DNA from: Microcaecilia unicolor
Lineage: Eukaryota
Assembly: GCF_901765095.1 (NCBI RefSeq)
Contig: NC_044034.1
Location: 62,434,339-62,498,338 of the forward strand
DNA length: 64,000 nt
Direction: 5' to 3'
Shown: piece after piece, positions 1 to 64,000 of the stretch
How positions within the stretch are numbered: the first letter of the stretch is position 1
How the letters are laid out: every line of letters begins with the position of its first letter
Translations under genes and position numbers: made by a program
Notes under the pieces: model-generated
Database searches by the model: none
What the model was told of the DNA's origin: nothing
What the model saw: the letters and a program-made list of their open reading frames with translations, nothing else

Positions 1-1127
1 CGATTGATCTCCTTAAATCAGTGAAACTTTTTCCCCTGCTGAATAAAATGTCAGGTGGTGTCCCTCATACGGAATACACCCCACTTTCAGCTGTTGAATT
101 GAATAGCCTCATACTACAGCTCCCGGATATTGCACAGGGAGGTAACCGCTGGTTAAAGAAATTACAGGACATAACCCTGGGGACTACTCTATCAGTAGGT
201 GATATGAAAGCGCTCCTGGGCAGAACCCCACACGCTAGTATCACTGACATATTCACTCAATCGGGCTATGCAAAATTTGCCACCGATACTCAGTATGATG
301 GCAACCCTTTGACAGAAATTCAGACCAAAGTATTCCAGGAAATCCGGACCATGTATCCGACCCTTAAAGACTTTTCGGTTATCACTTCCCAAAGATGGGA
401 AATGGATTCAGAGCCTATTGAGGCCTATTTACTCAGACTCCAAGACCTCTATAAGGAAGAAACAGAGGAAAAATTTGACTCTGATAATGCCCTCCCAGTA
501 TTCTACCATTTACTGAAGGGAACCTTACCTTCAGAAATTAAACTTAAGTTAAAGAACACCGTGGGTCTCCAATTAGAAAAATGGCCTAAAATTCGTGAAC
601 ACATCCTTCATCATTGCAGACGACTTATTAAAAGCAAGCAAAATGAAGCCCAACATCGTAAGACAGTACACACTAACTTGGAGGTGCTACAGACTGAAGA
701 TCTCAAAGAGAAAAGAGCCTCTAAGAGCTCTGACACCAATACCAATACTCCTAACACTTCTCCCCCTGTTATTGTTATGTATGCTGATCAACGCTATGAC
801 AATAACACCCGAAATCAGGGCCCACGGCCCTACCGCCCAGACCGTAGAATTGATTACCCTGAAGAAAGAGGTCGTCGCTCTCAACCCCAGCGAGGTCCCC
901 CAAGGGGCCCTCTTGGAGATACTAGGCGACAACGAGACTATCGTTCCTGGCCTAGCCCTGATCGCTATCCTGATGTGCTCTGTTATCGCTGCCAACAATA
1001 CGGTCATTATGCTGCTGAATGTCTTCAGACACAGCCATATAGATTTAGAAAATCGCAGATCCGTCAAAATCCCCCTGAACGGCAGTCATTCCCTTTATGG
1101 AACCCGGATCAACACCGTCCGCAGTGA
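1..1127 (+). CDS. Gag-like protein with a C-terminal CCHC zinc knuckle (CYRCQQYGHYAAEC), preceded by an Arg/Pro/Gly-rich linker and a capsid-like region. The reading frame is open back to base 3, so the 5' end is probably cut off by the window. No protease, RT or integrase follows it.
   Basis: 368-aa ORF at 21..1127. The C-x2-C-x4-H-x4-C motif and capsid-like hydrophobic periodicity (…IEAYLLRLQDLY…) were read directly. No pol-like ORF lies within 1.2..7 kb downstream. Confidence 0.55.
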   Translation, partial: IDLLKSVKLFPLLNKMSGGVPHTEYTPLSAVELNSLILQLPDIAQGGNRWLKKLQDITLGTTLSVGDMKALLGRTPHASITDIFTQSGYAKFATDTQYDGNPLTEIQTKVFQEIRTMYPTLKDFSVITSQRWEMDSEPIEAYLLRLQDLYKEETEEKFDSDNALPVFYHLLKGTLPSEIKLKLKNTVGLQLEKWPKIREHILHHCRRLIKSKQNEAQHRKTVHTNLEVLQTEDLKEKRASKSSDTNTNTPNTSPPVIVMYADQRYDNNTRNQGPRPYRPDRRIDYPEERGRRSQPQRGPPRGPLGDTRRQRDYRSWPSPDRYPDVLCYRCQQYGHYAAECLQTQPYRFRKSQIRQNPPERQSFPLWNPDQHRPQ

Positions 1128-4100
1128 CCACAGATTTAGGGATCAATATTACCCACCCCATAATGACTAGGCGTAATCCGAACACGATTTGATTTTGTTG
1201 CTCTCAGTTACTCAAAACTACTCGGCTCCTCATTTAGTATCCGGTAACCATTTCTCTGTATATGTGTTGGTTTGATGTTTCTGTTTCCATTACAGGTAAC
1301 ATGTCTTTATTTTATATTCCTCTAGGTTTAATAGCAAGTGTATATTTATGGTACCATACAAATGACCTAACTAAGTCAGCAAGTTATTTATTTGTTTCTA
1401 TGCATACCTTCCCTGGGGAGTTCTTATCAACTGCAGGGATGAGCGATCCCCAGAGGATATTCATTTTATGTTTTTTTATATATACCTGAACTGACTTATT
1501 TATGCCATTTTACTTTATACGGGATCCCTTTTAAATAAAAGCTGTGTATTGCTCATTGTTAAAATGTTTTCTGCTTTAACTGTTACGCTGTTTACATTCA
1601 CTTCTTTAGTTTTTTCATGAATATAAAGCCTTCATTTTTGAAATCTCTCTATGGTATGTGTGATATCTGAAAGCTTTTCATTATTTCCTTGTCTAAGAAA
1701 GAAGCAATATTTAATAACCATTATCCGTTTTATGGAATAAATGCGAGAAATGTTCCCTTGAACTGGCCATTTGGGGGAACATTTTGCGCTGATCATAGAT
1801 TTTGTAGTATTCTTGAATTGAGAATTGGTGAAGCTTTCAGTCATAAATAAGGAAAATTATGCATTCAACTTTCTGATTCCTTTCTATTTAAAACAGTATG
1901 CTTTGTGTATTTAACTAACACCTTGCTTCAACTAACTCTTGCCACGTGGTGATTTTGTCTTGAAGCGATATGCTTCTTCCTACTTCTTTGTCTGATTGAA
2001 AAAGGGTTACTTAAACTCTATGTGAAGGTCAATAACTTTTGAATGTTTTTTTTCATTTGTCTTTTTAAAGGAACCTTTTTCTGGCATTGCCTTCTGAATA
2101 TGCCTTGCTGCAATTCAGATGTATCATATTTGGTTTTATTTTTATTTTTTTTTTATTAAGCCTATTTTTATCTTACACCCTTCAGAGTGTTTTTTTTTTT
2201 TCCATTTTTTAATTTTTTTTAATTTTTCATTTTCGATACTTTTCTGTTTTGGGGACACACCATAGTAGGGATACACCTCACGGCCCTCCTCTCTGATGCT
2301 GACGTCCCTCACCGAGGAGACGACTGCTAGCAAAGAAGAGCTACCCGATAATGTGTCTGATCTGAAGGCTATGTTGCAGCAAAGAATCGCTACATTAAAG
2401 GACAGATGCACAGACCCCAACATTACCCGGTGTGAGATACGAGACATTATTGAGTGTGAGTTTCAACAGATACATCGATTGGTCCATGAGCGAAAGAGAT
2501 AGGCTCTCCACTTACTGGAGTTGCAAGAAGCTTTGGCCTCTACCCTTCTTTCTGAATCGTCTAGCTCGTAAGTCCTGCTGGCCTCCTGCAGCTGAGGGCT
2601 CAACCCTTGGTGAATGTTAGTCATCGCAGGTGAAGATTCCATATCTATTGGCGATAGATGGCAACACATTGCCCTCCATACATCAATAACTTGAACATTT
2701 ACCATCATCTCTAAATTTTTATTGTTAGTTTTTGTACTTTTTTTGTTCCATATACTTAACCATTGTTATTTTGATCATGTGTTCGTTAAAATTACCAATC
2801 TGTCTCGCACGTTATGCAAGCCAGAAGTGGGGATATATTATGCACATCCCAATTTCTAGTATTAAGAGGGTTGCAATTGACCCCTACCAAACAGGAGATA
2901 TAATTTTATATATACTATTGCTATTTATGAAAATTGGCTTTTCATTATTTAACCCTTATGGTTTCCCTTTTGTTTTTGCACTTAATTAGCACTGATTTCT
3001 CCATGTTTACATTGTCTTTCATTTCTCTTGACATTTATATATTATTTTTGCTTATTCAATTCACACTGATTATGCCCACCAAGATATAGCAATGTATCAT
3101 TCAGGCATACAGTTATTTTGCTTATTCCTTTGCCAGCCTCTGACTCTTGATGGACTTGATGGTATATGCCTAGAATAAAGACATGGAAAGATCCAAGTTT
3201 GTACACCATAAATACGTCTTCAAGATCTATCCAGGCCCAAATGATGTTAGATCCCCTAAGGTTGTGGCAATGATCTTTACACCTTGCAAACTACTGGACC
3301 ACAAGTCTTGGGTCCATGTGAAAGATATACGTGTTTACTCAGTCGCAGAACCTGATGTTACCAGCCTAACCATCTCAAGACCAGCCACTTCCTTCAGCAG
3401 GCCAACCATGAAAATCCAGCCCTGTTAGATCTTCCAGATCTCCGTCCAGATTCTTCAGCGCTTCCACCGCCTCAACCATGATCGATGAAAGAGAGTTCAG
3501 AACTGATACTTCATTTGAGATTAACTGTTGCTGTTTATGGACATTATAGATTCATATTTTGTTTTATTTTCCAGTTTAGCAGCAATCCTGTCTATATATA
3601 TTGAAAAGGTTTTATTTTTATTTTCCTATTATTTCCTTTATTGTTCTAATTGTTTTTCTAAGAGTTTCCCCGTTATTTCTGTTTATGTAATGCAGGTATA
3701 AACCCTGCTTGTATCAACCTGTTATGCAATTGTTTAACTTTGGTATAGGTTTACTTAAGCTGCATGTCTTTCTGTAGGTTTGACTAAGCTCCAAGTGGGG
3801 TAACGGATATATAAAATGCTTCCCATACTTCCAGGTCATTATGCATATGTCAATATCCATGCATGACCTTTGTTAATATAAATTTTCCTAGGATTGACCC
3901 TTTTTGCTGGATATGACAACCTCATACTTGTTTAAGGATTCTGAATACCTACAACCTAAAACAGCCTGCAATCTGAGTACTAACCATATATTTGTTGAGC
4001 CACCATAACAATGCTTAATCAAAACCACTGTTCCTTCCGAGGACCACTGAAATAGATACATTAGATTATCTCCCCATGTACTATGCAACAGATGCAATAG

Positions 4101-6120
4101 AAGTCATAGCAAGACCTGAAAGTATTTATTAGTATGATCCACCTGAAATTGCTATTACCCACATACCTATACTTCATGAGATTTTGCAGATGAACTCATG
4201 GATTTGTCCCATTCATAAAACCTCTCTCACTACAGGTTTGAGTTAGCCTCAAGAGGGGTAACATCAAGATTAAGGCCCAAGGGATTGAGTAATATAAAGG
4301 GAATTCCATATGCCCAAATAATATATCACCTGAGAATGAAGTTTCCTATCTTGCACCATACCTTCTAACAATTTGTAAGACCAAAACTCCCCCTCTCGTT
4401 TGATAGCTTACCACCTTCTGGAATGGATGATGACAAGCTTGACGAGCTTTGTGTCACCCCTCTCCAGAGGGGGTGACAAGTGGGGAATGTATAATTATAC
4501 TACAGCAAGAGGCCCTCACTGGATGCCCACCGAAAGGGTGGAAGGCCAGATTTTAGGACTCAGGCTGTAAAAATACCAGCTAGGTTTAAAAATCTATGAC
4601 TGGCTGAGCATGGACTTGCTTTTCCTGCAAGTTAATATGTGTTCTACCCTAAGATCTATCCACTGGAATAGTGGCAGGCCAAACTACATAGCTTTGTACA
4701 GCTGAAAAGCACTGCCTAGGCCTGATAACCTACTAATGGCCTTATAGAACAAAATCAGGTACAAATTGAATGTAGCACTTATTAAAATGGAGTTTGTCTT
4801 TCTATAAGATGAAACTTAGATCATAAGATAATAGAAAAAGGGGAAGTGAAACTGATATGCTAAGAATAAGATGTTCTGGCAGAAGAGAAAAACATGTTGA
4901 CAAAAGAGGAAATTGCGAAATAACTTGCAATAGCTGGAACGGAAAGAGTTGGGTACAGAACAACAGATGGCAGGACACGACAGTTTAACCACAGAAATTG
5001 AGAAATAGTTGAAAAAAAAAACAGGTCCCAAAATAGGTCCAGCCATAGACTTCTATTGAGAGAAGAGAGTATAAAAGAAGGGTGATTTGGGCTTAATTTC
5101 GGAGTCCGTCCCCAACGCCTTGAAAGCAGCGAAGTTCTGTCCGGTTACTTCCAGAATCGGTACCGAACTGAAGACCCTACTCGGGGTGAGCTGTCAGACT
5201 GAATCTGTAATTTGTACCAACTTGAAGACTTGTGTTTGGGTAAGAAATAAATTATACTTATCTTCCTAAAACTATGTTTGTCTTAATTTCTGTCTATTCC
5301 TTATTTCCTTTTTATTCTACCAACGAAATTAGAAAATACAATTGACACTCATTGCCTGTACAAAATACTGTTACATTTTAATAGAATACATTTGGGTACA
5401 CAGATAACTAATGATTCATTTAGATCCTGATAGACATAAGACCATGATCATGGGCCTTATCTTAGAGTCAGTTGTACACCAGGAATATTACTGGGATGGA
5501 CTTTCAAGAGAATTTAGGCAGGCAGCCCAACAGATAATGGAAGCGCAGACCTTTTGTCCTTGGAAAAGGGTACTCCTGGTGCGCAAAGCGGGCCAATAGA
5601 TAGAATTTACAGTAGCCTGACTGACCATTGGGTGAGACAGTTCCATTTTCATCTGTCTCAGTGTAGTTATAACTGTTCCATCCTAATCTGTTTCTTTTTC
5701 TCTTTCTGTTTCAGTGTTCCTGTGCCTGTTCCTGCCTTGGAGATGGACTGTGATGGTCCTGTTTCTGGACCTCTGGGCATGCCTTGGTGTTCCTGCTAAT
5801 GTTTCTGTTCCTACTCCTGCCCATCAGCAGGAACACCAGGGCAGTTCCAGGAACAGTAAGATTGTGGCAGGCCTCAGTGTGTACCCTGTTCCTGGGCCTG
5901 CCTCAGTGTTCTGTTCTTGGCCTGGGCCTACCTCAGTCGGCATTGCAGCTAGTGTTTTCCAGGTGCGCTGCTTGTGTTTCCAGGTGTGCTGCTTCTATGT
6001 TTTTTTTTTTTTCCAGGTGCTCTGTTCCTGCCTCAGCCTGTATCCTGTTCCTCTTGCCTCAGCATTTCCTGTCGGGATCTTCTTGATACTTAAGCTAAGT
6101 TCTTGCTTAAATTAAGCTAC

Positions 6121-6240
6121 AAACAAATGTAATTTGAAAAGTATATACATATATTCTCGAATTTCTCATTAATAGTCACGATTTCCTCATGAATATTCAC
6201 AATTTTTCATGATTATTCACGATTTCGCATGAATAGTAAC
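6121..6240. repeat. Minisatellite of about 5 units of ~21 bp (tcacgatttcctcatgaatat / tcacaatttttcatgattat / tcacgatttcgcatgaatag)
   Basis: Direct reading of tandem near-identical units. Confidence 0.7.
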
Positions 6241-7949
6241 TTTGGGCTCCTTTTGGGCTTTTTTTGGCCAGAGATTGGGCTGGAAATTTTTTTGCAACCT
6301 GGCAACCCTGAATGTTGGAGGTGTGTTTTATTATATAGGATTACTACTCCACCTGTGAATAGTTATTCCGTTAATATACTTCCTCTGTGTACATCCGTAC
6401 GCTGCACAAGCAGGCATGTTTGAAAATATAAGCGAGATTAAATAGAAATAGAAATGCTACCAACATTCAATAAAGAGCGACAACGTAGATGCAGCTGCTC
6501 ATAGGTTTGCTTGCTTTGTTTTGAGAGTACGGCAATGACGGCTGCGCGGGGAAAGGGGAAACTGAGAATGACCAACATGGGGTAAGATCAGTGCGCATGC
6601 TCTTGGTACATCCGTGGGTGAGGGACCCGGGTGTGCACGTAAGTTCACTGCGTTCTATGGACTGACTCTCGAGCCAGTCCTGAGAGGGCTGCTGTGCTGA
6701 TCTTAAAGAATCTTTGTGCTGCGCGAGGTGAGCGCCTCTATTTTTGTGTTCTGCTCAGGTGTCACGTTTGAGTCGAGGTGTATAGGGGGATCTAGTTTAT
6801 CCCTCATCTCCCCTTAGTGAAATCACCAACAGCATAAATTCCTTATCCTCGTGCATACCTTTTACTTTATATACTGTTCTTGAGATGTTTTCCACTCATT
6901 ATAAAAATTATTCTGAACTGAATTAAGCTATATATATAAAATGTCCCTCGTTTTTATTATTATTATTATTTTTTTTAAGTAAATGCAGTTGTGGGTTTTT
7001 TTGTCCACTCTGCTTTCGTTTTCTTCCTCTTTTTTTTTTTTTTTGTTAAATCATCTTTATTAAGGTTATTTGACATGACAGTCATACAAAATCATATAGA
7101 GCCGAATTATATTCGTTATTAACATGTTATGTATGTAAATATCAAGGAACATTACGCTTAAACTATGAAGCATAAAAATGAGCAGGCGAGAGGAAACATT
7201 CTTACGGTACAGTGGAGATTTTTGAGTGTTTAGGTAAATAATGATAAAACTTAAGCCATTTCCGCTTACATTTACAAGTTGGGGAAATGAACTTTAGAGA
7301 AATGTCTTCTTATTCTTATTTCCTAAACAATAAAGTATTCCACCGTAAAAAATGGACAAGTTAGAATTATCTTTCCAATGCTGAATAAACAATTTTAGAG
7401 CTATGGAGATAAGAAAATCAGAGAGGCTTCTTCATCTGAAAGAGAGTAAGACATTACTAGAGACACCCAAATAATGTGTTTACAAGCTAAGGGTTCTGTA
7501 AACTGTATAATATCCTGTATTTTGGACCACATATCAAGCTAAAAGGTGTTTACATTGTTACAATCAAATAATATATATTTAAATGAGCCTTTTTGCTTGG
7601 AGCAGGACCAAGATAAATTGGTAGAGGAAAAGTAAAACTTTAATATTCAAGTTAGTATGAAAGTATAGCCATTTGTAATCTGTGTCAGTTGAAAAATTGG
7701 GAGTCGGGGAGGGAAAATTCTTGTTGCAATTGTGCAAATGTTTTAAACTTTCCATTAGATATTAATTGAGAAAGAAGCCACAGATTATTTTCCTTATACC
7801 AAAGGGCCCAATCAAATATCAATCTTTATTAAAGGACTAGTAAAAGAAGCCTGTTTCAGAGCTTTCGAAAATAAGCCTGATTCTGTTTTATCCCAATTCA
7901 CTTTGTAGCCTGATATGTGGGAAAAATCTTTAAAGTTTAATATATGAGG

Positions 7950-8730
7950 AATTGAATTGGGGGTAATATAGAGTGGATTTTGTCTGTCCAATGGCTAAAG
8001 TTTCTGTTGCTAAATTAAATAAAGGGGGGCAGGGGGACATCCCTTTCATGTACCCCTGGATACAGAGAAAGCAGACGAGCATATTATTGACAGACGATTT
8101 TGGTTTGGGGTTTCAAATACAGGATTTTAATCATATTAATAGGAGTGTCAAAACCAAACCAGAATAGAACCTTAAATAAGTAAGACCACTCTACTGTATC
8201 AAGTACCTTCTATGCATCCAGGGATAATGCAGTCAAGGGCTGTGAATAATTATGCGCTAAGGAAAATATATTACAAAAAAGTCTTGAGTTATCTGTAGTG
8301 GATTTACTTGGTAAAAATCCATTCTAATCTGGATGGATTAATGACTGGAGAATGTAGGACAACCTTAAAGCCAGCAGTTTGGCATATATTTTACTGTCAA
8401 GATTTTATAAGTGAGATAGGTCTGTTATTCGCTACATAAGCAGGATCTTTTCCTGGTTTAGGGAGAATAGCAATTTTGGCCTCTACAAAAGAGCCAAAGA
8501 CTTTTTGATCAGTAATAATATTATAACAGGAATGCAAAAGGGGACAAAGGTCTGAAGAAAAGACTTTGTAAAATTCGTCCAAGAGACAGTCGGGTCCTAA
8601 TGCTTTATTTAATGGACATATTGTAATGGCTGACTTGATTTCTTCTAGCGTAATGGGGAAGTTAAGAGACTCCCTCTTTCTCTGCGGTGGTATTGCCGGA
8701 CCTGTTGTCATTCTGGGCCCCGCCAGCATT
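7950..8730 (-). mobile_element. L1-like LINE fragment covering the N-terminal RT region of ORF2, with frameshifts
   Basis: Minus-strand ORF 8397..8729 carries 'NKALGPDCLLDEFYKVF…ILPKPGKDPAYVANNRPISLIKS'. After a frameshift it continues with 'AKLLALRLSYILQSLIHPDQ', below 8397. These are the standard L1 RT motifs 0 through 2. Confidence 0.55.
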
Positions 8731-8779
8731 GTCCGCCTCCAGCTGCTGTTGTCTGCCTCTGGTGACCACTACCATTCTC

Positions 8780-9065
8780 CTGGCCACATATTGCTGTTTC
8801 GCCTGCGCTTACTGGGTATTGTTACAGCTCCCAATTGTGGATCGCCTTGCCGTGAACTGTTCGAACCACTCTGGGCCATCTCCACATCTGGATTTCCACA
8901 GTCCATCTTAGTCTCTCTTCCCTTTCCCTTTTCCTTTTTACCCTGTTCCTTCTCCCCTATCCAATGTAATTGTAATTGATTAATCTGTACATTGTAAGCC
9001 ACTTTGAGTCTGCTTTAAGTGGAAAAAAGTGGGGTATAAATGTTCATAAATAAATAAATTGAGAT
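8780..9065 (+). mobile_element. SINE-like element ending in the family's conserved tail (…gtaagccactttgagtctg…gtggggtataaatgttcataaataaataaa)
   Basis: The tail matches the SINE at 38400..38592 (…gagtgggaaagcgcggggtacaaatgtaataaaaataaaataaataaa) and the copy at 12895..13100. The 5' extent is uncertain. Confidence 0.4.
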
Positions 9066-9465
9066 TCTGTTAAAGTTGAATGGGAAAGTTGTGAGAAAAA
9101 AAGCATCTAAGTATTTATCAGAGGTAGAAGACTGAGGAATATAGTGACTGATAGAAGTTTTGGAAAAGATTGGCAATATAATTTTTATTGACGATACCTT
9201 TTGAAGAGTCATTCAGTGAAGTTACTCTACTTTTGGTGCATTTACCTAAGGTAAGAGGCCAGGAGACGACCTGTCTGCTTTAACTTTCTATTCCATCCAA
9301 GGAGTACAATTCAGTTTGGGATGTGTTCTACCAAATTCGATGGGCTCAATCAGTTTCAACATGAGTTACTTAGCTGGCTTACCAGATTCAGCATGGTATC
9401 ACTATTTTTCAGTTACAGAGAAATACAATCAAAGAGGTTCGGTAGTTGGTGATGATTCAGAGCTG

Positions 9466-10326
9466 GCTTAGTTACCCTACTAGAAGAAGAAGAAACAAAA
9501 CAGCAAAGATGACCAACAAAAGCAAAAAACAAAAAATATAAAAAAAAAAAAATATATATATATATATATAAAAAACATCAAAATTTAAAATTAATCATAA
9601 AATATGTATTTAAAAGATGAATCCATCAAAATCAAAAAATTACATAAAAAAGACGACACTTTGGATGTAAAAATGAAGAATCAACTTTATTAGCCAAACT
9701 GTAGCAGGGAGAAAGGGACTCGACACAGCTGTGTTTCGGCCGTACTGGCCTGCGTTAGGAGTCTTCTCTGCCGTCTGTTGATTATTAATTCTATCCAAAT
9801 ATAAAAAGAATATGTGTGTCAATAAACTGAAGCTATAGTGCTCAATTGTACTGGAAACAAAGCTGCTCTGATCTCTGCTCAACAACTTTGTTTCCAGTAC
9901 AATTGAGCACTATAGCTTCAGTTTATTGACACACATATTCGTTTTATATTTGGATAGAATTAATAATCAACAGACGGCAGAGAAGACTCCTGACGCAGGC
10001 CAGTACGGCCGAAACACAGCTGTGTCGAGTCCCTTTCTCCCTGCTACAGTTTGGCTAATAAAGTTGATTCTTCATTTTTACATCCAAAGTGTCGTCTTTT
10101 TTTTATGTAATGTTTTGATTTTGATGGATTCATCTTTTAAATACATATTTTATGATTAATTTTAAATGTTGACGTTTTTTATATATATTTTTTTAATTTT
10201 TATATTTTTTGTTTTTTTTTGTTGTTTTTTTTGCTTTTGTTGGTCATCTTTGCTGTTTTGTTTCTTGTTGATTTCCTTGCGAAGACTGGTTTCTTCTGTT
10301 TTTTTGTACTTAGTTACCCTACTACA
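9466..10326. repeat. Near-perfect ~860-bp foldback palindrome. Each arm is ~400 bp, the loop is ~25 bp centred near 9880, and the whole structure is flanked by the direct repeat cttagttaccctacta.
   Basis: Sequence 9484..9868 is the reverse complement of 9905..10300. The ORFs at 9640..9885 (-) and 9926..10159 (+) encode the same peptide, as a palindrome predicts. The 16-bp direct repeat sits at 9467..9482 and again at 10311..10326. Confidence 0.8.
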
Positions 10327-10619
10327 CAGTTCTTCCATTCAGCTATGGTGCACTTCCACATGTAGTGTAGAGAATTACATGGGGACTGAAATCTATCCTG
10401 GCCCCACCAGAAATGAATGGAACCTAAAAAAATGTCAGTTGGCATTTTCGGGGCCAAATGCACAAAGTTAGCCGTAAAATACGGCTGCCTCAGTAATATT
10501 AAGTGAATTGTAAACAGCTAGCCTTGCACAAAGGGGATCGTATGCAAATGAGCTGCACAGATCCCCCTTTGTGCATGCTCGCTGTCAAATGCATTTGACA
10601 ACTCTGATGCACCGACCCC

Positions 10620-10870
10620 ACACTTTCTAATAATGTTCCCTTACCTCCCCCTGAATCTTTTTTTCTTTCAATTTCCTTGGTGGTCCAGTGGACCCCAACC
10701 CTCCCCCCCCCCCCACAATTTTTTTTTTTAAGTTTGTCTGGTGGTCCAGTGGACCCTGATTTCCAGCACTGCGGCTTAACCCTGAATCTTTTTTTTTAAT
10801 TTTTCCTGGTGATCTAGTGAACCGGACCCCTTCCCCCTGTGTGTGCGCTCACCCCCTTTCCTGATCCCCT
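10620..10870. repeat. Three tandem ~80-bp units that contain ctggtggtccagtggacc
   Basis: Direct reading. The same core motif recurs in the 45.1–46.6 kb array. Confidence 0.6.
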
Positions 10871-10979
10871 AACCCCACTTACACTCCTCCCTGTACTTTA
10901 GAAGGTGGAGGCAGGAGGGCTGGAGCAGCAGCTCCAGCGGCTGTCTGTATGGCTCAGTTATGGAAGCTAGACAGCTTTG

Positions 10980-11740
10980 CAGTTGTGTCATACACTTATG
11001 TGGCATCAGATGTACCAGCTGTCTGTGGGACATTACATGCATATTTGTGTGGCATCCCAGGCAGCAGTCTATTGCATGACACTAGCTGTGGTAATCATGT
11101 GTAGGGCATCAGATGCAGCATCCACACGTTATAACATGCACTTGCCAAAGCTAACGTATTACATGCAGCATCCACAGCTATAACTTCAGCTGCAGGGGCC
11201 AGCTGCATGATGTAGCTGTGGTAACAGACCTTTATCACTCTGCTGCCTGAATAGCACCAGTTACTGCAACTGTTGTATGGTTCCAGCTACTGCAGCTGCC
11301 AGTTTTACACTAGCTTGAATAGCACCTGTATAACACCAGATACCGTGGCCACCTGTATAGACTGACTATATGGCATCATCTACAGTGGACTCCTGTATGT
11401 ATACAGCTGCTCACCTGCCTTTCTAACTCCAACTACAGCGGTGGCCTGGATATCTCCAGTTTTTGGCATCCATGTGTATAGCTCTAGCTGCTGCGGCTAC
11501 ATGTATTCAACAATGAAGACCCACCATAGCTGATTGTGCAACTGTATAAGAGATTTGATTGTGGCATCCATGAAATACTAGTACTGTGCAACCCAGGTGG
11601 TGGTTGCAGGCAAGGAAAATAGGTGTTTACTTAAGCTGAGTAGTACTGGCAGTTGTTGCAGCTATAGAAGCGACCCAGTTGTTGCAGCTGTGCAAAACAG
11701 GTGACTATTGCAAGTGCACAACAGAGGTAGTGGTGTATGG
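10980..11740. repeat. Degenerate minisatellite of ~40-bp units (tggcatc…tgcagctg… variants)
   Basis: Words such as ctgcagctgccag, ctgcggctacatg, ttgcagctgtgc and gtggcatcc recur periodically. Confidence 0.45.
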
Positions 11741-12894
11741 CTTTGGTATAAATTATTGCCTTAAATTTTTGGGGATTTATATTTGCAGCTACATGTATAG
11801 CATATCTTGATGCATTTACTTATGGTGCATGGGTGCTCCAGTAGACTGCCTTCTTTGGTTTTAGTGGCTGACTCTTCTACTCTGCTCAACTATTTATTAC
11901 GGTTTCACCAGTTGCCCATAATGGTTCAGGCTATAGAAACCACATACTTTGTGCGATTCTACAATCTAGATGTTTTTGCACAGCTAACATTTCATTTTAT
12001 AGTCCACCAGTTGCCATATGGCAGCTGAATGGTTAACAGTAAAAGTTAAAGAGGAACACAAATAAGGGAGCAAGAATGGGATACAGTCTAAATTAGGAAG
12101 TAAAAAGCCAAGCAGCCACTGCTGTTACACAGCTTCAGGAAGTCTCTAATATTGTAGTTCTATTTTGAACCTAATAGGCTCCCATCTCTGGGTGTCTCAT
12201 ATTTCATGGCATGTCTCAGGGCCCATATGCTCTCTTCTTGCTCTTATGAAGATATTTGGGGTTTTATGTCTGAATAGGGCATTTTGTGGCACAAGGTCAG
12301 TCGATAGCCATTTTATTTAGACACCGTTGGTCTATCTTCTATATTCTACCAAAAGGGGATTCTTCAATTTGCTAGATTTTCCCTGGTTGTCACAGATGTA
12401 GACAGGGAAACACATTGGCTTTTCAGCTCCTGATAGCTTGCTTATGTTTCCTTCTCTGGATATTCAATTCCTTCAGGACTTCCATTGTAGTTACAATATT
12501 CCTTTCATAGATATACTTTGATCTTAGGCTGTCACCTTCAAAGGTCCATTGAAGAAAAACATCAGTTGGGTTTGTTCTCGGTTACACATCTCCTCTATGT
12601 TCTATCAGTGCTATTTTCTATTATTCCTACTTATCATGGGACTTGATTCCTTCTCCTCTTCTATACTGTCTTTCCAGAGTCCTTCTGATTGATCTTGGTT
12701 CTCTCTACTGGGTACCACTGGAAAGGACCTCTAAAGCTATTCCAATTTCTCTCTATCAGTTACTTATTTATATATATATTTGATTGGGGAAATTTATGAT
12801 GCGTTTGTTTGCAAAATTCTCTCTTTTGAATGTTTCAAACTTTTAGTCCTGGCCTATGTTGAGGCCACTAGTTTGCTTACATCTCACTTGTCTG

Positions 12895-13100
12895 GATTGG
12901 TCTGATAGGATGCTAAGGAACGAAAAATAGTGTCTTACCTAATAACTTTCTTTCCTTTAGTCCTATCACACCAGTCCAGAATCCCTCCCTGGTTAACTTT
13001 GTTTTGGTTACAAACTGTTTTTCAGATATCAAACTCATTGAACTCAAACTTGTTTGGGAAAAATGTGGGATATAAATGTAACAAACTATCAAACACATCA
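12895..13100 (+). mobile_element. SINE-like 3' fragment with the family tail (…gtttgggaaaaatgtgggatataaatgtaacaaa)
   Basis: The tail is similar to those at 9030..9065 and 38555..38592. A related segment lies at 13960..14010. Confidence 0.4.
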
Positions 13101-14555
13101 CTCCAATATAGTGTCACAGTGGGGATTCAGATCTGAAAGATAAAATATATTAAATTTTAAAAAATAGCCTTAGTGTAACAGGGAGCCTGACTTCTATGCT
13201 CCACTGTAAATATTACCATCACAGGCTTCCACCACCTTCCGAAAAAAAAAAAAAAAAACACAGAGAAAAACTCCCAGAATATTTAAAAAATTGTAAAGAA
13301 GTGGGAGAAAAGTCTGTGTTTAAAAACAGAAGGGAGGGTAACACAATTTAACACAATACAGATCCAAATACCCACAACACTAAATCTCACTATGAATATG
13401 AATCACCCAAATAGACACTAATTAACAATCCCTCACTAGACTAAAATCTTAATTCAAAAAGAGAAGCCTTCCTGCAAGTAAAGAGAAAATAGAGCAAAGA
13501 CTCTTATAACATTCCTAGAATTGCTTAAACTTACATTCGTACTAATGAATGGATTCTAATTCTAACAAAAAGTAAACTTTACTTAGCTCAGAACATCCAA
13601 AGATTTTCACAGTCTGTGGGGTTTCTCCAAAATTAAAGTGTCCAATTTATATTATCCTTCTGGCAAAAATGTCCAATTTCCTTGTTTTTCGACAGTAGGA
13701 AATCCTTCTGTTTTGCTATCTTCATCAGGAGAAATACATAGCAGTGCATAAAAACTGCTTTACAAGTTGGATAACCTATGGAACTTTGTAAGTCTAAGTG
13801 CTTTGAAAATGAGCCCCTTAGTCTCAAGTTTCAATATTGACTATAAGGTGGATTTTGAGCACCATTGCTTTGCTGTTCAAAATAGTGAAATTCTGTGCTG
13901 CATGATACACTTAAGGGGCGAATCACTTGAACTATTTTCTTTTTCTGTCTTTGTACGCTGGTAGATAACCCCATTTGTCTGGACTGGCCTGATAAGACTA
14001 AAGGGAAGAACATTATCAGGTAAGACATAACTTTTCCGTACATGTGCATGGGACAGCAGTTTTCAAAGGCCATTTATCTGATGAAATGTCAACTTAACCA
14101 GATAAAAGGGCTGTCTGACAACTGCCAACCATAAAGGTGGCCAGAGGTATGTGTGATGTTCCTCAACACACATATTTTTGGCCTAATTTGAAGACTGCAG
14201 TCCCAGCAGAGGAAAATAATGTACGCGGATTCCGTGTAGAAAGCATCACAAAAAAATCAAGTACATACATCCATGACTACTTTGTACCCATGGCAATACA
14301 CGAGTACATTGATTGTACCCATTGCAGTTTTAAAAGTGAAAGTATACAACTACTTTCAGTCGGAAAATTGTGCAGAGACTGGGTAAAAGTTTGAGAATTG
14401 GCTGCTTTCTGATGCTAAAAGTTTCTTGAGTCTGAGACCTGGAAAGATGAGAGACTGAATGAGTTTTTTTGGGTAGGATTAAAAATACAAAGGAAAGGGC
14501 TCTTAACAGAAAGTGAACTTCCTTATTCCTCTAGCCTAAAATTCTGCATTCATAG

Positions 14556-15110
14556 TATAGTAACATAGTAGATGACGGCAGAAAAAGACCTGCACGGTCC
14601 ATCCAGTCTGCCCAAGAAGATAAATTCATATGTGCTACTTTTTTATTTGTACTGTCCTCTTCAGGGCACAGACCGTATAAGTCTGGCCAGCCCTATTCCT
14701 GCCTCCCAACTACCAGTCCCGCCTCCCACCACCAGCTCTGGCACAGACCGTATAAGTCTGCCCAGCACTAGTCCCGCCTCCCAACCACCAGCCCCAGCAC
14801 AGACTGTATATGTCTGCCCAGCACTAGCTCCGCCTCCCAACCACCAGCTCTGCCACCCATTCTAGGCTAAGCTCCTGAGGATCCCTTCCTTCTGCACAGG
14901 ATTCCTTTATGTTTATCCCATGCATGTTTGAATTCCGTTACCGTTTTCATCTCCACCACCTCCCGCGGGAGGGCATTCCAAGCATCCACCACCCTCTCCG
15001 TGAAAAAATACTTCCTGACATTCTTCTTGAGTCTGCCCCCCTTCAAATACTTCCTGACATTCTTCTTGAGTGTGCCCCCCTTCATGCAACAGAAAGTTTA
15101 TATAGGTAGA
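14556..15110 (-). mobile_element. 5'-truncated 3' end of a CR1-like LINE: the ORF2 C-terminus, then a 3'UTR carrying ~55-bp tandem repeats
   Basis: Minus-strand ORF 14867..15085 ends with 'ERVVDAWNALPREVVEMKTVTEFKHAWDKHKG'. This matches the conserved CR1 ORF2 C-terminal motif (RVV..WN.LP..VV.A.S...FK..LD). The 3'UTR is homologous to 28543..29700 and 35500..36060. Confidence 0.6.
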
Positions 15111-17203
15111 CAGAAGATGGATAAAGAGGTGAGTTAACAGCAAAAGGAAAAGAAGAAATTGCAGAGAAATTCTTAACAAGGTGCTTTTTTTATCCTCATG
15201 TTATTGGTATGTGCTGCAGTATTCACAATGACCGTACGATATCAGTGTAATCTATTACAATACTTTACCTTTTGGCCATTCCTGGAACTGCAGTGAAAAA
15301 AGTGATTTTATTTGTCTGCAATTTTGCATTCAGTCTGTAAGTTTTCCAAAAAAATTTCCAGGTTTTATATGGACCTGTATTCTGATAATTTGGTTCCTGT
15401 AAGTTCAGTGGTTCAGAAAAAAAAACATTTTTTCCCCAGCTAAATCCCTAAGGGGCCATTTTATTAAAACTTAGCTGTGCTAGCGGCTGTTGTGTGGTAA
15501 TGCATTTTGAATGAGCTTTGTCAGCATTACCGCACTGGCAGCTGCTAGCACGGCTTGGTAAAAGGGGGCCTTAGCGTGCACTAACAGACATTAATGTACA
15601 CAGAGCCATGTGGTCCTGGTCTCTTTACCACTTCGTCTTGTTTTAGCTTTCTTCTAAGTCTTCCATTTTCTCTTTCTTCACTCTCCCTGTTTTATTCCGT
15701 TTCTTCCTACATCTGTTTCTAACGTTGATCCTTCTTTCATCTTTTTTTCTTTCCTTTTCTGTCATCTGACTTTTTAACTACCTATAGCTTGATTTTATTA
15801 CATCTTCTGCCCCCTCCTGTCTTTAGTCTCCTCCTTTTCACCTTTCAGATAGTTACCAGCTTTCTATTTCCTCTTCTTATCCCTTTGTCCTTCCATTCCC
15901 TATCTCTGTCTCATCCCTTCACCAGCCATGCCACTCATCCCTTGTACACATCTAGACCCTTTCTTATGCCTTGCCTCTATGCAGACTACCATCTTTCCTC
16001 ATTTTCACTGTCTCTCACCTTTCAGTTGCCTTCCAACCCCTCCCCACACCCTCCAGGTCCTTCAAAAGTTTCACCCCCATTTATCTGCACTCAGTCTCAT
16101 AGCCCTCACCTGATCACCATTGCCCTTCCTTTCTTTGCTCAATGTCTTACTCCCCTGTTTGCTAAGCTGCGCGGCAATGCCGACACAGCTCATTCAAAGT
16201 GAATGGACTGTGTCGGCATTATCGCACCAGCAGCCACTGGCATAGCTTAATAAATGGGAGGGGTGTTAGTCCCCACTATCCCCCCATGTAATCCCTAAGT
16301 TCTTGCACTTCAATCCTACCCAAATCATGAGTCTTCACATTCGCAGTACCCATCCACTCTTAGTCTGTCTTCTTCTTCTGATCTCCCACACAATCTTAGA
16401 GTCTCTGCTAAGTCTGAGTTCCTGCTCTCCTACATCCCTGTGCCCTTTGTATTTGCCATCCTGTCTCTTTACATCCATTACCTCTGCCTTTACCCCATAC
16501 TTATCTATTCTTCCCTAGTGTTTCCCCTGCATATGTACTTGCTTCTCTTCCTCTCCTTTCTCCCAGTATAACCATTGGCCGTGGCCCCCATCTCCCAGCC
16601 TCGGCCATCTTCTCTCAGCATTAGCTCAGCCCCTGCTCTCTTGCTCCAGCTCCATCATTGGCATTGGTCCCAGCATCGGCATCAGTCCCTACCCCCCAAC
16701 ATTAACGGTGCCTGTCGTTTGACCCACACCCTGCTCCATGCTCAGCACTAGCAGTGCTGGTCAATCTGTTCTTGTTATCTAACTACTCTCACGCTTGACT
16801 CTGTGGACTAGGACAGTACGCTGCTGAGAAGCCCTAATCTTTGGAGTCACTCACTTAATGCCTGAGTCAGTCCTACTTGTTGATGGAAAAAGAAATGTTG
16901 CTCACCTGTAACAAATGTTTTCCATAGACAGCAGGATTGATAAGGCAAGCAATCATTCCCATCTCCACAAGAGTTGTCTAACCCTAATGAGCTTAGTAGC
17001 TGAGGAGACCACTGTGTGTGAGAGGGGCTGTGCATACTCAGAATTTTGCACTAAAGTTCTAAGCTATTTTTTTAATAATTCTGTCCCAGCACCTTTGGAT
17101 GATGTCACCCATTTATCAATCCTGCTGTCTATGGAAAATCACGTGTTACAGGTGAGCACCATTGTTATTTAACAATTAAAATGTTTTGATTTTGTTTTGA
17201 CAG

Positions 17204-17336
17204 GATGGCTGTGGGAATCTTTGCAAACTGTGTGTTCTTTCTGAAAGTGAACCGTTTATCTGTTCTGGACAAGAAAAAGATTAAAAGTCACATACAAGAA
17301 AATGGGGGAGTAATTTCTTTTGTGCTAAATGAAAAG
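17204..17336 (+). CDS. PARP4: PARP4 (vault PARP) start-codon exon. The acceptor AG is at 17202-17203, the ATG at 17205 and the donor GT at 17337. It encodes MAVGIFANCVFFLKVNRLSVLDKKKIKSHIQENGGVISFVLNEK, the N-terminal half of the BRCT domain.
   Basis: Human PARP4 starts MVMGIFANCIFCLKVKYLPQQQKKKLQTDIKENGGKFSFSLNPQ, a near-colinear match. The acceptor context is ttttgttttgacag|G. There is an in-frame stop directly upstream of the ATG. The donor is AAAAG|gtattg. Confidence 0.8.
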
Positions 17337-17699
17337 GTATTGAAACTGTTTTTCTCTTTTTTTCTAGATGACTTTTATAAATAAAACAAATCCAGAGTAG
17401 TGTGCTACTTAAACCAGTTCAATTTATGCAAGTGTACAATAAAAAGAGGAGGTTTAGTGTTTGTCAAAGGGAAATTGTATTGCATTAAATAACTGAAAGG
17501 TTAAAATTAGCTTGTGAGCAGGAGAGCGCATGAGCATCTGGCTTCAGGTGATATGTAACAAATGAGTCAGGCAAATGGGGTCATTCATACCTGCAAACAG
17601 AACCACAGGTAAAAAGAGGCAAATAGCATTCTTCCAGAAAAGTCTTAAATATCATAATGTCTTTGCTATACATTTTAATGTGTGTGTGTTTTTTTTAAA

Positions 17700-18420
17700 T
17701 ATTTATTGAGGTACAAGACATTCACATTCATGCAACAAAATGAAAAGACATAGTCCTAAATCACAATTCACAGCAAATGAACAGATTGAAATATAAACAA
17801 CAACAAAAGACAGTACCCTCAGCTGAGTACTATTTTAACATCCTGCCCAATTTTAATTACCCAACAGACAGCCCCCCCCCCCCACTCCTGGAACATCTGC
17901 AGGTCCCTGAAATAGTGCAACATAAAGTTGCCAAAGGGAACGATAAGCCTGATTCATCAGCTTTTGGTTAGACTTAAGCTGTTCCTGCTCCCAACGAGCC
18001 ATCTGAAGCATCTGTGCATTCCAGTGTTGCAAGGGTGGCGGGCTTTCAGCAACCCAGTGTACCAGTATGGTCTTCCTGGCCAACATTAATGCTACACAGA
18101 TAAAACGACCCTGAGAATCAAGTATACCCTGTCCACTTAAAGCAGATTCATCCCCAAAAGTAACACTCGGTAAGACCATTCAATGGTTAAATTAATCACT
18201 CGCCCCAAAGATGCAAGATCCAAAAGTCCCGTATTTTCATACATTCAAGGAAGTGATTCACAAGAGTGCCCACCGCACAATGGCATATCACACAGGTATC
18301 ATCAACCAAAAGACCCATCTGCTTCCCCCTAGAGCTAGTGATAAAAGCTCTGTACAATAGCTTGAACTGCATCTCATGCAGACTAGCACTGGGAATGGCC
18401 TTGAAGGCCAACACAAAGCA
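17700..18420 (-). mobile_element. 3' end of an L1-like LINE (the Cys-rich C-terminal domain of ORF2)
   Basis: Minus-strand ORFs 18196..18414 and 17853..18179 read 'LYRAFITSSRGKQMGLLVDDTCVICHCAVGTLVNHFLECMKIRDFW'. This is the usual C-terminal C..C…H…C cluster of L1 ORF2. Confidence 0.55.
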
Positions 18421-18465
18421 GGCAGCCAGTTCTGACTCAGATAAGTCCTCTCCCAGCTGCCCAGT

Positions 18466-19310
18466 CTACCATGAGGCCAAATGAGAGGGTCGATGTTCCC
18501 TGCCTACGGCGTACCACGCCGCCAATTTATTTGCTGTCAAGTCCCTTACCTCTGGGCCGGCGAGGCCTCCGGCAGCATGAGGACGCCCCGCTGTCTTGAC
18601 GCCGTAGTGCTTTCCACCGGTGCGGCCGGGTCCTCCGGCGGTGCGGGGTCGTCCGCTCCCTTGACGTCCGACGCACCGTTGGCGGTGGTTCGGCGTTCCG
18701 TCTCGTAGCGCCGAAGGTACTCCGGGGCCGTTCGGGTCCGTGGGCCCACCTCCCTGCTCCGCAGGGATTGGTCTTCCTGCGGGCAGACTCCTGCACTCTT
18801 CCCCCCTCGGCATTCCAGCCTATGGCAGCGCTCCTTTCCAGCTGATCTCTTTCAGCTGCAATGATCTGCTCAACTTCAGGGCGCTGCCTCCCTGCCTCAT
18901 CGTTTCGGCTTCTACTAAGGTAGGCGATTCACTCTCTCTGTTCGTTGCTGTATTACTTGCTCCTGCCTCTGACCCTTGCTCGGACCCAGACTACTCTCTG
19001 CCTGCTGCCAGTCTCTGACCCTTGCTCAGACTTGGATTACCTTCGGCCTGCCTCTGACTTCTGCCTTTGCCTGGGAACATCGCTCACTTACTTTTGGCCG
19101 ATTCCTCTGCATCCTTTTTTCCCAACCTACTGAAGTCCTGCCGGCCGCCCGCCCGCACCTGGGGGCTCAACCCCCAGGGACCGGCGGTCACCGCAGGTGA
19201 AGTTTCGGGGTTGCTCGGCTGCCTAGCAGAGCCCCGGTTTGAGTCTCTCTCATCTGTGCTCCGCTTGGCACAGGGACTCACAAGGGCGACATTTGCTGAC
19301 AGAAAAGTTT
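18466..19310 (+). repeat. Unclassified ~850-bp interspersed repeat, copy 1. It has a CpG-rich 5' half, internal ~45-bp tandem subrepeats and a conserved 3' block (cacctgggggctcaacccccagggaccggcggtcaccgcaggtga).
   Basis: It aligns along its whole length with 40370..41260 in the same orientation. The overlapping ORFs on both strands (18466..18813 and others) are compositional artefacts of the CpG-rich sequence. Confidence 0.6.
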
Positions 19311-19979
19311 ATCCAATGTGGCAAAAGAATGTCCCCGGACACCAGAAGGGACTAGGGATACACAGTAAAGCCGTAGCTGAAAGAAAGCTAAGAAGTCAGA
19401 ATGAGAAAGCTGCCATTGTGCCTGTGCAAACGAAGGGAAGACAGCCCCCTCTGGATCTGTAAAATGTCCAACATAGTGACAGCCCCCCTTCGCCTATGCC
19501 CTAAAACAGGTTGCACCCTGCTCCTCCAGGAAGTGAGGGTTGTCAACCGTTGCTAGAAAAGGGGAGGAACCAGATGCTTCCCTGGAACGGAGTCTCCACC
19601 ACATCCACACCCAACGAAGTGGGTGGAGCAGAGGGTGCAGCCCCCCCACCCCATCATGGGCAACTGTAAAAGGTTAAAAGCTGATTCCATATCATCAAGC
19701 TGATCAATCCATAGACTGGTGGGTTGTGTCCATCTACCAGCAGGTGGAGATAGAGAGCAAACTTTTGCCTCCCTATATGTGGTCATGTGCTGCCGGAAAC
19801 TCCTCAGTATGTTCTCTATCTCAGCAGGTGGTGGTCACACACAGCAGCAGCTCTGGCTAGGCCTCCAAGCCTAATCCTTAGGTTTTGTTGAGGCCTGGGG
19901 TTGAGGGCTCTTTTGAGCAAGTGCAAACCTGGTGGTGCCAGGTCCCTCCTTTTCTCCCCCCTCCCGCTGGCTCCGTTTA

Positions 19980-20012
<33 letters not shown>

Positions 20013-20533
20013 TAAACGTCTTTAAAGGCGTTTAATTCGACGTTTCTTTAAACGTTCATTGCAGCTACTCACTGGGACACCAGTTCGTTACAGCTCGGAG
20101 CGGCAAGCAGGTAATTTTACCTTTTTATAGCGGGCAGGGGGTTTCCCGATTCTTCTCCTCGTGGCAATGGCGTCGGAGGGCGAGGGCGCAAAGGGTCGCT
20201 CCCCGGATCGCTGGAGCGCTTCTAGAGGGGATGCGGGGGTTTTACAACCTGATTCGCCCTTGATGGGTGATAGATAAGTGACCGATGAATGTCCCGGTCG
20301 TTCCTCCGGCGTGGCGGTTTTTTCCCGCCATAAACGCCCATCCCCCGCTCCTCGCCTCCGCCATCTTGGCCGGCCACGCGGCTCGGACGGCTTCTTCGGG
20401 GCCGCCCTTGAGGTTGGAGACATTAATGCCATGAACGCCCTTAATTTGGGCGACGGCACAAAAGCGGCTAAAGTTAAGCGCCGTTCTTCCCGCGCGGCTC
20501 CTTCACGGAGTTTCGCGCCGGACGCCATTTTGG

Positions 20534-21883
20534 ATGCGCAGCATGTCTCTCCCCCGCTATTGCGAGCGCCGGTTGAGAGTGCGTCTAGGGCTGTTGCCCA
20601 GGCTGCGGAAGTGCACAGTCTGGGGGGTTTCTCCCCCGAGTTTGTTTTGCTGCTGCATCAGGCTTTCCTCATGCAAAACGCTGCCCCTGCTCCCTCTTCT
20701 GATAAAGAGGTTGAGGTTCCCAGAGGTAAACGCCCTCGGGTTGATTTCCAGGCCTTGGAGGACTTTTGTCTCCTCTGATGTAGATGAGGGCAGCGTGTCT
20801 GAGGTCTCCCAACGATCCTTTGCGGATTCCTTGGAGGAGATAGATCCCCGCTCGGATGGAGCGGATGACCCCTCTGCAGCGCGGCTTTTTAGCCCAGAGG
20901 ATTTGCCCAACCTGTTGTTACAGGCCATGGACACTTTGAAGATTTCCTCTCCGGAGGACGTCTCTCCCTCAGCCCCTGTTGGCTCTGCCATTATGCTGGG
21001 GACGAAGCGCCCGCCTAGAACCTTCCACGTGCATGATGCCATGCACACCTTAATTGCGGCTCAATGGGATGTCCCGGAAACGAGCCTTAAAGTGGCTAGG
21101 GCTATGTCCCGCCTCTATCCTTTGGCTGTGAGTGAACGTGAGGCCTATCTGTGGCCTACCGTGGATTCTTTAATCACTGCGGTGACTAAGAAAACGGCGT
21201 TGCCGGTGGAAGGTGGCACGGCCCTAAAGGACGCCCAAGACAGAAGATTGGAGGCGGCCTTAAGGTCGTCCTTTGAGGCAGCTGCTTTAAGTTTGCAGGC
21301 CTCAGTTTGCGGCTCCTATGTGGCCAGGGCGTGCCGGACTATGGTGCAGCGGGCTTCCCCCTCGGATCATTCCTTGAGGGCTGATTGGCCGGCCCTGGAA
21401 TCGGGCTTAGCCTATTTGGCAGACTTGCTGTATGATGTCTGGAGAGCCTCAGCTAAAGGCATGGCTCAGACAGTCTCTGCGCGGCGGTGGCTTTGGCTGA
21501 AACATTGGTCTGCTGACCACGCCTCTAAATCCCGCCTGGCTAGATTGCCTTTTAAAGGCAAGCTGCTCTTTGGGGTCGAGCTGGACAAAATCGTGACTGA
21601 TCTCGGCACGTCTAAGGGCAAGAAATTACCAGAGGTCAGGGCTCGGGTTAGTACTCGTCCCGATACCTCCATACCGCCCGGGCAAGTCGGGTTCCTCTGC
21701 CCCCTCTTCCTTCAAGAGGAATTTCTCCCCCAAGCAGCATTCCTTTCGCAGAGACCGCCGTCCCGGAGGTGCTCCCTCCGGTCCTCCCCCAGGGTCTCGT
21801 ACCCAATGACGGGGCCTTGGTCCACGCCCCAGTGCAGATTGGAGGACGGCTGTCCTCGTTTCTGGGCGAGTGGACCACTATAA
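20534..21883 (+). CDS. DIRS ORF1 (putative Gag-like protein)
   Basis: 449-aa ORF lying between the left ITR and the RT, in the position of DIRS ORF1. It has no catalytic motifs. Confidence 0.5.
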   Translation: MRSMSLPRYCERRLRVRLGLLPRLRKCTVWGVSPPSLFCCCIRLSSCKTLPLLPLLIKRLRFPEVNALGLISRPWRTFVSSDVDEGSVSEVSQRSFADSLEEIDPRSDGADDPSAARLFSPEDLPNLLLQAMDTLKISSPEDVSPSAPVGSAIMLGTKRPPRTFHVHDAMHTLIAAQWDVPETSLKVARAMSRLYPLAVSEREAYLWPTVDSLITAVTKKTALPVEGGTALKDAQDRRLEAALRSSFEAAALSLQASVCGSYVARACRTMVQRASPSDHSLRADWPALESGLAYLADLLYDVWRASAKGMAQTVSARRWLWLKHWSADHASKSRLARLPFKGKLLFGVELDKIVTDLGTSKGKKLPEVRARVSTRPDTSIPPGQVGFLCPLFLQEEFLPQAAFLSQRPPSRRCSLRSSPRVSYPMTGPWSTPQCRLEDGCPRFWASGPL

Positions 21884-23706
21884 CTTCAGACGCGTGGGTG
21901 CTGGAAGTCATCAGAGACGGCTACAAGCTAGAGTTCTGCCAACCCTTAAGAGACGGGTTTGTACTCTCTCCCTGCAAGTCTCCGGTCAAGCTGTGGTAGT
22001 GCAGCAGACCTTGGACAACCTGATCCGCCTGGGTGCGGTCGTTCCGGTGCCAAAAAATCAGATTGGCAAGGGGCGTTACTCCATTTACTTTGTGGTTCCA
22101 AAGAAAGGAGGTTCTGTCCGGCCTATCCTCGACCTCAAAGGGGTCAATCGGGCCTGGAAAGTGAGGCACTTTCGCATGGAGACTCTCCGCTCTGTTATAG
22201 CGGCAGTGAAGGCAGGAGAGTTCTTGGCTTCCTTGGACATCAAGGAAGCGTACCTGCATATTCCCATCTGGCCTCCTCTCCAACGCTTTCTGCGTTTTAC
22301 AGTCCTGAGACGACACTTCCAGTTCAGAGCCCTCCCTTTCGGGTTGGCTACTGCTCCGCGGACCTTTTCCAAAGTAATGGGGGTCATAGCGGCCTTCCTG
22401 CTAAAGGAAGGAGTACAAGTCCATCCTTATCTGGACGACTGGTTGATCCGAGCCCCCTCTTATGCAGAGTGCGGCAAAGCTATGGACCGGGTAGTTGCTC
22501 TTTTGAGCTCCCTGGGATGGATCATCAACTGGAAGAAGAGCCAGCTGCGCCCGACTCAGTCCCTGGTGTATCTGGGAGTTCGATTCGACACCCAAGTGGG
22601 CAGAGTGTTCCTGCCAGACAATCGGATTGTCAAGCTTCAGGCTCAGGTGGACTAGTTCCTAGTAGCCTCTCCTATTCGGGCTTGGGACTACGTGCAGCTG
22701 TTGGGCTCTATGACGGCCACGATGGAAGTAGTGCCCTGGGCCAGGGCTCATATGAGACCACTACAGCTATCTCTGCTGCTGCGCTGGACTCCGATGTCGG
22801 AGGATTATGCTGTGCGCCTTCCCGTGGACCCAGCAGTGCGCAAGGTGCTGAGCTGGTGGACGCAGACAGACAAGTTGTCTGCAGGATTGCCTCTGGTGAC
22901 CCCGGAGTGGATTGTCGTCACGACAGACGCCTCTTTGATGGGCTGGGGAGCCCACTGCTTGGGAAGGACAGCGCAGGGGCTCTAGTCTCCTGCAGAGGCA
23001 AGTGGTCTATCAACCTCCTGGAACTCAGAGCCATTCGCTTGGTGTTATTGGAGTTCATCCCGGTACTCGTGTTGAAGCCTGTACGGGTCCTGTCGGACAA
23101 TGCCACGGCTGTGGCCTATATCAACCGCCAGGGAGGTACCAGAGCGCCCCTCTAGCCAAGGAGGCTATGAGTCTTTGCCAGTGGGCGGAAGCGAACCTGG
23201 AGCAGCTTTCAGCGGCCCACATTGCCGGAGTCATGAATGTCAAGGCGGACTTTCTCAGTCGCCATACCTTGGAGCCCGGAGAGTGGCAACTATCTGCTCA
23301 GGCGTTCTTGGACATCACGAAGCGCTGGGGCCAGCCGAGCCTAGATCTGATGGCGTCATCGGCCAATGGCCAAGTGCCGCGCTTTTTCAGCAGAGGACGG
23401 GACCCTCGATCCCTGGGAGTAGATGCTCTTCTCCAACAGTGGCCGACACAAGAGCTCCTCTATGTGTTCCCGCCCTGGCCCATGTTGGGCAGGGTGCTAG
23501 ACCGGGTGGCAAAGCATCCCGGCAGGGTAATCCTGGTGGGTCCGGATTGGCCCAGACGTCCCTGGTATGCGGACTTGTTCAGGCTCTCAGTCGACGATCC
23601 TCTGCGGCTGTCAGTGGAGCAGGGCCTGTTACATCAGGGTCCCGTGGTGATGGAGGATCCCTCTCCCTTTGGTCTTACGGCCTGGCTATTGAGCGGCAGC
23701 ATCTGA
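21769..23706 (+). CDS. DIRS pol: reverse transcriptase (YLDDWLI), RNase H, and the DIRS/Ngaro-specific domain (…LLYVFPPWPMLGRVLDRV…ILVGPDWPRRPWY). It is interrupted by at least two frameshifts or stops, near 22655 and 22985.
   Basis: ORF 21870..22655 carries RT motifs (PILDLKGVNR…, FLASLDIKEAYLHIP, YLDDWLI). ORFs 22692..22985 and 23002..23706 hold the RNase H segment and the conserved DIRS domain in other frames. Confidence 0.75.
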
Positions 23707-24746
23707 GGAAGAAGGGCTTCTCAGACAAGGTCATCGCCACTATGCTGAGAGCGAGGAAGCGCTCTACTTCTACTGCTTACGCCAGGGTTTGGCGTATCTT
23801 TGCAGCATGGTGTGAAGCAGGCTCACTTTCTCCCTTCACTGCTCCAATTTCTTCAGTGTTGGCGTTCCTGCAAGAAGGTCTGGAGAAAGGCCTGTCGCTC
23901 AGTTCCCTTAAAGTCCAGGTAGCGGCTCTGGCTTGCTTCAGGGGCCGCCTGAAGGGTGCTTCCCTGGCTTCGCAGCCAGATGTGGTGCGCTTTCTCAAGG
24001 GAGTTAATCACCTGCGCCCTCCTCTGCACTCAGTGGTGCCTGCGTGGAATCTCAACCTGGTGCTAAGAGCATTGCAGAAGCCGCCTTTGGAACCCTTGTC
24101 GAGGGCATCTCTGAAAGACCTGACGTTGAAAGCAGTCTTTTTGGTGGCTATCACTTCAGACAGAAGAGTTTCCGAGCTCCAGGCACTCTCATGTCGAGAG
24201 CCTTTTCTGCAGTGCACTGAGGCAGGAGTGACTATTCGCACAGTGCCTTCCTTCCTGCCCAAGATTGGTTCTCGCTTCCATGTGAATCAGCAGCTCTGTC
24301 TCCCTTCCTTTCGTAGGGAGGACTACCCAGAGGAGTACTCCGCTCTTGAATATCTGGATGTGAGACGAGTCATCATCAGATACTTGGAAGTGACCAATGA
24401 TTTCCGGAAATCGGATCATCTGTTTGTCCTGTTTGCAGGTCCTCGTAAGGGTCTGCAGGCTGCTAAGCCTACAGTGGCAAGATGGGTCCAGGAAGCCATT
24501 GCAGCGGCTTATGTGGCCGCAGGGAAGGTGCCGCCTATCCAGCTGAAGGCTCACTCCACGAGAGCTCAGGCGGCCTCGATGGCAGAGGCCGGATCCGTCT
24601 CCTTGGAAGAGATATGCAAGGCGGCAACGTGGGCTTCGGCTCATACATTCTCCAAGCATTACCGTTTGACTGTGGCTGCACGGGCGGAGGCCCGGTTTGG
24701 AGCTTCAGTGTTGAGGTCAGGGATTTCTATGTCCCGCCCTGGGTGA
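23100..24746 (+). CDS. DIRS tyrosine recombinase, an intact 548-aa ORF
   Basis: C-terminal catalytic signature '…LKAHSTRAQAASMA…ICKAATWASAHTFSKHYRL'. This supplies the R…H-x-x-R…Y residues of lambda-integrase-like recombinases as seen in DIRS. Confidence 0.8.
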   Translation: MPRLWPISTAREVPERPSSQGGYESLPVGGSEPGAAFSGPHCRSHECQGGLSQSPYLGARRVATICSGVLGHHEALGPAEPRSDGVIGQWPSAALFQQRTGPSIPGSRCSSPTVADTRAPLCVPALAHVGQGARPGGKASRQGNPGGSGLAQTSLVCGLVQALSRRSSAAVSGAGPVTSGSRGDGGSLSLWSYGLAIERQHLRKKGFSDKVIATMLRARKRSTSTAYARVWRIFAAWCEAGSLSPFTAPISSVLAFLQEGLEKGLSLSSLKVQVAALACFRGRLKGASLASQPDVVRFLKGVNHLRPPLHSVVPAWNLNLVLRALQKPPLEPLSRASLKDLTLKAVFLVAITSDRRVSELQALSCREPFLQCTEAGVTIRTVPSFLPKIGSRFHVNQQLCLPSFRREDYPEEYSALEYLDVRRVIIRYLEVTNDFRKSDHLFVLFAGPRKGLQAAKPTVARWVQEAIAAAYVAAGKVPPIQLKAHSTRAQAASMAEAGSVSLEEICKAATWASAHTFSKHYRLTVAARAEARFGASVLRSGISMSRPG

Positions 24747-26591
24747 GTACTGCTTCGGTACATCCCACCAGTCTATGGATTGATCAGCTTGATGATATGG
24801 AAGGTAAAATTATGTATAATCATACCTGATAATTTTCTTTCCATTAATCATAGCTGATCAATCCATAGCCCCTCCCAGATATCTGTACTGTTTATATTCT
24901 GGTTGAATTTTAGGTTCAAGTTTAGCCTTCAGTTACTTCAGGAGGACTTCGTGTTCAAGTTCTTCTTTCACTTGGATTCTTCAAGAGTTGAGACGACTTT
25001 GTGTTACAGTGAGCTGCTGCATTCCTCTCCCCTCCGTTTTACGGGGCTGGATTGAGACATAAATTCTGCCGGCACTCCCTCCCGCTTCGTGCGGCTGTAG
25101 GGCAGCTTTGTACCCCTCCCGCTTCGGCGGTGTTAGGGTCAGTCAGCTCCTCCCGCGGTTGCGGTTGCAGGATAAGCCAGATCCCCCCGCATCGGCGGGT
25201 GTGGTGTCCCTCTCCCGCTCCGCGGGGATGAGCTGGACGGATTCCCCTCCCCCACTTGTGTGGGGATGAGCTGGGTTAATTCCCCTCCCCCGTTTCGGCG
25301 GTGGTGAGCTGGGCAGAGTGTCCCTTCGTGGGTGTAATTCTCTAAGTGCTGAGTCCTGCGGATGGAGCTTTGATATCGACATACTGAGGAGTTTCCGGCA
25401 GCACATGACCACATATAGGGAGGCAAAAGTTTGCTCTCTATCTCCACCTGCTGGTAGATGGACACAACCCACCAGTCTATGGATTGATCAGCTATGATTA
25501 ATGGAAAGAAAATTATCAGGTATGATTATACATAATTTTACCATAAGGATAAGAGCAGTCCGCTCATACATAACGTGGTGCATAGTTGTAAACACCAGTA
25601 TAAAGCTCATGTATCCACCTGATCAGCGCTGTAACATTGTAAAGACGTAAATCTGGTAGATGAGGCCCTCCCCCCGTGACTGGGAGTGAATGAATTTAGT
25701 GTAGCTAATCTGTGCCCTACATCTGGCCCAGAGAAATGATCCTACAGTCCCTTTATATAATGCTTCCTCCTTTATAGCAATCAAGGAGGGGCAACATCTG
25801 TAAAGGGTACAGTATTTTGGGGGGCATGACCATTTTTTCCAGCACCACTCTGCCCAATAATTGCTTATATGTGCTTTTATAGAATAGGCTCACAGACCGT
25901 GTTCTTTATGCGCCCATCTTGTAGCTAGGACTGGCACGCCCTTAGCCAACTTTTTGCACTGGCACCGATGCCCCCTTCACTCCACTACAGCCTGTAATCC
26001 AGTATCTCCCTTTGTCGCTCAAGCCCTGCCCCCCTTCCCCCCACTGGACCAGGTGAGGCACTGGCTCAAGATGCTGGTGATAAAGGGCACCAGAATCCCA
26101 ATTAGACATCTACCCCTCTAGGAGTTTGAAGGTAGGCCTTTATCTTCAGTGCCCTGAGCCAGTGCCTCACCTGGTCCATAGGTTGAGCTGGCCCTGCTTG
26201 TAGCACCCAATTATAGAATTGTCCCCTTTAATGTATGACATCTGATACAGGTGGGAAGTCTAAACATAGCTAATGTTGAGTCCTTCCAAAGCAAGACATT
26301 TTTTTTCTGTGTGGAATAAAGTTGTTGTTGTTTTTTTTTTTTTTTAATCTGCCAACTTTGCTCCTTTTTTGATCGTCGGCTATTTGACTATGAAGGCTTT
26401 TCCTCTTCTTTTTTTTGTGATTAATACTACAATTGAATTCCTTCAAAAAGGCAGTAAATAAATCCTAAATAATAAATTACAGTGTGCTGTGTCTCAGAAA
26501 ATGCTCATGATCTCTGTCCCTAAGTACAGTTATTGCCGGCAGTTAAACATTTAGAGAAGTATAATGATTGCAGTTATTTTATATTTTCCAG

Positions 26592-26787
26592 TGCTCTCAC
26601 ATCATTGTGGATAATATTGATGCATTAAGTTCTTATAAGCTGAAAACCATTCAGAAGTATCAAATCCCCGTTTTACTCAGTGACTTCATCCAGAATTGTG
26701 TTGAAGAAAGGCGGCTCCTACAAGCTGATGATTACGTTGCTAAAAAATCAGTTCAGATAGATCCAAAGAAAGGGACAGAAAGTCAAG
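26592..26787 (+). CDS. PARP4: PARP4 second coding exon (C-terminal half of the BRCT domain): CSHIIVDNIDALSSYKLKTIQKYQIPVLLSDFIQNCVEERRLLQADDYVAKKSVQIDPKKGTESQ
   Basis: Human PARP4 continues CTHIILDNADVLSQYQLNSIQKNHVHIANPDFIWKSIREKRLLDVKNYDPYKP. The acceptor is ttttatattttccag|TGC and the donor is CAAG|gtaaag. Phase 0 matches the end of the exon at 17204..17336. Confidence 0.8.
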
Positions 26788-28189
26788 GTAAAGGTATTTG
26801 GTACTCTTCTCAGCTAAGATATTTCAGTAATGCTAACTTTTTAGAAAATCAGTTAATAAATCAAAAGAGATGAATGATTGGCATTTATGATGTCAAAATA
26901 TGTCTTTATTGAAAATGATTTATGGAGTTCATTTTGGAATTAAATCATCATATTTTGAAAATCCAGGGCGGCTGACCACATAACTTGTCTGAATATCTTG
27001 ATGGCTGGTTAAAAGTAATGTGGTTAAGGTTGGGAGGGATTGGGTATGTTCCATGGTGGGGCTAAAAGATGAGCAGATAGTGCCAATATTCAGCACAATC
27101 CACTTTATTCCCTTAAGCAAGACTACATAAACAGCTGTCCTAAACCTAGTAGAAAGCTTATTTTTATTTTTAATTTATTTCAGCATTTGTATCCCACATT
27201 TCTAGTCAGGTTGATGATTCAGTGTGACTTACAGTTTAGTAAAGTTACAGGTGTAGCATTATCAATGTGGTTTACAGTTTGACATAGTTAGATATTTAGC
27301 ATTATTATATGTAGCATTATCATTAGTATATGGCATGTGTCATTTTTTTTCTGCTTAAGGTTTTTCTGATTAAGGTTAGGACTACATATTAGCAGGTAAA
27401 TCAGCTGAAAAATAACCAAATAAGCAATCTTGTTAATTTTTAGATGGATGTGTTAACTGTATGTCAACCCCATATTTAAAAGACATATGAAAATGATTTG
27501 AATCATAAATCTACAAAGATCAATATTTGTATTGATCAAATATGTGAACACTATAGTGTATGTATTTTATGTTTAGAGTATATTTCATAGAAAGGTAACC
27601 TACAAATGTGGATAAATACATTTATATAAGAAGATACTACATATGTATGACTATAATTTCTTATAATGTCATATATATATATATATATATATATAGTGAA
27701 TCTTTCTATAATAAATTGACTTTTGAGGACAGGTTATATTTATGCTTTGGAGGAGTGTGAGGGGAACCAGCCGAGACCTAAGCAGCCACAAAGGATTGGT
27801 CCCGTGGTAAAAGGCAGTGCACATCACAGTAAGTTCATGGCAGTTTAATATGTACTAGCCTCATAATACACAGGTTAAATATATACAGGTACAATGAGTA
27901 AATTTCCTCACTTGTCCCTTTGCAGTAGCCTGTAGGTAGGCATAGTACATAAAGCATAATCCATAGGCAGGAGCACTGACAAGGAATCAAAGGATACATG
28001 ATATTTGGCCAGCTGGAATGGAGATTTAAACTGGGAACACAAGAGTATGAGCGCAGGCATAGAAAACAGGGATCCTAGCCAGCTGGAAATCAGGAGATGG
28101 GCAAGGATCAAGAAGGTACCACAGATAATGATCTAGTGCTGATGTAGCCTAGGAGCAGGGCATATAAACCTCTACTGTCTGGTCTGTGC

Positions 28190-29817
28190 TAGAGATTTGG
28201 CACGGGGACAGAAATCTTACCCATCCTTGCTCGAATTTAACCCGTTTCCACCCTGCCCGCAAGAATTTAACCTGTCCGCACTCAGTCCTGCAAGAATTTA
28301 ATGGTACATAAAAAAAAAAAAATTCTGGTCTGTCTCTCTCTGGGTTTGAGCTACAGCACTGCAGGCAAGGAAGGAACAGAAGTTGGAACACTCTGATGCA
28401 CACATATAAAACTTATCTCTGATTCACTAGCACTGGCTGTGAGGTCGCCACATGCACATGCCAGTAGGTCAGGTGACATCTGATGCTTGTGCCTGTGTCA
28501 GAGCTGAGGTCCATGCATCAGCCTGGGAGTAGAGAGGATTAATAGTAACATAGTAAGTGACATCAGAAAAAGACCTGAAAGGTCCATCCAGTGTGCCCAA
28601 TTGTCACACTCATTATCAATTCATGATACAATGAACATGATATTATATACTTGGTTATTGTCTTTCTTTGGCTTTTATGGGATATAGACCATAGAAGTCC
28701 GCCCAGCCCTATTTTTATGTTCCAACTGCTGGAGTTACTGTCGAAGCCCACTCCAGGCTGTTTGTCTTCTCGTTTGCGGGACACAGACTGTAAAAGTCTG
28801 TCCAGCACTGTCCTCATGTTACATCCACTAAAATTGCTGTCTAAGCCCTTTCCAGCCCATCTTAAACCAGATTGCCATATATGAGACACAGATCATACAA
28901 GTCTGCCATGGTATCTGTCCTAGTTTATCACAGCCGGAGTTGCATCTAAGCGTCTCTCGACACGTCCACACACATGCAGCCATTTAAGTTTAGGTTTTTT
29001 ATAACTTCCATTTTCTAATTAGAGATTGTCACAAAATACGCAGCCACTTAGAGAGTCTATCCCCAGCACAGCGCAGCTCAGGTCAGCCTGTACCTGCCTC
29101 TTGTGCTCTACACTAGCACCCACTCCCACCGACTGAGTCGCAGCCGCCTCTGGGCAAGTCACAGTGGAACAATGAAGTAAAAAAAAGTGCAATCAGCAAA
29201 CAATAACAGGTAATTGAAATATGGATCAATTACAACATTAACTAGACATTTGTATACTTCCTAGAAAGTACCTGGGAAGATCAGGACGCAAAATTCACCG
29301 AGCCTCAACAAAAATATCTGTCTCTCTTTTCTTCTGGGCTGAAGCAACAGGCAGTACTACGGGGTAATTTTTCAAACTCTAGCCAGTCAGAGCCCAGTCA
29401 GCAAGTTTTAAAAGTATATTGCTGCTTGCTTCTTGCTTGTGTTAAAGAAAAAGAACATTCAGTTCCTTATAACAATTTTACAGCAAAGAAAGACCACCTG
29501 CTGGCCAAATAGGAGAAATACACTTCAGGAAAATATCTAGTACATTTTACAGGCTTAAAACATACTGTTTGTTCAAAGAGATTCTCTGTGTTCATCCCAT
29601 GCCTTTTTGAATTTCGTCACCATTTGTGTCTGTATCACCTTCTTAATGGAGACTTTCCGCATCTGTGCTGTTAAAGCAAGGAGGAAGAGATGGCACTCAA
29701 AGAACTTGGCACTCGGTGGGTGAGAGGCTGGTGCAAGTGCATTGTACACTTCCATGGGAACGCCGCAGGAACGCCCCGTGGGAACCCTGCAAACCCCGTT
29801 CCTGTGCAGGACTTTAG
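28190..29817 (+). mobile_element. Non-autonomous hAT-like DNA transposon, copy A (older). It has TIRs tagagatttggcacgg … cctgtgcaggactttag, subterminal ~22-bp repeats (…cccgcaagaatttaacc…), and an internal captured CR1 3' fragment on the minus strand (~28543..29700).
   Basis: The full length is homologous to copy B at 35031..36358, which has clean TIRs and a TSD. Minus ORF 29573..29887 ends '…VTKFKKAWDEHRESL', the CR1 ORF2 C-terminus. The copy A TSD is degenerate (gtctgtgc / tctgggcc). Confidence 0.6.
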
Positions 29818-29919
29818 TCTGGGCCCTGCCAAGAACAGGCAAGACAGACAGAACCAGAAACAGGAGGACCATCCTACAAAGAAACACAAGGCATGGGGAA
29901 TATGGCTCCTCCTATAGAT

Positions 29920-29951
<32 letters not shown>

Positions 29952-31554
29952 CTCATGCCCAGTGCAGCAGTGGCTCAGACAAGGAGCTGCAGTTTGGAAT
30001 AATACTTACAGCAGTATCACAGACCCTAATCTGATTTTCAGTTTTGCCTTTATTTTGTTACCGCTGTCATCTGTTTATCTCTTCCTTTTTAAAGTTCCAT
30101 TACCATAATGTACACATTCAGATTTTGCTTCTGTTTTATATTTATGCTTTGGAGGGGATTATGGAGATAATTTCAGGAACTAAGTGTTTGGTTTTGTGGC
30201 TCAGTGCAGAATTGTGTGGTGGTTTGGGTTTGGTTGCAAGATACGGTTTCTGCTTTCTTGACCATCTAGGGATTAAAGATGTCTCCATAGCTTAACAGTG
30301 ACATTTGCTAACCACATTTTGAGTATTTACGTTTCAAATTCATATAAGAGCTGTGGTCTCTGACTCTTAATCAAGGACTGTCACTGAAATGGCTAGCCTG
30401 GGTGGTGGGTTATAAAATGATGGGCGGGGGACGCCCCTGGGTCACTGTAAATGAAGGTTCATGGAACCATGGTCTAGTAGAGGCAGATTTGATTAAGCTG
30501 GCTCCCCAGAAAATGAGAGACTGTCGGAGAGAGAGAGGATCTAGGAATTTTAACCTGTGACCTATCTGTTCCAAAACAAGATATTCTCTGCCTTTTGAGC
30601 TTCTATAATCCATTCCTGCTTAGATTTTCACAATACCCAGACTGAACATAGATGAAATAATCTTCTGATGTCACATTTAAATCAGAATGTAATTGAATGA
30701 AATTTGCTTTAGTTAATCTGGATATCCAGGCCAGTATCTGCCCCCAAACAACCTGATTTGCTGACTGTAAAGGTAAGTTTGAGATAACCTTTCAATTATG
30801 TAAGAAAATGTAGTGACTCTTCTGTGTAGAGAAAAGTAAAGCCACTGCTGTGCCTTCTGACAAGGATATTCTATGTTATTAACAGGAAGGTGAAGAGAAT
30901 ATGCAGGTTCAACTTATTTTGTAGGTCTCAGCATAGTTTATTAATCTTTAAATCTCTGTAAATTTCTTGTAGACCAAGAAAAGAGCCAGGTTTTTGAGAC
31001 TCCTAAAGACTGGAAAGAAAAAGACACTGACAGCAACAGGTATTGTTCTGTGTCAATAGTAAAATAAGTGACTCTTAGAGGGGCATAATTGAATGCAAAC
31101 GCCCATGTGTAAAAACATCCATCACCGAGAATGGGTCCATGAAGGGGCGGGCCGAACCGTATTTTCGAAAAAGATGGACGTTTATCTTTAGTTTCGAAAA
31201 TATGGCTTGTGCCGGCCAAATGCATTGGATGTGGGTGTTTTTTGAGCTGGGCGTTTTCGTTTTTCAGCGATAATCGAAACCGCTGCCGGCCATCTCAAAA
31301 ATGGACCAAATCCAAGACATTTGGTCGTGGGAGAGGCCAGCATTCGTGGTGCACTGGTCCCCCTGAGATGCCTCTATGCCAGCCTCAAATATCATACCTA
31401 GCTCCATGACAGCAGCATGCAGGTCCCCGGAGCAATTTTAGTTTAGTTGGTGCTGTGCGGGACCCATGCAGAGAGCAAAAATCTGAAGAAAAAAAAAACA
31501 TGCAAGTGCAGTCAGGGACGTCCAAATTAAAACAATAGTAATAGGGGGATTCAA

Positions 31555-31620
31555 ACCAGCCACCCTCTGATTACAAGACCTGTGCTCTAACCACTGCACC
31601 ACTTATTCAGTTGTTTAAAC
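31555..31620 (-). mobile_element. tRNA-derived SINE head (A-box tggtgcagtggttagagcac, B-box ggtttgaatcc) inside a composite repeat at ~31130..31640
   Basis: The reverse complement reads gtggtgcagtggttagagcacaggtcttgtaatcagagggtggctggtttgaatccccc. The acceptor stem is not intact, so this is a SINE-like sequence rather than a tRNA gene. Confidence 0.4.
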
Positions 31621-32398
31621 TCCCTTCCCTTTCCATTAAGTCCCTCCAAGTTTCTGTCAGCCAATCACAGCTCATTTAGTTGGAAGTTGAGTGGGGACAA
31701 GAGTGTGAGGTTGAAAAGGGCTATAAATGTGAAATAGATGGAAGGATCAAAAATCTATTGATCTTTAAAGTTTGTCAGGATCCTTTCTACTTTCCTGGTT
31801 ATCTTCAGAGTCTGTTGAGATGATATTTGTGTTCAAGAAATGCAAGTTTACTACTTTTCCTTTCTTTGTCATGTAAAGTTATCATTGACCTGCATTGAGC
31901 TGAATGTAATTTGTTGCAATTTAGGAGGCTGCTGTAGACTTCTTTATTGAAACTTTCCATTAGGTCTTTTTATTGGAAGAAGCTGGCTGCATATTTTTAT
32001 CCTGTCAGTGTTTTGTAATGTTTTATTTATCTATTTTATCTGATTACTTATGTTTTGGTTGTTTGCTGCATAGCATGGTCTTGATCAGTTCTGCAGGGTA
32101 TAAATGTGTTGTGAATAATTAAATATCTTGTTTAGTATAAGAAGAATGTATTTCTATATCTTTTTCCAGTATTGCACTCTAATTTATACAAAGGTTGATT
32201 TAGTTCAGTTTTTATGTGCATACTTCTATTTCTAACTTGTTTATTTTTGGTGAGGGTTGGTGTGTGATTTGTGTATATGACTATGTTTAAAAATACTTTA
32301 AAAGGCTAGGTATACTGGGAGGAAGTGACGTCATGAGGCTGAATGGCCACTTAATCCTTTAGCTCCTGCGCTTCCCTACCTTTTATACAGCACCATTC

Positions 32399-35300
32399 GT
32401 GGTAATGTCCCTCTCCTTCATTTTGCAAAGGGCTGCAGAGACTTGGTGGGTGTTTCTCTACAAGATGAGTAAAAAATGTTTTGCGCCACTTCGGGAAAGC
32501 GAACGCCTTTCCACGAGGCAGATGGTGCGGGGCTTGTCTCGCCATGCTTCCCCTAAGCCGCGGAGATCGTCTGAGTCGGACTCGGCTTCTTCCCGTGAGG
32601 AGCAGAGCGACCCTGTTCCTAAGAAAACTCTCCCGCAGGACCTGACTAAGTGTCTTGAGGCGATCAGGGCTGAAATTCTGGCCTCAAAAGAAGAAATCCT
32701 GGAACATGTGGATGCGTGAAGCGTCGACCTGCGGGAGCTGGGGGGCAGGGTGGAAGCATTAGAAGAGCGGGCGGACGAGCAGACGGAGAAGAACGAGGCA
32801 GTGGATCTGCGTTTGGCCAAGTTGGATGAGCAGGCAGAGCAGCTTCAGTATAAGTTGGATGACCTCGAGAACTGGGGTCGCAGACAAAATCTTCGGTTTT
32901 GAGGTGTCCCAGAGAATGGGTGAGAGTTTCGCGGCTGGAGCCAGAGACAACAGACCAGGAGATACTGTTGTGAGATTCACTACTTATGCTTGTAAAGATC
33001 AGTTATGGCAAAAGGCTCGTCAGAATCCTGCTCTGCAGTATAATGGGGCACGTGTTTCGATATATCAAGATCTTTCCCTGTTTACCTTGAATCAGAGGCG
33101 AGCTATGAAACCAGTTCTTGAGATCCTGGCCAAAGAAAAAATAGCCTATCGATGGGCTTTCCCTTTTGCTGTGTGTTTTGAACTTAAAGGGGAGCAGTTT
33201 CGCTGCCGAAATGTGGGGGCTGCATGGAAGTGTCTGCATGAGGCTGGTTTGACCCTAACTGAGGCCCTGCCGGTGGGGTGGCCTCCTCTACGAAAGCCCG
33301 GCTTCAGAAGTGGAAAAGAGTGGCAAAGACAGCAAAGAAGCATGGGATTCAGACATGAGAAACTGTAGCCTGGACTGGTTTGGTTGCTGTTGGGATTGAT
33401 TTCTATTGACATAATGTGATTTCTGTAGGGAGATTGTTCTTGTGTGAGCTGACGTGTGTTTAGATTGGTGGAAGGTGAAGGGTGAATTATTGTTTGTGAT
33501 ATTTGCAGGTGGGGTAAGAGTGAGGGGTTGAGGGGTATTTTATTTGTTTTGGGGTTTTTTTTTCTTGTTTGGCCCGTGAGGTCTTTTTCCTTCTGCTTCC
33601 CATGTGGTGCTGTGTGGCACTGTTTGGTGGGTGGATGAGAGGGGGAAGGAATGTGGGAGTGTGTGAGGGGGAGAGGGAAGGGTTGGGGGGGGAGGATTGG
33701 GGTGCTTTGGGTTGGGGGATAGGAGGAGGTTGGGGGGGGGAAGTTTGGGTTCTTGGGGATTAGGGGACTGTAGGCTGCTTTCACCAATCGTGTTCTGGAC
33801 AGAGAATGTCGGATGGCAGACTTTAAGGTTTTCATTTATAATCTAAAGGGTCTGAATTCTCCATACAAAAGGCATTCTTTACTGCGTGAGTTATGTTTGA
33901 TGCCTCCACATGTGGTTTTCCTGCAGGAAACTGATTTTTTAAAGAAACATGAGGGTTTATTATCTTCTTCGCAGTACCCGACTGTGTATTATGCTTCTGA
34001 TGCAAAGGGAGCTAAGAAAAGAGGGGTGGCTATTATGTTTCATAAGGATGTGCAGGTACAACTTGTGCATTTAAAGAGAGACACTGAGGGTCGCTATCTT
34101 TTTCTGCACGTTATGTTGGGGCAGGAGGAGTACACTTTGGCTAGTGTTTACGCCCCAAATGAGCGGCAAGAGAGTTTTTTTGTGCGCCTCCAGAAGGAGT
34201 TGTAGAATTTTGCTTGGGATAAAGTGCTGGTGGCAGGAGATTTTAATGCTACTATGCAGCCCGGGACGGACAGATCTGCTCCTCCTGCTTCGACTGACTA
34301 TAGAATTTCTAAGGCTTTGAGGAATTTTGTAGATGCTATGGGTCTTTATGATGTGTGGAGACTGGGACACCCTAGAGGGTGGGACTATACCTTTTATTTT
34401 CCTGTGCATCTCTCTTATTCCAGATTAGACTGTTTGTTTTTTTTTTTTTTTTCCATAAAACCTTGTCAGAGGAGGGGGGGTGACTCTTACATAGGTCATA
34501 TTACTATCTCAGACCATGCTTCGGTCAGGGCAGTTATTCCTTCTTTGAAGATGGACATTCAATAACTGTTTGTTACAGGACCCGGATATTGTTGCTAATT
34601 TTCTTCCTGTCTTAAAAGACTATTTTGCTATTAATATGGAGTCGGGACCGACATTGGGTACAGTGTGGGATGCCTTTAAGACAGTATCGAGAGGTTATTT
34701 TATTAAGTGTGGTAGTCCGCGGTTCAGGGTTCATAAAGTGCTTTGGAGGACAGGTACAGGGCCTCAGGCTCTGTGTCTGACTTTCGGAAGCTTCAAGCGG
34801 TACGATTGAAGCTGGCTGCGTTGCATGATGAGAGTTTGCAATTTGTGCATGCACGTTTAAAACAAGTTCATTACGAATGTACTAATAAACCTGGGTGGTT
34901 GTTGGCTACAAAATTAAGAAAGATGAGAGCAGGTAGGCATATTTTGAGAGTGCGGGATGAAAATGGAGCTATGGTACATACTTCGGCTCGGATTCGGGAA
35001 CGTTTTGCCCAATTTTATGAGACTCTGTATTAGAGAGTTGCACGGGGACAGAAATCCTACCCATCCCCGCCCGTCCCTGCTGGAATCTTACCCGTCCCCA
35101 CCCATCCCCGCTGGAATCTTACCCATCCCCACCCATCCCCGCAAAAATTTAAACCATCCCAACCCGTCCCCACCCGTCCCCGCAAGAATTTAACCCATCC
35201 CCACCCATCCCTGTAAGAATGTAACCCATCCCCGTAAGAATTTAATAGTACATAAAAGAAAGTTCCAGTCAGCTCCCTTTCTGGATTTGAGCCACAGCAC

Positions 35301-37800
35301 TGTAGGCAAGGAAGGAATGGAAGTTGGAACTTGGAACACTCTGGTGCCCACATGTAAGATTTGTCTCTGATTCACTGGCAGTGTGTGCTGAGAGGCCGCC
35401 ACATGCACGCGCCAGTAGGTCAGGTGACATCTGATTCTCGTGCCTGTGTCAGAGCTGAGGTCTGTGCACCAGCCTGGGAGCAAAGAGGATTAATAGTAAC
35501 ATAGTAAGTGACAGCAAATAGACCTGAACGGTCCATCCACTCTGCCCAATAGTCACACTCATGATCAATTCATCATTAAATCAACGAGTGTGATATTATA
35601 TACTTGATTATGGTCTTTCTTTCGTGTTTCTGGAACAAAGACCACAGGAGTCTATCTGGCCCCATCCTTATGTTCCAACTGCTGGAGTTGCCATCAAAGC
35701 CCACTCCAGCCTATTCATGTTCTCATTTGTGGGACACAGACCGTAAAAGTCTGTCCAGCACTGTCCTCATGTTCCAGCCACTGAAGTTGCTGTCTAAGCC
35801 CTTTCCAGCCCATCCTACACCAGATTGCCATGTATGAGACACAGAACATACAAGTCTGTCAGGTATCAGCTCTAGTTCATCACAGCCAGAGTCGCCATCT
35901 AAGCGTCACTTGACACATCCACACACATGCAGCCATTTAAGGTTAGCTTTTATATAACTTCCATTTTCTAATTAGAGATCCTCTGTGTTCATCCCACGCC
36001 TTTTTGAATTCCGTCATCATTTGTGACTCTACCACCTCCTTAATGGAAGACTTTCCACATTTATGCTGTTAAAGCAAGGAAGAAGAGGAGGAGGAGGAGG
36101 AGACAGCACTCAAAGAAATTGGTATTCGGTAGATGAGAGGCTGGTGCAGGTGCAGCTTACACTTCCACGGGAAGCCCACAGAACTGCCTCCGTCCCCGCG
36201 GGAATCCCGCTGAACTGCCTCCGTCCCCGCGGGAATCCCGCTGAACTGCTTCCATCCCCGCGGGAACCCCGCAGGAACTGCCTCCGTCCCCGCGGGAATC
36301 CCGCGGGTTCCGCGGGATTCCCGCGGGGACGGAAGCCGTGCAGCTCTCTACTCTGTATGCTGCTGTACAGACTGAGGAAATTGACAATTATTTGGCTGCT
36401 CGGGGTTTGTCGGTTTTATCTGAATTACAGAGAAGGGAACTGGAAGCTCCGGTGACGGTGGACAAGGTGATGCAGGTTATTAAGACATTGCTGACGGGTA
36501 AGGTGCCGGGTTTGGATGGATTTACGAATGAATTTTTTTAAAGACCTTTGTGGGGGAGTTGGCACCCTATTTGACGTTGGTCATTAACTCTGTTAGGGAT
36601 GGTGTGTCTTTTCCCAAGTCTATGATGGAGGCCTGGTTGGAGGTAATTCCAAAACCAGACAAAGATAAAACTGAATGTGCATCATATCGCCCTATTTCTA
36701 TACTCAATACTGTTGTTAAAATATTGGCTAAGGTGCTTGCGAATCGTTTGGGCAATGTGCTTCCTAATTTAATCCATCTAGATCAGGTCGGTTTTGTAGC
36801 AAAGTAGCAGGCAATGGATAATATTCGTAAAACTTTGGACTTACTTTATGCATCTCAGTTGAAAGCCTGGCCTGTGGGGTTATTAGGACAGGATGCTGAA
36901 AAGGCCTTTGACAGGGTACATTGGGGATATTTGGATAAGGTTTTACATCGATTTGGGTTGGGACCGTTTTATAGGTCCTGGATTCAGGCGTTCTATTCTT
37001 CGCCGCAGGCTTGTGTGAGAGTAAATGGGGAGAATTTGGGGGCTTTCTTTTTGGGGCGTGGTACCAGACAGGGGTGTCCGTTGTCTCCTCTTCTATTTGC
37101 TCTGGCGATGGAGCCTTTAGCGGCAGCTATTCAAGAAAATGTAGACATCACCGGGGTAAGGGTGGGAGAACAGGAACATAAAATCACATTATTTGTGGGC
37201 GATGTTCTCCTGTCCTTGACTAAACCGTTAGTTTCTCTTCCTAACTTAATGAAGGAGATGGCGGCGTACTCACAGATATTTGGATACAAGTTGAATGCGA
37301 GTAAGTCCACTGGGATGGCTGTGGGGGTATCACCTAGGCTGATGGAGGCGTTGAAGACTTCCTTTGCTTTTAAATGGTCTGTCAGAGATCTTCGCTGTTT
37401 GGGGGTTCAGATTCCTGGGAACCTGTCAGAGTTGTTTGCTGTTAATTATCCGGCTGTTCAGAAGGCGATGCAAAGAGATTTGGATAGATGGATGTCCATG
37501 GGTCTCACCTGGTTTGGGTGGATTGCTGCGATTAAAATGAATATTTTACCTCGCTTATTGTATTTATTTCAGGTACTTCCCTTTCCTTTGTCTAGGTCAT
37601 TCAAGACAGTTTGATTCGTTTTATTTGGTATCATAATAGACCGCGTGCTTTTTTATATAAGAGTAAGCATGCTGGGGGATTAGGGGTATCTAACTTGTTC
37701 TGGTATTATTGTGCTGCGCAGTCTAGATCGGCTCTTGAGTGGTTTCAGAGGGAGGATCATAAATTGTGGGTACATATTGAGCAATCTTTGGTTTCTCCAT
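32399..37800 (+). mobile_element. Degenerate L1-like LINE (lineage 1). ORF1 at 32399..33368 has stops. ORF2 endonuclease is at 33813..34565 and RT at 36338..37614. A hAT-like element has split it at 35031..36358, and its 3' end is replaced by a gypsy-like fragment.
   Basis: ORF1 motifs (…LENWGRRQNLRF*GVPE…, …ARVSIYQDLS…YRWAFPF…). EN motifs (…VFLQETDF…, LVAGDFNAT…). RT motifs (KVPGLDGFTNEFF, YRPISILNTVVKILAKVLANRL, GTRQGCPLSPLLFALAME, FIWYHNRPRAF…GGLGVSN). Confidence 0.75.
35031..36358 (+). mobile_element. Non-autonomous hAT-like DNA transposon, copy B. It has 15-bp TIRs (tagagagttgcacgg / ccgtgcagctctcta, 14 of 15 matching), an 8-bp TSD ctctgtat, subterminal ~22-bp repeat arrays and an internal CR1 3' fragment on the minus strand.
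   Basis: The TSD ctctgtat lies at 35023..35030 and 36359..36366. It interrupts L1 ORF2 between '…FYETLY' and 'STLYAAVQTEE…'. The terminus TAGAG fits the hAT YARNG consensus. An 8-bp TSD is typical of hAT. Confidence 0.75.
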
Positions 37801-37829
37801 GCAGGAGAAAGAGACGTCAGAGTCTCAAC

Positions 37830-38400
37830 CTTTGTCTGTATTGTGGTGATACTGGACATTATGCGGCCAGGTGCCCTCTTAAACCGGCACCCCTGGATCA
37901 GGGTTTGACAGCAGGCACTATAGTAAGTCTATCTTCTGACATTCTTCGTACTCAATTCTAGGTGCCAGCTGTGCTCGATCTTGGTCACAGAAAGGAACAG
38001 ACTGAAGTTTTCCTGGACTCTGGGGCTGGTGGAAACTTTATAACCGAGGCCCTGGTTCATCAGTTAAACATTCCTATACAAGAACTACCTAAGACCATGC
38101 CGCTTTTTTCAGTTTATGGACGCATTCAAGGTTATGTAAACACCCAGACGGGTCCGGTGAGCTTATGTATTGGGGATCACAGAGAAGACATTTCCTTTTA
38201 CGTCCTCCAGTCAGCCGTGCAACCCATTGTGTTGGGTCTACCGTGGATACAGAGCCACAATCCGATCTTAGACTGGGAAAAGGGTGAGATTTTGGACTGG
38301 GGTGAGTCCTGCAGGAAGGATTGCCTCGTGTCGGATCATGGTGAGATTGACAGCGAACGGCAAGACCAAGAATCAGATGCCTGGACTGACATGAAGTGGA
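37830..38400 (+). mobile_element. Fragment of an LTR-retrotransposon (Ty3/gypsy-like): the Gag CCHC zinc knuckle, then an aspartic protease
   Basis: CLYCGDTGHYAARC (C-x2-C-x4-H-x4-C) is followed by '…VFLDSGAGGNFI…' with the DSG catalytic motif. Then '…VLGLPWIQSHNPILDWEKGEI…', a typical retropepsin C-terminus. Confidence 0.65.
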
Positions 38401-38592
38401 AGAGTGGCCTAGTGGTTAGGGTGGTGGACTTTGGTCCTGGGGAACTGAGGAACTGAGTTCGATTCCCGGCATAGGCAGCTCCTTGTGACTCTGGGCAAGT
38501 CACTTAACCCTCCATTGCCTGCCGCATAGAGCCTGCCATGAGTGGGAAAGCGCGGGGTACAAATGTAATAAAAATAAAATAAATAAACATTA
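38400..38592 (+). mobile_element. tRNA-derived SINE with a MIR-like core and an A-rich tail (…gggtacaaatgtaataaaaataaaataaataaa)
   Basis: tRNA-like head ggcctagtggttagggtggtggac…gagttcgattcccggcataggcagc with a B-box gttcgattccc. The core ctctgggcaagtcacttaaccctc resembles the MIR/Deu core. A minus-strand copy of the head lies at 41811..41925. Confidence 0.7.
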
Positions 38593-40369
38593 GTGACTCA
38601 CAGTCCCAGGACTTGGATGTTGCTGCAATGGGTCTGAACTGTGTCTGCATGGCACCCCCGATCAGTCAGTCCCAAGCTGGAGTCGGCAAGGCGTCCAAAC
38701 CCCAGAGTTCCGCCATCAGGAGCTCTAAGAAAATCCCTTGAGGCGGGTTACCCTACACCTCCCCTTGAAGACAGGATTCAGGTCTTAAGGCTCGGGATCG
38801 CCATGATGTTCGGAAGTATCAAGGCTCGCAGAGGAGTCCCCAGCGAATCATGGCGGGTAGCCCTGCTTCGGTGCTGGGCACTCGGGCCAACTCGGTGTAC
38901 AAGCTCCAGCCCGGTCGACAACCGACCGTCTCACGACCCATGCCTAGTACGGGGATTATGGATCACTCGCTTAAACTCACCAACAGATTCCATCAGAGAT
39001 ATCCATGGAGACCTAGATCACCCGAGAGGTCCGGGGGGGCCTTGAGAGGGAGGAACTGTTATGACTCTGCCCCGGTATCATGCTCTCATTCATCGCGCCC
39101 CTTGGTGGTCGCAATGGACTGTCTGTCTGTGGTTTTCCCGGTTCCAGAAGTCATTCCGGTCCGGTCCGGATTTTCTAGGCTGCCAGTTGGTCTCGAGACT
39201 TTTTGGAACTAAGCTGTTTCCGTACCTGGTGAACTCCCTGGCTGTTGGCCTTTATTAACCACCTGGAAGTTTCACTAGTTTGCCTTACAACAGAGGTCCT
39301 CGGAGGTGTGTCTTCTGCGATTGTTTGTTGCTGTGCTTCCCTTGCTACTTTCAGTTTTTGCCTTTGAACCTTGTGCCTGGACTTGGACTTTATTTTGCCT
39401 GCCCACGGTCCTGCTGGGTTTGTGGACTATCTTCCTGCTCTCTGCTGTGGCTTCTGTTCCGGTGGGTGTTCCTCCTGCCGCTGCCGCCCTCGGCAGTAGC
39501 CCAAGGGCTCACTATCCAGTGTTTCATGTGAAGCCTGACAGTGAGGGAGTGTTTCTAAGGAAACCCTATCTTGAATCACCCACTCCCTTACATACCTTTT
39601 GGGATGTATTATTGCCAACCAGGAATTAAATTAACAGATATGAATGAGATAAGGTTGAGGTATTCAGCACACTATCAAAAAAAGCAATCAAGGAGTGGAA
39701 AATCAAATTTTTTTTTACAGTTTCTTTAGAGTAAAATTATGTTAGGATTAATTTTTGTTCAAGTTCTTACAATACCTTAGCAAGCTAAAAGAATCATCAA
39801 TGTATGTTTACTTCCCTCTATTTGCTAAGAACAAATACTAAAAACATGAATTTTTAGCCATCAATTTGCTTGTTCATCTGCAGGATACCCTTATTTGACT
39901 CTAACCATGTCACAGTGACTAGCAAGTCACAATAACACTCCTAATTCCAGCCAGTTTGTAGAAGAAGAATCCAAGCTGGGCATTACACTTGTGTGTGACT
40001 TGGGGAAACTTAGAATAAAAATAACTGAAGGGAGAGTTCACATCCTTGGGTGTGAGAAATCACTTACGGCTTGCCTATGAAGTGGGAGAGGCCGTAAGGA
40101 ATGTAAATAACCACTCTATTCTGTACCTGGCAGTTGATATGTGTACTTAAGACTCATGCTAAAAGAATTTTAATGTGCAACTTGGTAAAATTTATTGCAC
40201 ACGTTAAAACAGGTCTTAACATGCTGCCCAAGGGCATTGTAAAACTTCATCCATCTACATATCTCAGTTTCACTTGCACCCTCGGCTATGTATTAAGATT
40301 CCTTATTGTATTGTAAAAACAGTGTTACCATATCTTTGTTATTTGAATGTTCTAATGTCTGCCTATTAG

Positions 40370-41260
40370 TTGTTGTTATGCCCCTCACCTCCGGTTCGGC
40401 GGGATGCTCCAGGGAACCAGGAACACCCACCGTTGTAGCGGGCCCGGTGCTCTCTTCAGCAGCACTGAGCTGGACCGACGCTCCTGTCGGCCACGCTGCC
40501 TTCACGCTGATGTTGCCGCCGTTCCCACAGGTACTGGGAGCACCGCTGTCCTTCCTGTGCCCCGTTCTGCGGCCTGCCCTGGGCCGTAACCATGCCTTCT
40601 TGCTTCACAAGGATTGGCTTCCTCCGCGGGCAGGCTTCTGACTCTCTCCCTCATTTGCCATTGGTCCTCGACTGGTCTCCCCCCCCCCCAGCTGGTCCCG
40701 GCTGACATCAGACGCCAACACTATTTCAGGGAAGCTCTTCCTCTGCTGCTTTGCTTCGGCTTCTAATTGGTGAGCTTTCTTCTTCACTGTATTTTGTGTG
40801 CATTTCTGGTTCTGGACCCTGCTAGTTCCTGGTATACTCTCTTGTCTGCTGCCTGCCTGTGATACGTCGCCTGGACCTGGTCTACTCTCTTGTCTGCTGC
40901 CTGCCTGTGATACGTTGCCTACTCTCTTGTCTGCTGCCTGCCTGTGATACGTTGCCTACTCTCTTGTCTGCTGCCTGCCTGTGATACGTTCGCTAGAACC
41001 TGGTCTACGCACTCTTGTTTGCTGCCTGCCTGTAATTAATGGACTGTACCTGGACCTGTTCCTTCTGCTCTCCATCAGCTGGCTCCTCATGGCACCCCGC
41101 TTCTTGCCTCTCAGTATAAGTCCTGTCTGCCGCCCACACCTGGGTGCTCAACCCTCAGGGAACGGCGGTCACCACAGGTGAAATTCGGGGTTGTCTGGGA
41201 ATCCGGGTCCGAATTCCTCGCACCCGGCAGCCCACTGCTCAGCACAGGAACTCACAAAGC
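40370..41260 (+). repeat. Unclassified ~850-bp interspersed repeat, copy 2, with 3.5 internal ~42-bp tandem units (ctactctcttgtctgctgcctgcctgtgatacg…)
   Basis: Colinear with 18466..19310, including the 3' block cacctgggtgctcaaccctcagggaacggcggtcaccacaggtga. Confidence 0.6.
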
Positions 41261-41489
41261 TGACAGGTGTTTCATTGATCTTGTGCTGGCATTGTATCAT
41301 ATCTGTTATGTGAATTGTATTCCTTGCTGTCTGAAAAACGAAAGAGAGGAAAAGACTGTGCAGAGTAAACACAGGAAACCAAAGAACGGAGGTGGTCAAA
41401 TGAAACAGAGACGTGAATCACAGTTGCAAATAGGAAGTCAGCCATTAATAAAGACTTCCTATTTGCACCTGTGATTTAACGCCTCCATT

Positions 41490-42210
41490 TTTTTTGGCCA
41501 CCTCTGCTCTTTGGTTTCCTGCTGTCTGCCATAGCTTTGTTTGTATTGCACTGACTTTACCAGAACACAGTGCTTTTACCACACTTAGAACATGTGAATG
41601 GTTTCACTTTATTTTGGATTTTCTTGTGTATTTTGTACGTTTTGCATTTGGCTGTATTTGTTTGAAAATGGATCAAGAAATAAAACATCCAAATCACAAA
41701 ACATTTTTCCAAACAGCATTTTCAAAAGGAAAAGAAACTTTTTTTTGTAGAAAATGACCTTTCCTGTTCTGATTTTGGACGTTTTAGAAAAGACGTCCAA
41801 ATTCAGACTTAGATGTCGTATCCAAAAATGCTGCTGGCGCATTTGACTTGCCCAGAGTCACAAGGAGCAGCAGTGGGAATTGAACCCATGCTACCAGGAT
41901 CAAAGCCCGCTGCACTAACTGTTAAGCCACTCCTCCTCTGTTTTAGATGTCTTGCATTTGGATGTCTTTTGTTCGAAAATGAACCAAAAAAAAGGACGTC
42001 CAAAACATCCAAATCACAGGACGTCCATAGTATTTTTGAACACAAAAGAAAGAAGTCCATCCTTTTCTAAAATAACCTTCTTTCCTGTTCGGAATTTGGA
42101 CGTCTTTGTAAAACGACTACATTCTGATCTAGACATTTCTTTCGAAAATGCCCCTCCACTTGACCTGCCCAGTGTTGCAAGGAATGTCAATGAGAGGAGG
42201 ATTTGAACCG
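41490..42210. repeat. Tandem duplication of a ~340-bp composite unit. Each copy ends in a minus-strand SINE head fragment (41811..41925; partial at 42130..42200).
   Basis: 41600..41840 and 41940..42130 share colinear words (ttgcatttgg…ttgaaaatg…acatccaaatcaca…ttcctgttc.gatttggacgt…). ORFs 41609..41842 (-) and 41952..42206 (+) are artefacts. Confidence 0.5.
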
Positions 42211-45129
42211 TGTATTGTCTGGTTCTCATATCACTAGACTTCTTTTCCACTCAAAATAACACACTGCTTCTTTAGTTGTACTCTGTACGTAGTATAACCA
42301 GAGGGAAATGTGTGAACCAGAAACTTGAAATCCAGTCATACATTTTTTTAAAGTTACATTTTGGATAGGGTCAAAGCCAAGTGAAACTATGTTGAATTAA
42401 TTTGTATTGTGACCAAGGGTACAGTTAAGTTTTGGAAGCCAAGCAATTCCAGATATCCGGATTTGAAAGTTACAGTTTTGATTATCCGACCTTCACTGAG
42501 CCGACCATTCAGCATATCCGACAGACCCCCGGTGACATCATGCATCTTTTCTTTCTGTTTTCCAATAGTGCAGGACCCTATTTTTATAGCAAAACAGCAC
42601 CGTTGTGAGCCGAGACCCTTCTTTTACTGCCTTTGTTTCTGCATTGTTTGAGTGGTTACCGTTGTTTTCTGTATTATCCATCTATTCATTTATCCAACAA
42701 CTGGTTTGGTCCCGTTTAGGTCGGATAATCGAGATTTGACTGTATTTATGTTTTTGCAAGTTAAAGTAAGATCCCTATATTTTAAAGAAAAACAATTGAG
42801 TATGCTTGAAAGCTAAATGTCTGTCTTCTGATGTTTGAAGGTTTTGGCATAATTTCTTGGATGCAGAATAGCTTTTTAAATGAGAATGAATTGAAAGCCT
42901 GTCAGGGATGTTCAACAACAAAACTGCATGTCTGGTTATTAACTTGCCCTAGCTCTGGGACCATCTACAGCATGAGGCAAAAGAAAAGTAACCCTCTAGA
43001 GCTTTTTTGCCATTTTCTCAGCAACTGCTTTGAATTTCAGTGAGAAATTTTACATACTTTTGTAGTCATCATACTTGCATATTACTATTAAACAACATTT
43101 AATTATCTTAAGCTGTGTTGATGTTGCTGACATTTTAGCATTACTACCTAGTGATTTTTGTGCATTAAAAATGTTCAAACTAAAACACGGTAAAATAACA
43201 TCATCCAAACGATACAGTTAACAGTGTGTCAGAATTTCACAGTCACCATGAATGCTCAAAGTGTTCACCCCCCAGCTTTAACATAGTTCCTTGGGGAAGT
43301 TCTAACAGCCTTGTTGATTGGTCCTTGTGGCAGGCTATCCGAGATCATCTGCAACAGTTTCCTTGAGTTCACCAATTGTTTGCAGAGGGTGGAGCTTGTG
43401 ATAGGCCTCCAACATTGCTCCCCAGACAAAAGTCTACATCACTCTGATGTCATTAACAGTAAGCTGGTACCCCGGTTTGTTTTTCAAAGTCTGTAACTTT
43501 GTGTTTAAAGATAATCTCATTCCACTCGATACATAAACGTAGAGAGTTACAACAAATAAAGTTGTAAAATTTCAAGTTGAAATTCCAAGCGGTTGCTGAG
43601 AAAATACCAGAAAACTTCAGGGGATTACACCCTGTAGATATTCTGGGGTTAACAGTCTACCAATTTATCTTGTTTATTTCAGAATTTATACCAAAGATAA
43701 TCTGGATCCTACCAATCTTCAAGATGTCGAAATTGCAAAGTATGCTGTTCTTGAAAAAGTAAGAGTTGGATCAGCTGAATTATTTTGCAGTTGAAGTTCT
43801 CTATCTTGTAAATCAATTAAAGTATTTTACTGACCTTTGCCTGATTTAAGTTTGTTAGTGCTACTGCTAGGGTCAAAGCCATCAGCACATGCAAATCCCG
43901 TGAGAGGTAAAGGACAAGCAGAGTGAGAGGAGGAGTAGTGATATACTAGAGCTTTGTGCAGTGATGACCTTGAACAGTAAGGCCCTCTATTAACTTATTA
44001 GGCAGCAGGACCAGTAAAGCGGCTGAGGTGGCAAGAGCTGTTCACTGTTGAAGGTCCCCAGTTCAGTTGCTTAACTGAGCCTTCCATTACCCAGATTGGC
44101 TGAGAGGGTGTTGAGGCGGCAGTGTTCAGTTTCCATGGCCATTGCTTATGAGCAGCACCAAGTTACCAGATTTAGGGCCTATGGTTTCAGAGTCTTAGTC
44201 TTTTTTTTTTGTTTGTTTAGCTCATAGAATAATGCCCCTGTTTATGAAATGTCATTAGGTTTCAATAGAGGCACTAGCCATTTTAAGTTGTGTACAGAGA
44301 TTTTTTACCATCTTAGGTGGGCAAGTTCCTCAGTATTGTAGTTGTGCCAGAAACAAGTAGAAGTTGTTCATTTTGACATCAGCAGACACTTTACTTTCCC
44401 AGTCCAAAAATGGTAAGGTATAAAATGGTATTGAAGTCAACTTTTGCTTATCAAACCACTAATACATGGAATACTTCAACGGAAGATATTAGAGCTATGA
44501 CTAATTATAAGTTCTTTTAGAAATCTTGAAAAACGTTTTTATTCTGCAAATATGTGTCTTTGAAATCTTAAAATGGGTTATTGGTTATTTAATAATGTTG
44601 TAATACATAGGTTTATCTAGTTATCATCTCTGGAAACCTGCATTGAATTGTTAGATATGTCATTTACAAGTACTGTAATGTAAGAGTTCAAGAACGAGCC
44701 CTGGTGCATGGCCCTTGGCTGAGCATTTGCATTGTAGTGACCTGATCAGCTATACAGGGTGGGGTGGGATTGGGGCTGAGTGGGGGGGAAGGGGGGTTAA
44801 GAAGGTGAAAAGGAAGGTTAATTGCTAGGGAGTAGGTAATAAAGGCTTATGGCACCAGATTCTAGCCCTCATTTCAGTTGAGCTGGAAGTATTAAGGAAT
44901 AAAAAGAAAAATGTTAATATCATAAGTGAGTTTTTTGTTCAAATGCTTTTCTCCTACCATTTTTTTATCTTGCGTGCTATAGTGGAATGCTTCTGCTGGG
45001 TGCACCAAGAGATAGAGATGTTAGCATGCCTGCCAGTCAGGCAATTTGATTAATGAAATGGCCACTGCTGACTGGTGCTATCTTATTTAGTACCATTACA
45101 TGTAGGCTTATAGGACCTTAAAAATATGA

Positions 45130-46620
45130 TGGGAGGGAATAGGGTTACCATATGGCCAGTTTTACCCGGTCATGTCCTCTTTGTGAGGACATGGCCAGGC
45201 ATCTGGGCAGGTTTTGCCAGCCTGCCCATTTGTCTGGACTTGCTGACGAACGGGTAGGGTGGTGGGCTTCAGGGTGTCCTCCCCTCCCCTCCTTTACCTT
45301 ATTGTAGTGTTCTGGTGGTCTAGTGACCTCTACGGGGCAGTAAAAAGCCCATCTTTCCTGCCTGGCGTGGCTGTAGACTGCCTTACTTCTGGCGCTGCTT
45401 CAAAATGCCTGCTGAGAGTTCAAGTGATGGCCTCATGAGACTTTCACATAAGTCTTGCAAGGTCACTGCTTGAACTGTCGGCAGCCATTTTGAATTGGCG
45501 CCAGGCGCAAGACAGTGTAGCCATGCCAGGCCCAAAGAGGCCACCAGGGCACTACAATAAGGTACAGGAGGGGTAGTGAACGAATGGAGTCGTGGGTGGG
45601 GGGAGACAGGAAAATTGGGGAGAGGATGTACATGGGGGGGGGGAGAGAGAGGGAATCTGGCTTTCTTTCAGGCAGATGATCAAAAGCAAACGCCGGCATG
45701 CCGGCGTTTGCTACCGCCCCATAATCAGAGCCCTCGAGCGAGTGAAACAACGCGCTCGAGGGCTCTTTGCGCAAGTAGCATGCAAATGCATGTTAAACAG
45801 GGCTTAGTGCATTCATCGCCGATGATCAGCGGTCAGCGCGCCAAAATTTGGGTTGCTGGCCGTGGCAAACCCTACGGCAGTTCCGAGCTGGCGTTAGGGT
45901 TTACAGATCATTGGGGAGGAATGGTGAGCCCTGTGTCCAGCATGCAGTTGCATGCTAGCAGGCCCCCGTTGCCCCCAAAGCAAACCTGCCAACAGGGGGC
46001 AGGAGGTCTGGCGGACCTCTGTTCCCCCTCCCCCCCCCCGACGATCCCACCCCCCCAGGTTCAGGGAGGGCTGGCAGTCCGGTGGATCTCCAGCCCCCCC
46101 AAACCCCCAGAAAATGGTCCCTGGTGGCCGCTGGCTAACCCCCCCCCCCCAGCAAGCGACAGGGGTGGGCTGGAGGTCCGGCGGACCTCCAGCCCACCCC
46201 AGCTCGCCCTCCCCCAGCGTTTTCAAGAATCCCTGGTGGTCCAGCATAAAAAAGAACCCCCTCCCAGCGAGCGACCGGGGGGGGGCTGGAGATCCGGCGG
46301 ACCTCCAGCCCACCCCAACTCCCCCCCCCACAACGTCTGAAGAATCCCTGGTGGTCCAGTGTAAAAAAGAACCCCCTCCCGCCCCCCCCTACCTTAGTTG
46401 GAGGAGGGAGGTAGGTAGCCTGCCTCCCTCCTCTTCCATGGGATGACGCTGCCGCCGCAAAATGGTTGATGACGTTGCTCGGGACAGGGGTAGTCAGGGC
46501 CTGGTGGTCCCATGGACCTCCAGCCCCTGTGTTTGACAGGTTTGGGCTTTTGACAGCCCAGATCTGTCAAACAAGTGCGGGAGGATTGTGCTGAGCGCAT
46601 GCTCGGCACAATTTGCCCGC
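45130..46620. repeat. GC-rich tandem array of ~120-bp units. The units contain the near-palindrome ctggaggtccggcggacctccag and ctggtggtccag motifs.
   Basis: Repeated blocks at 46040..46400 (…gggctggaggtccggcggacctccagcccacccc…ccctggtggtccag…aaaaaagaaccccctccc…). The ORFs on both strands here are low-complexity artefacts. Confidence 0.6.
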
Positions 46621-49600
46621 ACTTCTACCCCATGATCAGAGATAATTGCGCTGTTTAAATTTGCATGCATTATCTATGATCATAGGTCTAATAGGGCTCC
46701 ACACTGTTCCAGCGCTATTTTAGAGCGCTGTTGGAACAGCGCAGGGCTTTTGATCATCTGCCTGTTTGGGAGGGTGGAGGTGTGACAGGGGCCAGGGCAT
46801 GTTTCCTCTTTTTCCTTAGGGCAAATACGATAACCCTAGTAGGGAATCCTTTATTTCTGAAAGAAAGAGTGGCTCACTGAGTGGAGCAGAGCTGGTGAGC
46901 ATCCATTAAAACTTGGTAGCATATCACTGAGGGTGTGAGGTCTATGTAGAAATGTATTAAACTGGAAAACGTTTTTTCAGATTCTAACAGATTTAAAAGA
47001 AATGGCAGTTGTTGAGCTGCAGCAACTACCGGAAAATTATGCATTTCTATTTCGCATTTCAGCAAACTTTGGTTTATCAAATGGATCTCAGGTAATTTTT
47101 ATTGCCTTAAAAATCTTTTCACCAGTCTCTTAAAAATATTCTGTACAGATCTAAGTGATAAATAATTGGTATGATATGGACCGGCTACACTAAGCACGAC
47201 ACGAGTAAAAAACTTTAGTTAGTACATCGGGCTCTAAATGAGCATCTGACATTCTTTTTCTCTTTCCATTTCCCAAGGCAAAAGAGAACAGGAGAATATA
47301 CTTCAGTTGTATTAACTGCACAACAGTGCATAGTAAATACTCTTCATATTTTGTGGTGGTCCATTTTTTCATGAATTTAAGGCACATGCCCCCAATTTGG
47401 GCTCGGGTCCACCCAAAATTAGACATCTCCCTTGCTGTGGCTGGTGGATATCCTCAAGCTCCGCCAACTGAAGATCTCCTCTTCCTGTTTAGTGACCAGA
47501 ACTCTTCAAGCTCTGCAGCCAGTGTCAGTGTTCCTGGGGAGGTCTTCAGCTGTCAAGGCTTGGGGATCCCCACCAGCTCAGGTATTTTATATTTTGTATT
47601 TGGACGGGGGGGGGGGGGGGGAGGGCAGAGGGGTGGGGAGATAATTGTGTGCCCACGTTTGGCTCAGGCTCACCCAAAATCAGCTATCTGGCGACGCCAC
47701 TGATGTGTTCGATGCATTTTTAGAAGGTTTCCCAATATAGTTAAAGTAATTGGTAACACTGTGACAGTGTATTTCACTGAGGCAGCAAGTCAGCACAAAA
47801 GCATGAAAATATTTTCTGAATATAAATTTGTAGCACTGTCACCATCTATAGTAGATTGGTTTTAATGACACAGTAGAGAAAACATAACTCTTAGTAACAG
47901 ACTTCAAAATATTTTAAATGGAAAACACATAATATTCTCTCTTTCTCTGTGAGTTTATGCTGATTTGTCTAATCATGAGCTGACCTTGAGGCTTATTTTC
48001 AAAGCACTTAGCCTCCCAAAGTTCCATAGAAACCTATGGAACTTAGCCTCCCAAAGTGCTTTGAAAATATGCCTCCTTATATAGTAATGGAATCTGTAGA
48101 AAGCAAGTTCAGTGATATAAGTGTTTCTTTTATCACCAAACTGTGAAAGAGAAGAGAGTGTGAGGCATCATTAGTCCAGCCTGTTCATTAAAACATGGTG
48201 GTTTTGTGATTAACAGAAAGAAACACAGTTTCTACAGGTGAAAACTTCGAAAGAGGCTTGCGAAAGTTATGATGTCTATCTTGAAGATCTCAAGAAGAAA
48301 GATTTCACATTAAAAGAAGATGTCCCCCAAGAAGCAATCCGGTTTGCTTCTGAGATGCTGCAGGAGGTTTCTACTGGTTTTGATTTCATATGCTTTCAGT
48401 TTTACTTCTTTAGAGCAGTACTATGCTTTCTCTAGCTTTACAAGTTATTACAGTATATGAGAGATTTTTAGCAGTCAGTGGAAGCAGGAAAAGACAACGG
48501 GGGCTTAAGTGACTTGGTAGTAATGCGGAGCAGGAGAGAGAGTGTTGGATTGCCCAGATTTTATGAGCAGTGTTCTGAAAGGAGAGACATGAGTAGCACT
48601 TATGATCTTTTTTTGAACGTAAAGTTATTCAGCTCCTATTAGGCCTGATGCCAAAACACAGTAACTGTTGAGAATGTAAATATGAGAAAAAGTAAAACAA
48701 AAAACAATTTCTTTGAATAAATCCCTTGACCAAAACTAATACAGTACTGTGTTCTGGCTTAACATATCTCCCATATATCAAGAGATACTATGTTTTGGAC
48801 TTTTGTTACAGGCTTGAAAATGCATTCAAAATATTAAATGACTACCATGTTAAAAAATACAGGAACTTTATGCGGGAGGTGTGGGTCCCAGACAGGTTCT
48901 TTCCTACACATTTGGTGGACCTGTCCTAGGGTGGTCCCTTTTTGGCAGGCTACTATAGAAGCATTAGTAACTATGACGGACACATCCTTGGTGTGCAGTC
49001 CCTTGGTGTGCCTATTGGGTTTGCACAATGAAAGCGACTTTTGGGAGAAGAGCAAACTGATGTGATGGGGGTTGGCGGCAGCTAAGTGCCTCATAGCGCA
49101 ACGCTGGAAAACGATAGACCCCCCCCCCCGACACTGGGTGAATGGAAGTGTAAATTGGGACAGCTTCTACATATGGAACGCCTCACGGCGTATTGTAGAG
49201 ATGGAGACCTACGACGCAATGGGGGGTGGATTCGACTTCAACAATGTCTAGCAAGTGTATAAGATGGGTGGGATCTGGGAGTACGATTGGGGCTCGGAAA
49301 GAATGGGAGGGGAGGAAGGGATAGGGGGAAAGGGAGTTTGTCCCCAAGAACCAGGGGACAATCTCAAGTTATGTTGGGGATGACTATGGAAGGGGAAAAT
49401 GTTTCATGTTCACATAAAGGTTACCTGCAGAGTGGATAATGTTAGGAGGGGTATGGTTAGTAAGCTCAAAGAAGAAGAGTATGCATGGGCAATATGTATT
49501 TTCATTTGGTGCAAAAATGTTAGCAATTGTTTGCTTTAGTGAAGTTTATAGTGAATAAGCTGTTTACCATACTTTGTGTAAGTTGTTTGCTTAAAATTTA

Positions 49601-50344
49601 ACAAAAAAAATATAAAGAAAAAATACAGGAACTACAGGACATCTAGCTAGTTAACTCAAAATTTTTTCAAAACTAAGTAACTGTTATGTTTTTTTCAGGG
49701 AAGTATAGTGCAGGGGGAAACTTCAGGAGGTGATGTTTATCGAGGGGTCGGGGTTTGACTGGTTGCAATGCAGTTTTTGCTGCATTGTAGTCCCTTTTGC
49801 ATAATTTTGCACGGCAGGGGGTTTCTGCACAAATCCTGCAATGGTACTGTTGAAGAATTCCCCCAGGACTAAGGATTGAGAAACAGTATTTTTTATTATG
49901 TAATTACAATATAGCAAACTCTATCTGCCATACAGTGACTTGAACCAAAAACCATATAAAATATTAAGGGTCTAATTGTTTCAAGAATGTTTTTGCTTTT
50001 TAGTACTATTTCACGTGTGTATTGGGACTCAGTTACCCCACTGGATACACACCTATAAATATGCAACCAGAGTGTAAAAGAAGTTTGGTGATGCATGGAT
50101 GGAATCACGAAGTAGGTTTATGGGTTGAAAAATACTTTGCTGGATATATTTAGACCAAATTTGGAGGAGTTGTAATTGCATGTGGCCACGTTTTAGCTGC
50201 AATTTCAGCTAATTTTGTGATGCTATTCTATGAAAACACAAGGGCACTTCTGTGTTATAGAATAACTTCAAAATAGGTGTCTGTATGACCTCTCCACCTT
50301 AGGGTTTCCTGGGTGTGTGTGTGGCCCGCAGATACTGACCATTG

Positions 50345-52000
50345 TTTGAGTGGTGCTACTACTACTACTACTACTTAACATTTCTAGAGCGCTACTAGGG
50401 TTACGCAGCGCTGTACAATTTAACAAAGAGAGACAGTCCCTGCTCAAAGAGCTTACAATCTAATAGACAAGTGAACGGTCGGTCCGATCGGGGCAGTCAA
50501 ATTGGGGCAGTCTGGATTCACTGAACGGTAAGGGTTAGGTGCCGAACGCAGCATTGAAGAGGTGGGCTTTAAGCAAAGACTTGAAGATGGGCAGGGAGGG
50601 GGCTTGGCGTAAGGGTTCAGGAAGGTTGTTCCAAGCATAGGGTGAGGCGAGGCAGAATGAGCGGAGCCTGGAGTTGGCGGTGGTGGAGAAGGGTACTGAG
50701 AGGAGGGATTTATCCTGTGAACGGAGGTTACGGGCGGGAACGTAAGGGGAGATGAGGGTAGAGAGGTAGTGAGGGGCAGCAGACTGAGTGCATTTGTAGG
50801 TAAGAAGGAGAAGCTTGAATTGAATGCGGTATCTGATCGGAAGCCAGTGAAGTGACCTGAGGAGAGGGGTGATATGAGTATATCGGTTCTGGCGGAATAT
50901 GAGACGTGCAGCAGAGTTCTGAACAGACTGAAGGGGGATAGATGGCTAAGTGGGAGGCCGGTGAGGAGTAAGTTGCAGTAGTCCAGGCGAGAGGTAATGA
51001 GAGCGTGGACGAGAGTTCGGGTGGTGTGTTCAGAGAGGAAAGGGCGAATTTTGCTGATGTTAAAGAGGAAGAAGCGACAGGTCTTGGCTATCTGCTGGAT
51101 ATGCGCAGAGAAGGAAAGAGAGGAGTCAAAGATGACTCCGAGGTTGCGGGCAGATGAGACGGGGAGGATGAGGGTGTTATCAACTGAGATAGAAAGTGGA
51201 GGAAGAGGAGAAGTGGGTTTTGGTGGAAAGACGATAAGCTCGGTCTTGGACATGTTCAGTTTCAGGTGGCGGTTGGACATCCAGGCAGCAATGTCGGATA
51301 AGCAGGCCGATACCTTTGCCTGGGTCTCCGCGGTGATGTCTGGTGTGGAGAGATACAGTTGGGTGTCATCAGCATAGAGATGATACTGGAAACCATGAGA
51401 TGAGATCAGGGAGCCCAGGGAAGAGGTGTAGATTGAGAAGAGAAGGGGTCCAAGGACCGATCCCTGGGGAACACCAACAGATAAGGGGATGGGGGTGGAG
51501 GAAGATCCATGAGAGTGAACTTTGAAGGTGCGGTGGGAGAGATAGGAGGAGAACCAGGAGAGGACAGAGCCCTGGAACCCAAATGAGGACAGTGTGGCAA
51601 GAAGTAAGTCATGATTGACAGTGTCAAAAGCAGCGGATAGATCCAGGAGGATGAGGATGGAGTAGTGGCCTCTGGATTTGGCAAGGAACAGGTCATTACA
51701 GACTTTAGAAAGTGCTGTTTCTGTCGAGTGAAGAGGGCGAAAACCGGATTGAAGCGGATCAAGGATGGCATGAGAGGAGAGAAAATCAAGGCAGCGGCTG
51801 TGGACTGCGCGCTCAAGTGTCTCAGTCCTTATTGGGGTTTGGGGCGCTCCCTGAGATTGTTGACATGGAAGATTGGACCAGAGCTCTAGAATTAGAGTGG
51901 AGTGCCTACAAGGAGAAATTACAGCTGTGGCGATGTGACGAGGCATTGAGACAAACACAAGAAGAACAGAGGATAGAGCGGCAGATTATGGAAAGGTTCC
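50345..52000 (-). mobile_element. L2-type non-LTR retrotransposon, 5'-truncated. The RT ORF is 50453..51958 on the minus strand, and the 3' end carries a (gta)n microsatellite tail (plus-strand (tac)n at 50351..50369).
   Basis: RT motifs: [68 protein letters not shown]. The L2-specific [15 protein letters not shown] is also present. Confidence 0.8.
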
Positions 52001-52539
52001 TGGAGGGACTCTGAATGCCCATAGCTACGTATATCCCATATTTATTTATTTGTTACATTTGTATCCCACATTTTCCCACCTATTTGTAGGCTCAATGTGG
52101 CTTACATACTACCGTAAAGGCGTTCGCCAATTCTGGTATGAACAAATACAGTAATGTGGTAGAATAAGGTTCGTGTGTATAGACACATTAGAGAATTGTA
52201 GAGAGGAAGAGTTATTATATGTCCATTATGAGCTTTGGTTTCATTGTGTTACAGAGTACAGGCATTTAAGTTGGGTCGGTAGGTTATGCCTTTTTGAACA
52301 GGTTAGTTTTTAATGATTTCCGGAAGTTTAAGTGATCATAAGTTGTTTTCACAGCTTTTGGTAATGCGTTCCATAGTTGTGTGCTTATGTAGGAAAAGCT
52401 GGATGCATAGGTTGATTTGTATTTGAGTCCTTTGCAGCTTGGGTAGTGGAGATTTTGTTCATGTTGATCCTGTTGTGTTTCTGGTTGGTAGGTCTATGAG
52501 GTCTGTCATGTATCCTGGGGCTTCGCTGTAGATAATTTT

Positions 52540-53030
52540 ATGAACCAGGGTGCAGATTTTGAAAGCAATACGTTCTTTGATTGGGAGCCAGATAAGATCC
52601 CAGATTTTCCTGGCACCCCAAAGAAACATGGAGATTACACTGTGGAACAATGGCTTGAGAGGACCAGAGCAGCATTGAAGGCACTTTGTATCCCTCCTGA
52701 AGACCAGCTAGAAATTGTGAAGGACCATTTGATTGGTCAGGCAAGAGTTACTGCTCAATTTGTTCCACCAGGGTCACAGAGGACGGTGGATGATTTGTTT
52801 CAGGTGTTGAAGACAGTATATGGTGACAAGGTTCCTGTCACAGTTCAAGTTGAGTTCTATGACCGAAAGCAAGAGCCTGGTGAAGATATGCGTACCTATT
52901 GCTTATAGTCTCCAAGAAAAGCTAGCTCGAATAGAGGTGATTGACCCACGTTGTTTTAGTGATTCTCAGAAGATATTGAAGGAAAGATTTGTTCTGGGAA
53001 TCATGAAAGTAGCCTTAGACATGAGATGAA
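52540..53030 (+). mobile_element. Gag capsid-like fragment with a frameshift, probably from an LTR-retrotransposon. It sits immediately upstream of a truncated L1.
   Basis: ORF 52540..52908 reads '…DYTVEQWLERTRAALKALCIPPEDQLEIVKDHLIGQARV…', which has retrotransposon-Gag-like periodicity. ORF 52820..53029 continues it. There is no zinc knuckle. Confidence 0.35.
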
Positions 53031-53039
53031 AAAAAGACT

Positions 53040-56000
53040 GAAAAGATTGGACGTTCCCAGTCTACTTGTTTAGAGACCCACGATTTGGGGAATATTTACG
53101 GGCTAAATGGACTGAATATAAGCACTTTAACGAGGGTACGGTTGACAGTTCTACCAGTTTTTGGGAAGCTGCGAAAGCAGTATTAAGAGGGGAGATAATA
53201 AGTTATGTGGCACAATATAAACGTGCGCGGGATAGGGAAATTGTGCGGTTAGAAAAGAGACTAATTAAGTTGAATAGACAATATGGTCTAACCCCATGTA
53301 GCAAGGTTAGACAAGAGGTGATAGAACTACAAACAACTTTGAACTCCCTGATACATGATAGAGAATTGAAATCTCAAGCCTATTATCGCTTTCAGTTATA
53401 AAAGCATGGAAATAAAGGAGGCAAATTTCTAGCTAGACTTATAGCATCTAAATATTCATCTAAAAATGTAACAACTATTAAAAACAAAGAGGGGAATTAT
53501 CTTCATACTAATAAAGAGATTAGATCAGCGTTCCAGACATATTACCAAAGCCTTTATAAGGCGTCGGAACAAGAAGGACTTCCGGGTGAGCTATTTTTAG
53601 ATGGGGTTCAGACCCCTAAACTACAAGATAGGGATAGTACTCAACTAAATGCAAAAATTGGTGTTGATGAGGTGACATGGGTAATAACGCAAAGTAAAAT
53701 GGGTAAGGCCCCGGGCCCGGATGGGTATAAAGCAGAATTTTACAAGTTGATGGGTGACTCGGTGGTCCCAACACTGGTTAAGGTGTTTAATGAATGGATG
53801 GAGAATGGTAGGATGCCAGACCAATTAAATTTGGCTAGGATAGTTGTGTTTCCTAAGCCTAAAAGAGATGAAAAACTGGTAACCTCCTATAGACCTATTT
53901 CATTAATTAACCAGGAAGCAAAATTATTTGCAAAAATTCTAGCAAATAGACTGGGGCGAGTGTTACCTCATCTTATCCACACAGCTCAGGTGGGGTTCGT
54001 ACAAGGTAGATCGGTTTCCAAAAATCTGAGGAGTATTCTGGCAGCATTAGAAGGTTTGGGCCACTCCCAGGCACAAGCATTAATGATAAGCTTCGATGCT
54101 GAGAAAGCATTTGATAGAGTGGAGTGGCCCTTCCTGTACTCTGTGCTGGAAAGATATGGATTTCAGGGTAAATTTGTACAGGCGATCAGGGCATTGTATC
54201 ACCAACCTAGAGCACAGGTGATGGTGAATGGGAATATATCGGAGGAGATCCAGATTAGTCGAGGTACTAGACAAGGGTGTCCACTCTCACCTCTACTTTT
54301 TGCACTGCAGTTGGACCCCCTAATTAGAGACATATATGATTGTGTGGCGATTCCTGGGGTACAACTTAAAAAGCAGGAATTTAAACTTGCCGCGTTTGCG
54401 GATGACCTAATGATGGTTATTACAAAACCGAAGGAGACCCTGCACAATCTACTAGAGTTAATTCAAGAATGTGGAGATTACTCGAGCTTTAAATTAAACA
54501 TAGACAAATCTGAAGCTCTTGGGATAAACTTAGACATTCGAGCCCATTGGCCGGAAGGATTTCCTTTGAAACGAACGAGCAAATCTTTTACATATTTAGG
54601 GATTCAATTACCGGCTAATTTGAAGGAGCTTTATACATTGAATGTTACAAACATGCTGGAACAGACAACTCAACAGTTGGATTCATGGGGCAATTTAACA
54701 CTATCTTTGATGGGGAGGATTAGTCTTATCAAAATGGTGATATTGCCAAGATGGCTATACACATTACAGGTACTGCCCATAGTGTTATTGCAAAAAGATA
54801 TCAAGCGATTATATCGATTGATATCTAGATTCTGCTGGGCAAAAAAACGAGCTAAGATGCAGCTGAAACATATGTTGGGGGGATGGAGGCAAGGAGGCCT
54901 GGGAATACCTAATATAAAGTTTTATAATATGGCATGCCTCCTGCGCCAAACACGAGATTGGCTATATCAAACCCAGGAACACACACCTCTAGAGATGGAG
55001 GAAGCGTTATATAGTCCATATCATGGGATAACATTAGCACATTTACAGAAAAAGGAGATACCGCATAGACTTAGACAAAATGTTCTGATATTATCACTCA
55101 GAGCAGCGTGGAGATTCTTAGGGGAACTATTGGGGGGAGATTCAAGAGTAACTGAGTATCTAAACATCAGGGGGAATCCGTCTTTCGTACCCGGGCTGGA
55201 AAATAAAACATTTGATAGGTGGGCACAGGAAGGTGTTAATTGTATAGCTGATGTACTGGAAGAGGGAGGGGACATACTGCCACTGTCACAGCTATTGGCT
55301 CAGAGGGAGCAGGTTTGGGGTGATGTATACGCGCACTGTCAACTTAAACATTATGTACAAACATTAGATAAAACAGCATTGCAGTGTAAACTGGGCAACA
55401 AAATCAAAAAATTCTTTGATGAGATATCTGAAAATGCCCCATCTATATCCCAGATACATCGGAAGTTATGGGAGCTGGCTCCGATGAAGGAGATAACTAA
55501 GGTTAGACAGAGATGGGAAAAAGATATGAGCTGCAATTTGGAATCATGGGATATTACTGCGCAGATACAAAATATACCAAGAATAATTGGGGGCGCAGAT
55601 TACAGGGAATGCGCGTATAGAATAATTTACAGAGCTTATTTTACCCAAGTACAATTATATAAATCAGGGGGTATAGAGACAGCGCTCTGTTTGAAATGTA
55701 ATAGACATGACAATACTTTATACCATGCGCTATGGGGATGTGTAGTACTACAGAGATATTGGAGACAAATAGTTGCTTACCTGTCTCATGTTTTGGGTAG
55801 TAGAATAGACATGAATCCACGACAGTTGATATTAGATTTGAAAGATGAACCTTTAAGACTCAATGCTGATAAAACATTATTATATCGAAAGTTATGTCTG
55901 GTGGCGAAAAAATGTATTATGCAATATTGGACTGTAGCCAGTTCACCACCTTATTGGCATTGGCGTAACAGGGTGCACCAGTTGTTAGTGTGGGAGGCGA

Positions 56001-56110
56001 AAGAAGTTAAAGGACAGTACAAAAGGAAAATACGGTTTCTTAAAACATGGGGTAGCTACCTGGAAAAAATGACACAGAGAGGCCGAAGTTTGGTCATTAA
56101 TACTTTATAA
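53040..56110 (+). mobile_element. L1-like LINE (lineage 2), 5'-truncated with no endonuclease. It keeps the post-EN Z region (53066..53401) and an 812-aa RT to C-terminal ORF (53672..56110). A G-rich 3'UTR follows.
   Basis: Motifs FWEAAKAVLRGEIISYVAQYKRAR (Z region), KAPGPDGYKAEFYK, YRPISLINQEAKLFAKILANRL, GTRQGCPLSPLLFALQLDPL, FADDLMMVI, the C-terminal Cys/His region, and a poly-G run at 56165..56185. Confidence 0.8.
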
Positions 56111-57149
56111 AAGAACCATACATCACTACAATATTGGGATATATTAATATGAGTTAGTCAAGAGGGGTGGGGGGGGGGGGGGGGGTTAGCAGGGAAGAGT
56201 GGGAGGAGGGTGTAGAAGAGGGGATAGAGGAATAAGAGGTCTTGTATTACATTGGAGCGGTAAGCTGATCACTTAACATCACGGTACAATAATAGTTGAT
56301 TTACAATTGTACATTTGCCAAAGCAAAAAAGTTGTGTTATGTTGTTGATATGTTATGACTCCTTTTAACAATTGTGGACAAATAATGATGTAAAGTGGGG
56401 AGGGGGTTGGGGGGAGGGGAATAGAAAAAGAGGATTCAGTGAATGAAGCAGATACAATGTTATTGCAATGCTGATTGGAAAACTGAACTTTGATGTATGA
56501 AGCCTCCAAGTTGCATTGTATTGTGCCTTTCGATAATAAAAAAGTTTAAACATAAAAGACTGAAAAGAGCTCTGGCGCCAGCATTTTCTGGAATCTTGCA
56601 GAAAGCGGTGAAGTGGGCTGAGGAACATATGTCACTTGATTGGGTAGAGAGGCCCCCGAAAATATTAACTCATGTTAAGAGTGAAGCAGCGCTGTGAGGC
56701 ACTAGTGCGGAGGCAAGGATGGAGCCTGAATTAAATGAACTATGATGACAGAGTTACTGAGGGACAAGAGGCAAGCATAAGAACAGTACAGTTGTTTCCC
56801 AACAGCCCTGTGGATGGAGAGAAGAAAACAGTAGGCAGAGGTTGGAGTGGAACAGAAATGCCAGAAGTCAGTTTAGATGTGTATGAGATCGTAGAACACC
56901 TTTGAGAAATGAATGAGGAGACCTGGTCTTCTATTGGTGTCTAGAGTCTGGACATGTGGCAGGAGAAAGCTGAAGCTGGAGTGAAAGAGTAAAAAATGTG
57001 TTGGGTGTAGCATGGGCTGGCTCTGTGGAGAAGTTATCCAATGCAAAACGTGATGGAGCATTAAGTGTAATGTTGAGTGCAGTGTCCGGAACAATGTCTT
57101 GCACAGTGTCCACCGTTGCTTCCAAGGAATAGAGAGAAAACTCATCAAG

Positions 57150-57640
57150 AAGGATGATGACAACAGCGGTGGTTCCTTCTACTTCAGAAGCTTCTACCTC
57201 GGCTATGTGGCTTCAGCGAGTAGGCACTCGGGTGCCTGGGACAGGAACAAGCAAAACCTTTGGCGCAAGTCCCCTGGTAGAACTTTTCACTGGGAATGTG
57301 CCTGTTCCATGTTGCTTGGACACAGGTTCAGAAGTGTCAACTATTACCGCAAGTTATTTCAGAAAGCAACACCTGGAAGACCAGGTCGAGTTACAAGACA
57401 CACTGGTGAAACTATCTGCAGTGAATGGAATGGACATACCAATCATTGACTGCTTGGGCCAGGTGGTAAAAAGCTCTGGTATACTAATGGTCCAGGATGA
57501 TGCAGTTTATCTGCAAGTCAATTACATACCGGGAATAGCTGGAATAGATATTCTGCAGGAAGTTAACTGGAATTTACTGACGGACAGCTGCCTTCGAAAG
57601 GAGAAAGTACATAGAATCTGGAAGCAGGATTAGAATAAAG
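57150..57640 (+). mobile_element. Retropepsin (aspartic protease) fragment of an LTR-retrotransposon
   Basis: ORF 57154..57633 contains CLDTGSEVSTI (the DTG catalytic motif) and the downstream PGIAGIDILQE flap-like segment. Confidence 0.55.
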
Positions 57641-58333
57641 ATCAGGAACGCATTGGTTTAGTTAAGCTTGTGGGAAGAAAAATGTGGTCTACCGTTTTTG
57701 ACTGAATCAGTGTTGCTAGGAAGTTGTACCAAGTTGAAAGAGTGTGCGGAGCTGCCGGTGGTGGTAGTCGGGACAGAAACAATCATTTTCTTCCCATAGA
57801 AATTGATGGTGCCAAAAACGGGACCGAAGTGTGGCATGCAGTCAAACAGAGCGTGCACTTAAATGGAATGCAATGTATTTTCAAAGCACTTAAACATAAA
57901 AAGTTGCATAGTATCCTGTTGAACTTCATAAGTCTAAGCGCTTTGAAAATGAGCCCCAAAGAGTCCTATATTTTCAAATTTGTTTGCTAGTATTAACAGT
58001 CTTTTTATAAACTGAGAACAGAGGGCCAGAATTTCAGGAATATCTGAGCTCAAATCATGATTCTGTCCATGAAGAATAATATTGTACCAAGAAAAAAACA
58101 ACAAAGCGGAAGTGACCAAAAACAAAAAATTCACACCAAAGGTGCTGCAGAAAACTTTACTGATGTTCAATAGACTTGATATAAATTGTGTTTTGTCCAC
58201 AACGAGCCTGCATCAGGAGTCTGAAAACCTCACAATGGTCTATATATTAACACACTGTGCCTTAGTCCATTATACTGATAAAGGTTGTCAGTAATCAAAA
58301 ACTGCTGAATAACAACACAATCTTCAGTTTAGC

Positions 58334-60260
58334 ACACCACTGATAAGTGCAAGATTCATTTATATGCATGGTTCAAGACCTCTCCTCTGCAGGAAAGACT
58401 CCGCATAAGCGCGTGCATGGAATGTGGAAGCCGATTGGCGCGTGACAACCAACGAGATTTCAAATTTACCACCTCTTTAACTGCCACAGGCAGAATAAGC
58501 GAAAGAATGTTGTTAGAGCATACACCGGGGTCGTCGTCACCGCGGTGGAACTGTAAGACTTTAACACTGGCTGAACGAATAGAAGTTCTTAAAAAATTAG
58601 AAAACAAACAAAGTCAAGCATCTATTGCTAAAGAATATTGTGTCAATCCCAGTCAAATTTCACGTGTCTTGAAGCAGAAAGACCAGCTTCTAGAAGACTG
58701 GCAAAACAATACAAATCCACAACAGAAATGAAAACGGGCGGGAAAAGCTGAGGAGGTAGAACATGCTCTTCTTTGGTGGTTTTCTCGAGTCAGGAGCAGA
58801 CAGTTTCCTGTCAGTGGTCCACTGCTTATGGAGAAAGCTAACCAGCTAGGTAAAAGTCTTGGACTAACTGAATTCAAAGCCACTGTTGGATGGTTGGAAA
58901 GAAGGAAGGAGAGGAACAACATAAAATAAAAAAAAACAGCATGGTGAGAAACAAGACGCTGATGACTTTGGTGCTGAAAATTGGGTTGTTTCAGTTCTTC
59001 CTACCATCTTGAATGAGTTTGCACCTCGTGACATTTTCAATGCTGACAAAAACAGTCTCTACTGGCTAGCAATTCCTGATGGAACACTTGCATTCAAATA
59101 TGCCGAAACTACTGGAGATAAAACGTCGAAGGACCGACTGACGATCCTCCTTTGCTGCAATATGGATGGGAGTGAGAAGTTGGAACCCCTCGTCATTGGA
59201 AAGAGCAAACAGCCCCGTTGCTTCAAGAATGTTAAGCGACTTCCTGTGTCATACGAGGCTAATGCAAATTCATGGATGACTGGGGAAATTTGGAAGCAAT
59301 GGCTAAAGAAGTTAGACACTAGAATGCGGGCACAAAAGCGTCAAATTTTGCTGCTTTGTGATAATTGTGTGGCACACAGGGATGATGTCAGGCTGTCTAA
59401 CGTCAAGGTGGTCTTCTTGCCACCAAACACTACCTCTCTGATCCAACCTATGGATCAGGGCATAATAGCCAATTTCAAACAACATTATCGGGCTCTTGTG
59501 CTATGTCGTCTGATGAGTGTTATGGATGACCAGACTGGCAAGGATAAACGTGCTATTGATCTGGCTCGTAATCTATCACTGTTGGATTCCCTACATATGC
59601 AGAAAGAAGCCTGGATTCATGTTACACAGGCAACCATTGTGAACTGCTACAAGCGGGCAAGCTTTGTTAAGGATGTGGAGAGGGAAGAAACAGATGCAGC
59701 TGTTGCGAACATGTCAGACAAAGAGGTTATTGACATCCCAGCCGGTGTTACTGAAGAGGAGTTCCATCGCTACGTAACTGTTGATCACGATCTACAAACA
59801 GCTGAAGACAGCACTGATGTTGAGATATGCGCCTACACGCAGGCAACAACGGCTGATGATGGAACAGATGAAGAAATGAACAGCGAGGCACATGCTGACG
59901 AAATTCAATAACCTCCTCCTGTCACTTTTACAAGAGCGCTGGCGCTGGAGAGTCTCAATACCATGAGGGCCTATCTGGAGGCCACTGGATGTCAGTGCTA
60001 TGACAGGTTTTACCGTCTGGCAGACGTAGTGTATGGAACTCACAGACCCAAGATTGTACAGGGGACTATAACTGATTACTTCCAGTATGCCTAATGTCAG
60101 TTAACGGAGACTGTATACTGTACGTATAATAATAAACAGTACTGTACATATGTTTATCAGATGTCAAGCTTCTTTGGGTCACAAGGGTTAAGTGCACGCT
60201 CTGGTTAACTGCATGCATTTCTTTGGTCCCAGACCCTTGCACTTAAGCGGATTTGCACTG
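58334..60260 (+). mobile_element. Tigger/pogo-like (Tc1/mariner superfamily) DNA transposon. Its transposase is degenerate: a CENP-B-type HTH at 58417..58731, a second HTH near 58740..58920 in another frame, and the DDE domain at 59009..59911.
   Basis: HTH 'KTLTLAERIEVLKKLENKQSQASIAKEYCVNPSQISRVLKQKDQL'. DDE 'KDRLTILLCCNMDGSEKLEPLVIGKSKQPRCFKNV…SWMTGEIWKQWL…ILLLCDNCVAHR…LPPNTTSLIQPMDQGIIANFK'. Imperfect TIRs cagt…aagtgcaag (58334..) and cttgcacttaag…cactg (..60260), with TA after the 3' end. Confidence 0.75.
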
Positions 60261-60540
60261 TACACCTCTTTGAAACATTAGAACAAAAAGAGCATAACAG
60301 CAGAGTGAGACCCCATCTGGCATTTCTGTTGTGTGTAATAGATAAATACAAGGACAAGAGAGTATCTGAACAACATAATAGAAAAATCTCTCTTGATTAA
60401 AAACTACAAAGTGAGGGGTCACGTGATGCTCTAGAGAGAGGAAGACGTGGTCCCGCGTCCTCCTAGGCCCCGACTCCTAATGCCGCTTTAAAACGTTGGA
60501 AACATACCTAAAACGCATCTTCAAGTAAGAGGGAAATCTT

Positions 60541-61422
60541 ATGGAAAGATTTCTGAGTACACCAAAAGCATCGATGGCGAGTAGAGCCGGGAAAAAAGAA
60601 AAAGAAAAACCAAAGGCGTCAAGCAGCGCGGAAGATGGCCAGACGGCGCATGGAGGCGGCTCCTTCACGGAGGAGCAAATACGACAATTGACAGAAGTGG
60701 TGAGCACAACATTGGATCAAAAATTAGATAAACTTTGCTCAAAAATATCAAACCTGGAAGCGCAAGCAGTGGAGACGGTGCAGAGGCTGGGAGAACTTGA
60801 AAATCGGGTGTCGGAAGTGGAAGACACGGCAGGCCCAGTAACACAGAAGCTGCAAAAGATGGCGACGGAGATTGAGCATTTACAAGCGAAAGTAGACGAT
60901 CTTGAAAATCGATCACGACGTGGCAACCTTCGGATCGTAGGGCTTCCCGAGACGGTGACCGACAAGGTATTGCCTATAGTTTTAGAGAAGTGGCTGGCAG
61001 AAGAATTTGCCTTGTCGGATCACGCAGGGAAACTGTGTCTGGAGCGGGCCCACCGAATCGGCAGAAAGCAAGACGGGAAAATGGCCCCGCGAACAGTGAT
61101 AATAAAAATACATAACTATGTACATAAGGACGAAATATTAAGAGGAGCGCGCCTCAAAAGGAATGAACTGAGATATGATGGGAATCAGATACGTATTTAT
61201 CAGGACTATTCAATGGCCCTACAGGAGAAGCGCCGACGTTATACGCCACTCTGCCAGCAGCTGCACGAAGCACAAGTGCCTTTTATGTTGATATACCCAG
61301 CCATTTTAAAAGTGAAGACAGAAGGAAGATGGAAATCATATGATAATTTCAAAGAGGCACAAAAACATGTTCAAGAACTAATACATATGGGTAAGACCGG
61401 CTCGCCAGATGAGGAAGTTTGA
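60541..61422 (+). CDS. L1 ORF1p (RNA-binding chaperone), intact at 293 aa
   Basis: From the ORF track: coiled-coil heptads, 'ENRSRRGNLRIVGLPE', and the C-terminal domain 'RIYQDYSMALQEKRRRYTPLCQQLHEAQVPFMLIYPAILKV'. Confidence 0.85.
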   Translation: MERFLSTPKASMASRAGKKEKEKPKASSSAEDGQTAHGGGSFTEEQIRQLTEVVSTTLDQKLDKLCSKISNLEAQAVETVQRLGELENRVSEVEDTAGPVTQKLQKMATEIEHLQAKVDDLENRSRRGNLRIVGLPETVTDKVLPIVLEKWLAEEFALSDHAGKLCLERAHRIGRKQDGKMAPRTVIIKIHNYVHKDEILRGARLKRNELRYDGNQIRIYQDYSMALQEKRRRYTPLCQQLHEAQVPFMLIYPAILKVKTEGRWKSYDNFKEAQKHVQELIHMGKTGSPDEEV

Positions 61423-61865
61423 AAAATGTCAAGGAAGATCAGGTCGCCTGAGGTACACAAACGCTATGGGTATGATAAGATTACATAAGGAATATAGACA
61501 ATGAATTCCAACAACACGCAGTGTAATTAACACACAAGGGAGTTGGGGATGGAGGAGGCGGGAAACCCCACTAGCCCATAAGATATCATGGGTAAGGGAC
61601 ATGGGGAATTAAAAGAAACGGGGGGGAAAGGGTTAGGCAGCAGGGGGGAAGGGGGAGAGAGGGACACATAGAGGAAATAAGACATATAGAGTGCGGTTGG
61701 CAATTGGGATACAGAGGCATTTGATAAGGGTTCAGGTGATGAAACAGCAGGGGATGAGGAATGGGCAGATGGCAGACATAACACGGATCCCTGGGGGGAG
61801 GCTGGGTCCCCTAGGGACAGGGAAGGCGAACAGGCTGGTACCTTTTGATAAGGAGAAAGTAGGTA

Positions 61866-64000
61866 ATGAGTAAACGACTGAGTGGCGTTACACGGGTGAT
61901 CTCGTGGAATGTGTGTGGGATAACATCCCCAGTAAAGCGAGCAAAAATTCTTAGCGCACTTAAACGGCACCGGGTGGACATAGCTTGTATTCAAGAGACC
62001 CGACTGTCCATGGGTGAGCTTCAGAAATTAAAACGACAGTGGGTAGGAGAGGTTTTTGGCTCCCCAGCAGTGGGTAGACGAGGCGGAGTAGCAATACTAA
62101 TCCATAAAAATGCCATGGTACAGGCCCAGCTACTATTTGCAGATAATGAGGGAAGATACGTAGGGGTCCGTCTTAATCTTCAAGGGCAATCGTATTTACT
62201 AGTAGCAGTATATGCCCCTCAAACTGGCGGGAGAAAATTTTTTGCAGAGCTTTTTGCGCAGTGCCAGAAACAGGGGGCAGATCCCATAATAATGGCTGGA
62301 GACATGAATCAGGTGCTGGATCCCATACTAGATAGATCGAGGAATCAACGGGATGGGGGGACTTCTGGGTCGGGGGTGCTTGATACATTATGTGACGGAC
62401 TGGGTTTGGTGGACCCTTGGAGATTGCTGCATGAAGAAGAGCGGGATTACACGCACACTTCGAGGGCCCACGGAACCCAGTCTAGGATTGATTACATATT
62501 AGTGACATCTGGAGTGTTTAATCGAATTGTAGGTGCGGAAGTGGGCCCAGAGGAGCTCTCGGATCATGCTATAATTTGGGTAGATATTGAACCCCGGCCG
62601 TATTATCGTGGTTTGGGAGGCTGGAGATTCCCATCGTATTTACACTCCTCCACAGAGTTTACAGAATTCTTGGCCAAAAGATGGGAAGAATTCTTAAAAA
62701 ATAATGAACAACATCTTAGTGCCCCAACACTGTTTTGGTCCACTGCTAAGGCAGTGATGCGTGGAGAGATAATTGCATATGTCTCCAGGAGAAATCGAAT
62801 GATTGCACAAAGGATAGTAGAGCTGGAAGGAAAGGTTAAAATAGCTAGGAAGAAACATGCAGAGACACACACCAGGGCTAATTTAGACTCCTTGATTGCA
62901 GCGAGGGTGGAGTTAAATAGTTTACTACAGGAAAGATATCATAAGGCAATGACCACACACAGATACAATCTCCGCCGATATGGAGACAGACCGGGTGGTA
63001 TGCTGGCGCGCCTGATAAAGGGTGTCCGCAGGCCGCAGGTTATTACACAAATACGGACTCCCTCAGGTACACTCATATCGAATCCGGAAGGGATAGCAGA
63101 CACTTTCCATAAGCATTTTGCCCGTCTGTATGCGGCGGAAGAAATGGGGGCAGAGGCACAGGATAAAATAGGGGAAAAAATAAGAAAGTATCTACAGTGG
63201 TCGAATATGCCCCAACTGACAGGAGAACAACTGAATACTTTAGAGTCTCCTTTGGGAGCCAAAGAGGTACTGAAGGCTATACAGGCATTAAAACTGTATT
63301 CAGCTCCAGGTCCCGACGGTTTCTCGGGTGAATTTTATAAATCCCTGAAACGGCAGATCGTGGGCCCCCTTATGAGTTTCTATGAAACAGTGATGAAAGA
63401 GGGTAAATTACCTAGATACGCTAATGAAGCGCTGATTAGTTTAATACCGAAGCCTGGACGAAGCTTAGATGATCCAGCAGCGTACAGACCCATATCTTTA
63501 ATAAACGTCGACATTAAAATTCTGACCCGAGTTATGGCTGAGCGCCTGGCCCAGGCAATACCCTCCTTGATTAAAGGGGAACAGGTTGGTTTTGTCCGGG
63601 GCCGTCATTCGGTCATTAATGTGAGGAAACTTATAGCAGCAGTGGTGGAAGCTCCAGAAAGGGCACCCAAAGGTATAGTGATCAGTTTGGATGCAGAGCG
63701 TGCCTTTGACAGGGTGACATGGCCTTTCCTACAAGGAACATTGCGTTGGATTGGAGTGCAGGGTTGGTTTGCGGGAGTATTGGGGGCGCTTTATACAGAT
63801 CCGAGAGCTCGACTGATAGTTAATGGGGTAAGAACGGATGAATTTCTGATAAGAAGAGGGACACGACAGGGATGCCCACTATCCCCATTGCTTTTTCTGT
63901 TGGCGTTAGAACCCCTTTTATGTAATATAAGGCAAAACCCTGGGATCAAAGGTGTGGAGGTAGGAGAAGAAGTACTTAAGCTCTTAGCATATGCAGACGA
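61866..64000 (+). CDS. L1 ORF2p (APE-type endonuclease plus reverse transcriptase), N-terminal 711 codons. The ORF is open to the window end.
   Basis: Hand translation in frame 3 from the ATG at 61866 to 64000 finds no stop. It was not in the supplied ORF track because it has no terminator within the window. Confidence 0.8.
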   Translation, partial: MSKRLSGVTRVISWNVCGITSPVKRAKILSALKRHRVDIACIQETRLSMGELQKLKRQWVGEVFGSPAVGRRGGVAILIHKNAMVQAQLLFADNEGRYVGVRLNLQGQSYLLVAVYAPQTGGRKFFAELFAQCQKQGADPIIMAGDMNQVLDPILDRSRNQRDGGTSGSGVLDTLCDGLGLVDPWRLLHEEERDYTHTSRAHGTQSRIDYILVTSGVFNRIVGAEVGPEELSDHAIIWVDIEPRPYYRGLGGWRFPSYLHSSTEFTEFLAKRWEEFLKNNEQHLSAPTLFWSTAKAVMRGEIIAYVSRRNRMIAQRIVELEGKVKIARKKHAETHTRANLDSLIAARVELNSLLQERYHKAMTTHRYNLRRYGDRPGGMLARLIKGVRRPQVITQIRTPSGTLISNPEGIADTFHKHFARLYAAEEMGAEAQDKIGEKIRKYLQWSNMPQLTGEQLNTLESPLGAKEVLKAIQALKLYSAPGPDGFSGEFYKSLKRQIVGPLMSFYETVMKEGKLPRYANEALISLIPKPGRSLDDPAAYRPISLINVDIKILTRVMAERLAQAIPSLIKGEQVGFVRGRHSVINVRKLIAAVVEAPERAPKGIVISLDAERAFDRVTWPFLQGTLRWIGVQGWFAGVLGALYTDPRARLIVNGVRTDEFLIRRGTRQGCPLSPLLFLLALEPLLCNIRQNPGIKGVEVGEEVLKLLAYAD

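Follow-up and report, generated by a model that had tools for sequence, protein, structure and literature searches.

The window analyzed here, a stretch of 64,000 nucleotides of Microcaecilia unicolor DNA, contains a long inverted repeat of 0.84 kb that is flanked on both sides by the same 16 bp. This raises the question of whether the palindrome stems from a mobile element, from an inverted duplication of resident DNA or from an error in the assembly. Most likely it is an ordinary insertion scar, and neither a foldback DNA transposon nor an assembly error. The palindrome probably goes back to a single insertion, in which a small retroelement of the Penelope-like element (PLE) type, non-coding and non-autonomous, left two truncated copies in head-to-head orientation.

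Architecture of the palindrome and its target-site duplication

The inverted repeat was delimited by reading the sequence of positions 9300-10500 and by a repeat finder. The following features were assigned.

9467-9482, no strand: left copy of the target-site duplication (TSD), 16 bp, CTTAGTTACCCTACTA; exact direct repeat
9483-9865, sense on the minus strand: left arm, 383 nt, 5'-truncated copy; from inverted-repeat pairs, gapped arm alignment and family alignment
9866-9882, no strand: spacer of 17 nt, CTCTGATCTCTGCTCAA, the head-to-head junction
9883-10308, sense on the plus strand: right arm, 426 nt, 5'-truncated copy; from inverted-repeat pairs, arm alignment and family alignment
10270-10308, plus strand: one-sided 3' extension of 39 nt (the tail), on the right arm only; from inter-arm pairing and arm alignment
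10309-10324, no strand: right copy of the TSD, 16 bp; exact direct repeat

The 5' truncations of both arms meet at the centre of the palindrome. From there outward each arm consists of complex sequence followed by a T-rich stretch which ends at the direct repeat. The 3' end of the left arm at 9483 represents the tail-less site, and the 3' end of the right arm at 10308 directly abuts the TSD. The last pairing between the arms was found at 9487/10269, leaving 4 nt unpaired on the left and 39 nt on the right. Moreover, the terminal bases of the two arms differ (GAAGAAG... versus ...TTTTTGTA), a feature that fits a cut-and-paste element poorly.

The inner 220 nt (9646-9865 and 9883-10102) are 99% complementary. 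In the outer parts of the arms complementarity falls to 87-89%, and indels are found there in A/T homopolymers and microsatellites. Self-BLAST of the palindrome gave 92.6% over 795 aligned columns. When the arms were aligned with gaps, their differences proved to be mostly indels in homopolymers and (AT)n tracts and a handful of substitutions. As single-stranded DNA the palindrome folds with -405 kcal/mol compared to -78 ± 3.6 kcal/mol in shuffles (z = -91). The 16-mer CTTAGTTACCCTACTA occurs exactly twice in the 64 kb with both strands counted; the number of repeats of this kind expected in a stretch of 3 kb is about 0.001. It is a genuine TSD left by the insertion of a mobile element.

An earlier note on this DNA had described a perfect foldback palindrome with A/T microsatellites in arms of about 400 bp, a loop of about 25 bp and a flanking direct repeat. 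The flanked palindrome is obviously real, as judged from its fold and from the two occurrences of the 16-mer, and the microsatellites were confirmed. The term perfect is an overstatement, and the arms are unequal around a spacer of 17 nt. The first copy of the direct repeat had been placed correctly, whereas the second lies at 10309-10324 and not at 10311-10326.

The flanks of the palindrome are unique and non-palindromic. Joined via a single TSD copy they read ...GAGCTGG-CTTAGTTACCCTACTA-CACAGTTC.... A paralogous empty site of this kind was not detected within the 64-kb window.

Near-identical arms around a short spacer are also typical of an in-situ inverted duplication of resident DNA, as it arises when replication switches template (through fork stalling or microhomology-mediated break-induced replication) or when a hairpin-capped break is repaired. 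Such an origin is highly improbable here. Continuity with the flanks does not single out either arm as the original copy, and the whole unit lies inside a clean 16-bp TSD. Furthermore, the arm sequence is a dispersed repeat, and a second palindrome of the same family with its own TSD is present elsewhere in the window (see below). The template-switch inverted duplication proposed in the earlier note may be retained in an altered form, namely as a probable template switch or self-priming of a reverse transcriptase at integration, but not as a replication error in resident DNA.

We also considered an artefact of assembly or sequencing, for example a chimeric hairpin read caused by a missing adapter. 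Foldback chimeras of long reads exist, and many of the differences between the arms fall into homopolymers. Yet the arms have diverged by base substitutions too, such as G/A in the hammerhead core, in addition to indels. The palindrome is short and lies within unique sequence between TSD copies, and an independent palindrome of like architecture was found at 41.3 kb. The assembly chimera suggested previously is therefore extremely improbable.

A dispersed family with a second palindrome

Sequence comparison placed the arm in a dispersed family, which is the key result of this analysis. The idea that the arm might be single-copy was not borne out, because relatives were found even inside the 64-kb window.

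26237-26410, plus strand: older solo relative with CpG decay, comprising the hammerhead-like block, AATAAAG and a tailed 3' block; from the colinear two-block test
58089-58222, minus strand: older solo relative, comprising the hammerhead-like block and a colinear 3' block ending at the tail-less site; from BLAST and the block test
48630-48680, plus strand: possible further relic of the hammerhead-like block (weak); nhmmer profile, E=0.069
41334-41521, no strand: second, smaller head-to-head palindrome of the same family; from the repeat finder and a profile match
41334-41371: one-sided extension of 38 nt on the left arm of the second palindrome
41325-41333, no strand: left TSD copy of the second palindrome, TGCTGTCTG; this 9-mer occurs at two window positions only
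41520-41528: right TSD copy of the second palindrome, TGCTGTCTG

The copies show faint homology to each other. Comparisons of pairs by nhmmer were weak (E 0.07-0.3, and 0.45 for one arm), and the copies are still mutual best non-self matches. Since local alignment of whole arms resembles T-rich noise, block-wise tests against real-sequence controls were needed, and the case for the family rests on colinear two-block tests.

In nhmmer, the two main arms were the best non-self matches of the 26-kb copy (E 0.07 and 0.45). This copy contains both blocks in order, and 0/4000 and 4/4000 random real-sequence segments matched as well. This copy passes through a homologue of the 39-nt extension and terminates with ...TTTTTTTTGTG, compared to ...TTTTTTTGTA in the main palindrome.

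A sensitive BLAST search with the complex part of the arm revealed one non-self match, which is the hammerhead block of the 58-kb copy (58222-58187, minus strand). With a transition-tolerant score of 22 this block is the best non-self match of the window, compared to best scores of 16.0 ± 1.3 (maximum 20.5) in 25 shuffled windows. The family 17-mer AGACTCCTGATGCAGGC / AGACTCCTGAYGCAGGC was found within the window only in the two main arms and in the 58-kb copy. All four CpGs of the arm motif are changed to TpG or CpA at 58 kb, as expected of an older, decayed copy. The 3' block of this copy (TTGGTCA..CTTTG.TGTTTT..TTTCTT) is located about 45 nt downstream on the same strand and was matched as well by 3/4000 random real segments.

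According to the alignments, the 58-kb copy ends approximately at the stop of the left arm and the 26-kb copy at the stop of the right arm. Thus, the 3' ends of the copies fall at two shared positions separated by about 39 nt, and the 5' extents differ. TSDs of at least 7 nt were not detected around the two solo copies, which is expected for old, decayed insertions.

The second palindrome exhibits arm pairs at 41372-41417/41476-41521 (80%) and 41416-41439/41453-41476 (96%) around a spacer of 13 nt. A 3'-block profile built without this locus matched positions 41489-41529 with E=0.0064. The right arm stops at the tail-less position (GGTTTCC). The extension of the left arm resembles the tail of the 26-kb copy, a modest similarity that was reached by 34/20000 random 40-mers, and we regard the two extensions as homologous. 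The TSD measures 7-9 bp, as 2 nt can be assigned either to it or to the end of the arm. The arms are only about 70-80 nt long and start just downstream of the hammerhead block. Consequently, the 41-kb palindrome is an independent insertion and no copy of the main one. In both palindromes the 3' ends point outward, poly(A) is absent and an extension of 38-39 nt is present on a single arm, and the TSD lengths within the family differ (16 bp in the main palindrome versus 7-9 bp at 41 kb).

These data bear on a further explanation, according to which the main palindrome is a foldback or MITE-type DNA transposon with terminal inverted repeats of about 390 bp, whose cut-and-paste transposase would generate long TSDs. 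Long inverted arms, small size, a non-coding sequence and a flanking direct repeat fit this description. The 41-kb element (about 190 bp, 9-bp TSD) is superficially MITE-like, and the best sub-threshold Rfam matches of the main palindrome are long-hairpin plant miRNA precursors, which reflect shape only. Drosophila FB and Galileo as well as long-TIR MITEs likewise are non-coding, consist almost entirely of inverted repeat and are flanked by a duplication. The termini of such elements, however, are symmetric, their TSD is short and constant (7-9 bp) and they move by cut-and-paste. In the family described here the ends are asymmetric, the TSDs vary and solo copies with 5' truncation occur, which are retroelement traits. 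The asymmetry amounts to 39 or 38 extra nucleotides on one side with mismatched terminal bases, the TSDs of two members of one family measure 16 versus 7-9 bp, and the solo half-copies have the same outer end as the arms. To our knowledge, there is no eukaryotic cut-and-paste superfamily that makes 16-bp TSDs. A DNA transposon is therefore very unlikely. What remains of the foldback element with a long TSD proposed before is a mobile-element insertion with a true TSD.

Hammerhead-like motif and coding content

Both long arms of the main palindrome contain, in sense orientation and reading outward, a motif with the layout of a hammerhead ribozyme.

9985-10031, plus strand: hammerhead-ribozyme-like motif of the right arm; descriptor match
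9717-9763, minus strand: mirror hammerhead-like motif of the left arm, in which G5 is additionally changed to A, CUAACGCA; from arm alignment

This layout comprises helix I, a CUGANGA box, helix II closed by G10.1-C11.1, a GAAA box and a short helix III. In the right arm helix I is formed by GACUC/GAGUC, followed by the core CUGACGC, an unpaired A, helix II (GGCC/GGCC), GAAA and the cleavage triplet GUC. Helix III is palindromic (ACACAGCUGUGU). Including its surroundings (about 9976-10046 in the right arm, with the mirror copy at about 9702-9772), each arm reads outward as GAGAA-GACUC / CUGACGC-A / GGCC-AGUAC-GGCC / GAAA-C / ACAGCUGU / G-UC, followed by GAGUC-CCU-UUCUC.

A descriptor of the PLE-type hammerhead which allows at most one core mismatch, and which was composed after the motif had been seen, gave a single match on both strands of the 64 kb, namely the motif of the right arm; 0.05 matches are expected per Markov-shuffled window. 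The motif exhibits the PLE-specific hammerhead traits described in PMC4209133, with a deviating core that Rfam does not call. The deviation consists of a C instead of A at position 9 or, equivalently, of an extra C following G8. Rfam hammerhead models gave no match at E<=10, neither on the element nor on a 121-nt slice. The MFE fold keeps helices I and II and pairs GACGCA with UGUGUC in place of helix III. Because of the core deviation, the silence of Rfam, the post-hoc descriptor and the MFE fold we name the motif hammerhead-like and treat it as supporting, not decisive, evidence. It may be, or may once have been, catalytic. The sequence CUGAYGCA recurs in the 58-kb and 26-kb copies, in the latter decayed to CUGAUACA. 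The core change is therefore ancestral to the family.

No Pfam match was obtained for the mirrored 77- and 81-aa ORFs of the arms, in agreement with the previous statement that the arms hold no coding domain. The protein search of arm ORFs covered the 77-aa ORF, which has no homologue among 5.8 billion proteins; this collection apparently does not include the source species, so that the result is uninformative. Exact 23-24-mers of the arm gave 0 matches in metagenome contigs and in prokaryotic genome contigs.

An ORF for a reverse transcriptase or GIY-YIG endonuclease was not found in or near the main palindrome. Thus, the element can be no more than a derivative that lacks autonomy or a copy with severe truncation. 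The Poseidon_Ac protein gave nothing below E=0.15 against the window (tblastn), and no nucleotide similarity to the pseudo-LTR (pLTR) of Poseidon_Ac from Anolis, the sole PLE compared, was found (blastn). The search with a PLE protein returned mainly insect matches, a few from Anolis and many metagenome sequences, with no amphibian among them.

At gathering thresholds Rfam detected no family in the whole window. A tRNA scan of the window was negative as well, and a tRNA-derived SINE head is therefore absent. At E<=10 the main palindrome matched only generic hairpin and miRNA families, including long-hairpin plant miRNA precursors. A microRNA precursor (Rfam MIR8007, MIR1435, MIR9783 etc.) was rejected since the scores are far below threshold, for example 91 bits compared to a gathering score of 195. 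These sub-threshold matches reflect the shape of a long hairpin only.

The window as a whole is a mosaic of eukaryotic transposable elements. It contains a GC-rich DIRS-like element with a reverse transcriptase ORF and a gag-like ORF that matches the Pfam LAP2alpha domain. Moreover, L1/Tx1-like reverse transcriptases, a Tigger-like DDE_1 transposase and a zf-CCHC gag were identified. The best relative of the most intact reverse transcriptase of the window is a caecilian gene model (41% identity), and the remaining matches stem from fishes and frogs (about 30-35%). Two element types were tried for the palindrome and rejected. The first was a DIRS terminal repeat, as the palindrome does not resemble the DIRS copy at 20-25 kb. 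The second was an L1-type poly(A) retroposon, as the outward-reading strands are T-rich rather than A-rich. Reading of the main palindrome in either orientation revealed no A-rich 3' end, which excludes a poly(A) retroposon.

No ORF for a reverse transcriptase or GIY-YIG endonuclease is linked to the family in the window, which makes a LINE-dependent retroposon the main alternative. In this case a non-autonomous retroposon would have been moved by an ordinary LINE instead of a PLE, with snap-back of the cDNA during target-primed reverse transcription. The 16-bp TSD, the 5' truncation and the common 3' ends of the solo copies are general features of target-primed reverse transcription, and the window harbors several LINE reverse transcriptases and no detected PLE ORF. 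A LINE origin is nevertheless unlikely, since a poly(A) or microsatellite tail as in L1- or CR1-type LINEs is missing. The structure also recalls the twin priming of L1 (5' inversion), where both nicked strands prime reverse transcription and an internal inversion arises inside a normal TSD. L1 twin priming, however, inverts without duplicating and leaves a poly(A) end, whereas here the same segment is present twice and poly(A) is absent.

Probable relation to Penelope-like elements and a possible route of integration

PLE insertions may carry a 30-40-bp tail at one end only and contain inverted 5'-truncated copies (PMC8557442, PMC3846280). The tail has been ascribed to two internal initiation sites of reverse transcription whose spacing equals the tail, and the Poseidon PLE protein of Anolis cleaves and extends both strands in vitro (PMC11167929). 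For PLE-rich genomes 'dual min-HHRs 100-700 bp apart on opposite strands' were reported (PMC4209133). PLEs and their non-autonomous hammerhead-bearing derivatives, the retrozymes, were present in 7/7 sampled amphibians and not in mammals or birds (bioRxiv 10.64898/2026.07.22.740005). The TSDs of PLEs vary in length and track the distance between the first- and second-strand nicks. The PAc hammerhead of Anolis undergoes protein-assisted cleavage.

The family described here resembles the Penelope-like elements (Poseidon/Neptune/Penelope) in its head-to-head arrangement with 3' ends outward and in its heavy 5' truncation (PMC8557442, PMC3846280, PMC11167929, PMC4209133). Further shared features are the 30-40-bp tail at one end, the variable TSD, the absence of poly(A) and an inverted junction with a short spacer or palindrome. 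The hammerhead-like motif, whose core deviates at position 9 and is not called by Rfam, may be a counterpart of the hammerhead in the terminal repeat of PLEs. Unlike PLEs, the main palindrome contains neither an RT/GIY-YIG ORF nor a direct pair of pLTRs and consists of only two truncated terminal fragments. It also has long A/T-rich low-complexity inserts and shows no similarity to Poseidon_Ac, the sole PLE compared.

Like the animal non-LTR retrozymes, the element is a short non-coding unit of a few hundred nucleotides. It occurs as scattered monomers, and its hammerhead-like motif corresponds to type I and contains a palindromic helix III. The defining trait of retrozymes is a direct tandem repeat, which permits cleavage at two hammerheads and circularisation of the RNA. 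In contrast, the two motifs of the main palindrome are inverted and lie on opposite strands, and ribozyme activity is doubtful. A tandem array of the unit was not found within the window. Taken by analogy, the element is likely related to the pseudo-LTRs of PLEs and to animal non-LTR retrozymes, from which we infer the class of the enzyme that moved it. It would then probably be a non-autonomous and so far unnamed addition to a known kind, the PLE-type head-to-head insertion.

For such an insertion the following order of events may be proposed. A PLE reverse transcriptase/GIY-YIG endonuclease supplied in trans would nick the target strands 16 bp apart, and the nicked target DNA would prime synthesis on the RNA of the element. 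Two alternative internal start sites with a spacing of about 39 nt would be available for this synthesis, and the use of one or the other would explain why only one arm carries a tail. In the case of the right arm it would have begun at the distal (tail) site, and the polymerase would have halted after about 425 nt, short of full length. The second, inverted arm could have been templated on this first cDNA by self-priming or a template switch across the 17-nt loop. Alternatively, the other nicked strand could have primed on RNA in the same manner, with both RNAs equally truncated. Finally, repair would seal the structure and duplicate the 16-bp target.

The two palindromes have very different arm lengths and are each symmetric to within 13-17 nt, which favors templating of the second arm on the first. 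On the other hand, the tail-less arms end at the position used by a solo copy, which favors two bona fide initiation events. With two examples self-templating and dual initiation are inseparable.

Two of the four clear copies in the 64 kb are palindromic. That the family habitually integrates as symmetric snap-back palindromes is nevertheless a speculative proposal, which we consider quite unlikely. If it were true, a genome-wide catalogue would provide sequence-level evidence for PLE-type reverse transcriptases switching template onto nascent cDNA. As a second possibility, CUGAYGCA may be a tolerated, previously undescribed variant of the hammerhead core that is conserved at the family level.

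Structures of this type are easily mislabelled as foldback DNA transposons, MITEs, miRNA hairpins or assembly errors. Outward 3' ends, a tail of about 39 nt on one side, TSDs of variable length and a hammerhead-like motif make up the PLE signature, which can serve as a simple classifying rule. The two independent palindromes, each symmetric with one tailed and one tail-less arm, represent natural experiments and bear on second-strand synthesis in PLE integration, i.e., on self-priming versus priming by both strands. The main value of the locus lies in this annotation lesson and in the paired examples for the second-strand step.

Nothing suggests a cellular function of the palindrome, and the element is probably an inert scar by now. 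The main palindrome is a potential cruciform or fragile site: its 220-bp, 99% identical inverted repeat around a 17-nt spacer represents a plausible cruciform or deletion hotspot.

Other copies of the arm family

The family to which the arms of the main palindrome belong, a dispersed retroelement read as Penelope-like, has further copies in the window.

26237-26410, + strand: old solo relative of the arm, with the ribozyme-like (hammerhead-like) block and the 3' block
58089-58222, - strand: old solo relative of the arm, with the same two blocks
48630-48680, + strand: possible further solo relative
41334-41521: head-to-head palindrome of the same family, ~190 bp
41325-41333 and 41520-41528: 9-bp target duplication of the 41-kb palindrome

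Both old solo relatives (26 kb and 58 kb) show CpG decay. The 3' end of one lies at the tail site and that of the other at the tail-less site, the two alternative family ends. The 41-kb palindrome has a spacer of 13 nt and an extension of 38 nt on one side only; taken alone, it would look like a MITE.

In three members of the family, an AATAAA hexamer embedded in A(A/G)TAAAG is kept a short way 3' of the hammerhead-like block (10057-10062, 26311-26316 and 41447-41452). The 58-kb copy carries AGTAAAG at this position. The conserved hexamer could be a polyadenylation signal or merely a conserved family motif.

Rfam matches at the palindrome centre

With relaxed thresholds, the centre of the main palindrome (9773-9973) matched plant miRNA-precursor families in Rfam, namely MIR8007 (91 bits versus a gathering score of 195), MIR1435 and MIR9783. 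These matches reflect structure only, as for any long perfect hairpin, and are likely to lead to erroneous miRNA annotation.

Surroundings of the main palindrome

The entire window looks like nested transposable elements without a host gene.

21-1127, + strand: gag-like ORF with a zinc knuckle
8397-8729, - strand: fragment from the N-terminal region of a LINE reverse transcriptase
10638-10823: tandem repeat, three copies, period 61-68 bp, 75-80% identical
~18000-26000: GC-rich DIRS-like retroelement, ORFs at 20534-24746 (+)
53672-56110, + strand: apparently intact L1/Tx1-like RT ORF, 812 aa
59009-59911, + strand: DDE_1 transposase, Tigger/pogo-like
60541-61422, + strand: coiled-coil ORF resembling LINE ORF1

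The LINE fragment, ~740 bp upstream of the palindrome, gave no Pfam match at default thresholds, and no coding continuity was seen between it and the palindrome flanks. The tandem repeat, whose unit ends in ...TGGTGGTCCAGTGGACC, lies 300 bp downstream; similarity to the palindrome arms was not seen.

The DIRS-like element contrasts sharply in composition with its surroundings (54–57% versus 36–45% GC). Besides an RVT_1 ORF, it carries a gag-like ORF with a match to Pfam LAP2alpha (E 8e-17). A 548-aa ORF without Pfam match is taken to be the putative tyrosine-recombinase region. The best relative of the 812-aa RT, 41% identical, comes from the caecilian Microcaecilia unicolor.

Follow-up and report, generated by a model that had tools for sequence, protein, structure and literature searches.

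Positions 19685-25542 of the 64-kb stretch of Microcaecilia unicolor DNA analysed here (the window) very probably are a single DIRS1-like retrotransposon of the tyrosine-recombinase class, 5,858 bp long, lying in the intron that separates the first and second coding exons of PARP4, in the orientation of the gene. Its coding set comprises a gag-like ORF homologous to LAP2alpha, RT and RNase H, a putative Dam-like domain, and a tyrosine recombinase (YR) with the fold of Cre. This type of element is already well described as a superfamily, and the copy is a routine one, closely like published DIRS1-like elements of Xenopus and Anolis. Judged from the assembled sequence, it keeps both termini, the ICR and the catalytic domain of the recombinase, and it appears non-autonomous: four or five 1-nt frameshifts and two nonsense codons inactivate gag and pol. 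Since gag and pol are broken, it should be incapable of moving unaided, and mobilisation in trans by intact relatives would be the most that it could undergo. The element and its setting are laid out as follows.

17205-17336, + strand: PARP4 coding exon, residues 1-44, start of the BRCT domain (tblastn; PDB PARP4 chain 11jf_P, E 2.5e-31; splice signals)
19685-19812, + strand: left terminus, with a 13-nt divergent outer part (19685-19697) and then a 115-nt conserved ITR (19698-19812)
19813-20277, + strand: 5' untranslated leader, with A20 and then a (TA)n run at 19979-20010
20278-21807, + strand: remnant of gag-like ORF1 (Pfam LAP2alpha E 7.9e-17, above the cut-off; 43% identity to Rhinatrema gag)
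21649-23706, + strand: pol (RT / RNase H / Dam-like MT), broken (Pfam, three-frame reading, tblastn with Rhinatrema pol, repair test)
21959-23155, + strand: open frame-2 ORF of 398 aa, which as far as ~22998 lies in the -1 frame of pol, upstream remnant of an ancestral long YR ORF
23100-24746, + strand: 548-codon ORF ending in the tyrosine recombinase (ORF list, frame comparison, repair test)
24165-24662, + strand: YR catalytic residues R157 (24165-24167), K189 (24261-24263), H286 (24552-24554), R289 (24561-24563), W312 (24630-24632) and Y322 (24660-24662)
24760-24868, + strand: ICR (109 nt), left half 24760-24802 the reverse complement of 19685-19727, right half 24803-24868 that of 25477-25542
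24869-25378, + strand: non-coding spacer between ICR and right terminus, with a 38-nt repeat present 2.8 times at 25208-25313
25379-25542, + strand: right terminus, with conserved ITR (25379-25493), divergent part (25494-25506) and right extension, rE (25507-25542)
26589-26765, + strand: PARP4 coding exon, residues ~45-103 (tblastn; PDB PARP4 chain 11jf_P; splice signals)

The repeats delimit the element at both ends. The conserved ITR pair (19698-19812 and 25379-25493) is 115 nt long and 100% complementary, as seen both in the repeat search and in a direct check, while the ICR consists of the element's first 43 nt and, directly after them, its last 66 nt, each in reverse complement, with a T at 24763 (A expected) as the sole mismatch. 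With blastn E-values of 5e-56 for the ITR, 2e-28 for the right and 3e-14 for the left half of the ICR, chance is excluded. A first-pass annotation of this DNA had already proposed a DIRS retrotransposon with both ITRs and an ICR, which repeat search, direct check and coding domains bear out. It had placed the ICR at 24761-24866 as exactly the reverse complement of the joined outer ends and had named a failure of this complementarity as what would speak against it; on realignment the complementarity holds at 108/109 positions and the junction ...TTTTACC/TTCCATATC... is as described, but the coordinates were 1-2 nt short at each end and the match is not exact. Target-site duplication is absent: the immediate flanks, GCTGA on the left and ATAAG on the right, share no repeat, and neither do the longer ones, ...AAAGCTGA and ATAAGGAT. 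Joined without the element, the flanks would give an empty site of ...AAAAGCTGA/ATAAGGATAAG....

The dimensions of the repeats (divergent ITR 13 nt, conserved ITR 115 nt, rE 36 nt, ICR 43+66 nt) match those of XtDIRS2 (20/102/30/43-61) and XtDIRS3 (11/123/34/41-65) of Xenopus tropicalis (PMC3266345 Table 3), and this supports the DIRS1-like assignment. These Xenopus elements (Repbase DIRS-37_XT type) resemble the window copy in size (5.6-6.2 kb), in the lack of a target-site duplication, in the order gag(LAP2alpha) - RT/RNase H/MT - YR - ICR and in a long overlap of pol and YR (PMC3266345, PMC9210276), as well as in their ITRs (~100-125 nt, the divergent outer part being short), rE (~30-36 nt) and ICR halves (~41-43 and 61-66 nt). 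They differ in their recombinases, which are only about 40-48% identical to the window YR, and in their ends, TTT/TAT with the 3-bp junction AAA, whereas the window copy starts with TTC, ends with ACC and has ICR halves that do not overlap. A 3-bp circular junction is thus absent here, and the flanking TGA and ATA repeat neither TTC nor ACC; such a junction, a trinucleotide overlap of the ICR halves that also stands at both element ends, is common (23 of 28 elements) and not universal (PMC3266345).

The closest relative found is a copy in Rhinatrema bivittatum (LR584395.1:85.58 Mb), whose YR ORF is 51% identical at the amino-acid level (about 60% within the catalytic domain), its pol 52-59% by tblastn and its gag 43%. 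Its termini and ICR can be aligned with their counterparts in the window element at the nucleotide level, its gag likewise stops on a CAATGA that overlaps the N-D codons of pol, and its YR ORF also lies in the -1 frame of pol. In contrast to the broken gag and pol of the window copy, all three overlapping ORFs are intact (576, 714 and 960 codons), while its 142-nt ITRs are 91% complementary and those of the window copy are perfect. Caecilian sequences are the nearest relatives of two transposable elements in the window (DIRS proteins, Rhinatrema, 53-60% identity; LINE ORF, a Microcaecilia protein, 41%).

The domain assignment draws in part on the comparison with Rhinatrema pol. RT matches Pfam RVT_1 (E 1e-21), with YLDD at 22428-22439, and RNase H (~22914-23265), which has the D, E, D, D motifs, was assigned via 52-59% identity to Rhinatrema pol, itself matching PF17917. 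The MT-like part (~23344-23577) gives a weak Pfam Dam match (E 0.0045; 17 bits, where the cut-off is 28); it shares 56% identity with the C-terminal portion of Rhinatrema pol, and one homologue carries a precomputed PF05869 match. The reading of pol passes from frame 1 to 0 (~21990), to 2 (~22998) and back to 1 (~23143), which amounts to three 1-nt frameshifts, and is further interrupted by in-frame TAG codons at 22653-22655 and 22983-22985. In gag, frame 1 is followed to ~20768, frame 2 from 20771 to ~21667 and frame 0 in a tail ending at TGA 21805-21807, with the LAP2alpha homology at ~21020-21607, and these changes of frame imply one or two putative frameshifts. BLASTP reaches significance neither for the weakly supported N-terminal shift (~20768; E 0.05-0.09) nor for the frame-0 tail (E 11), the tail being supported by nucleotide alignment and by its stop on CAATGA, as in the Rhinatrema relative. 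LAP2alpha-type gag is known for DIRS1 (PMC4495291), and LAP2alpha, RT and Dam domains occur in DIRS-like families of Xenopus (PMC9210276). Where about two frame disruptions in RT/RNase H had previously been counted, pol thus has five lesions, three of them frameshifts and two of them TAGs, to which gag adds one or two frameshifts, and the "frame breaks" reported at 22655 and 22985 are real disruptions of the assembled sequence but are both in-frame TAG codons.

Errors of assembly or consensus might lie behind part or all of the 1-nt shifts, the real copy then being nearer to intact. The ratio of indels to substitutions is high, with four or five indels against one substitution in ~224 nt of internally duplicated sequence, and two shifts fall at short homopolymers (~20768 in gag within a T4 run, ~23143 in pol next to a C4 run). 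Against this, the repeats carry no indels, the shifts at ~21990 and ~22998 lie outside long homopolymers, and the two TAG codons are substitutions that would leave pol inactive even so; we consider such errors unlikely. It is very improbable that the breaks are programmed, by ribosomal frameshift or readthrough, in an autonomous and active copy, a question that the first-pass annotation had raised. DIRS ORFs do overlap, expression from gag to pol in this lineage requires a +1 frame change, and all three pol shifts share one direction (-1), but in the intact Rhinatrema relative RT-RNase H-MT form one unbroken 714-codon ORF through all three shift sites, with Q and W at the positions of the two TAG codons, which contradicts recoding. 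Moreover, adding one base per shift site puts pol back in frame and also recovers a YR frame of 979 codons, and the three pol shifts therefore appear to be single-base deletions and not recoding signals.

The same repair bears on the recombinase. The 548-codon ORF begins with an ATG and ~14 codons in the +1 frame of pol, switches to the -1 frame at ~23143, stays in it to 23706 and includes a non-overlapping catalytic part at 23697-24743; on the evidence of the frames, it is the 3' remnant of an ancestral ORF of ~980 codons that overlapped pol in the -1 frame and was cut by the indels of pol. The recombinase ORF had been called uninterrupted and intact, which is right in that the ORF exists and its catalytic domain is intact, but it is only the 3' part of the longer one. 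The R-H-R-Y tetrad, whose absence had been named as counting against a DIRS recombinase, is present together with K and W, and these residues (R, K, H, R, W, Y) are conserved in 27-33 of 34 homologues. In hhalign and HMMER comparisons the R, H, R and W align with R173, H289, R292 and W315 of Cre (the residues of the Cre query for hhalign agree with the PDB alignments). The AF2 model (pLDDT 85) has a two-domain fold with Cre of phage P1 as its best match (Foldseek E 4e-9, TM ~0.6), although identity is ~17%, the Tyr is one residue farther from the Trp, and Cre is a phage enzyme whereas the window YR is part of a retroelement. Among 43 homologues the best come from Rhinatrema, Xenopus and Rana; PF00589 is matched by 3 of 8 short homologues, and a homologue-profile search of PDB gives only Cre/Tre as top matches. 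The window's own recombinase has no Pfam match at E<=1, plain phmmer against PDB finds Cre at noise level only, and the sequence-only match to Cre is marginal (E 0.002-0.005), so that the assignment rests on homologues and predicted fold.

That this ORF is held open by host selection, as a domesticated gene or an exon within PARP4, is highly improbable. It is open although gag and pol are broken, and DIRS1 gag has been domesticated elsewhere (LAP2alpha, PMC4495291), but with ~7 lesions in ~5 kb of coding sequence we infer a chance of roughly 0.2-0.3 that the ~1-kb non-overlapping YR part would escape, so the open ORF needs no explanation; the termini and ICR are likewise intact, as in a young insertion. 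We give almost no credence to a different YR element (Ngaro, PAT-like or Crypton), all of which encode a related recombinase, since split direct repeats (A1...B1A2B2) were not found, the only long repeats are the inverted termini and the ICR, other direct-repeat families in the repeat search are short or pieces of these, RT and RNase H, with a putative MT-like domain, in the same element exclude Crypton, and the MT-like domain (Pfam Dam, below cut-off) would argue against Ngaro, a Dam/MT-like domain after RNase H separating DIRS1/PAT from Ngaro and VIPER (PMC3266345, PMC9210276).

We tentatively suggest that the -1 frame of pol may be kept free of stops by selection and that the recombinase may then be a protein of ~950-980 residues. 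If so, its first ~620 residues would come wholly from the DNA that encodes RT/RNase H/MT, read in a different frame. In the intact Rhinatrema copy the pol gene has no stop in its -1 frame (14 expected), and in the window copy it has one (18 expected), the latter being the gag stop TGA 21805-21807 upstream of the long ORF, and none of 2000 synonymous shuffles reached so low a count. Such long ORF overlap is on record, its meaning left unexplained there (PMC3266345). As protein, the overlapping part of YR is weakly conserved (31% identity, against 59% for pol from the same DNA), and it may therefore be a disordered extension or a mere translational requirement.

In the proposed life cycle, DIRS RNA without the extreme ends is reverse-transcribed by the element's own RT/RNase H, the ICR, complementary to both outer ends, joins the ends of the cDNA so that the complete element is rebuilt, in the classical model as a closed-circle intermediate, and the Cre-like tyrosine recombinase inserts it without target-site duplication. 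The window copy retains the cis-acting termini and ICR, and intact relatives could at most supply proteins in trans. We know of no experiments on vertebrate DIRS1-like families. The founding member, DIRS-1 of Dictyostelium discoideum, likewise has inverted termini, gag, YR and pol ORFs that overlap and an ICR to which both outer ends are complementary, although it is distant in sequence and has longer ITRs, up to ~316 bp (PMC3266345). Experiments on DIRS-1 showed that the ICR is required for retrotransposition, that its proteins act in trans and that most of the cDNA is linear and single-stranded (PMC7192593).

The PARP4 setting proposed earlier, an intron in the orientation of the gene, also stands, given that one exon lies upstream (17205-17336) and the other downstream (26589-26765) of the element, all on the + strand. 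The tblastn result, obtained with a human PARP4 query, was confirmed independently against PDB chain 11jf_P. The N-terminal exons are 55% identical to a BRCT protein of Sphenodon. A 5.9-kb sense insertion within the portion of PARP4 that encodes the BRCT domain could alter how the gene is spliced or polyadenylated. Judged by the near-perfect repeats of this one copy, it is plausibly a young insertion; no second copy or fragment was found by blastn within the 64-kb window. The significance of the copy beyond annotation is small. Elements of the DIRS type occupy much of the genome in some amphibians, as in the caecilian Ichthyophis bannanicus with DIRS/DIRS at ~26-30% (PMC8498967), and the copy offers a clean, well-bounded DIRS1-like example whose termini and ICR can be used as a seed for a family consensus in the host genome.

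The element at 19685-25542 is very probably a DIRS1-like retrotransposon of textbook architecture, a new copy of a known kind and possibly a new family, which, judged from its sequence, is complete in its cis structure and defective in coding capacity. It occurs once in the 64-kb window (blastn) and has a GC content of ~57% compared to ~42% in its surroundings.

Inverted terminal repeats (ITRs) of the window element and its internal complementary region (ICR)
19685-19697, outer left end, 13 nt beyond the conserved ITR
19698-19812 and 25379-25493, inverted, conserved ITR, 115 nt with 0 mismatches (repeat analysis)
24760-24868, ICR, reverse complement of 19685-19727 (first 43 nt), then of 25477-25542 (last 66 nt)
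25494-25542, outer right end, 49 nt beyond the conserved ITR

The two ICR halves meet with neither gap nor overlap and match the termini at 108 of 109 positions, differing only at 24763, which has T against the A predicted from both ITR arms. These repeat matches are not due to chance, given blastn E-values within the 64-kb window of 5e-56 (ITR), 3e-14 (left ICR half) and 2e-28 (right ICR half). The first-pass annotation had correctly read the ICR junction (...TTTTACC followed by TTCCATATC...) and its complementarity to both ends, with coordinates falling 1-2 nt short on either side. Both ITRs and both ICR halves contain a 17-nt core, AGCTGATCAATCCATAG, as in elements described previously (PMC3266345). 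No target-site duplication was found in the flanks (...GCTGA and ATAAGG...), and insertion is described as tyrosine recombination without target duplication (PMC3266345). In the spacer between ICR and right terminus, a GC-rich 38-nt unit is repeated in tandem (25208-25313, 2.8 copies, 75% matches), and the 5' leader contains an A20 tract followed by (TA)n (19979-20010), comparable to an A-rich/TA run at 9531-9572.

With 5,858 bp, a divergent ITR of 13 nt, a conserved ITR of 115 nt, a right extension of 36 nt and ICR halves measuring 43 and 66 nt, the element lies within published values for Xenopus tropicalis and Anolis (e.g. 20/102/30/43-61 for XtDIRS2 and 11/123/34/41-65 for XtDIRS3; PMC3266345). 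Its sole departure concerns the 3-bp “circular junction”, on which the ICR halves of most described elements overlap and which also begins and ends the element (PMC3266345), whereas here it is absent, the halves abut, and the element starts with TTC and ends with ACC. Crypton is excluded by the presence of reverse transcriptase (RT) together with RNase H, and Ngaro and PAT were rejected as their split direct repeats are absent. All Xenopus DIRS-like families are reported to carry LAP2alpha in ORF1 together with RT/RNase H, DAM/methyltransferase and a tyrosine recombinase (YR) ORF (PMC9210276), and the gag ORF of a DIRS1-like element is the known origin of LAP2alpha (PMC4495291). Pfam matches in the window element are LAP2alpha (E 7.9e-17) in ORF 20534-21883, RVT_1 (E 1e-21) in 21870-22655 and, below threshold, Dam (E 0.0045) in 23002-23706.

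A protein of the caecilian Rhinatrema bivittatum matching the recombinase ORF (P0002) led to a locus inside a POT1 gene model (L001, LR584395.1:85581623-85596403) that carries the closest relative found, apparently an intact DIRS1-like copy, with three open ORFs, ITRs and ICR.

Features of the Rhinatrema copy, in the numbering of its own locus
3493-3634 and 9094-9235, ITRs
4105-5835, gag, 576 codons, open, LAP2alpha
5594-7738, pol, 714 codons, open, RVT_1 and RT_RNaseH
5899-8781, YR ORF, 960 codons, open, -1 frame, overlapping almost all of pol
8791-8899, ICR

Both elements share the same plan, and their termini and ICRs align at the nucleotide level. The Rhinatrema copy is also intronic and on the strand of the POT1 gene model.

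The ORF state of the window copy was assessed by three-frame reading and by tblastn, for which the Rhinatrema ORFs and further homologues served as queries. Its pol runs in frame 1 to ~21990, frame 0 to ~22998, frame 2 to ~23143 and then frame 1 to the stop at 23704-23706, and contains in-frame TAG codons at 22653-22655 and 22983-22985, where the Rhinatrema relative has Q and W, respectively. A one-base insertion per shift site, three in all, regains a single pol frame, and the same insertions regain a stop-free -1 frame of 979 codons to TGA 24744-24746. That one base per site mends both frames argues that the shifts are single-base deletions or assembly indels; programmed recoding sites, initially raised as a possibility, were rejected for this reason and because the Rhinatrema relative reads straight through. 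In gag, which is likewise damaged, frame 2 holds the LAP2alpha part and frame 0 the tail with its stop (TGA 21805-21807), on the same CAATGA as in the Rhinatrema relative, where it overlaps the pol N-D codons; a further gag shift near 20768, at a T4 run, seems likely, if weakly supported. The lesions thus total five in pol and one or two in gag, instead of the “about two” frame disruptions first reported.

Pfam gave no match for the 548-aa recombinase ORF. Among its 43 relatives the best come from Rhinatrema bivittatum (identity ~53% overall and 60% across the catalytic portion); next are Xenopus, Rana and further frogs, a snake and tuatara. Three of eight short homologues matched Pfam Phage_integrase (best E 7e-7). 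Only Cre/Tre recombinases stood at the top when the homologue profile was compared to PDB (E ~0.005), and hhalign aligned 259 columns to Cre (E 0.002). Cre was also the best Foldseek match (E 4e-9, TM ~0.6) of an AlphaFold2 model of the product of 23697-24743 (mean pLDDT 85), followed by XerA, XerH, lambda integrase and Tn1549 integrase.

Catalytic residues of the window recombinase (each shared by 27-33 of 34 aligned homologues)
24165-24167, + strand, R, on Cre R173
24261-24263, + strand, K, conserved in the homologue alignment
24552-24554, + strand, H, on Cre H289
24561-24563, + strand, R, on Cre R292
24630-24632, + strand, W, on Cre W315
24660-24662, + strand, Y, conserved in the homologue alignment

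The R-H-R-Y tetrad is therefore present, and the Tyr-to-Trp distance is one residue shorter in Cre than here. Of the intact recombinase ORF claimed by the first-pass annotation, the catalytic domain holds, while the 548 codons are the 3' part of an ancestral long YR ORF: they start at an ATG (23100) that belongs to pol's +1 frame, within the conserved RNase H motif SDNATAV, and it is solely the deletion near 23143 that links this start to the YR frame. A Xenopus protein (P0005) starts at the same ATG (MPRQW... versus MPRLW...). Two Rhinatrema proteins matching the DIRS recombinase ORF carry other labels, namely P0001 (“heterogeneous nuclear ribonucleoprotein A1 isoform X1”, 474 aa), which matches over essentially its full length and is therefore a mis-annotated transposon ORF, and P0004 (“protein-glutamate O-methyltransferase isoform X1”), found by database search.

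The -1 frame of pol is open over ~620 codons (21805-23706 in the window; 5899-7738 in the Rhinatrema locus). Synonymous-codon shuffles of pol (n=2000) predicted 14-18 stops in this frame, compared to none observed in the Rhinatrema copy and one in the window copy, namely that of gag, upstream of the long ORF. As no shuffle (0/2000) gave counts this low, selection might maintain the open frame, a reading we hold only tentatively. Over the same DNA, the overlapping-frame protein is 31% identical between the two copies versus 59% for pol. A long pol/YR overlap with the catalytic YR in the non-overlapping 3' end is known from many DIRS1-like elements including XtDIRS2/3 (PMC3266345); the overlap itself is thus not new.

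The internal duplicates (ITR arms; termini versus ICR) differ by one substitution and no indels over ~224 positions, which fits a young insertion and in this respect agrees with the “recent” copy proposed at first, although a single copy provides no date. The ratio of indels (four or five) to the very few substitutions is high. We estimate that ~7 lesions would spare the non-overlapping YR part (~1 kb of ~5 kb coding) with a chance of roughly 0.2-0.3, so its intactness needs no special explanation.

PARP4 exons were first located with the human sequence and then matched to PDB chain 11jf_P (E 2.5e-31); all four are colinear with human residues 1-106, 138-161 and 200-247 and have splice signals.

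PARP4 exons in the window
17205-17336, + strand, first coding exon
26589-26765, + strand, second coding exon
43720-43761, + strand
48226-48369, + strand

The first two coding exons thus place the element in an intron on the same strand as the gene, as originally proposed, within the BRCT-coding part. Several further transposable elements occupy the window's introns.

Other repeats and ORFs
21-1127, + strand, 368-aa ORF, CCHC zinc knuckle (E 3.5e-5), probably gag of a retroelement
18000-19684, GC-rich ~1.7 kb left of the element (bin 18001-20000, 54% GC, includes its first ~300 nt), with a 131-aa ORF at 19067-19462; perhaps a further repeat, with the element inserted inside or beside it
26045-26178, inverted repeat (42-nt arms 86% complementary, 50-nt loop) ~400 nt upstream of exon 26589; possibly a MITE or a small repeat able to form a hairpin
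36814-38456, + strand, ORFs matching RVT_1 (E 2e-20) and an aspartyl protease of retroviral type (E 8e-6), in the second PARP4 intron of the window; probably part of an LTR retrotransposon
50453-51958, - strand, LINE-type RT ORF, 501 aa, RVT_1 E 3e-31
53672-56110, + strand, LINE-type RT ORF, 812 aa, RVT_1 E 1e-38, best database relative (41% identity) within a gene model of the caecilian Microcaecilia unicolor; strong positive GC and AT skew, as at 50453-51958
59009-59911, + strand, 300-aa ORF with DDE_1 endonuclease domain (E 3e-48), characteristic of pogo/Tigger DNA transposons

The window copy combines intact termini, ICR and recombinase catalytic domain with broken gag and pol. According to published work (PMC7192593), an incomplete transcript regains its full-length ends only by means of the ICR, and in Dictyostelium most of the cDNA intermediate is linear and single-stranded. 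The window copy would be unable to transpose alone, but would keep what mobilisation by intact relatives requires in cis, if these are present in the host.

Follow-up and report, generated by a model that had tools for sequence, protein, structure and literature searches.

The 5' part of an apparently young L1-clade retrotransposon with intact visible reading frames and a long inter-ORF spacer

The right end of the window (the whole 64-kb stretch of DNA that was analysed) holds the 5' part, about 3.6 kb, of an apparently recently inserted non-LTR retrotransposon of the L1 clade, the rest of which is cut off by the window edge. The reading of this sequence as a young L1-clade element, complete at its 5' side and intact wherever it is visible, has a probability of about 0.85. 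What is observed are two open reading frames, the domains and catalytic residues that they encode, the colinearity of their products with the human L1 proteins, retention of CpGs and 3,015 undamaged coding bases, and the layout, with its short 5'UTR and long inter-ORF spacer, is of the type found in the clade-2 L1s of amphibians, fish and lizards. A leader, ORF1 and ORF2 follow one another on the same strand in the L1 order (Table 1), and neither direct nor inverted repeats flank the element in the 64-kb window, so that no LTRs are seen.

Table 1. Features of the element and of its left flank, in window coordinates
Feature	Position	Strand	Remarks
Tigger/pogo 3' terminal inverted repeat (neighbour, outside the L1)	60188..60262	+	Last bases of the repeat ...GCACTG (to 60260); TA target dinucleotide at 60261-60262
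AT-rich DNA between Tigger and the probable L1 start	60263..60412	none	34% GC, zero CpG
Proposed short 5'UTR/internal promoter region	60413..60540	+	128 bp, 50.8% GC, all 8 leader CpGs
ORF1, 293 aa (882 bp), intact	60541..61422	+	Initiates at the first ATG; an in-frame TAA lies four codons upstream
Inter-ORF spacer (IGR), 443 bp	61423..61865	+	69% purine, 35% G
ORF2, first 711 codons, without a stop up to the window edge	61866..64000	+	Endonuclease (EN), linker/tower, reverse transcriptase (RT) fingers and palm as far as motif C's first Asp

The ORF1 product had been called intact in a preliminary description of this DNA, and the frame indeed runs without stops or frameshifts, with a CpG observed/expected ratio of 1.0. 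A basic, disordered N-terminus is followed by a coiled coil (residues ~45-125, matched by coiled-coil families; RhxxhE motifs occupy 82-87 and 89-94), an RRM (~127-220) and a CTD (~220-267), and there are no CCHC knuckles and no esterase, which makes it an L1-type ORF1p among the classes defined in PMC3905857. The best solved match in phmmer searches against the PDB was human L1 ORF1p (2ykp/2yko, E 1.2e-11, residues 82-267), and mouse ORF1p (2ldy, E 1.9e-8) and a CTD structure (2jrb, E 1.5e-4) were matched as well; the Pfam family Transposase_22 did not reach its cutoff of 22.4 bits (17.2 bits, E 0.0064). An RR pair (KRRRY, 230-234) and a Tyr (IYPAIL, 251-256) are retained; they align with R261/R262 and Y282 of human ORF1p, residues of functional importance.

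The ATG of ORF2 directly follows an in-frame TAG (61860-61862), and sense codons extend to 63998, the window's final bases being GA. The frame shifted by one base over the same stretch contains 68 stops against none in the open frame, so this openness lies far beyond chance, and the 711 codons without a stop that had been reported are thereby upheld. In Pfam, residues 12-234 of ORF2p match Exo_endo_phos (E 3.7e-23) and residues 527-711 match RVT_1 (E 2.2e-23), the latter over positions 1-154 of the 205 in the profile, as the window edge cuts the domain. The APE-type endonuclease occupies residues ~10-240 (nt ~61893-62585), matches the L1 endonuclease structures 1vyb and 8sp5 at E ~1e-27 and carries N15, E44, Y116, D146, N148, YTHTS (195-199), D209 and SDH (232-234), equivalents of the human N14, E43, Y115, D145, N147, T192, D205 and S228-D229-H230, all of which are retained. 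Motif A of the RT reads SLDAERAFD (607-615), motif B reads RQGCPLSPLLF (667-677), and motif C is seen as far as Y709-A710-D711 (YAD, 63990-63998), the next bases, GA, specifying Asp or Glu. The earlier statement that all EN and RT catalytic motifs are conserved is thus accurate for the endonuclease and for motifs A and B, but it was too broad for the RT, whose motif C is cut after YAD. The visible 711 codons are 58% of the ~1,220-1,275 expected; the other ~42-45% lie beyond the window, as do RT motifs D and E, the thumb, the C-terminal domain, the Cys-rich motif, the 3'UTR, the poly(A) tail and the 3' target-site duplication (TSD). The remaining ORF2 should measure ~1.55 kb, with the C-terminal Cys-rich motif (CX2-3CX7-8HX4C; PMC5381506) expected ~1.3-1.5 kb past base 64000.

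As its best solved-structure match, ORF2p is colinear with residues 9-702 of the 1275 of human L1 ORF2p (E 1.9e-112), R2 proteins being far weaker matches (E 1e-24 or weaker), and identity with the human protein is 32% overall, with 29% in the EN, 25% in the linker and 44% in the RT. Since L1 proteins are the best solved-structure matches of both ORF products, and Exo_endo_phos and RVT_1 are both present, the assignment to L1 made in the preliminary description is borne out. A neighbour-joining tree of the EN and RT, which holds no curated references for Tx1 or other clades and does not settle the position within vertebrate L1, groups the element with human, lizard and fish L1 at a moderate bootstrap of 62%, apart from plant-type and other hits. 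The low identity to labelled L1s (32% with human, 33-36% with frog, fish and lizard proteins), in a comparison set without labelled Tx1, would also suit membership in another LINE group, such as the site-specific Tx1 group of the L1 superfamily or another APE-type clade. Tx1 of Xenopus inserts into a DNA transposon, and the present element lies near one, but it sits outside that Tigger copy, ~150 bp from its end. Its ORF1p is moreover of the L1 type and matches the human and mouse structures, colinearity with human ORF2p persists through the linker/tower, the tree joins it to vertebrate L1s and it is built in the same way as the frog and fish L1 families already published, all of which makes a LINE group other than L1 proper very improbable.

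The Tigger/pogo neighbour is recognised from a CENP-B-like DNA-binding domain and a DDE_1 transposase (Pfam CENP-B_N at 58417-58731, E 3.8e-12; DDE_1 at 59009-59911, E 2.7e-48), terminal inverted repeats (57820-57862 and 60188-60230, 84% complementary) and a TA target site; the copy is decayed, with a split ORF and a 5' repeat that lacks its outermost ~30 bp. The L1 had been described as abutting the 3' end of this copy, behind a 5'UTR of ~280 bp. The eight CpGs upstream of ORF1 all fall within 60422-60514, in the last 120 bp of the leader, and there are none in 60263-60412, so the L1 more likely starts at ~60413 than at 60262, a boundary that we infer from composition and from analogy with other L1s and that would leave ~150 bp between it and the Tigger end. 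The two elements therefore probably do not abut, and of the earlier 5'UTR the CpGs and the E-box are indeed present, but the length of ~280 bp is doubtful and ~128 bp is likelier. The proposed 5'UTR begins GAGGGGTCACGTGATGC and includes the palindromic E-box TCACGTGA (60419-60426, with its CACGTG core at 60420-60425). Immediately upstream lies a candidate 5' TSD of 14 bp, AAAAACTACAAAGT (60399-60412), which is preceded by TT at 60397-60398 and thus forms a TT/AAAA L1 endonuclease site; its predicted 3' copy would lie beyond the window. The plus strand carries 54 TTAAAA sites in 64 kb, roughly one per 1.2 kb, at which frequency a site starting 7-20 bp upstream of an independently chosen point is a ~1% event. 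For an older L1, the downstream partner of an analogous candidate TSD at 32300-32316 was not found within the window.

The spacer between the ORFs contains seven runs of at least four G and two G-quadruplex-type motifs (61620-61655 and 61793-61822), as well as 11 ATGs and stops in every frame, and its predicted RNA fold is not more stable than that of shuffled sequences (z +0.6). Clade-2 L1s of frogs, fish and lizards typically have long IGRs, of 257-1,032 bp (PMC5381506), and the element's nearest relatives, two contigs designated L001 and L002, are also long-spaced, at ~660 and ~514 bp. Elsewhere in the window, a second L1 lineage that is only ~40% identical to the element likewise has a G-run-rich spacer of ~443-444 bp, and a third has a G-rich 3'UTR. 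According to a published idea, L1 families that share a genome come to resemble one another in non-coding features specific to their host, and the G-rich features of this window fit it.

The clade-2 L1s of Xenopus, zebrafish and Anolis (Boissinot & Sookdeo 2016, PMC5381506) offer the closest architectural comparison. Frog, fish and lizard leaders of this clade measure 0.14-0.23 kb, with ~7 CpGs and conserved G-rich 5' termini (PMC5381506), and the ~128 bp, GC content and eight CpGs found here agree with them, at ~0.13-0.23 kb and ~7-8 CpGs for element and clade together. The 5' terminus, G-rich in both, differs in sequence, reading GAGGGGTCACGTG in the element and GGGGGCGTGGCC in the frog consensus, and the lizard and zebrafish consensus termini differ as well. 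ORF1 is of the same size (~0.88 kb; 882 bp here, 877±70 in fish) and encodes the same regular coiled coil with its RhxxhE motif, the IGR of 443 bp falls inside the published range, G-rich stretches have also been described in the IGR of lizard clade 2, and the ORFs' GC share (~47%) lies inside the frog range or at its top end (PMC5381506). In sequence the element is far from these families, the named frog proteins being 36% and the fish proteins 33-34% identical, with the 3' half lying outside the comparison. Human LINE-1 (L1HS; 2ykp/2yko; ORF2p 8sxt/8uw3/8c8j) shares the two-ORF order, the coiled coil, RRM and CTD of ORF1p with its RR pair and Tyr, and the succession of EN, tower and RT palm in ORF2p, with each checked catalytic residue in place. 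It is unlike the element in its leader (~0.9 kb with a CpG island, against ~0.13 kb), its spacer (~40 bp, against 443 bp; PMC5381506), its A-rich ORFs (29-35% A and 47% GC in the element), its motif C (FADD, against YAD followed by D or E) and its PCNA-interaction (PIP) box, at whose position the element has ADTFHKHF, without the canonical Gln, as well as in the low ORF2p identity given above.

The closest sequences found are the Logan contigs SRR19345895_14644 (L001, protein P0001) and SRR13444059_355830 (L002, P0002), together with the protein P0159, at 38-39% identity over EN and RT and 32% in ORF1p. Both contigs have the arrangement of ORF1, long spacer and ORF2, and the ORF2 of P0001, of 1,217 aa with YADD, is 38% identical to the element over residues 5-700, but they belong to a different family and their spacers are T-rich, against the G- and purine-rich spacer of the element. 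More generally, identity reaches 38-39% with the best relatives of ORF2 and 30-36% with those of ORF1, the nearest named ORF2 relatives being frog proteins of Leptobrachium and Hyla (36%), followed by fish proteins (33-34%). No relative above 39% identity was found among 1.84 billion representative proteins, the exact ORF1p sequence is absent from the protein records searched, and searches of the window, the protein collections and the metagenome contigs yielded no second member of the family; at the DNA level, nothing similar to the element occurs elsewhere in the 64-kb window. Three further L1-like segments of the window (32747-37614 and 53048-56110 on the plus strand, 7974-8687 on the minus strand) show 37-45% amino acid identity to the element and among themselves, in line with the three divergent L1 lineages noted earlier, and the presence of several very divergent L1 lineages in one genome is usual outside mammals, being described for the hosts of clade-2 L1 too (PMC5381506). 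A DIRS recombinase in the neighbourhood is closest to caecilian proteins (60%) and then to frog proteins (46-49%), which, together with the frog proteins nearest to ORF2, makes an amphibian host probable.

The insertion looks young, which is supported by CpG retention and by the intact visible ORFs. The CpG observed/expected ratio of the element is 0.71, compared with 0.31-0.42 in window parts 1-18000, 26000-32700 and 38000-50000 and with 0.33-0.54 in decayed L1 copies of the window, a comparison made with neighbouring DNA and decayed copies rather than with the family's source element. In a simulation of neutral decay, 1% divergence leaves both visible ORFs intact with a probability of 1-5%, and 2% divergence with one below 0.3%, so 293 and 711 codons without a stop or frameshift correspond to about 1-2% neutral decay or less, and the description of the element as a young LINE agrees with both measures. 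Open ORFs and conserved residues, taken alone, would fit purifying selection on a single copy equally well, as in a host gene domesticated from an L1, whose frames would be open through selection and not through recency. Such a gene is extremely improbable here, as the full transposon layout is kept (leader, ORF1, a non-coding spacer with its 11 ATGs, and ORF2 with intact EN and RT), CpGs are also retained in the non-coding parts, the region is dense in transposons with no host gene detected in the window, and a conserved host gene should have closer kin than the 39% reached among the representative proteins.

If the young L1 functions like its human and mouse counterparts, its short internal promoter (~60413-60540) would drive a bicistronic RNA, ORF1p would trimerise through its coiled coil and coat this RNA through its RRM and CTD, and ORF2p, downstream of the G-rich spacer of 443 bp, would be translated without scanning, for instance by an IRES-like mechanism. 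The APE-type endonuclease of ORF2p would then nick genomic DNA at TT/AAAA-like sites and the RT would copy the RNA into the nick by target-primed reverse transcription, presumably the same mechanism as in human LINE-1, leaving a poly(A) end and target-site duplications.

Whether this cycle runs in the present copy is a separate matter from its L1 identity. The unseen part of ORF2 is probably open too, with a chance of about two thirds according to our own calculation, which uses the simulated decay rates, a flat age prior and the remaining ~1.55 kb. That the copy is actually mobile is rather doubtful, and the retrotransposition competence proposed for it earlier goes beyond what the visible sequence shows. 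Full-length human L1 copies mostly lack intact ORFs, and of those that have them about half prove active when assayed. A recent but dead copy, a young fossil in which ORF2 is broken, 3'-truncated, rearranged past the window or inactivated by missense changes, has slightly better than even odds, and it competes with competence only. Besides the human precedent, it is favoured by the visibility of only 58% of ORF2, by a calculated chance of no more than about two thirds that the rest is open, by the missing Gln at the PIP-box position and by the want of a family consensus against which private missense changes would show; as the searches gave no further family member, a missense-inactivated copy is indistinguishable from an active one. 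On the other side stand the 3,015 intact coding bases, the presence of all checked catalytic and functional residues and the high CpG retention.

Beyond annotation the wider meaning is small, as the genomes of amphibians, fish and reptiles are expected to carry intact-looking L1s of several divergent lineages; the element is an ordinary L1, of a lineage to which the collections searched offer nothing close. Should its unseen half be intact, it would be a candidate source of insertional polymorphism in the host and a usable representative of that lineage. It is also conceivable, if rather unlikely, that the copy is a member of an L1 lineage still active, in low copy number, in an amphibian-like host, a lineage placed deep within vertebrate L1 and having the G-run spacer in common with the second lineage of the window. 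Were this true, host-specific convergence would shape the region of ORF2 translation, possibly by means of G-quadruplexes.

The L1 retrotransposon at the 3' edge of the window (L1-a) carries an intact ORF1 and an ORF2 that stays open to the window's edge, and both frames, when read again, agreed with a preliminary description in their coordinates and lengths (293 aa for ORF1 and 711 codons without a stop for ORF2). Both ORFs have a GC content of ~47%. The one-base-shifted frame across the visible ORF2 stretch, used as a control, contains 68 stops, so the visible ORF2 frame is not a product of chance. The features of L1-a and of the other elements are collected in the table.

Features of L1-a and of neighbouring transposable elements, in window coordinates
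Feature	Position	Strand	Remarks
L1-a ORF1	60541-61422	+	ATG at 60541; 293 codons
L1-a inter-ORF spacer (IGR)	61423-61865	+	443 bp; stops in all frames
L1-a ORF2, visible part	61866-63998	+	ATG right after in-frame TAG; 711 open codons; window's final bases GA
L1-b	~32317-37614	+	older, full-length-like, frameshifted; several frames
L1-b ORF1	ATG ~32466	+	in-frame stop ~32718
L1-b EN	33825-34526	+	RT runs to ~37614
L1-c	53048-56545 (coding 53048-56110)	+	5'-truncated or degraded; one in-frame stop upstream of 53672
L1-like RT fragment	7974-8687	-	short, decayed, three frames; 27-39% identical to L1-a ORF2; CpG o/e 0.33
Tigger/pogo copy	57820-60260		decayed; transposase split into 104-aa (CENP-B_N) and 300-aa (DDE_1) ORFs
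Tigger 3' inverted repeat end	60260		followed by TA at 60261-60262
DIRS-like retroelement	~20280-24750	+	long open frames; inside GC-rich block 18000-26000
DIRS-like gag-like ORF	20534-21883	+	LAP2alpha-type domain
DIRS-like RT	21870-22655	+	
DIRS-like tyrosine recombinase	C-terminal part of 23100-24746	+	motif HSTR...HY
RVT_1 ORF	50453-51958	-	501 aa; E 2.6e-31
ORF with CCHC zinc knuckle	21-1127	+	368 aa

The ORF2 protein (ORF2p) contains an APE-type endonuclease (EN) at residues 12-234 (Pfam Exo_endo_phos, E 3.7e-23) and, at residues 527-711, the first three quarters of a reverse transcriptase (RT) domain (Pfam RVT_1, E 2.2e-23, profile positions 1-154 of 205). Among all solved structures its top matches are human L1 ORF2p (8sxt, 8uw3 and 9k6g, E ~1e-112), with which it is colinear over residues 9-702 of 1275, while R2 proteins score far more weakly (E 1e-24 or worse). 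Identity to the human protein is 32% overall, being 29% in the EN, 25% in the linker/tower and 44% in the RT. The earlier statement that all EN and RT catalytic motifs are conserved holds for the endonuclease, in which every catalytic position was found, and for RT motifs A (SLDAERAFD) and B (RQGCPLSPLLF), but is overstated for the RT as a whole, as the window edge cuts motif C after its first Asp (YAD). The second Asp, motifs D/E, the thumb and the C-terminal Cys-rich domain lie beyond it, amounting to ~42-45% of ORF2 by the length of its relatives (1,217-1,275 aa). The ORF1 protein (ORF1p) matches the human and mouse L1 ORF1p structures over the coiled coil, RRM and CTD (E 1.2e-11, 1.9e-8 and 1.5e-4), bears RhxxhE motifs in its coil, and retains an Arg-Arg pair and a Tyr aligned with human R261/R262 and Y282; the protein's score against the model for the L1 RRM in Pfam is sub-threshold. 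Judged from its sequence, and among the classes distinguished in PMC3905857 (L1-type, Jockey-like CCHC and esterase), ORF1p is of the L1 type and neither of the other two.

Relatives were sought among 5.8 billion proteins by a word-indexed search and among 1.84 billion representatives by exhaustive HMMER. Together these returned tens of thousands of relatives, none more than 39% identical. The nearest named ones are frog proteins at 36%, from Leptobrachium and from Hyla, the latter mislabelled Rab-24, followed by fish and lizard L1 at 30-34%. The Hyla sarda entry (P0162, XP_056431006.1, 668 aa), named 'Ras-related protein Rab-24 isoform X1', aligns with L1 ORF2p over its residues 9-665. An exact look-up of ORF1p found no match on record, the word-indexed ORF1p search found no further copy of the family, two metagenome scans (one protein-guided, one by exact 24-mer) found no other copy of L1-a, and no DNA-level repeat turned up when the element was compared with the window by self-BLAST. 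A neighbour-joining tree built from EN and RT, with support taken as direct bipartition counts over bootstraps, unites L1-a with human, lizard and fish L1 (62%), without a resolved position inside this group. The contigs carrying its nearest relatives (L001 and L002) have the same layout, with ORF1 and ORF2 separated by a spacer of ~514-660 bp. On these protein comparisons L1-a is a new L1, 39% or less identical to any protein found, of a kind that is itself well known. Readings of the element as a domesticated gene or as a Tx1 element were considered and rejected.

Boissinot & Sookdeo 2016 (PMC5381506) describe clade-2 L1 elements of frog, fish and lizard with a short leader (0.14-0.23 kb, ~7 CpG) whose 5' terminus is G-rich and conserved. 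In these elements ORF1 is ~0.88 kb and ORF2 ~3.77 kb long, and the IGR measures 257-1,032 bp and, in lizard clade 2, contains G-rich stretches; they also possess AATAAA, poly(A) and a Cys-His motif. The ORF1 of L1-a, at 882 bp, agrees with theirs, and its spacer lies inside their range; in its sequence layout L1-a is a textbook non-mammalian L1.

The start of the element was placed differently from the preliminary description, in which a 5'UTR of ~280 bp directly abutted the Tigger element, a DNA transposon upstream. Upstream of ORF1 there are eight CpGs, all of them within 60422-60514, and 60263-60412 has no CpG and a background-like GC content of 34%, against 50.8% in 60413-60540. A G-rich start, GAGGGGTCACGTGATGC, begins at 60413 and includes the palindromic E-box already reported. 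The 14 bp just before it, AAAAACTACAAAGT, are preceded by TT, exactly the TT|AAAA geometry expected of an L1 5' target-site duplication (TSD), and form a candidate for one, TTAAAA occurring about once per 1.2 kb on the + strand of the window. Because of the compositional shift, the G-rich start and this geometry, we propose that the leader begins at ~60413 and is 128 bp long and that 150 bp belonging to neither element separate Tigger from L1-a, so that both the longer 5'UTR and the direct contact are probably wrong. That L1-a is complete at its 5' end is supported. The Tigger copy lacks the outermost ~30 bp of its 5' inverted repeat. The older copy L1-b has a leader of ~148 bp and a start motif similar to those proposed for L1-a, its G-rich start GGGAGGAAGTGACGTCATG being preceded by TT|AAAAGGCTAGGTATACT; when the same rule was tried on it, the candidate TSD AAAAGGCTAGGTATACT had no second copy in the window, and aligning the two leaders revealed no real homology.

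The spacer of L1-a is 69% purine and 35% G, with seven runs of at least four G, 11 ATGs and two G-quadruplex-type motifs (61620-61655 and 61793-61822). Its minimum free energy is not lower than that of shuffled sequences (z +0.6), indicating no excess stability. G-run-rich non-coding tracts are common to the divergent L1s (61423-61865, 33369-33812 and 56111-56545). The L1-b spacer (41% G, 12 runs of at least four G) is nearly equal in length to that of L1-a (444 and 443 bp) despite RTs ~40% identical, and the 3'UTR of L1-c has a ~16-G run and further G-rich polypurine stretches ahead of AATAAA. Across the spacer and into the beginning of ORF2 runs a 155-aa antisense ORF with a TTG start (61527-61994, - strand). 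It is rich in Pro and Ser, as translation of the C-rich strand opposite the spacer would predict, and is therefore in all likelihood spurious. A search for tandem repeats yielded nothing notable, and the sole Rfam match in 57000-64000, to mir-992, lies inside Tigger at the site of a 29-bp hairpin (57877-57950) and is at chance level (E 0.041; 26.9 bits, gathering score 79).

If L1-a works as its human and mouse homologues do, the short leader would act as an internal promoter for a bicistronic RNA, which ORF1p trimers would coat; ORF2p would be translated after the long spacer, and would nick at TT|AAAA and start target-primed reverse transcription. Simple scanning or reinitiation through the spacer looks inefficient given its 11 ATGs. 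IRES-like elements have been predicted in long L1 spacers (PMC5381506).

The description of L1-a as a young LINE is borne out by its CpG o/e of 0.71 (1.0 in ORF1), against 0.31-0.42 for the window stretches 1-18000, 26000-32700 and 38000-50000, and by its intact visible ORFs; the decayed L1 copies have values of 0.33-0.54. In a neutral-decay simulation that included CpG hypermutability and frameshifting indels, the chance that both visible ORFs stayed intact was 12-23%, 1-5% and <0.3% at divergences of 0.5%, 1% and 2%, respectively. On the assumption of no selection, L1-a is therefore recent. With the same decay rates and a flat age prior, our calculation gives roughly a two-thirds chance that the remaining ~1.55 kb of ORF2 would also be open. 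Competence, which also needs freedom from inactivating missense changes as judged against a consensus, is undecidable from the visible part.

The window is dense in transposons. The DIRS-like retroelement is possibly young too, as its block has a GC content of ~55% and a CpG o/e of 0.62. Closest to its recombinase are proteins of the caecilian Rhinatrema (53-60%) and of frogs (46-49%), which makes it likely that the host is an amphibian. Two Rhinatrema bivittatum entries, 'hnRNP A1 isoform X1' and 'protein-glutamate O-methyltransferase isoform X1' (P0117 and P0118), align with 97-99% of the recombinase query; by their alignments, the public labels of these two and of the Hyla sarda protein look like transposon mislabels or fusions. 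Similarity of the RVT_1 ORF to L1 RTs and to group II/retron RTs is only distant (E ~1e-7), which points to another retroelement class, perhaps Penelope-like or another LINE clade. The ORF at the window start probably encodes the gag of a retroelement, LTR-type or other.

The open C-terminal ORF2 part of L1-c (53672-56110, 812 aa) matches human ORF2p 464-1247 (E 1.9e-96), and its 3' end carries AATAAA (~56535) and a very short A run only. The presence of three distinct L1 lineages, as first described, was confirmed by pairwise RT identities of 40-45%; several divergent L1 lineages side by side are the pattern for non-mammalian vertebrates (PMC5381506, PMC5203782).
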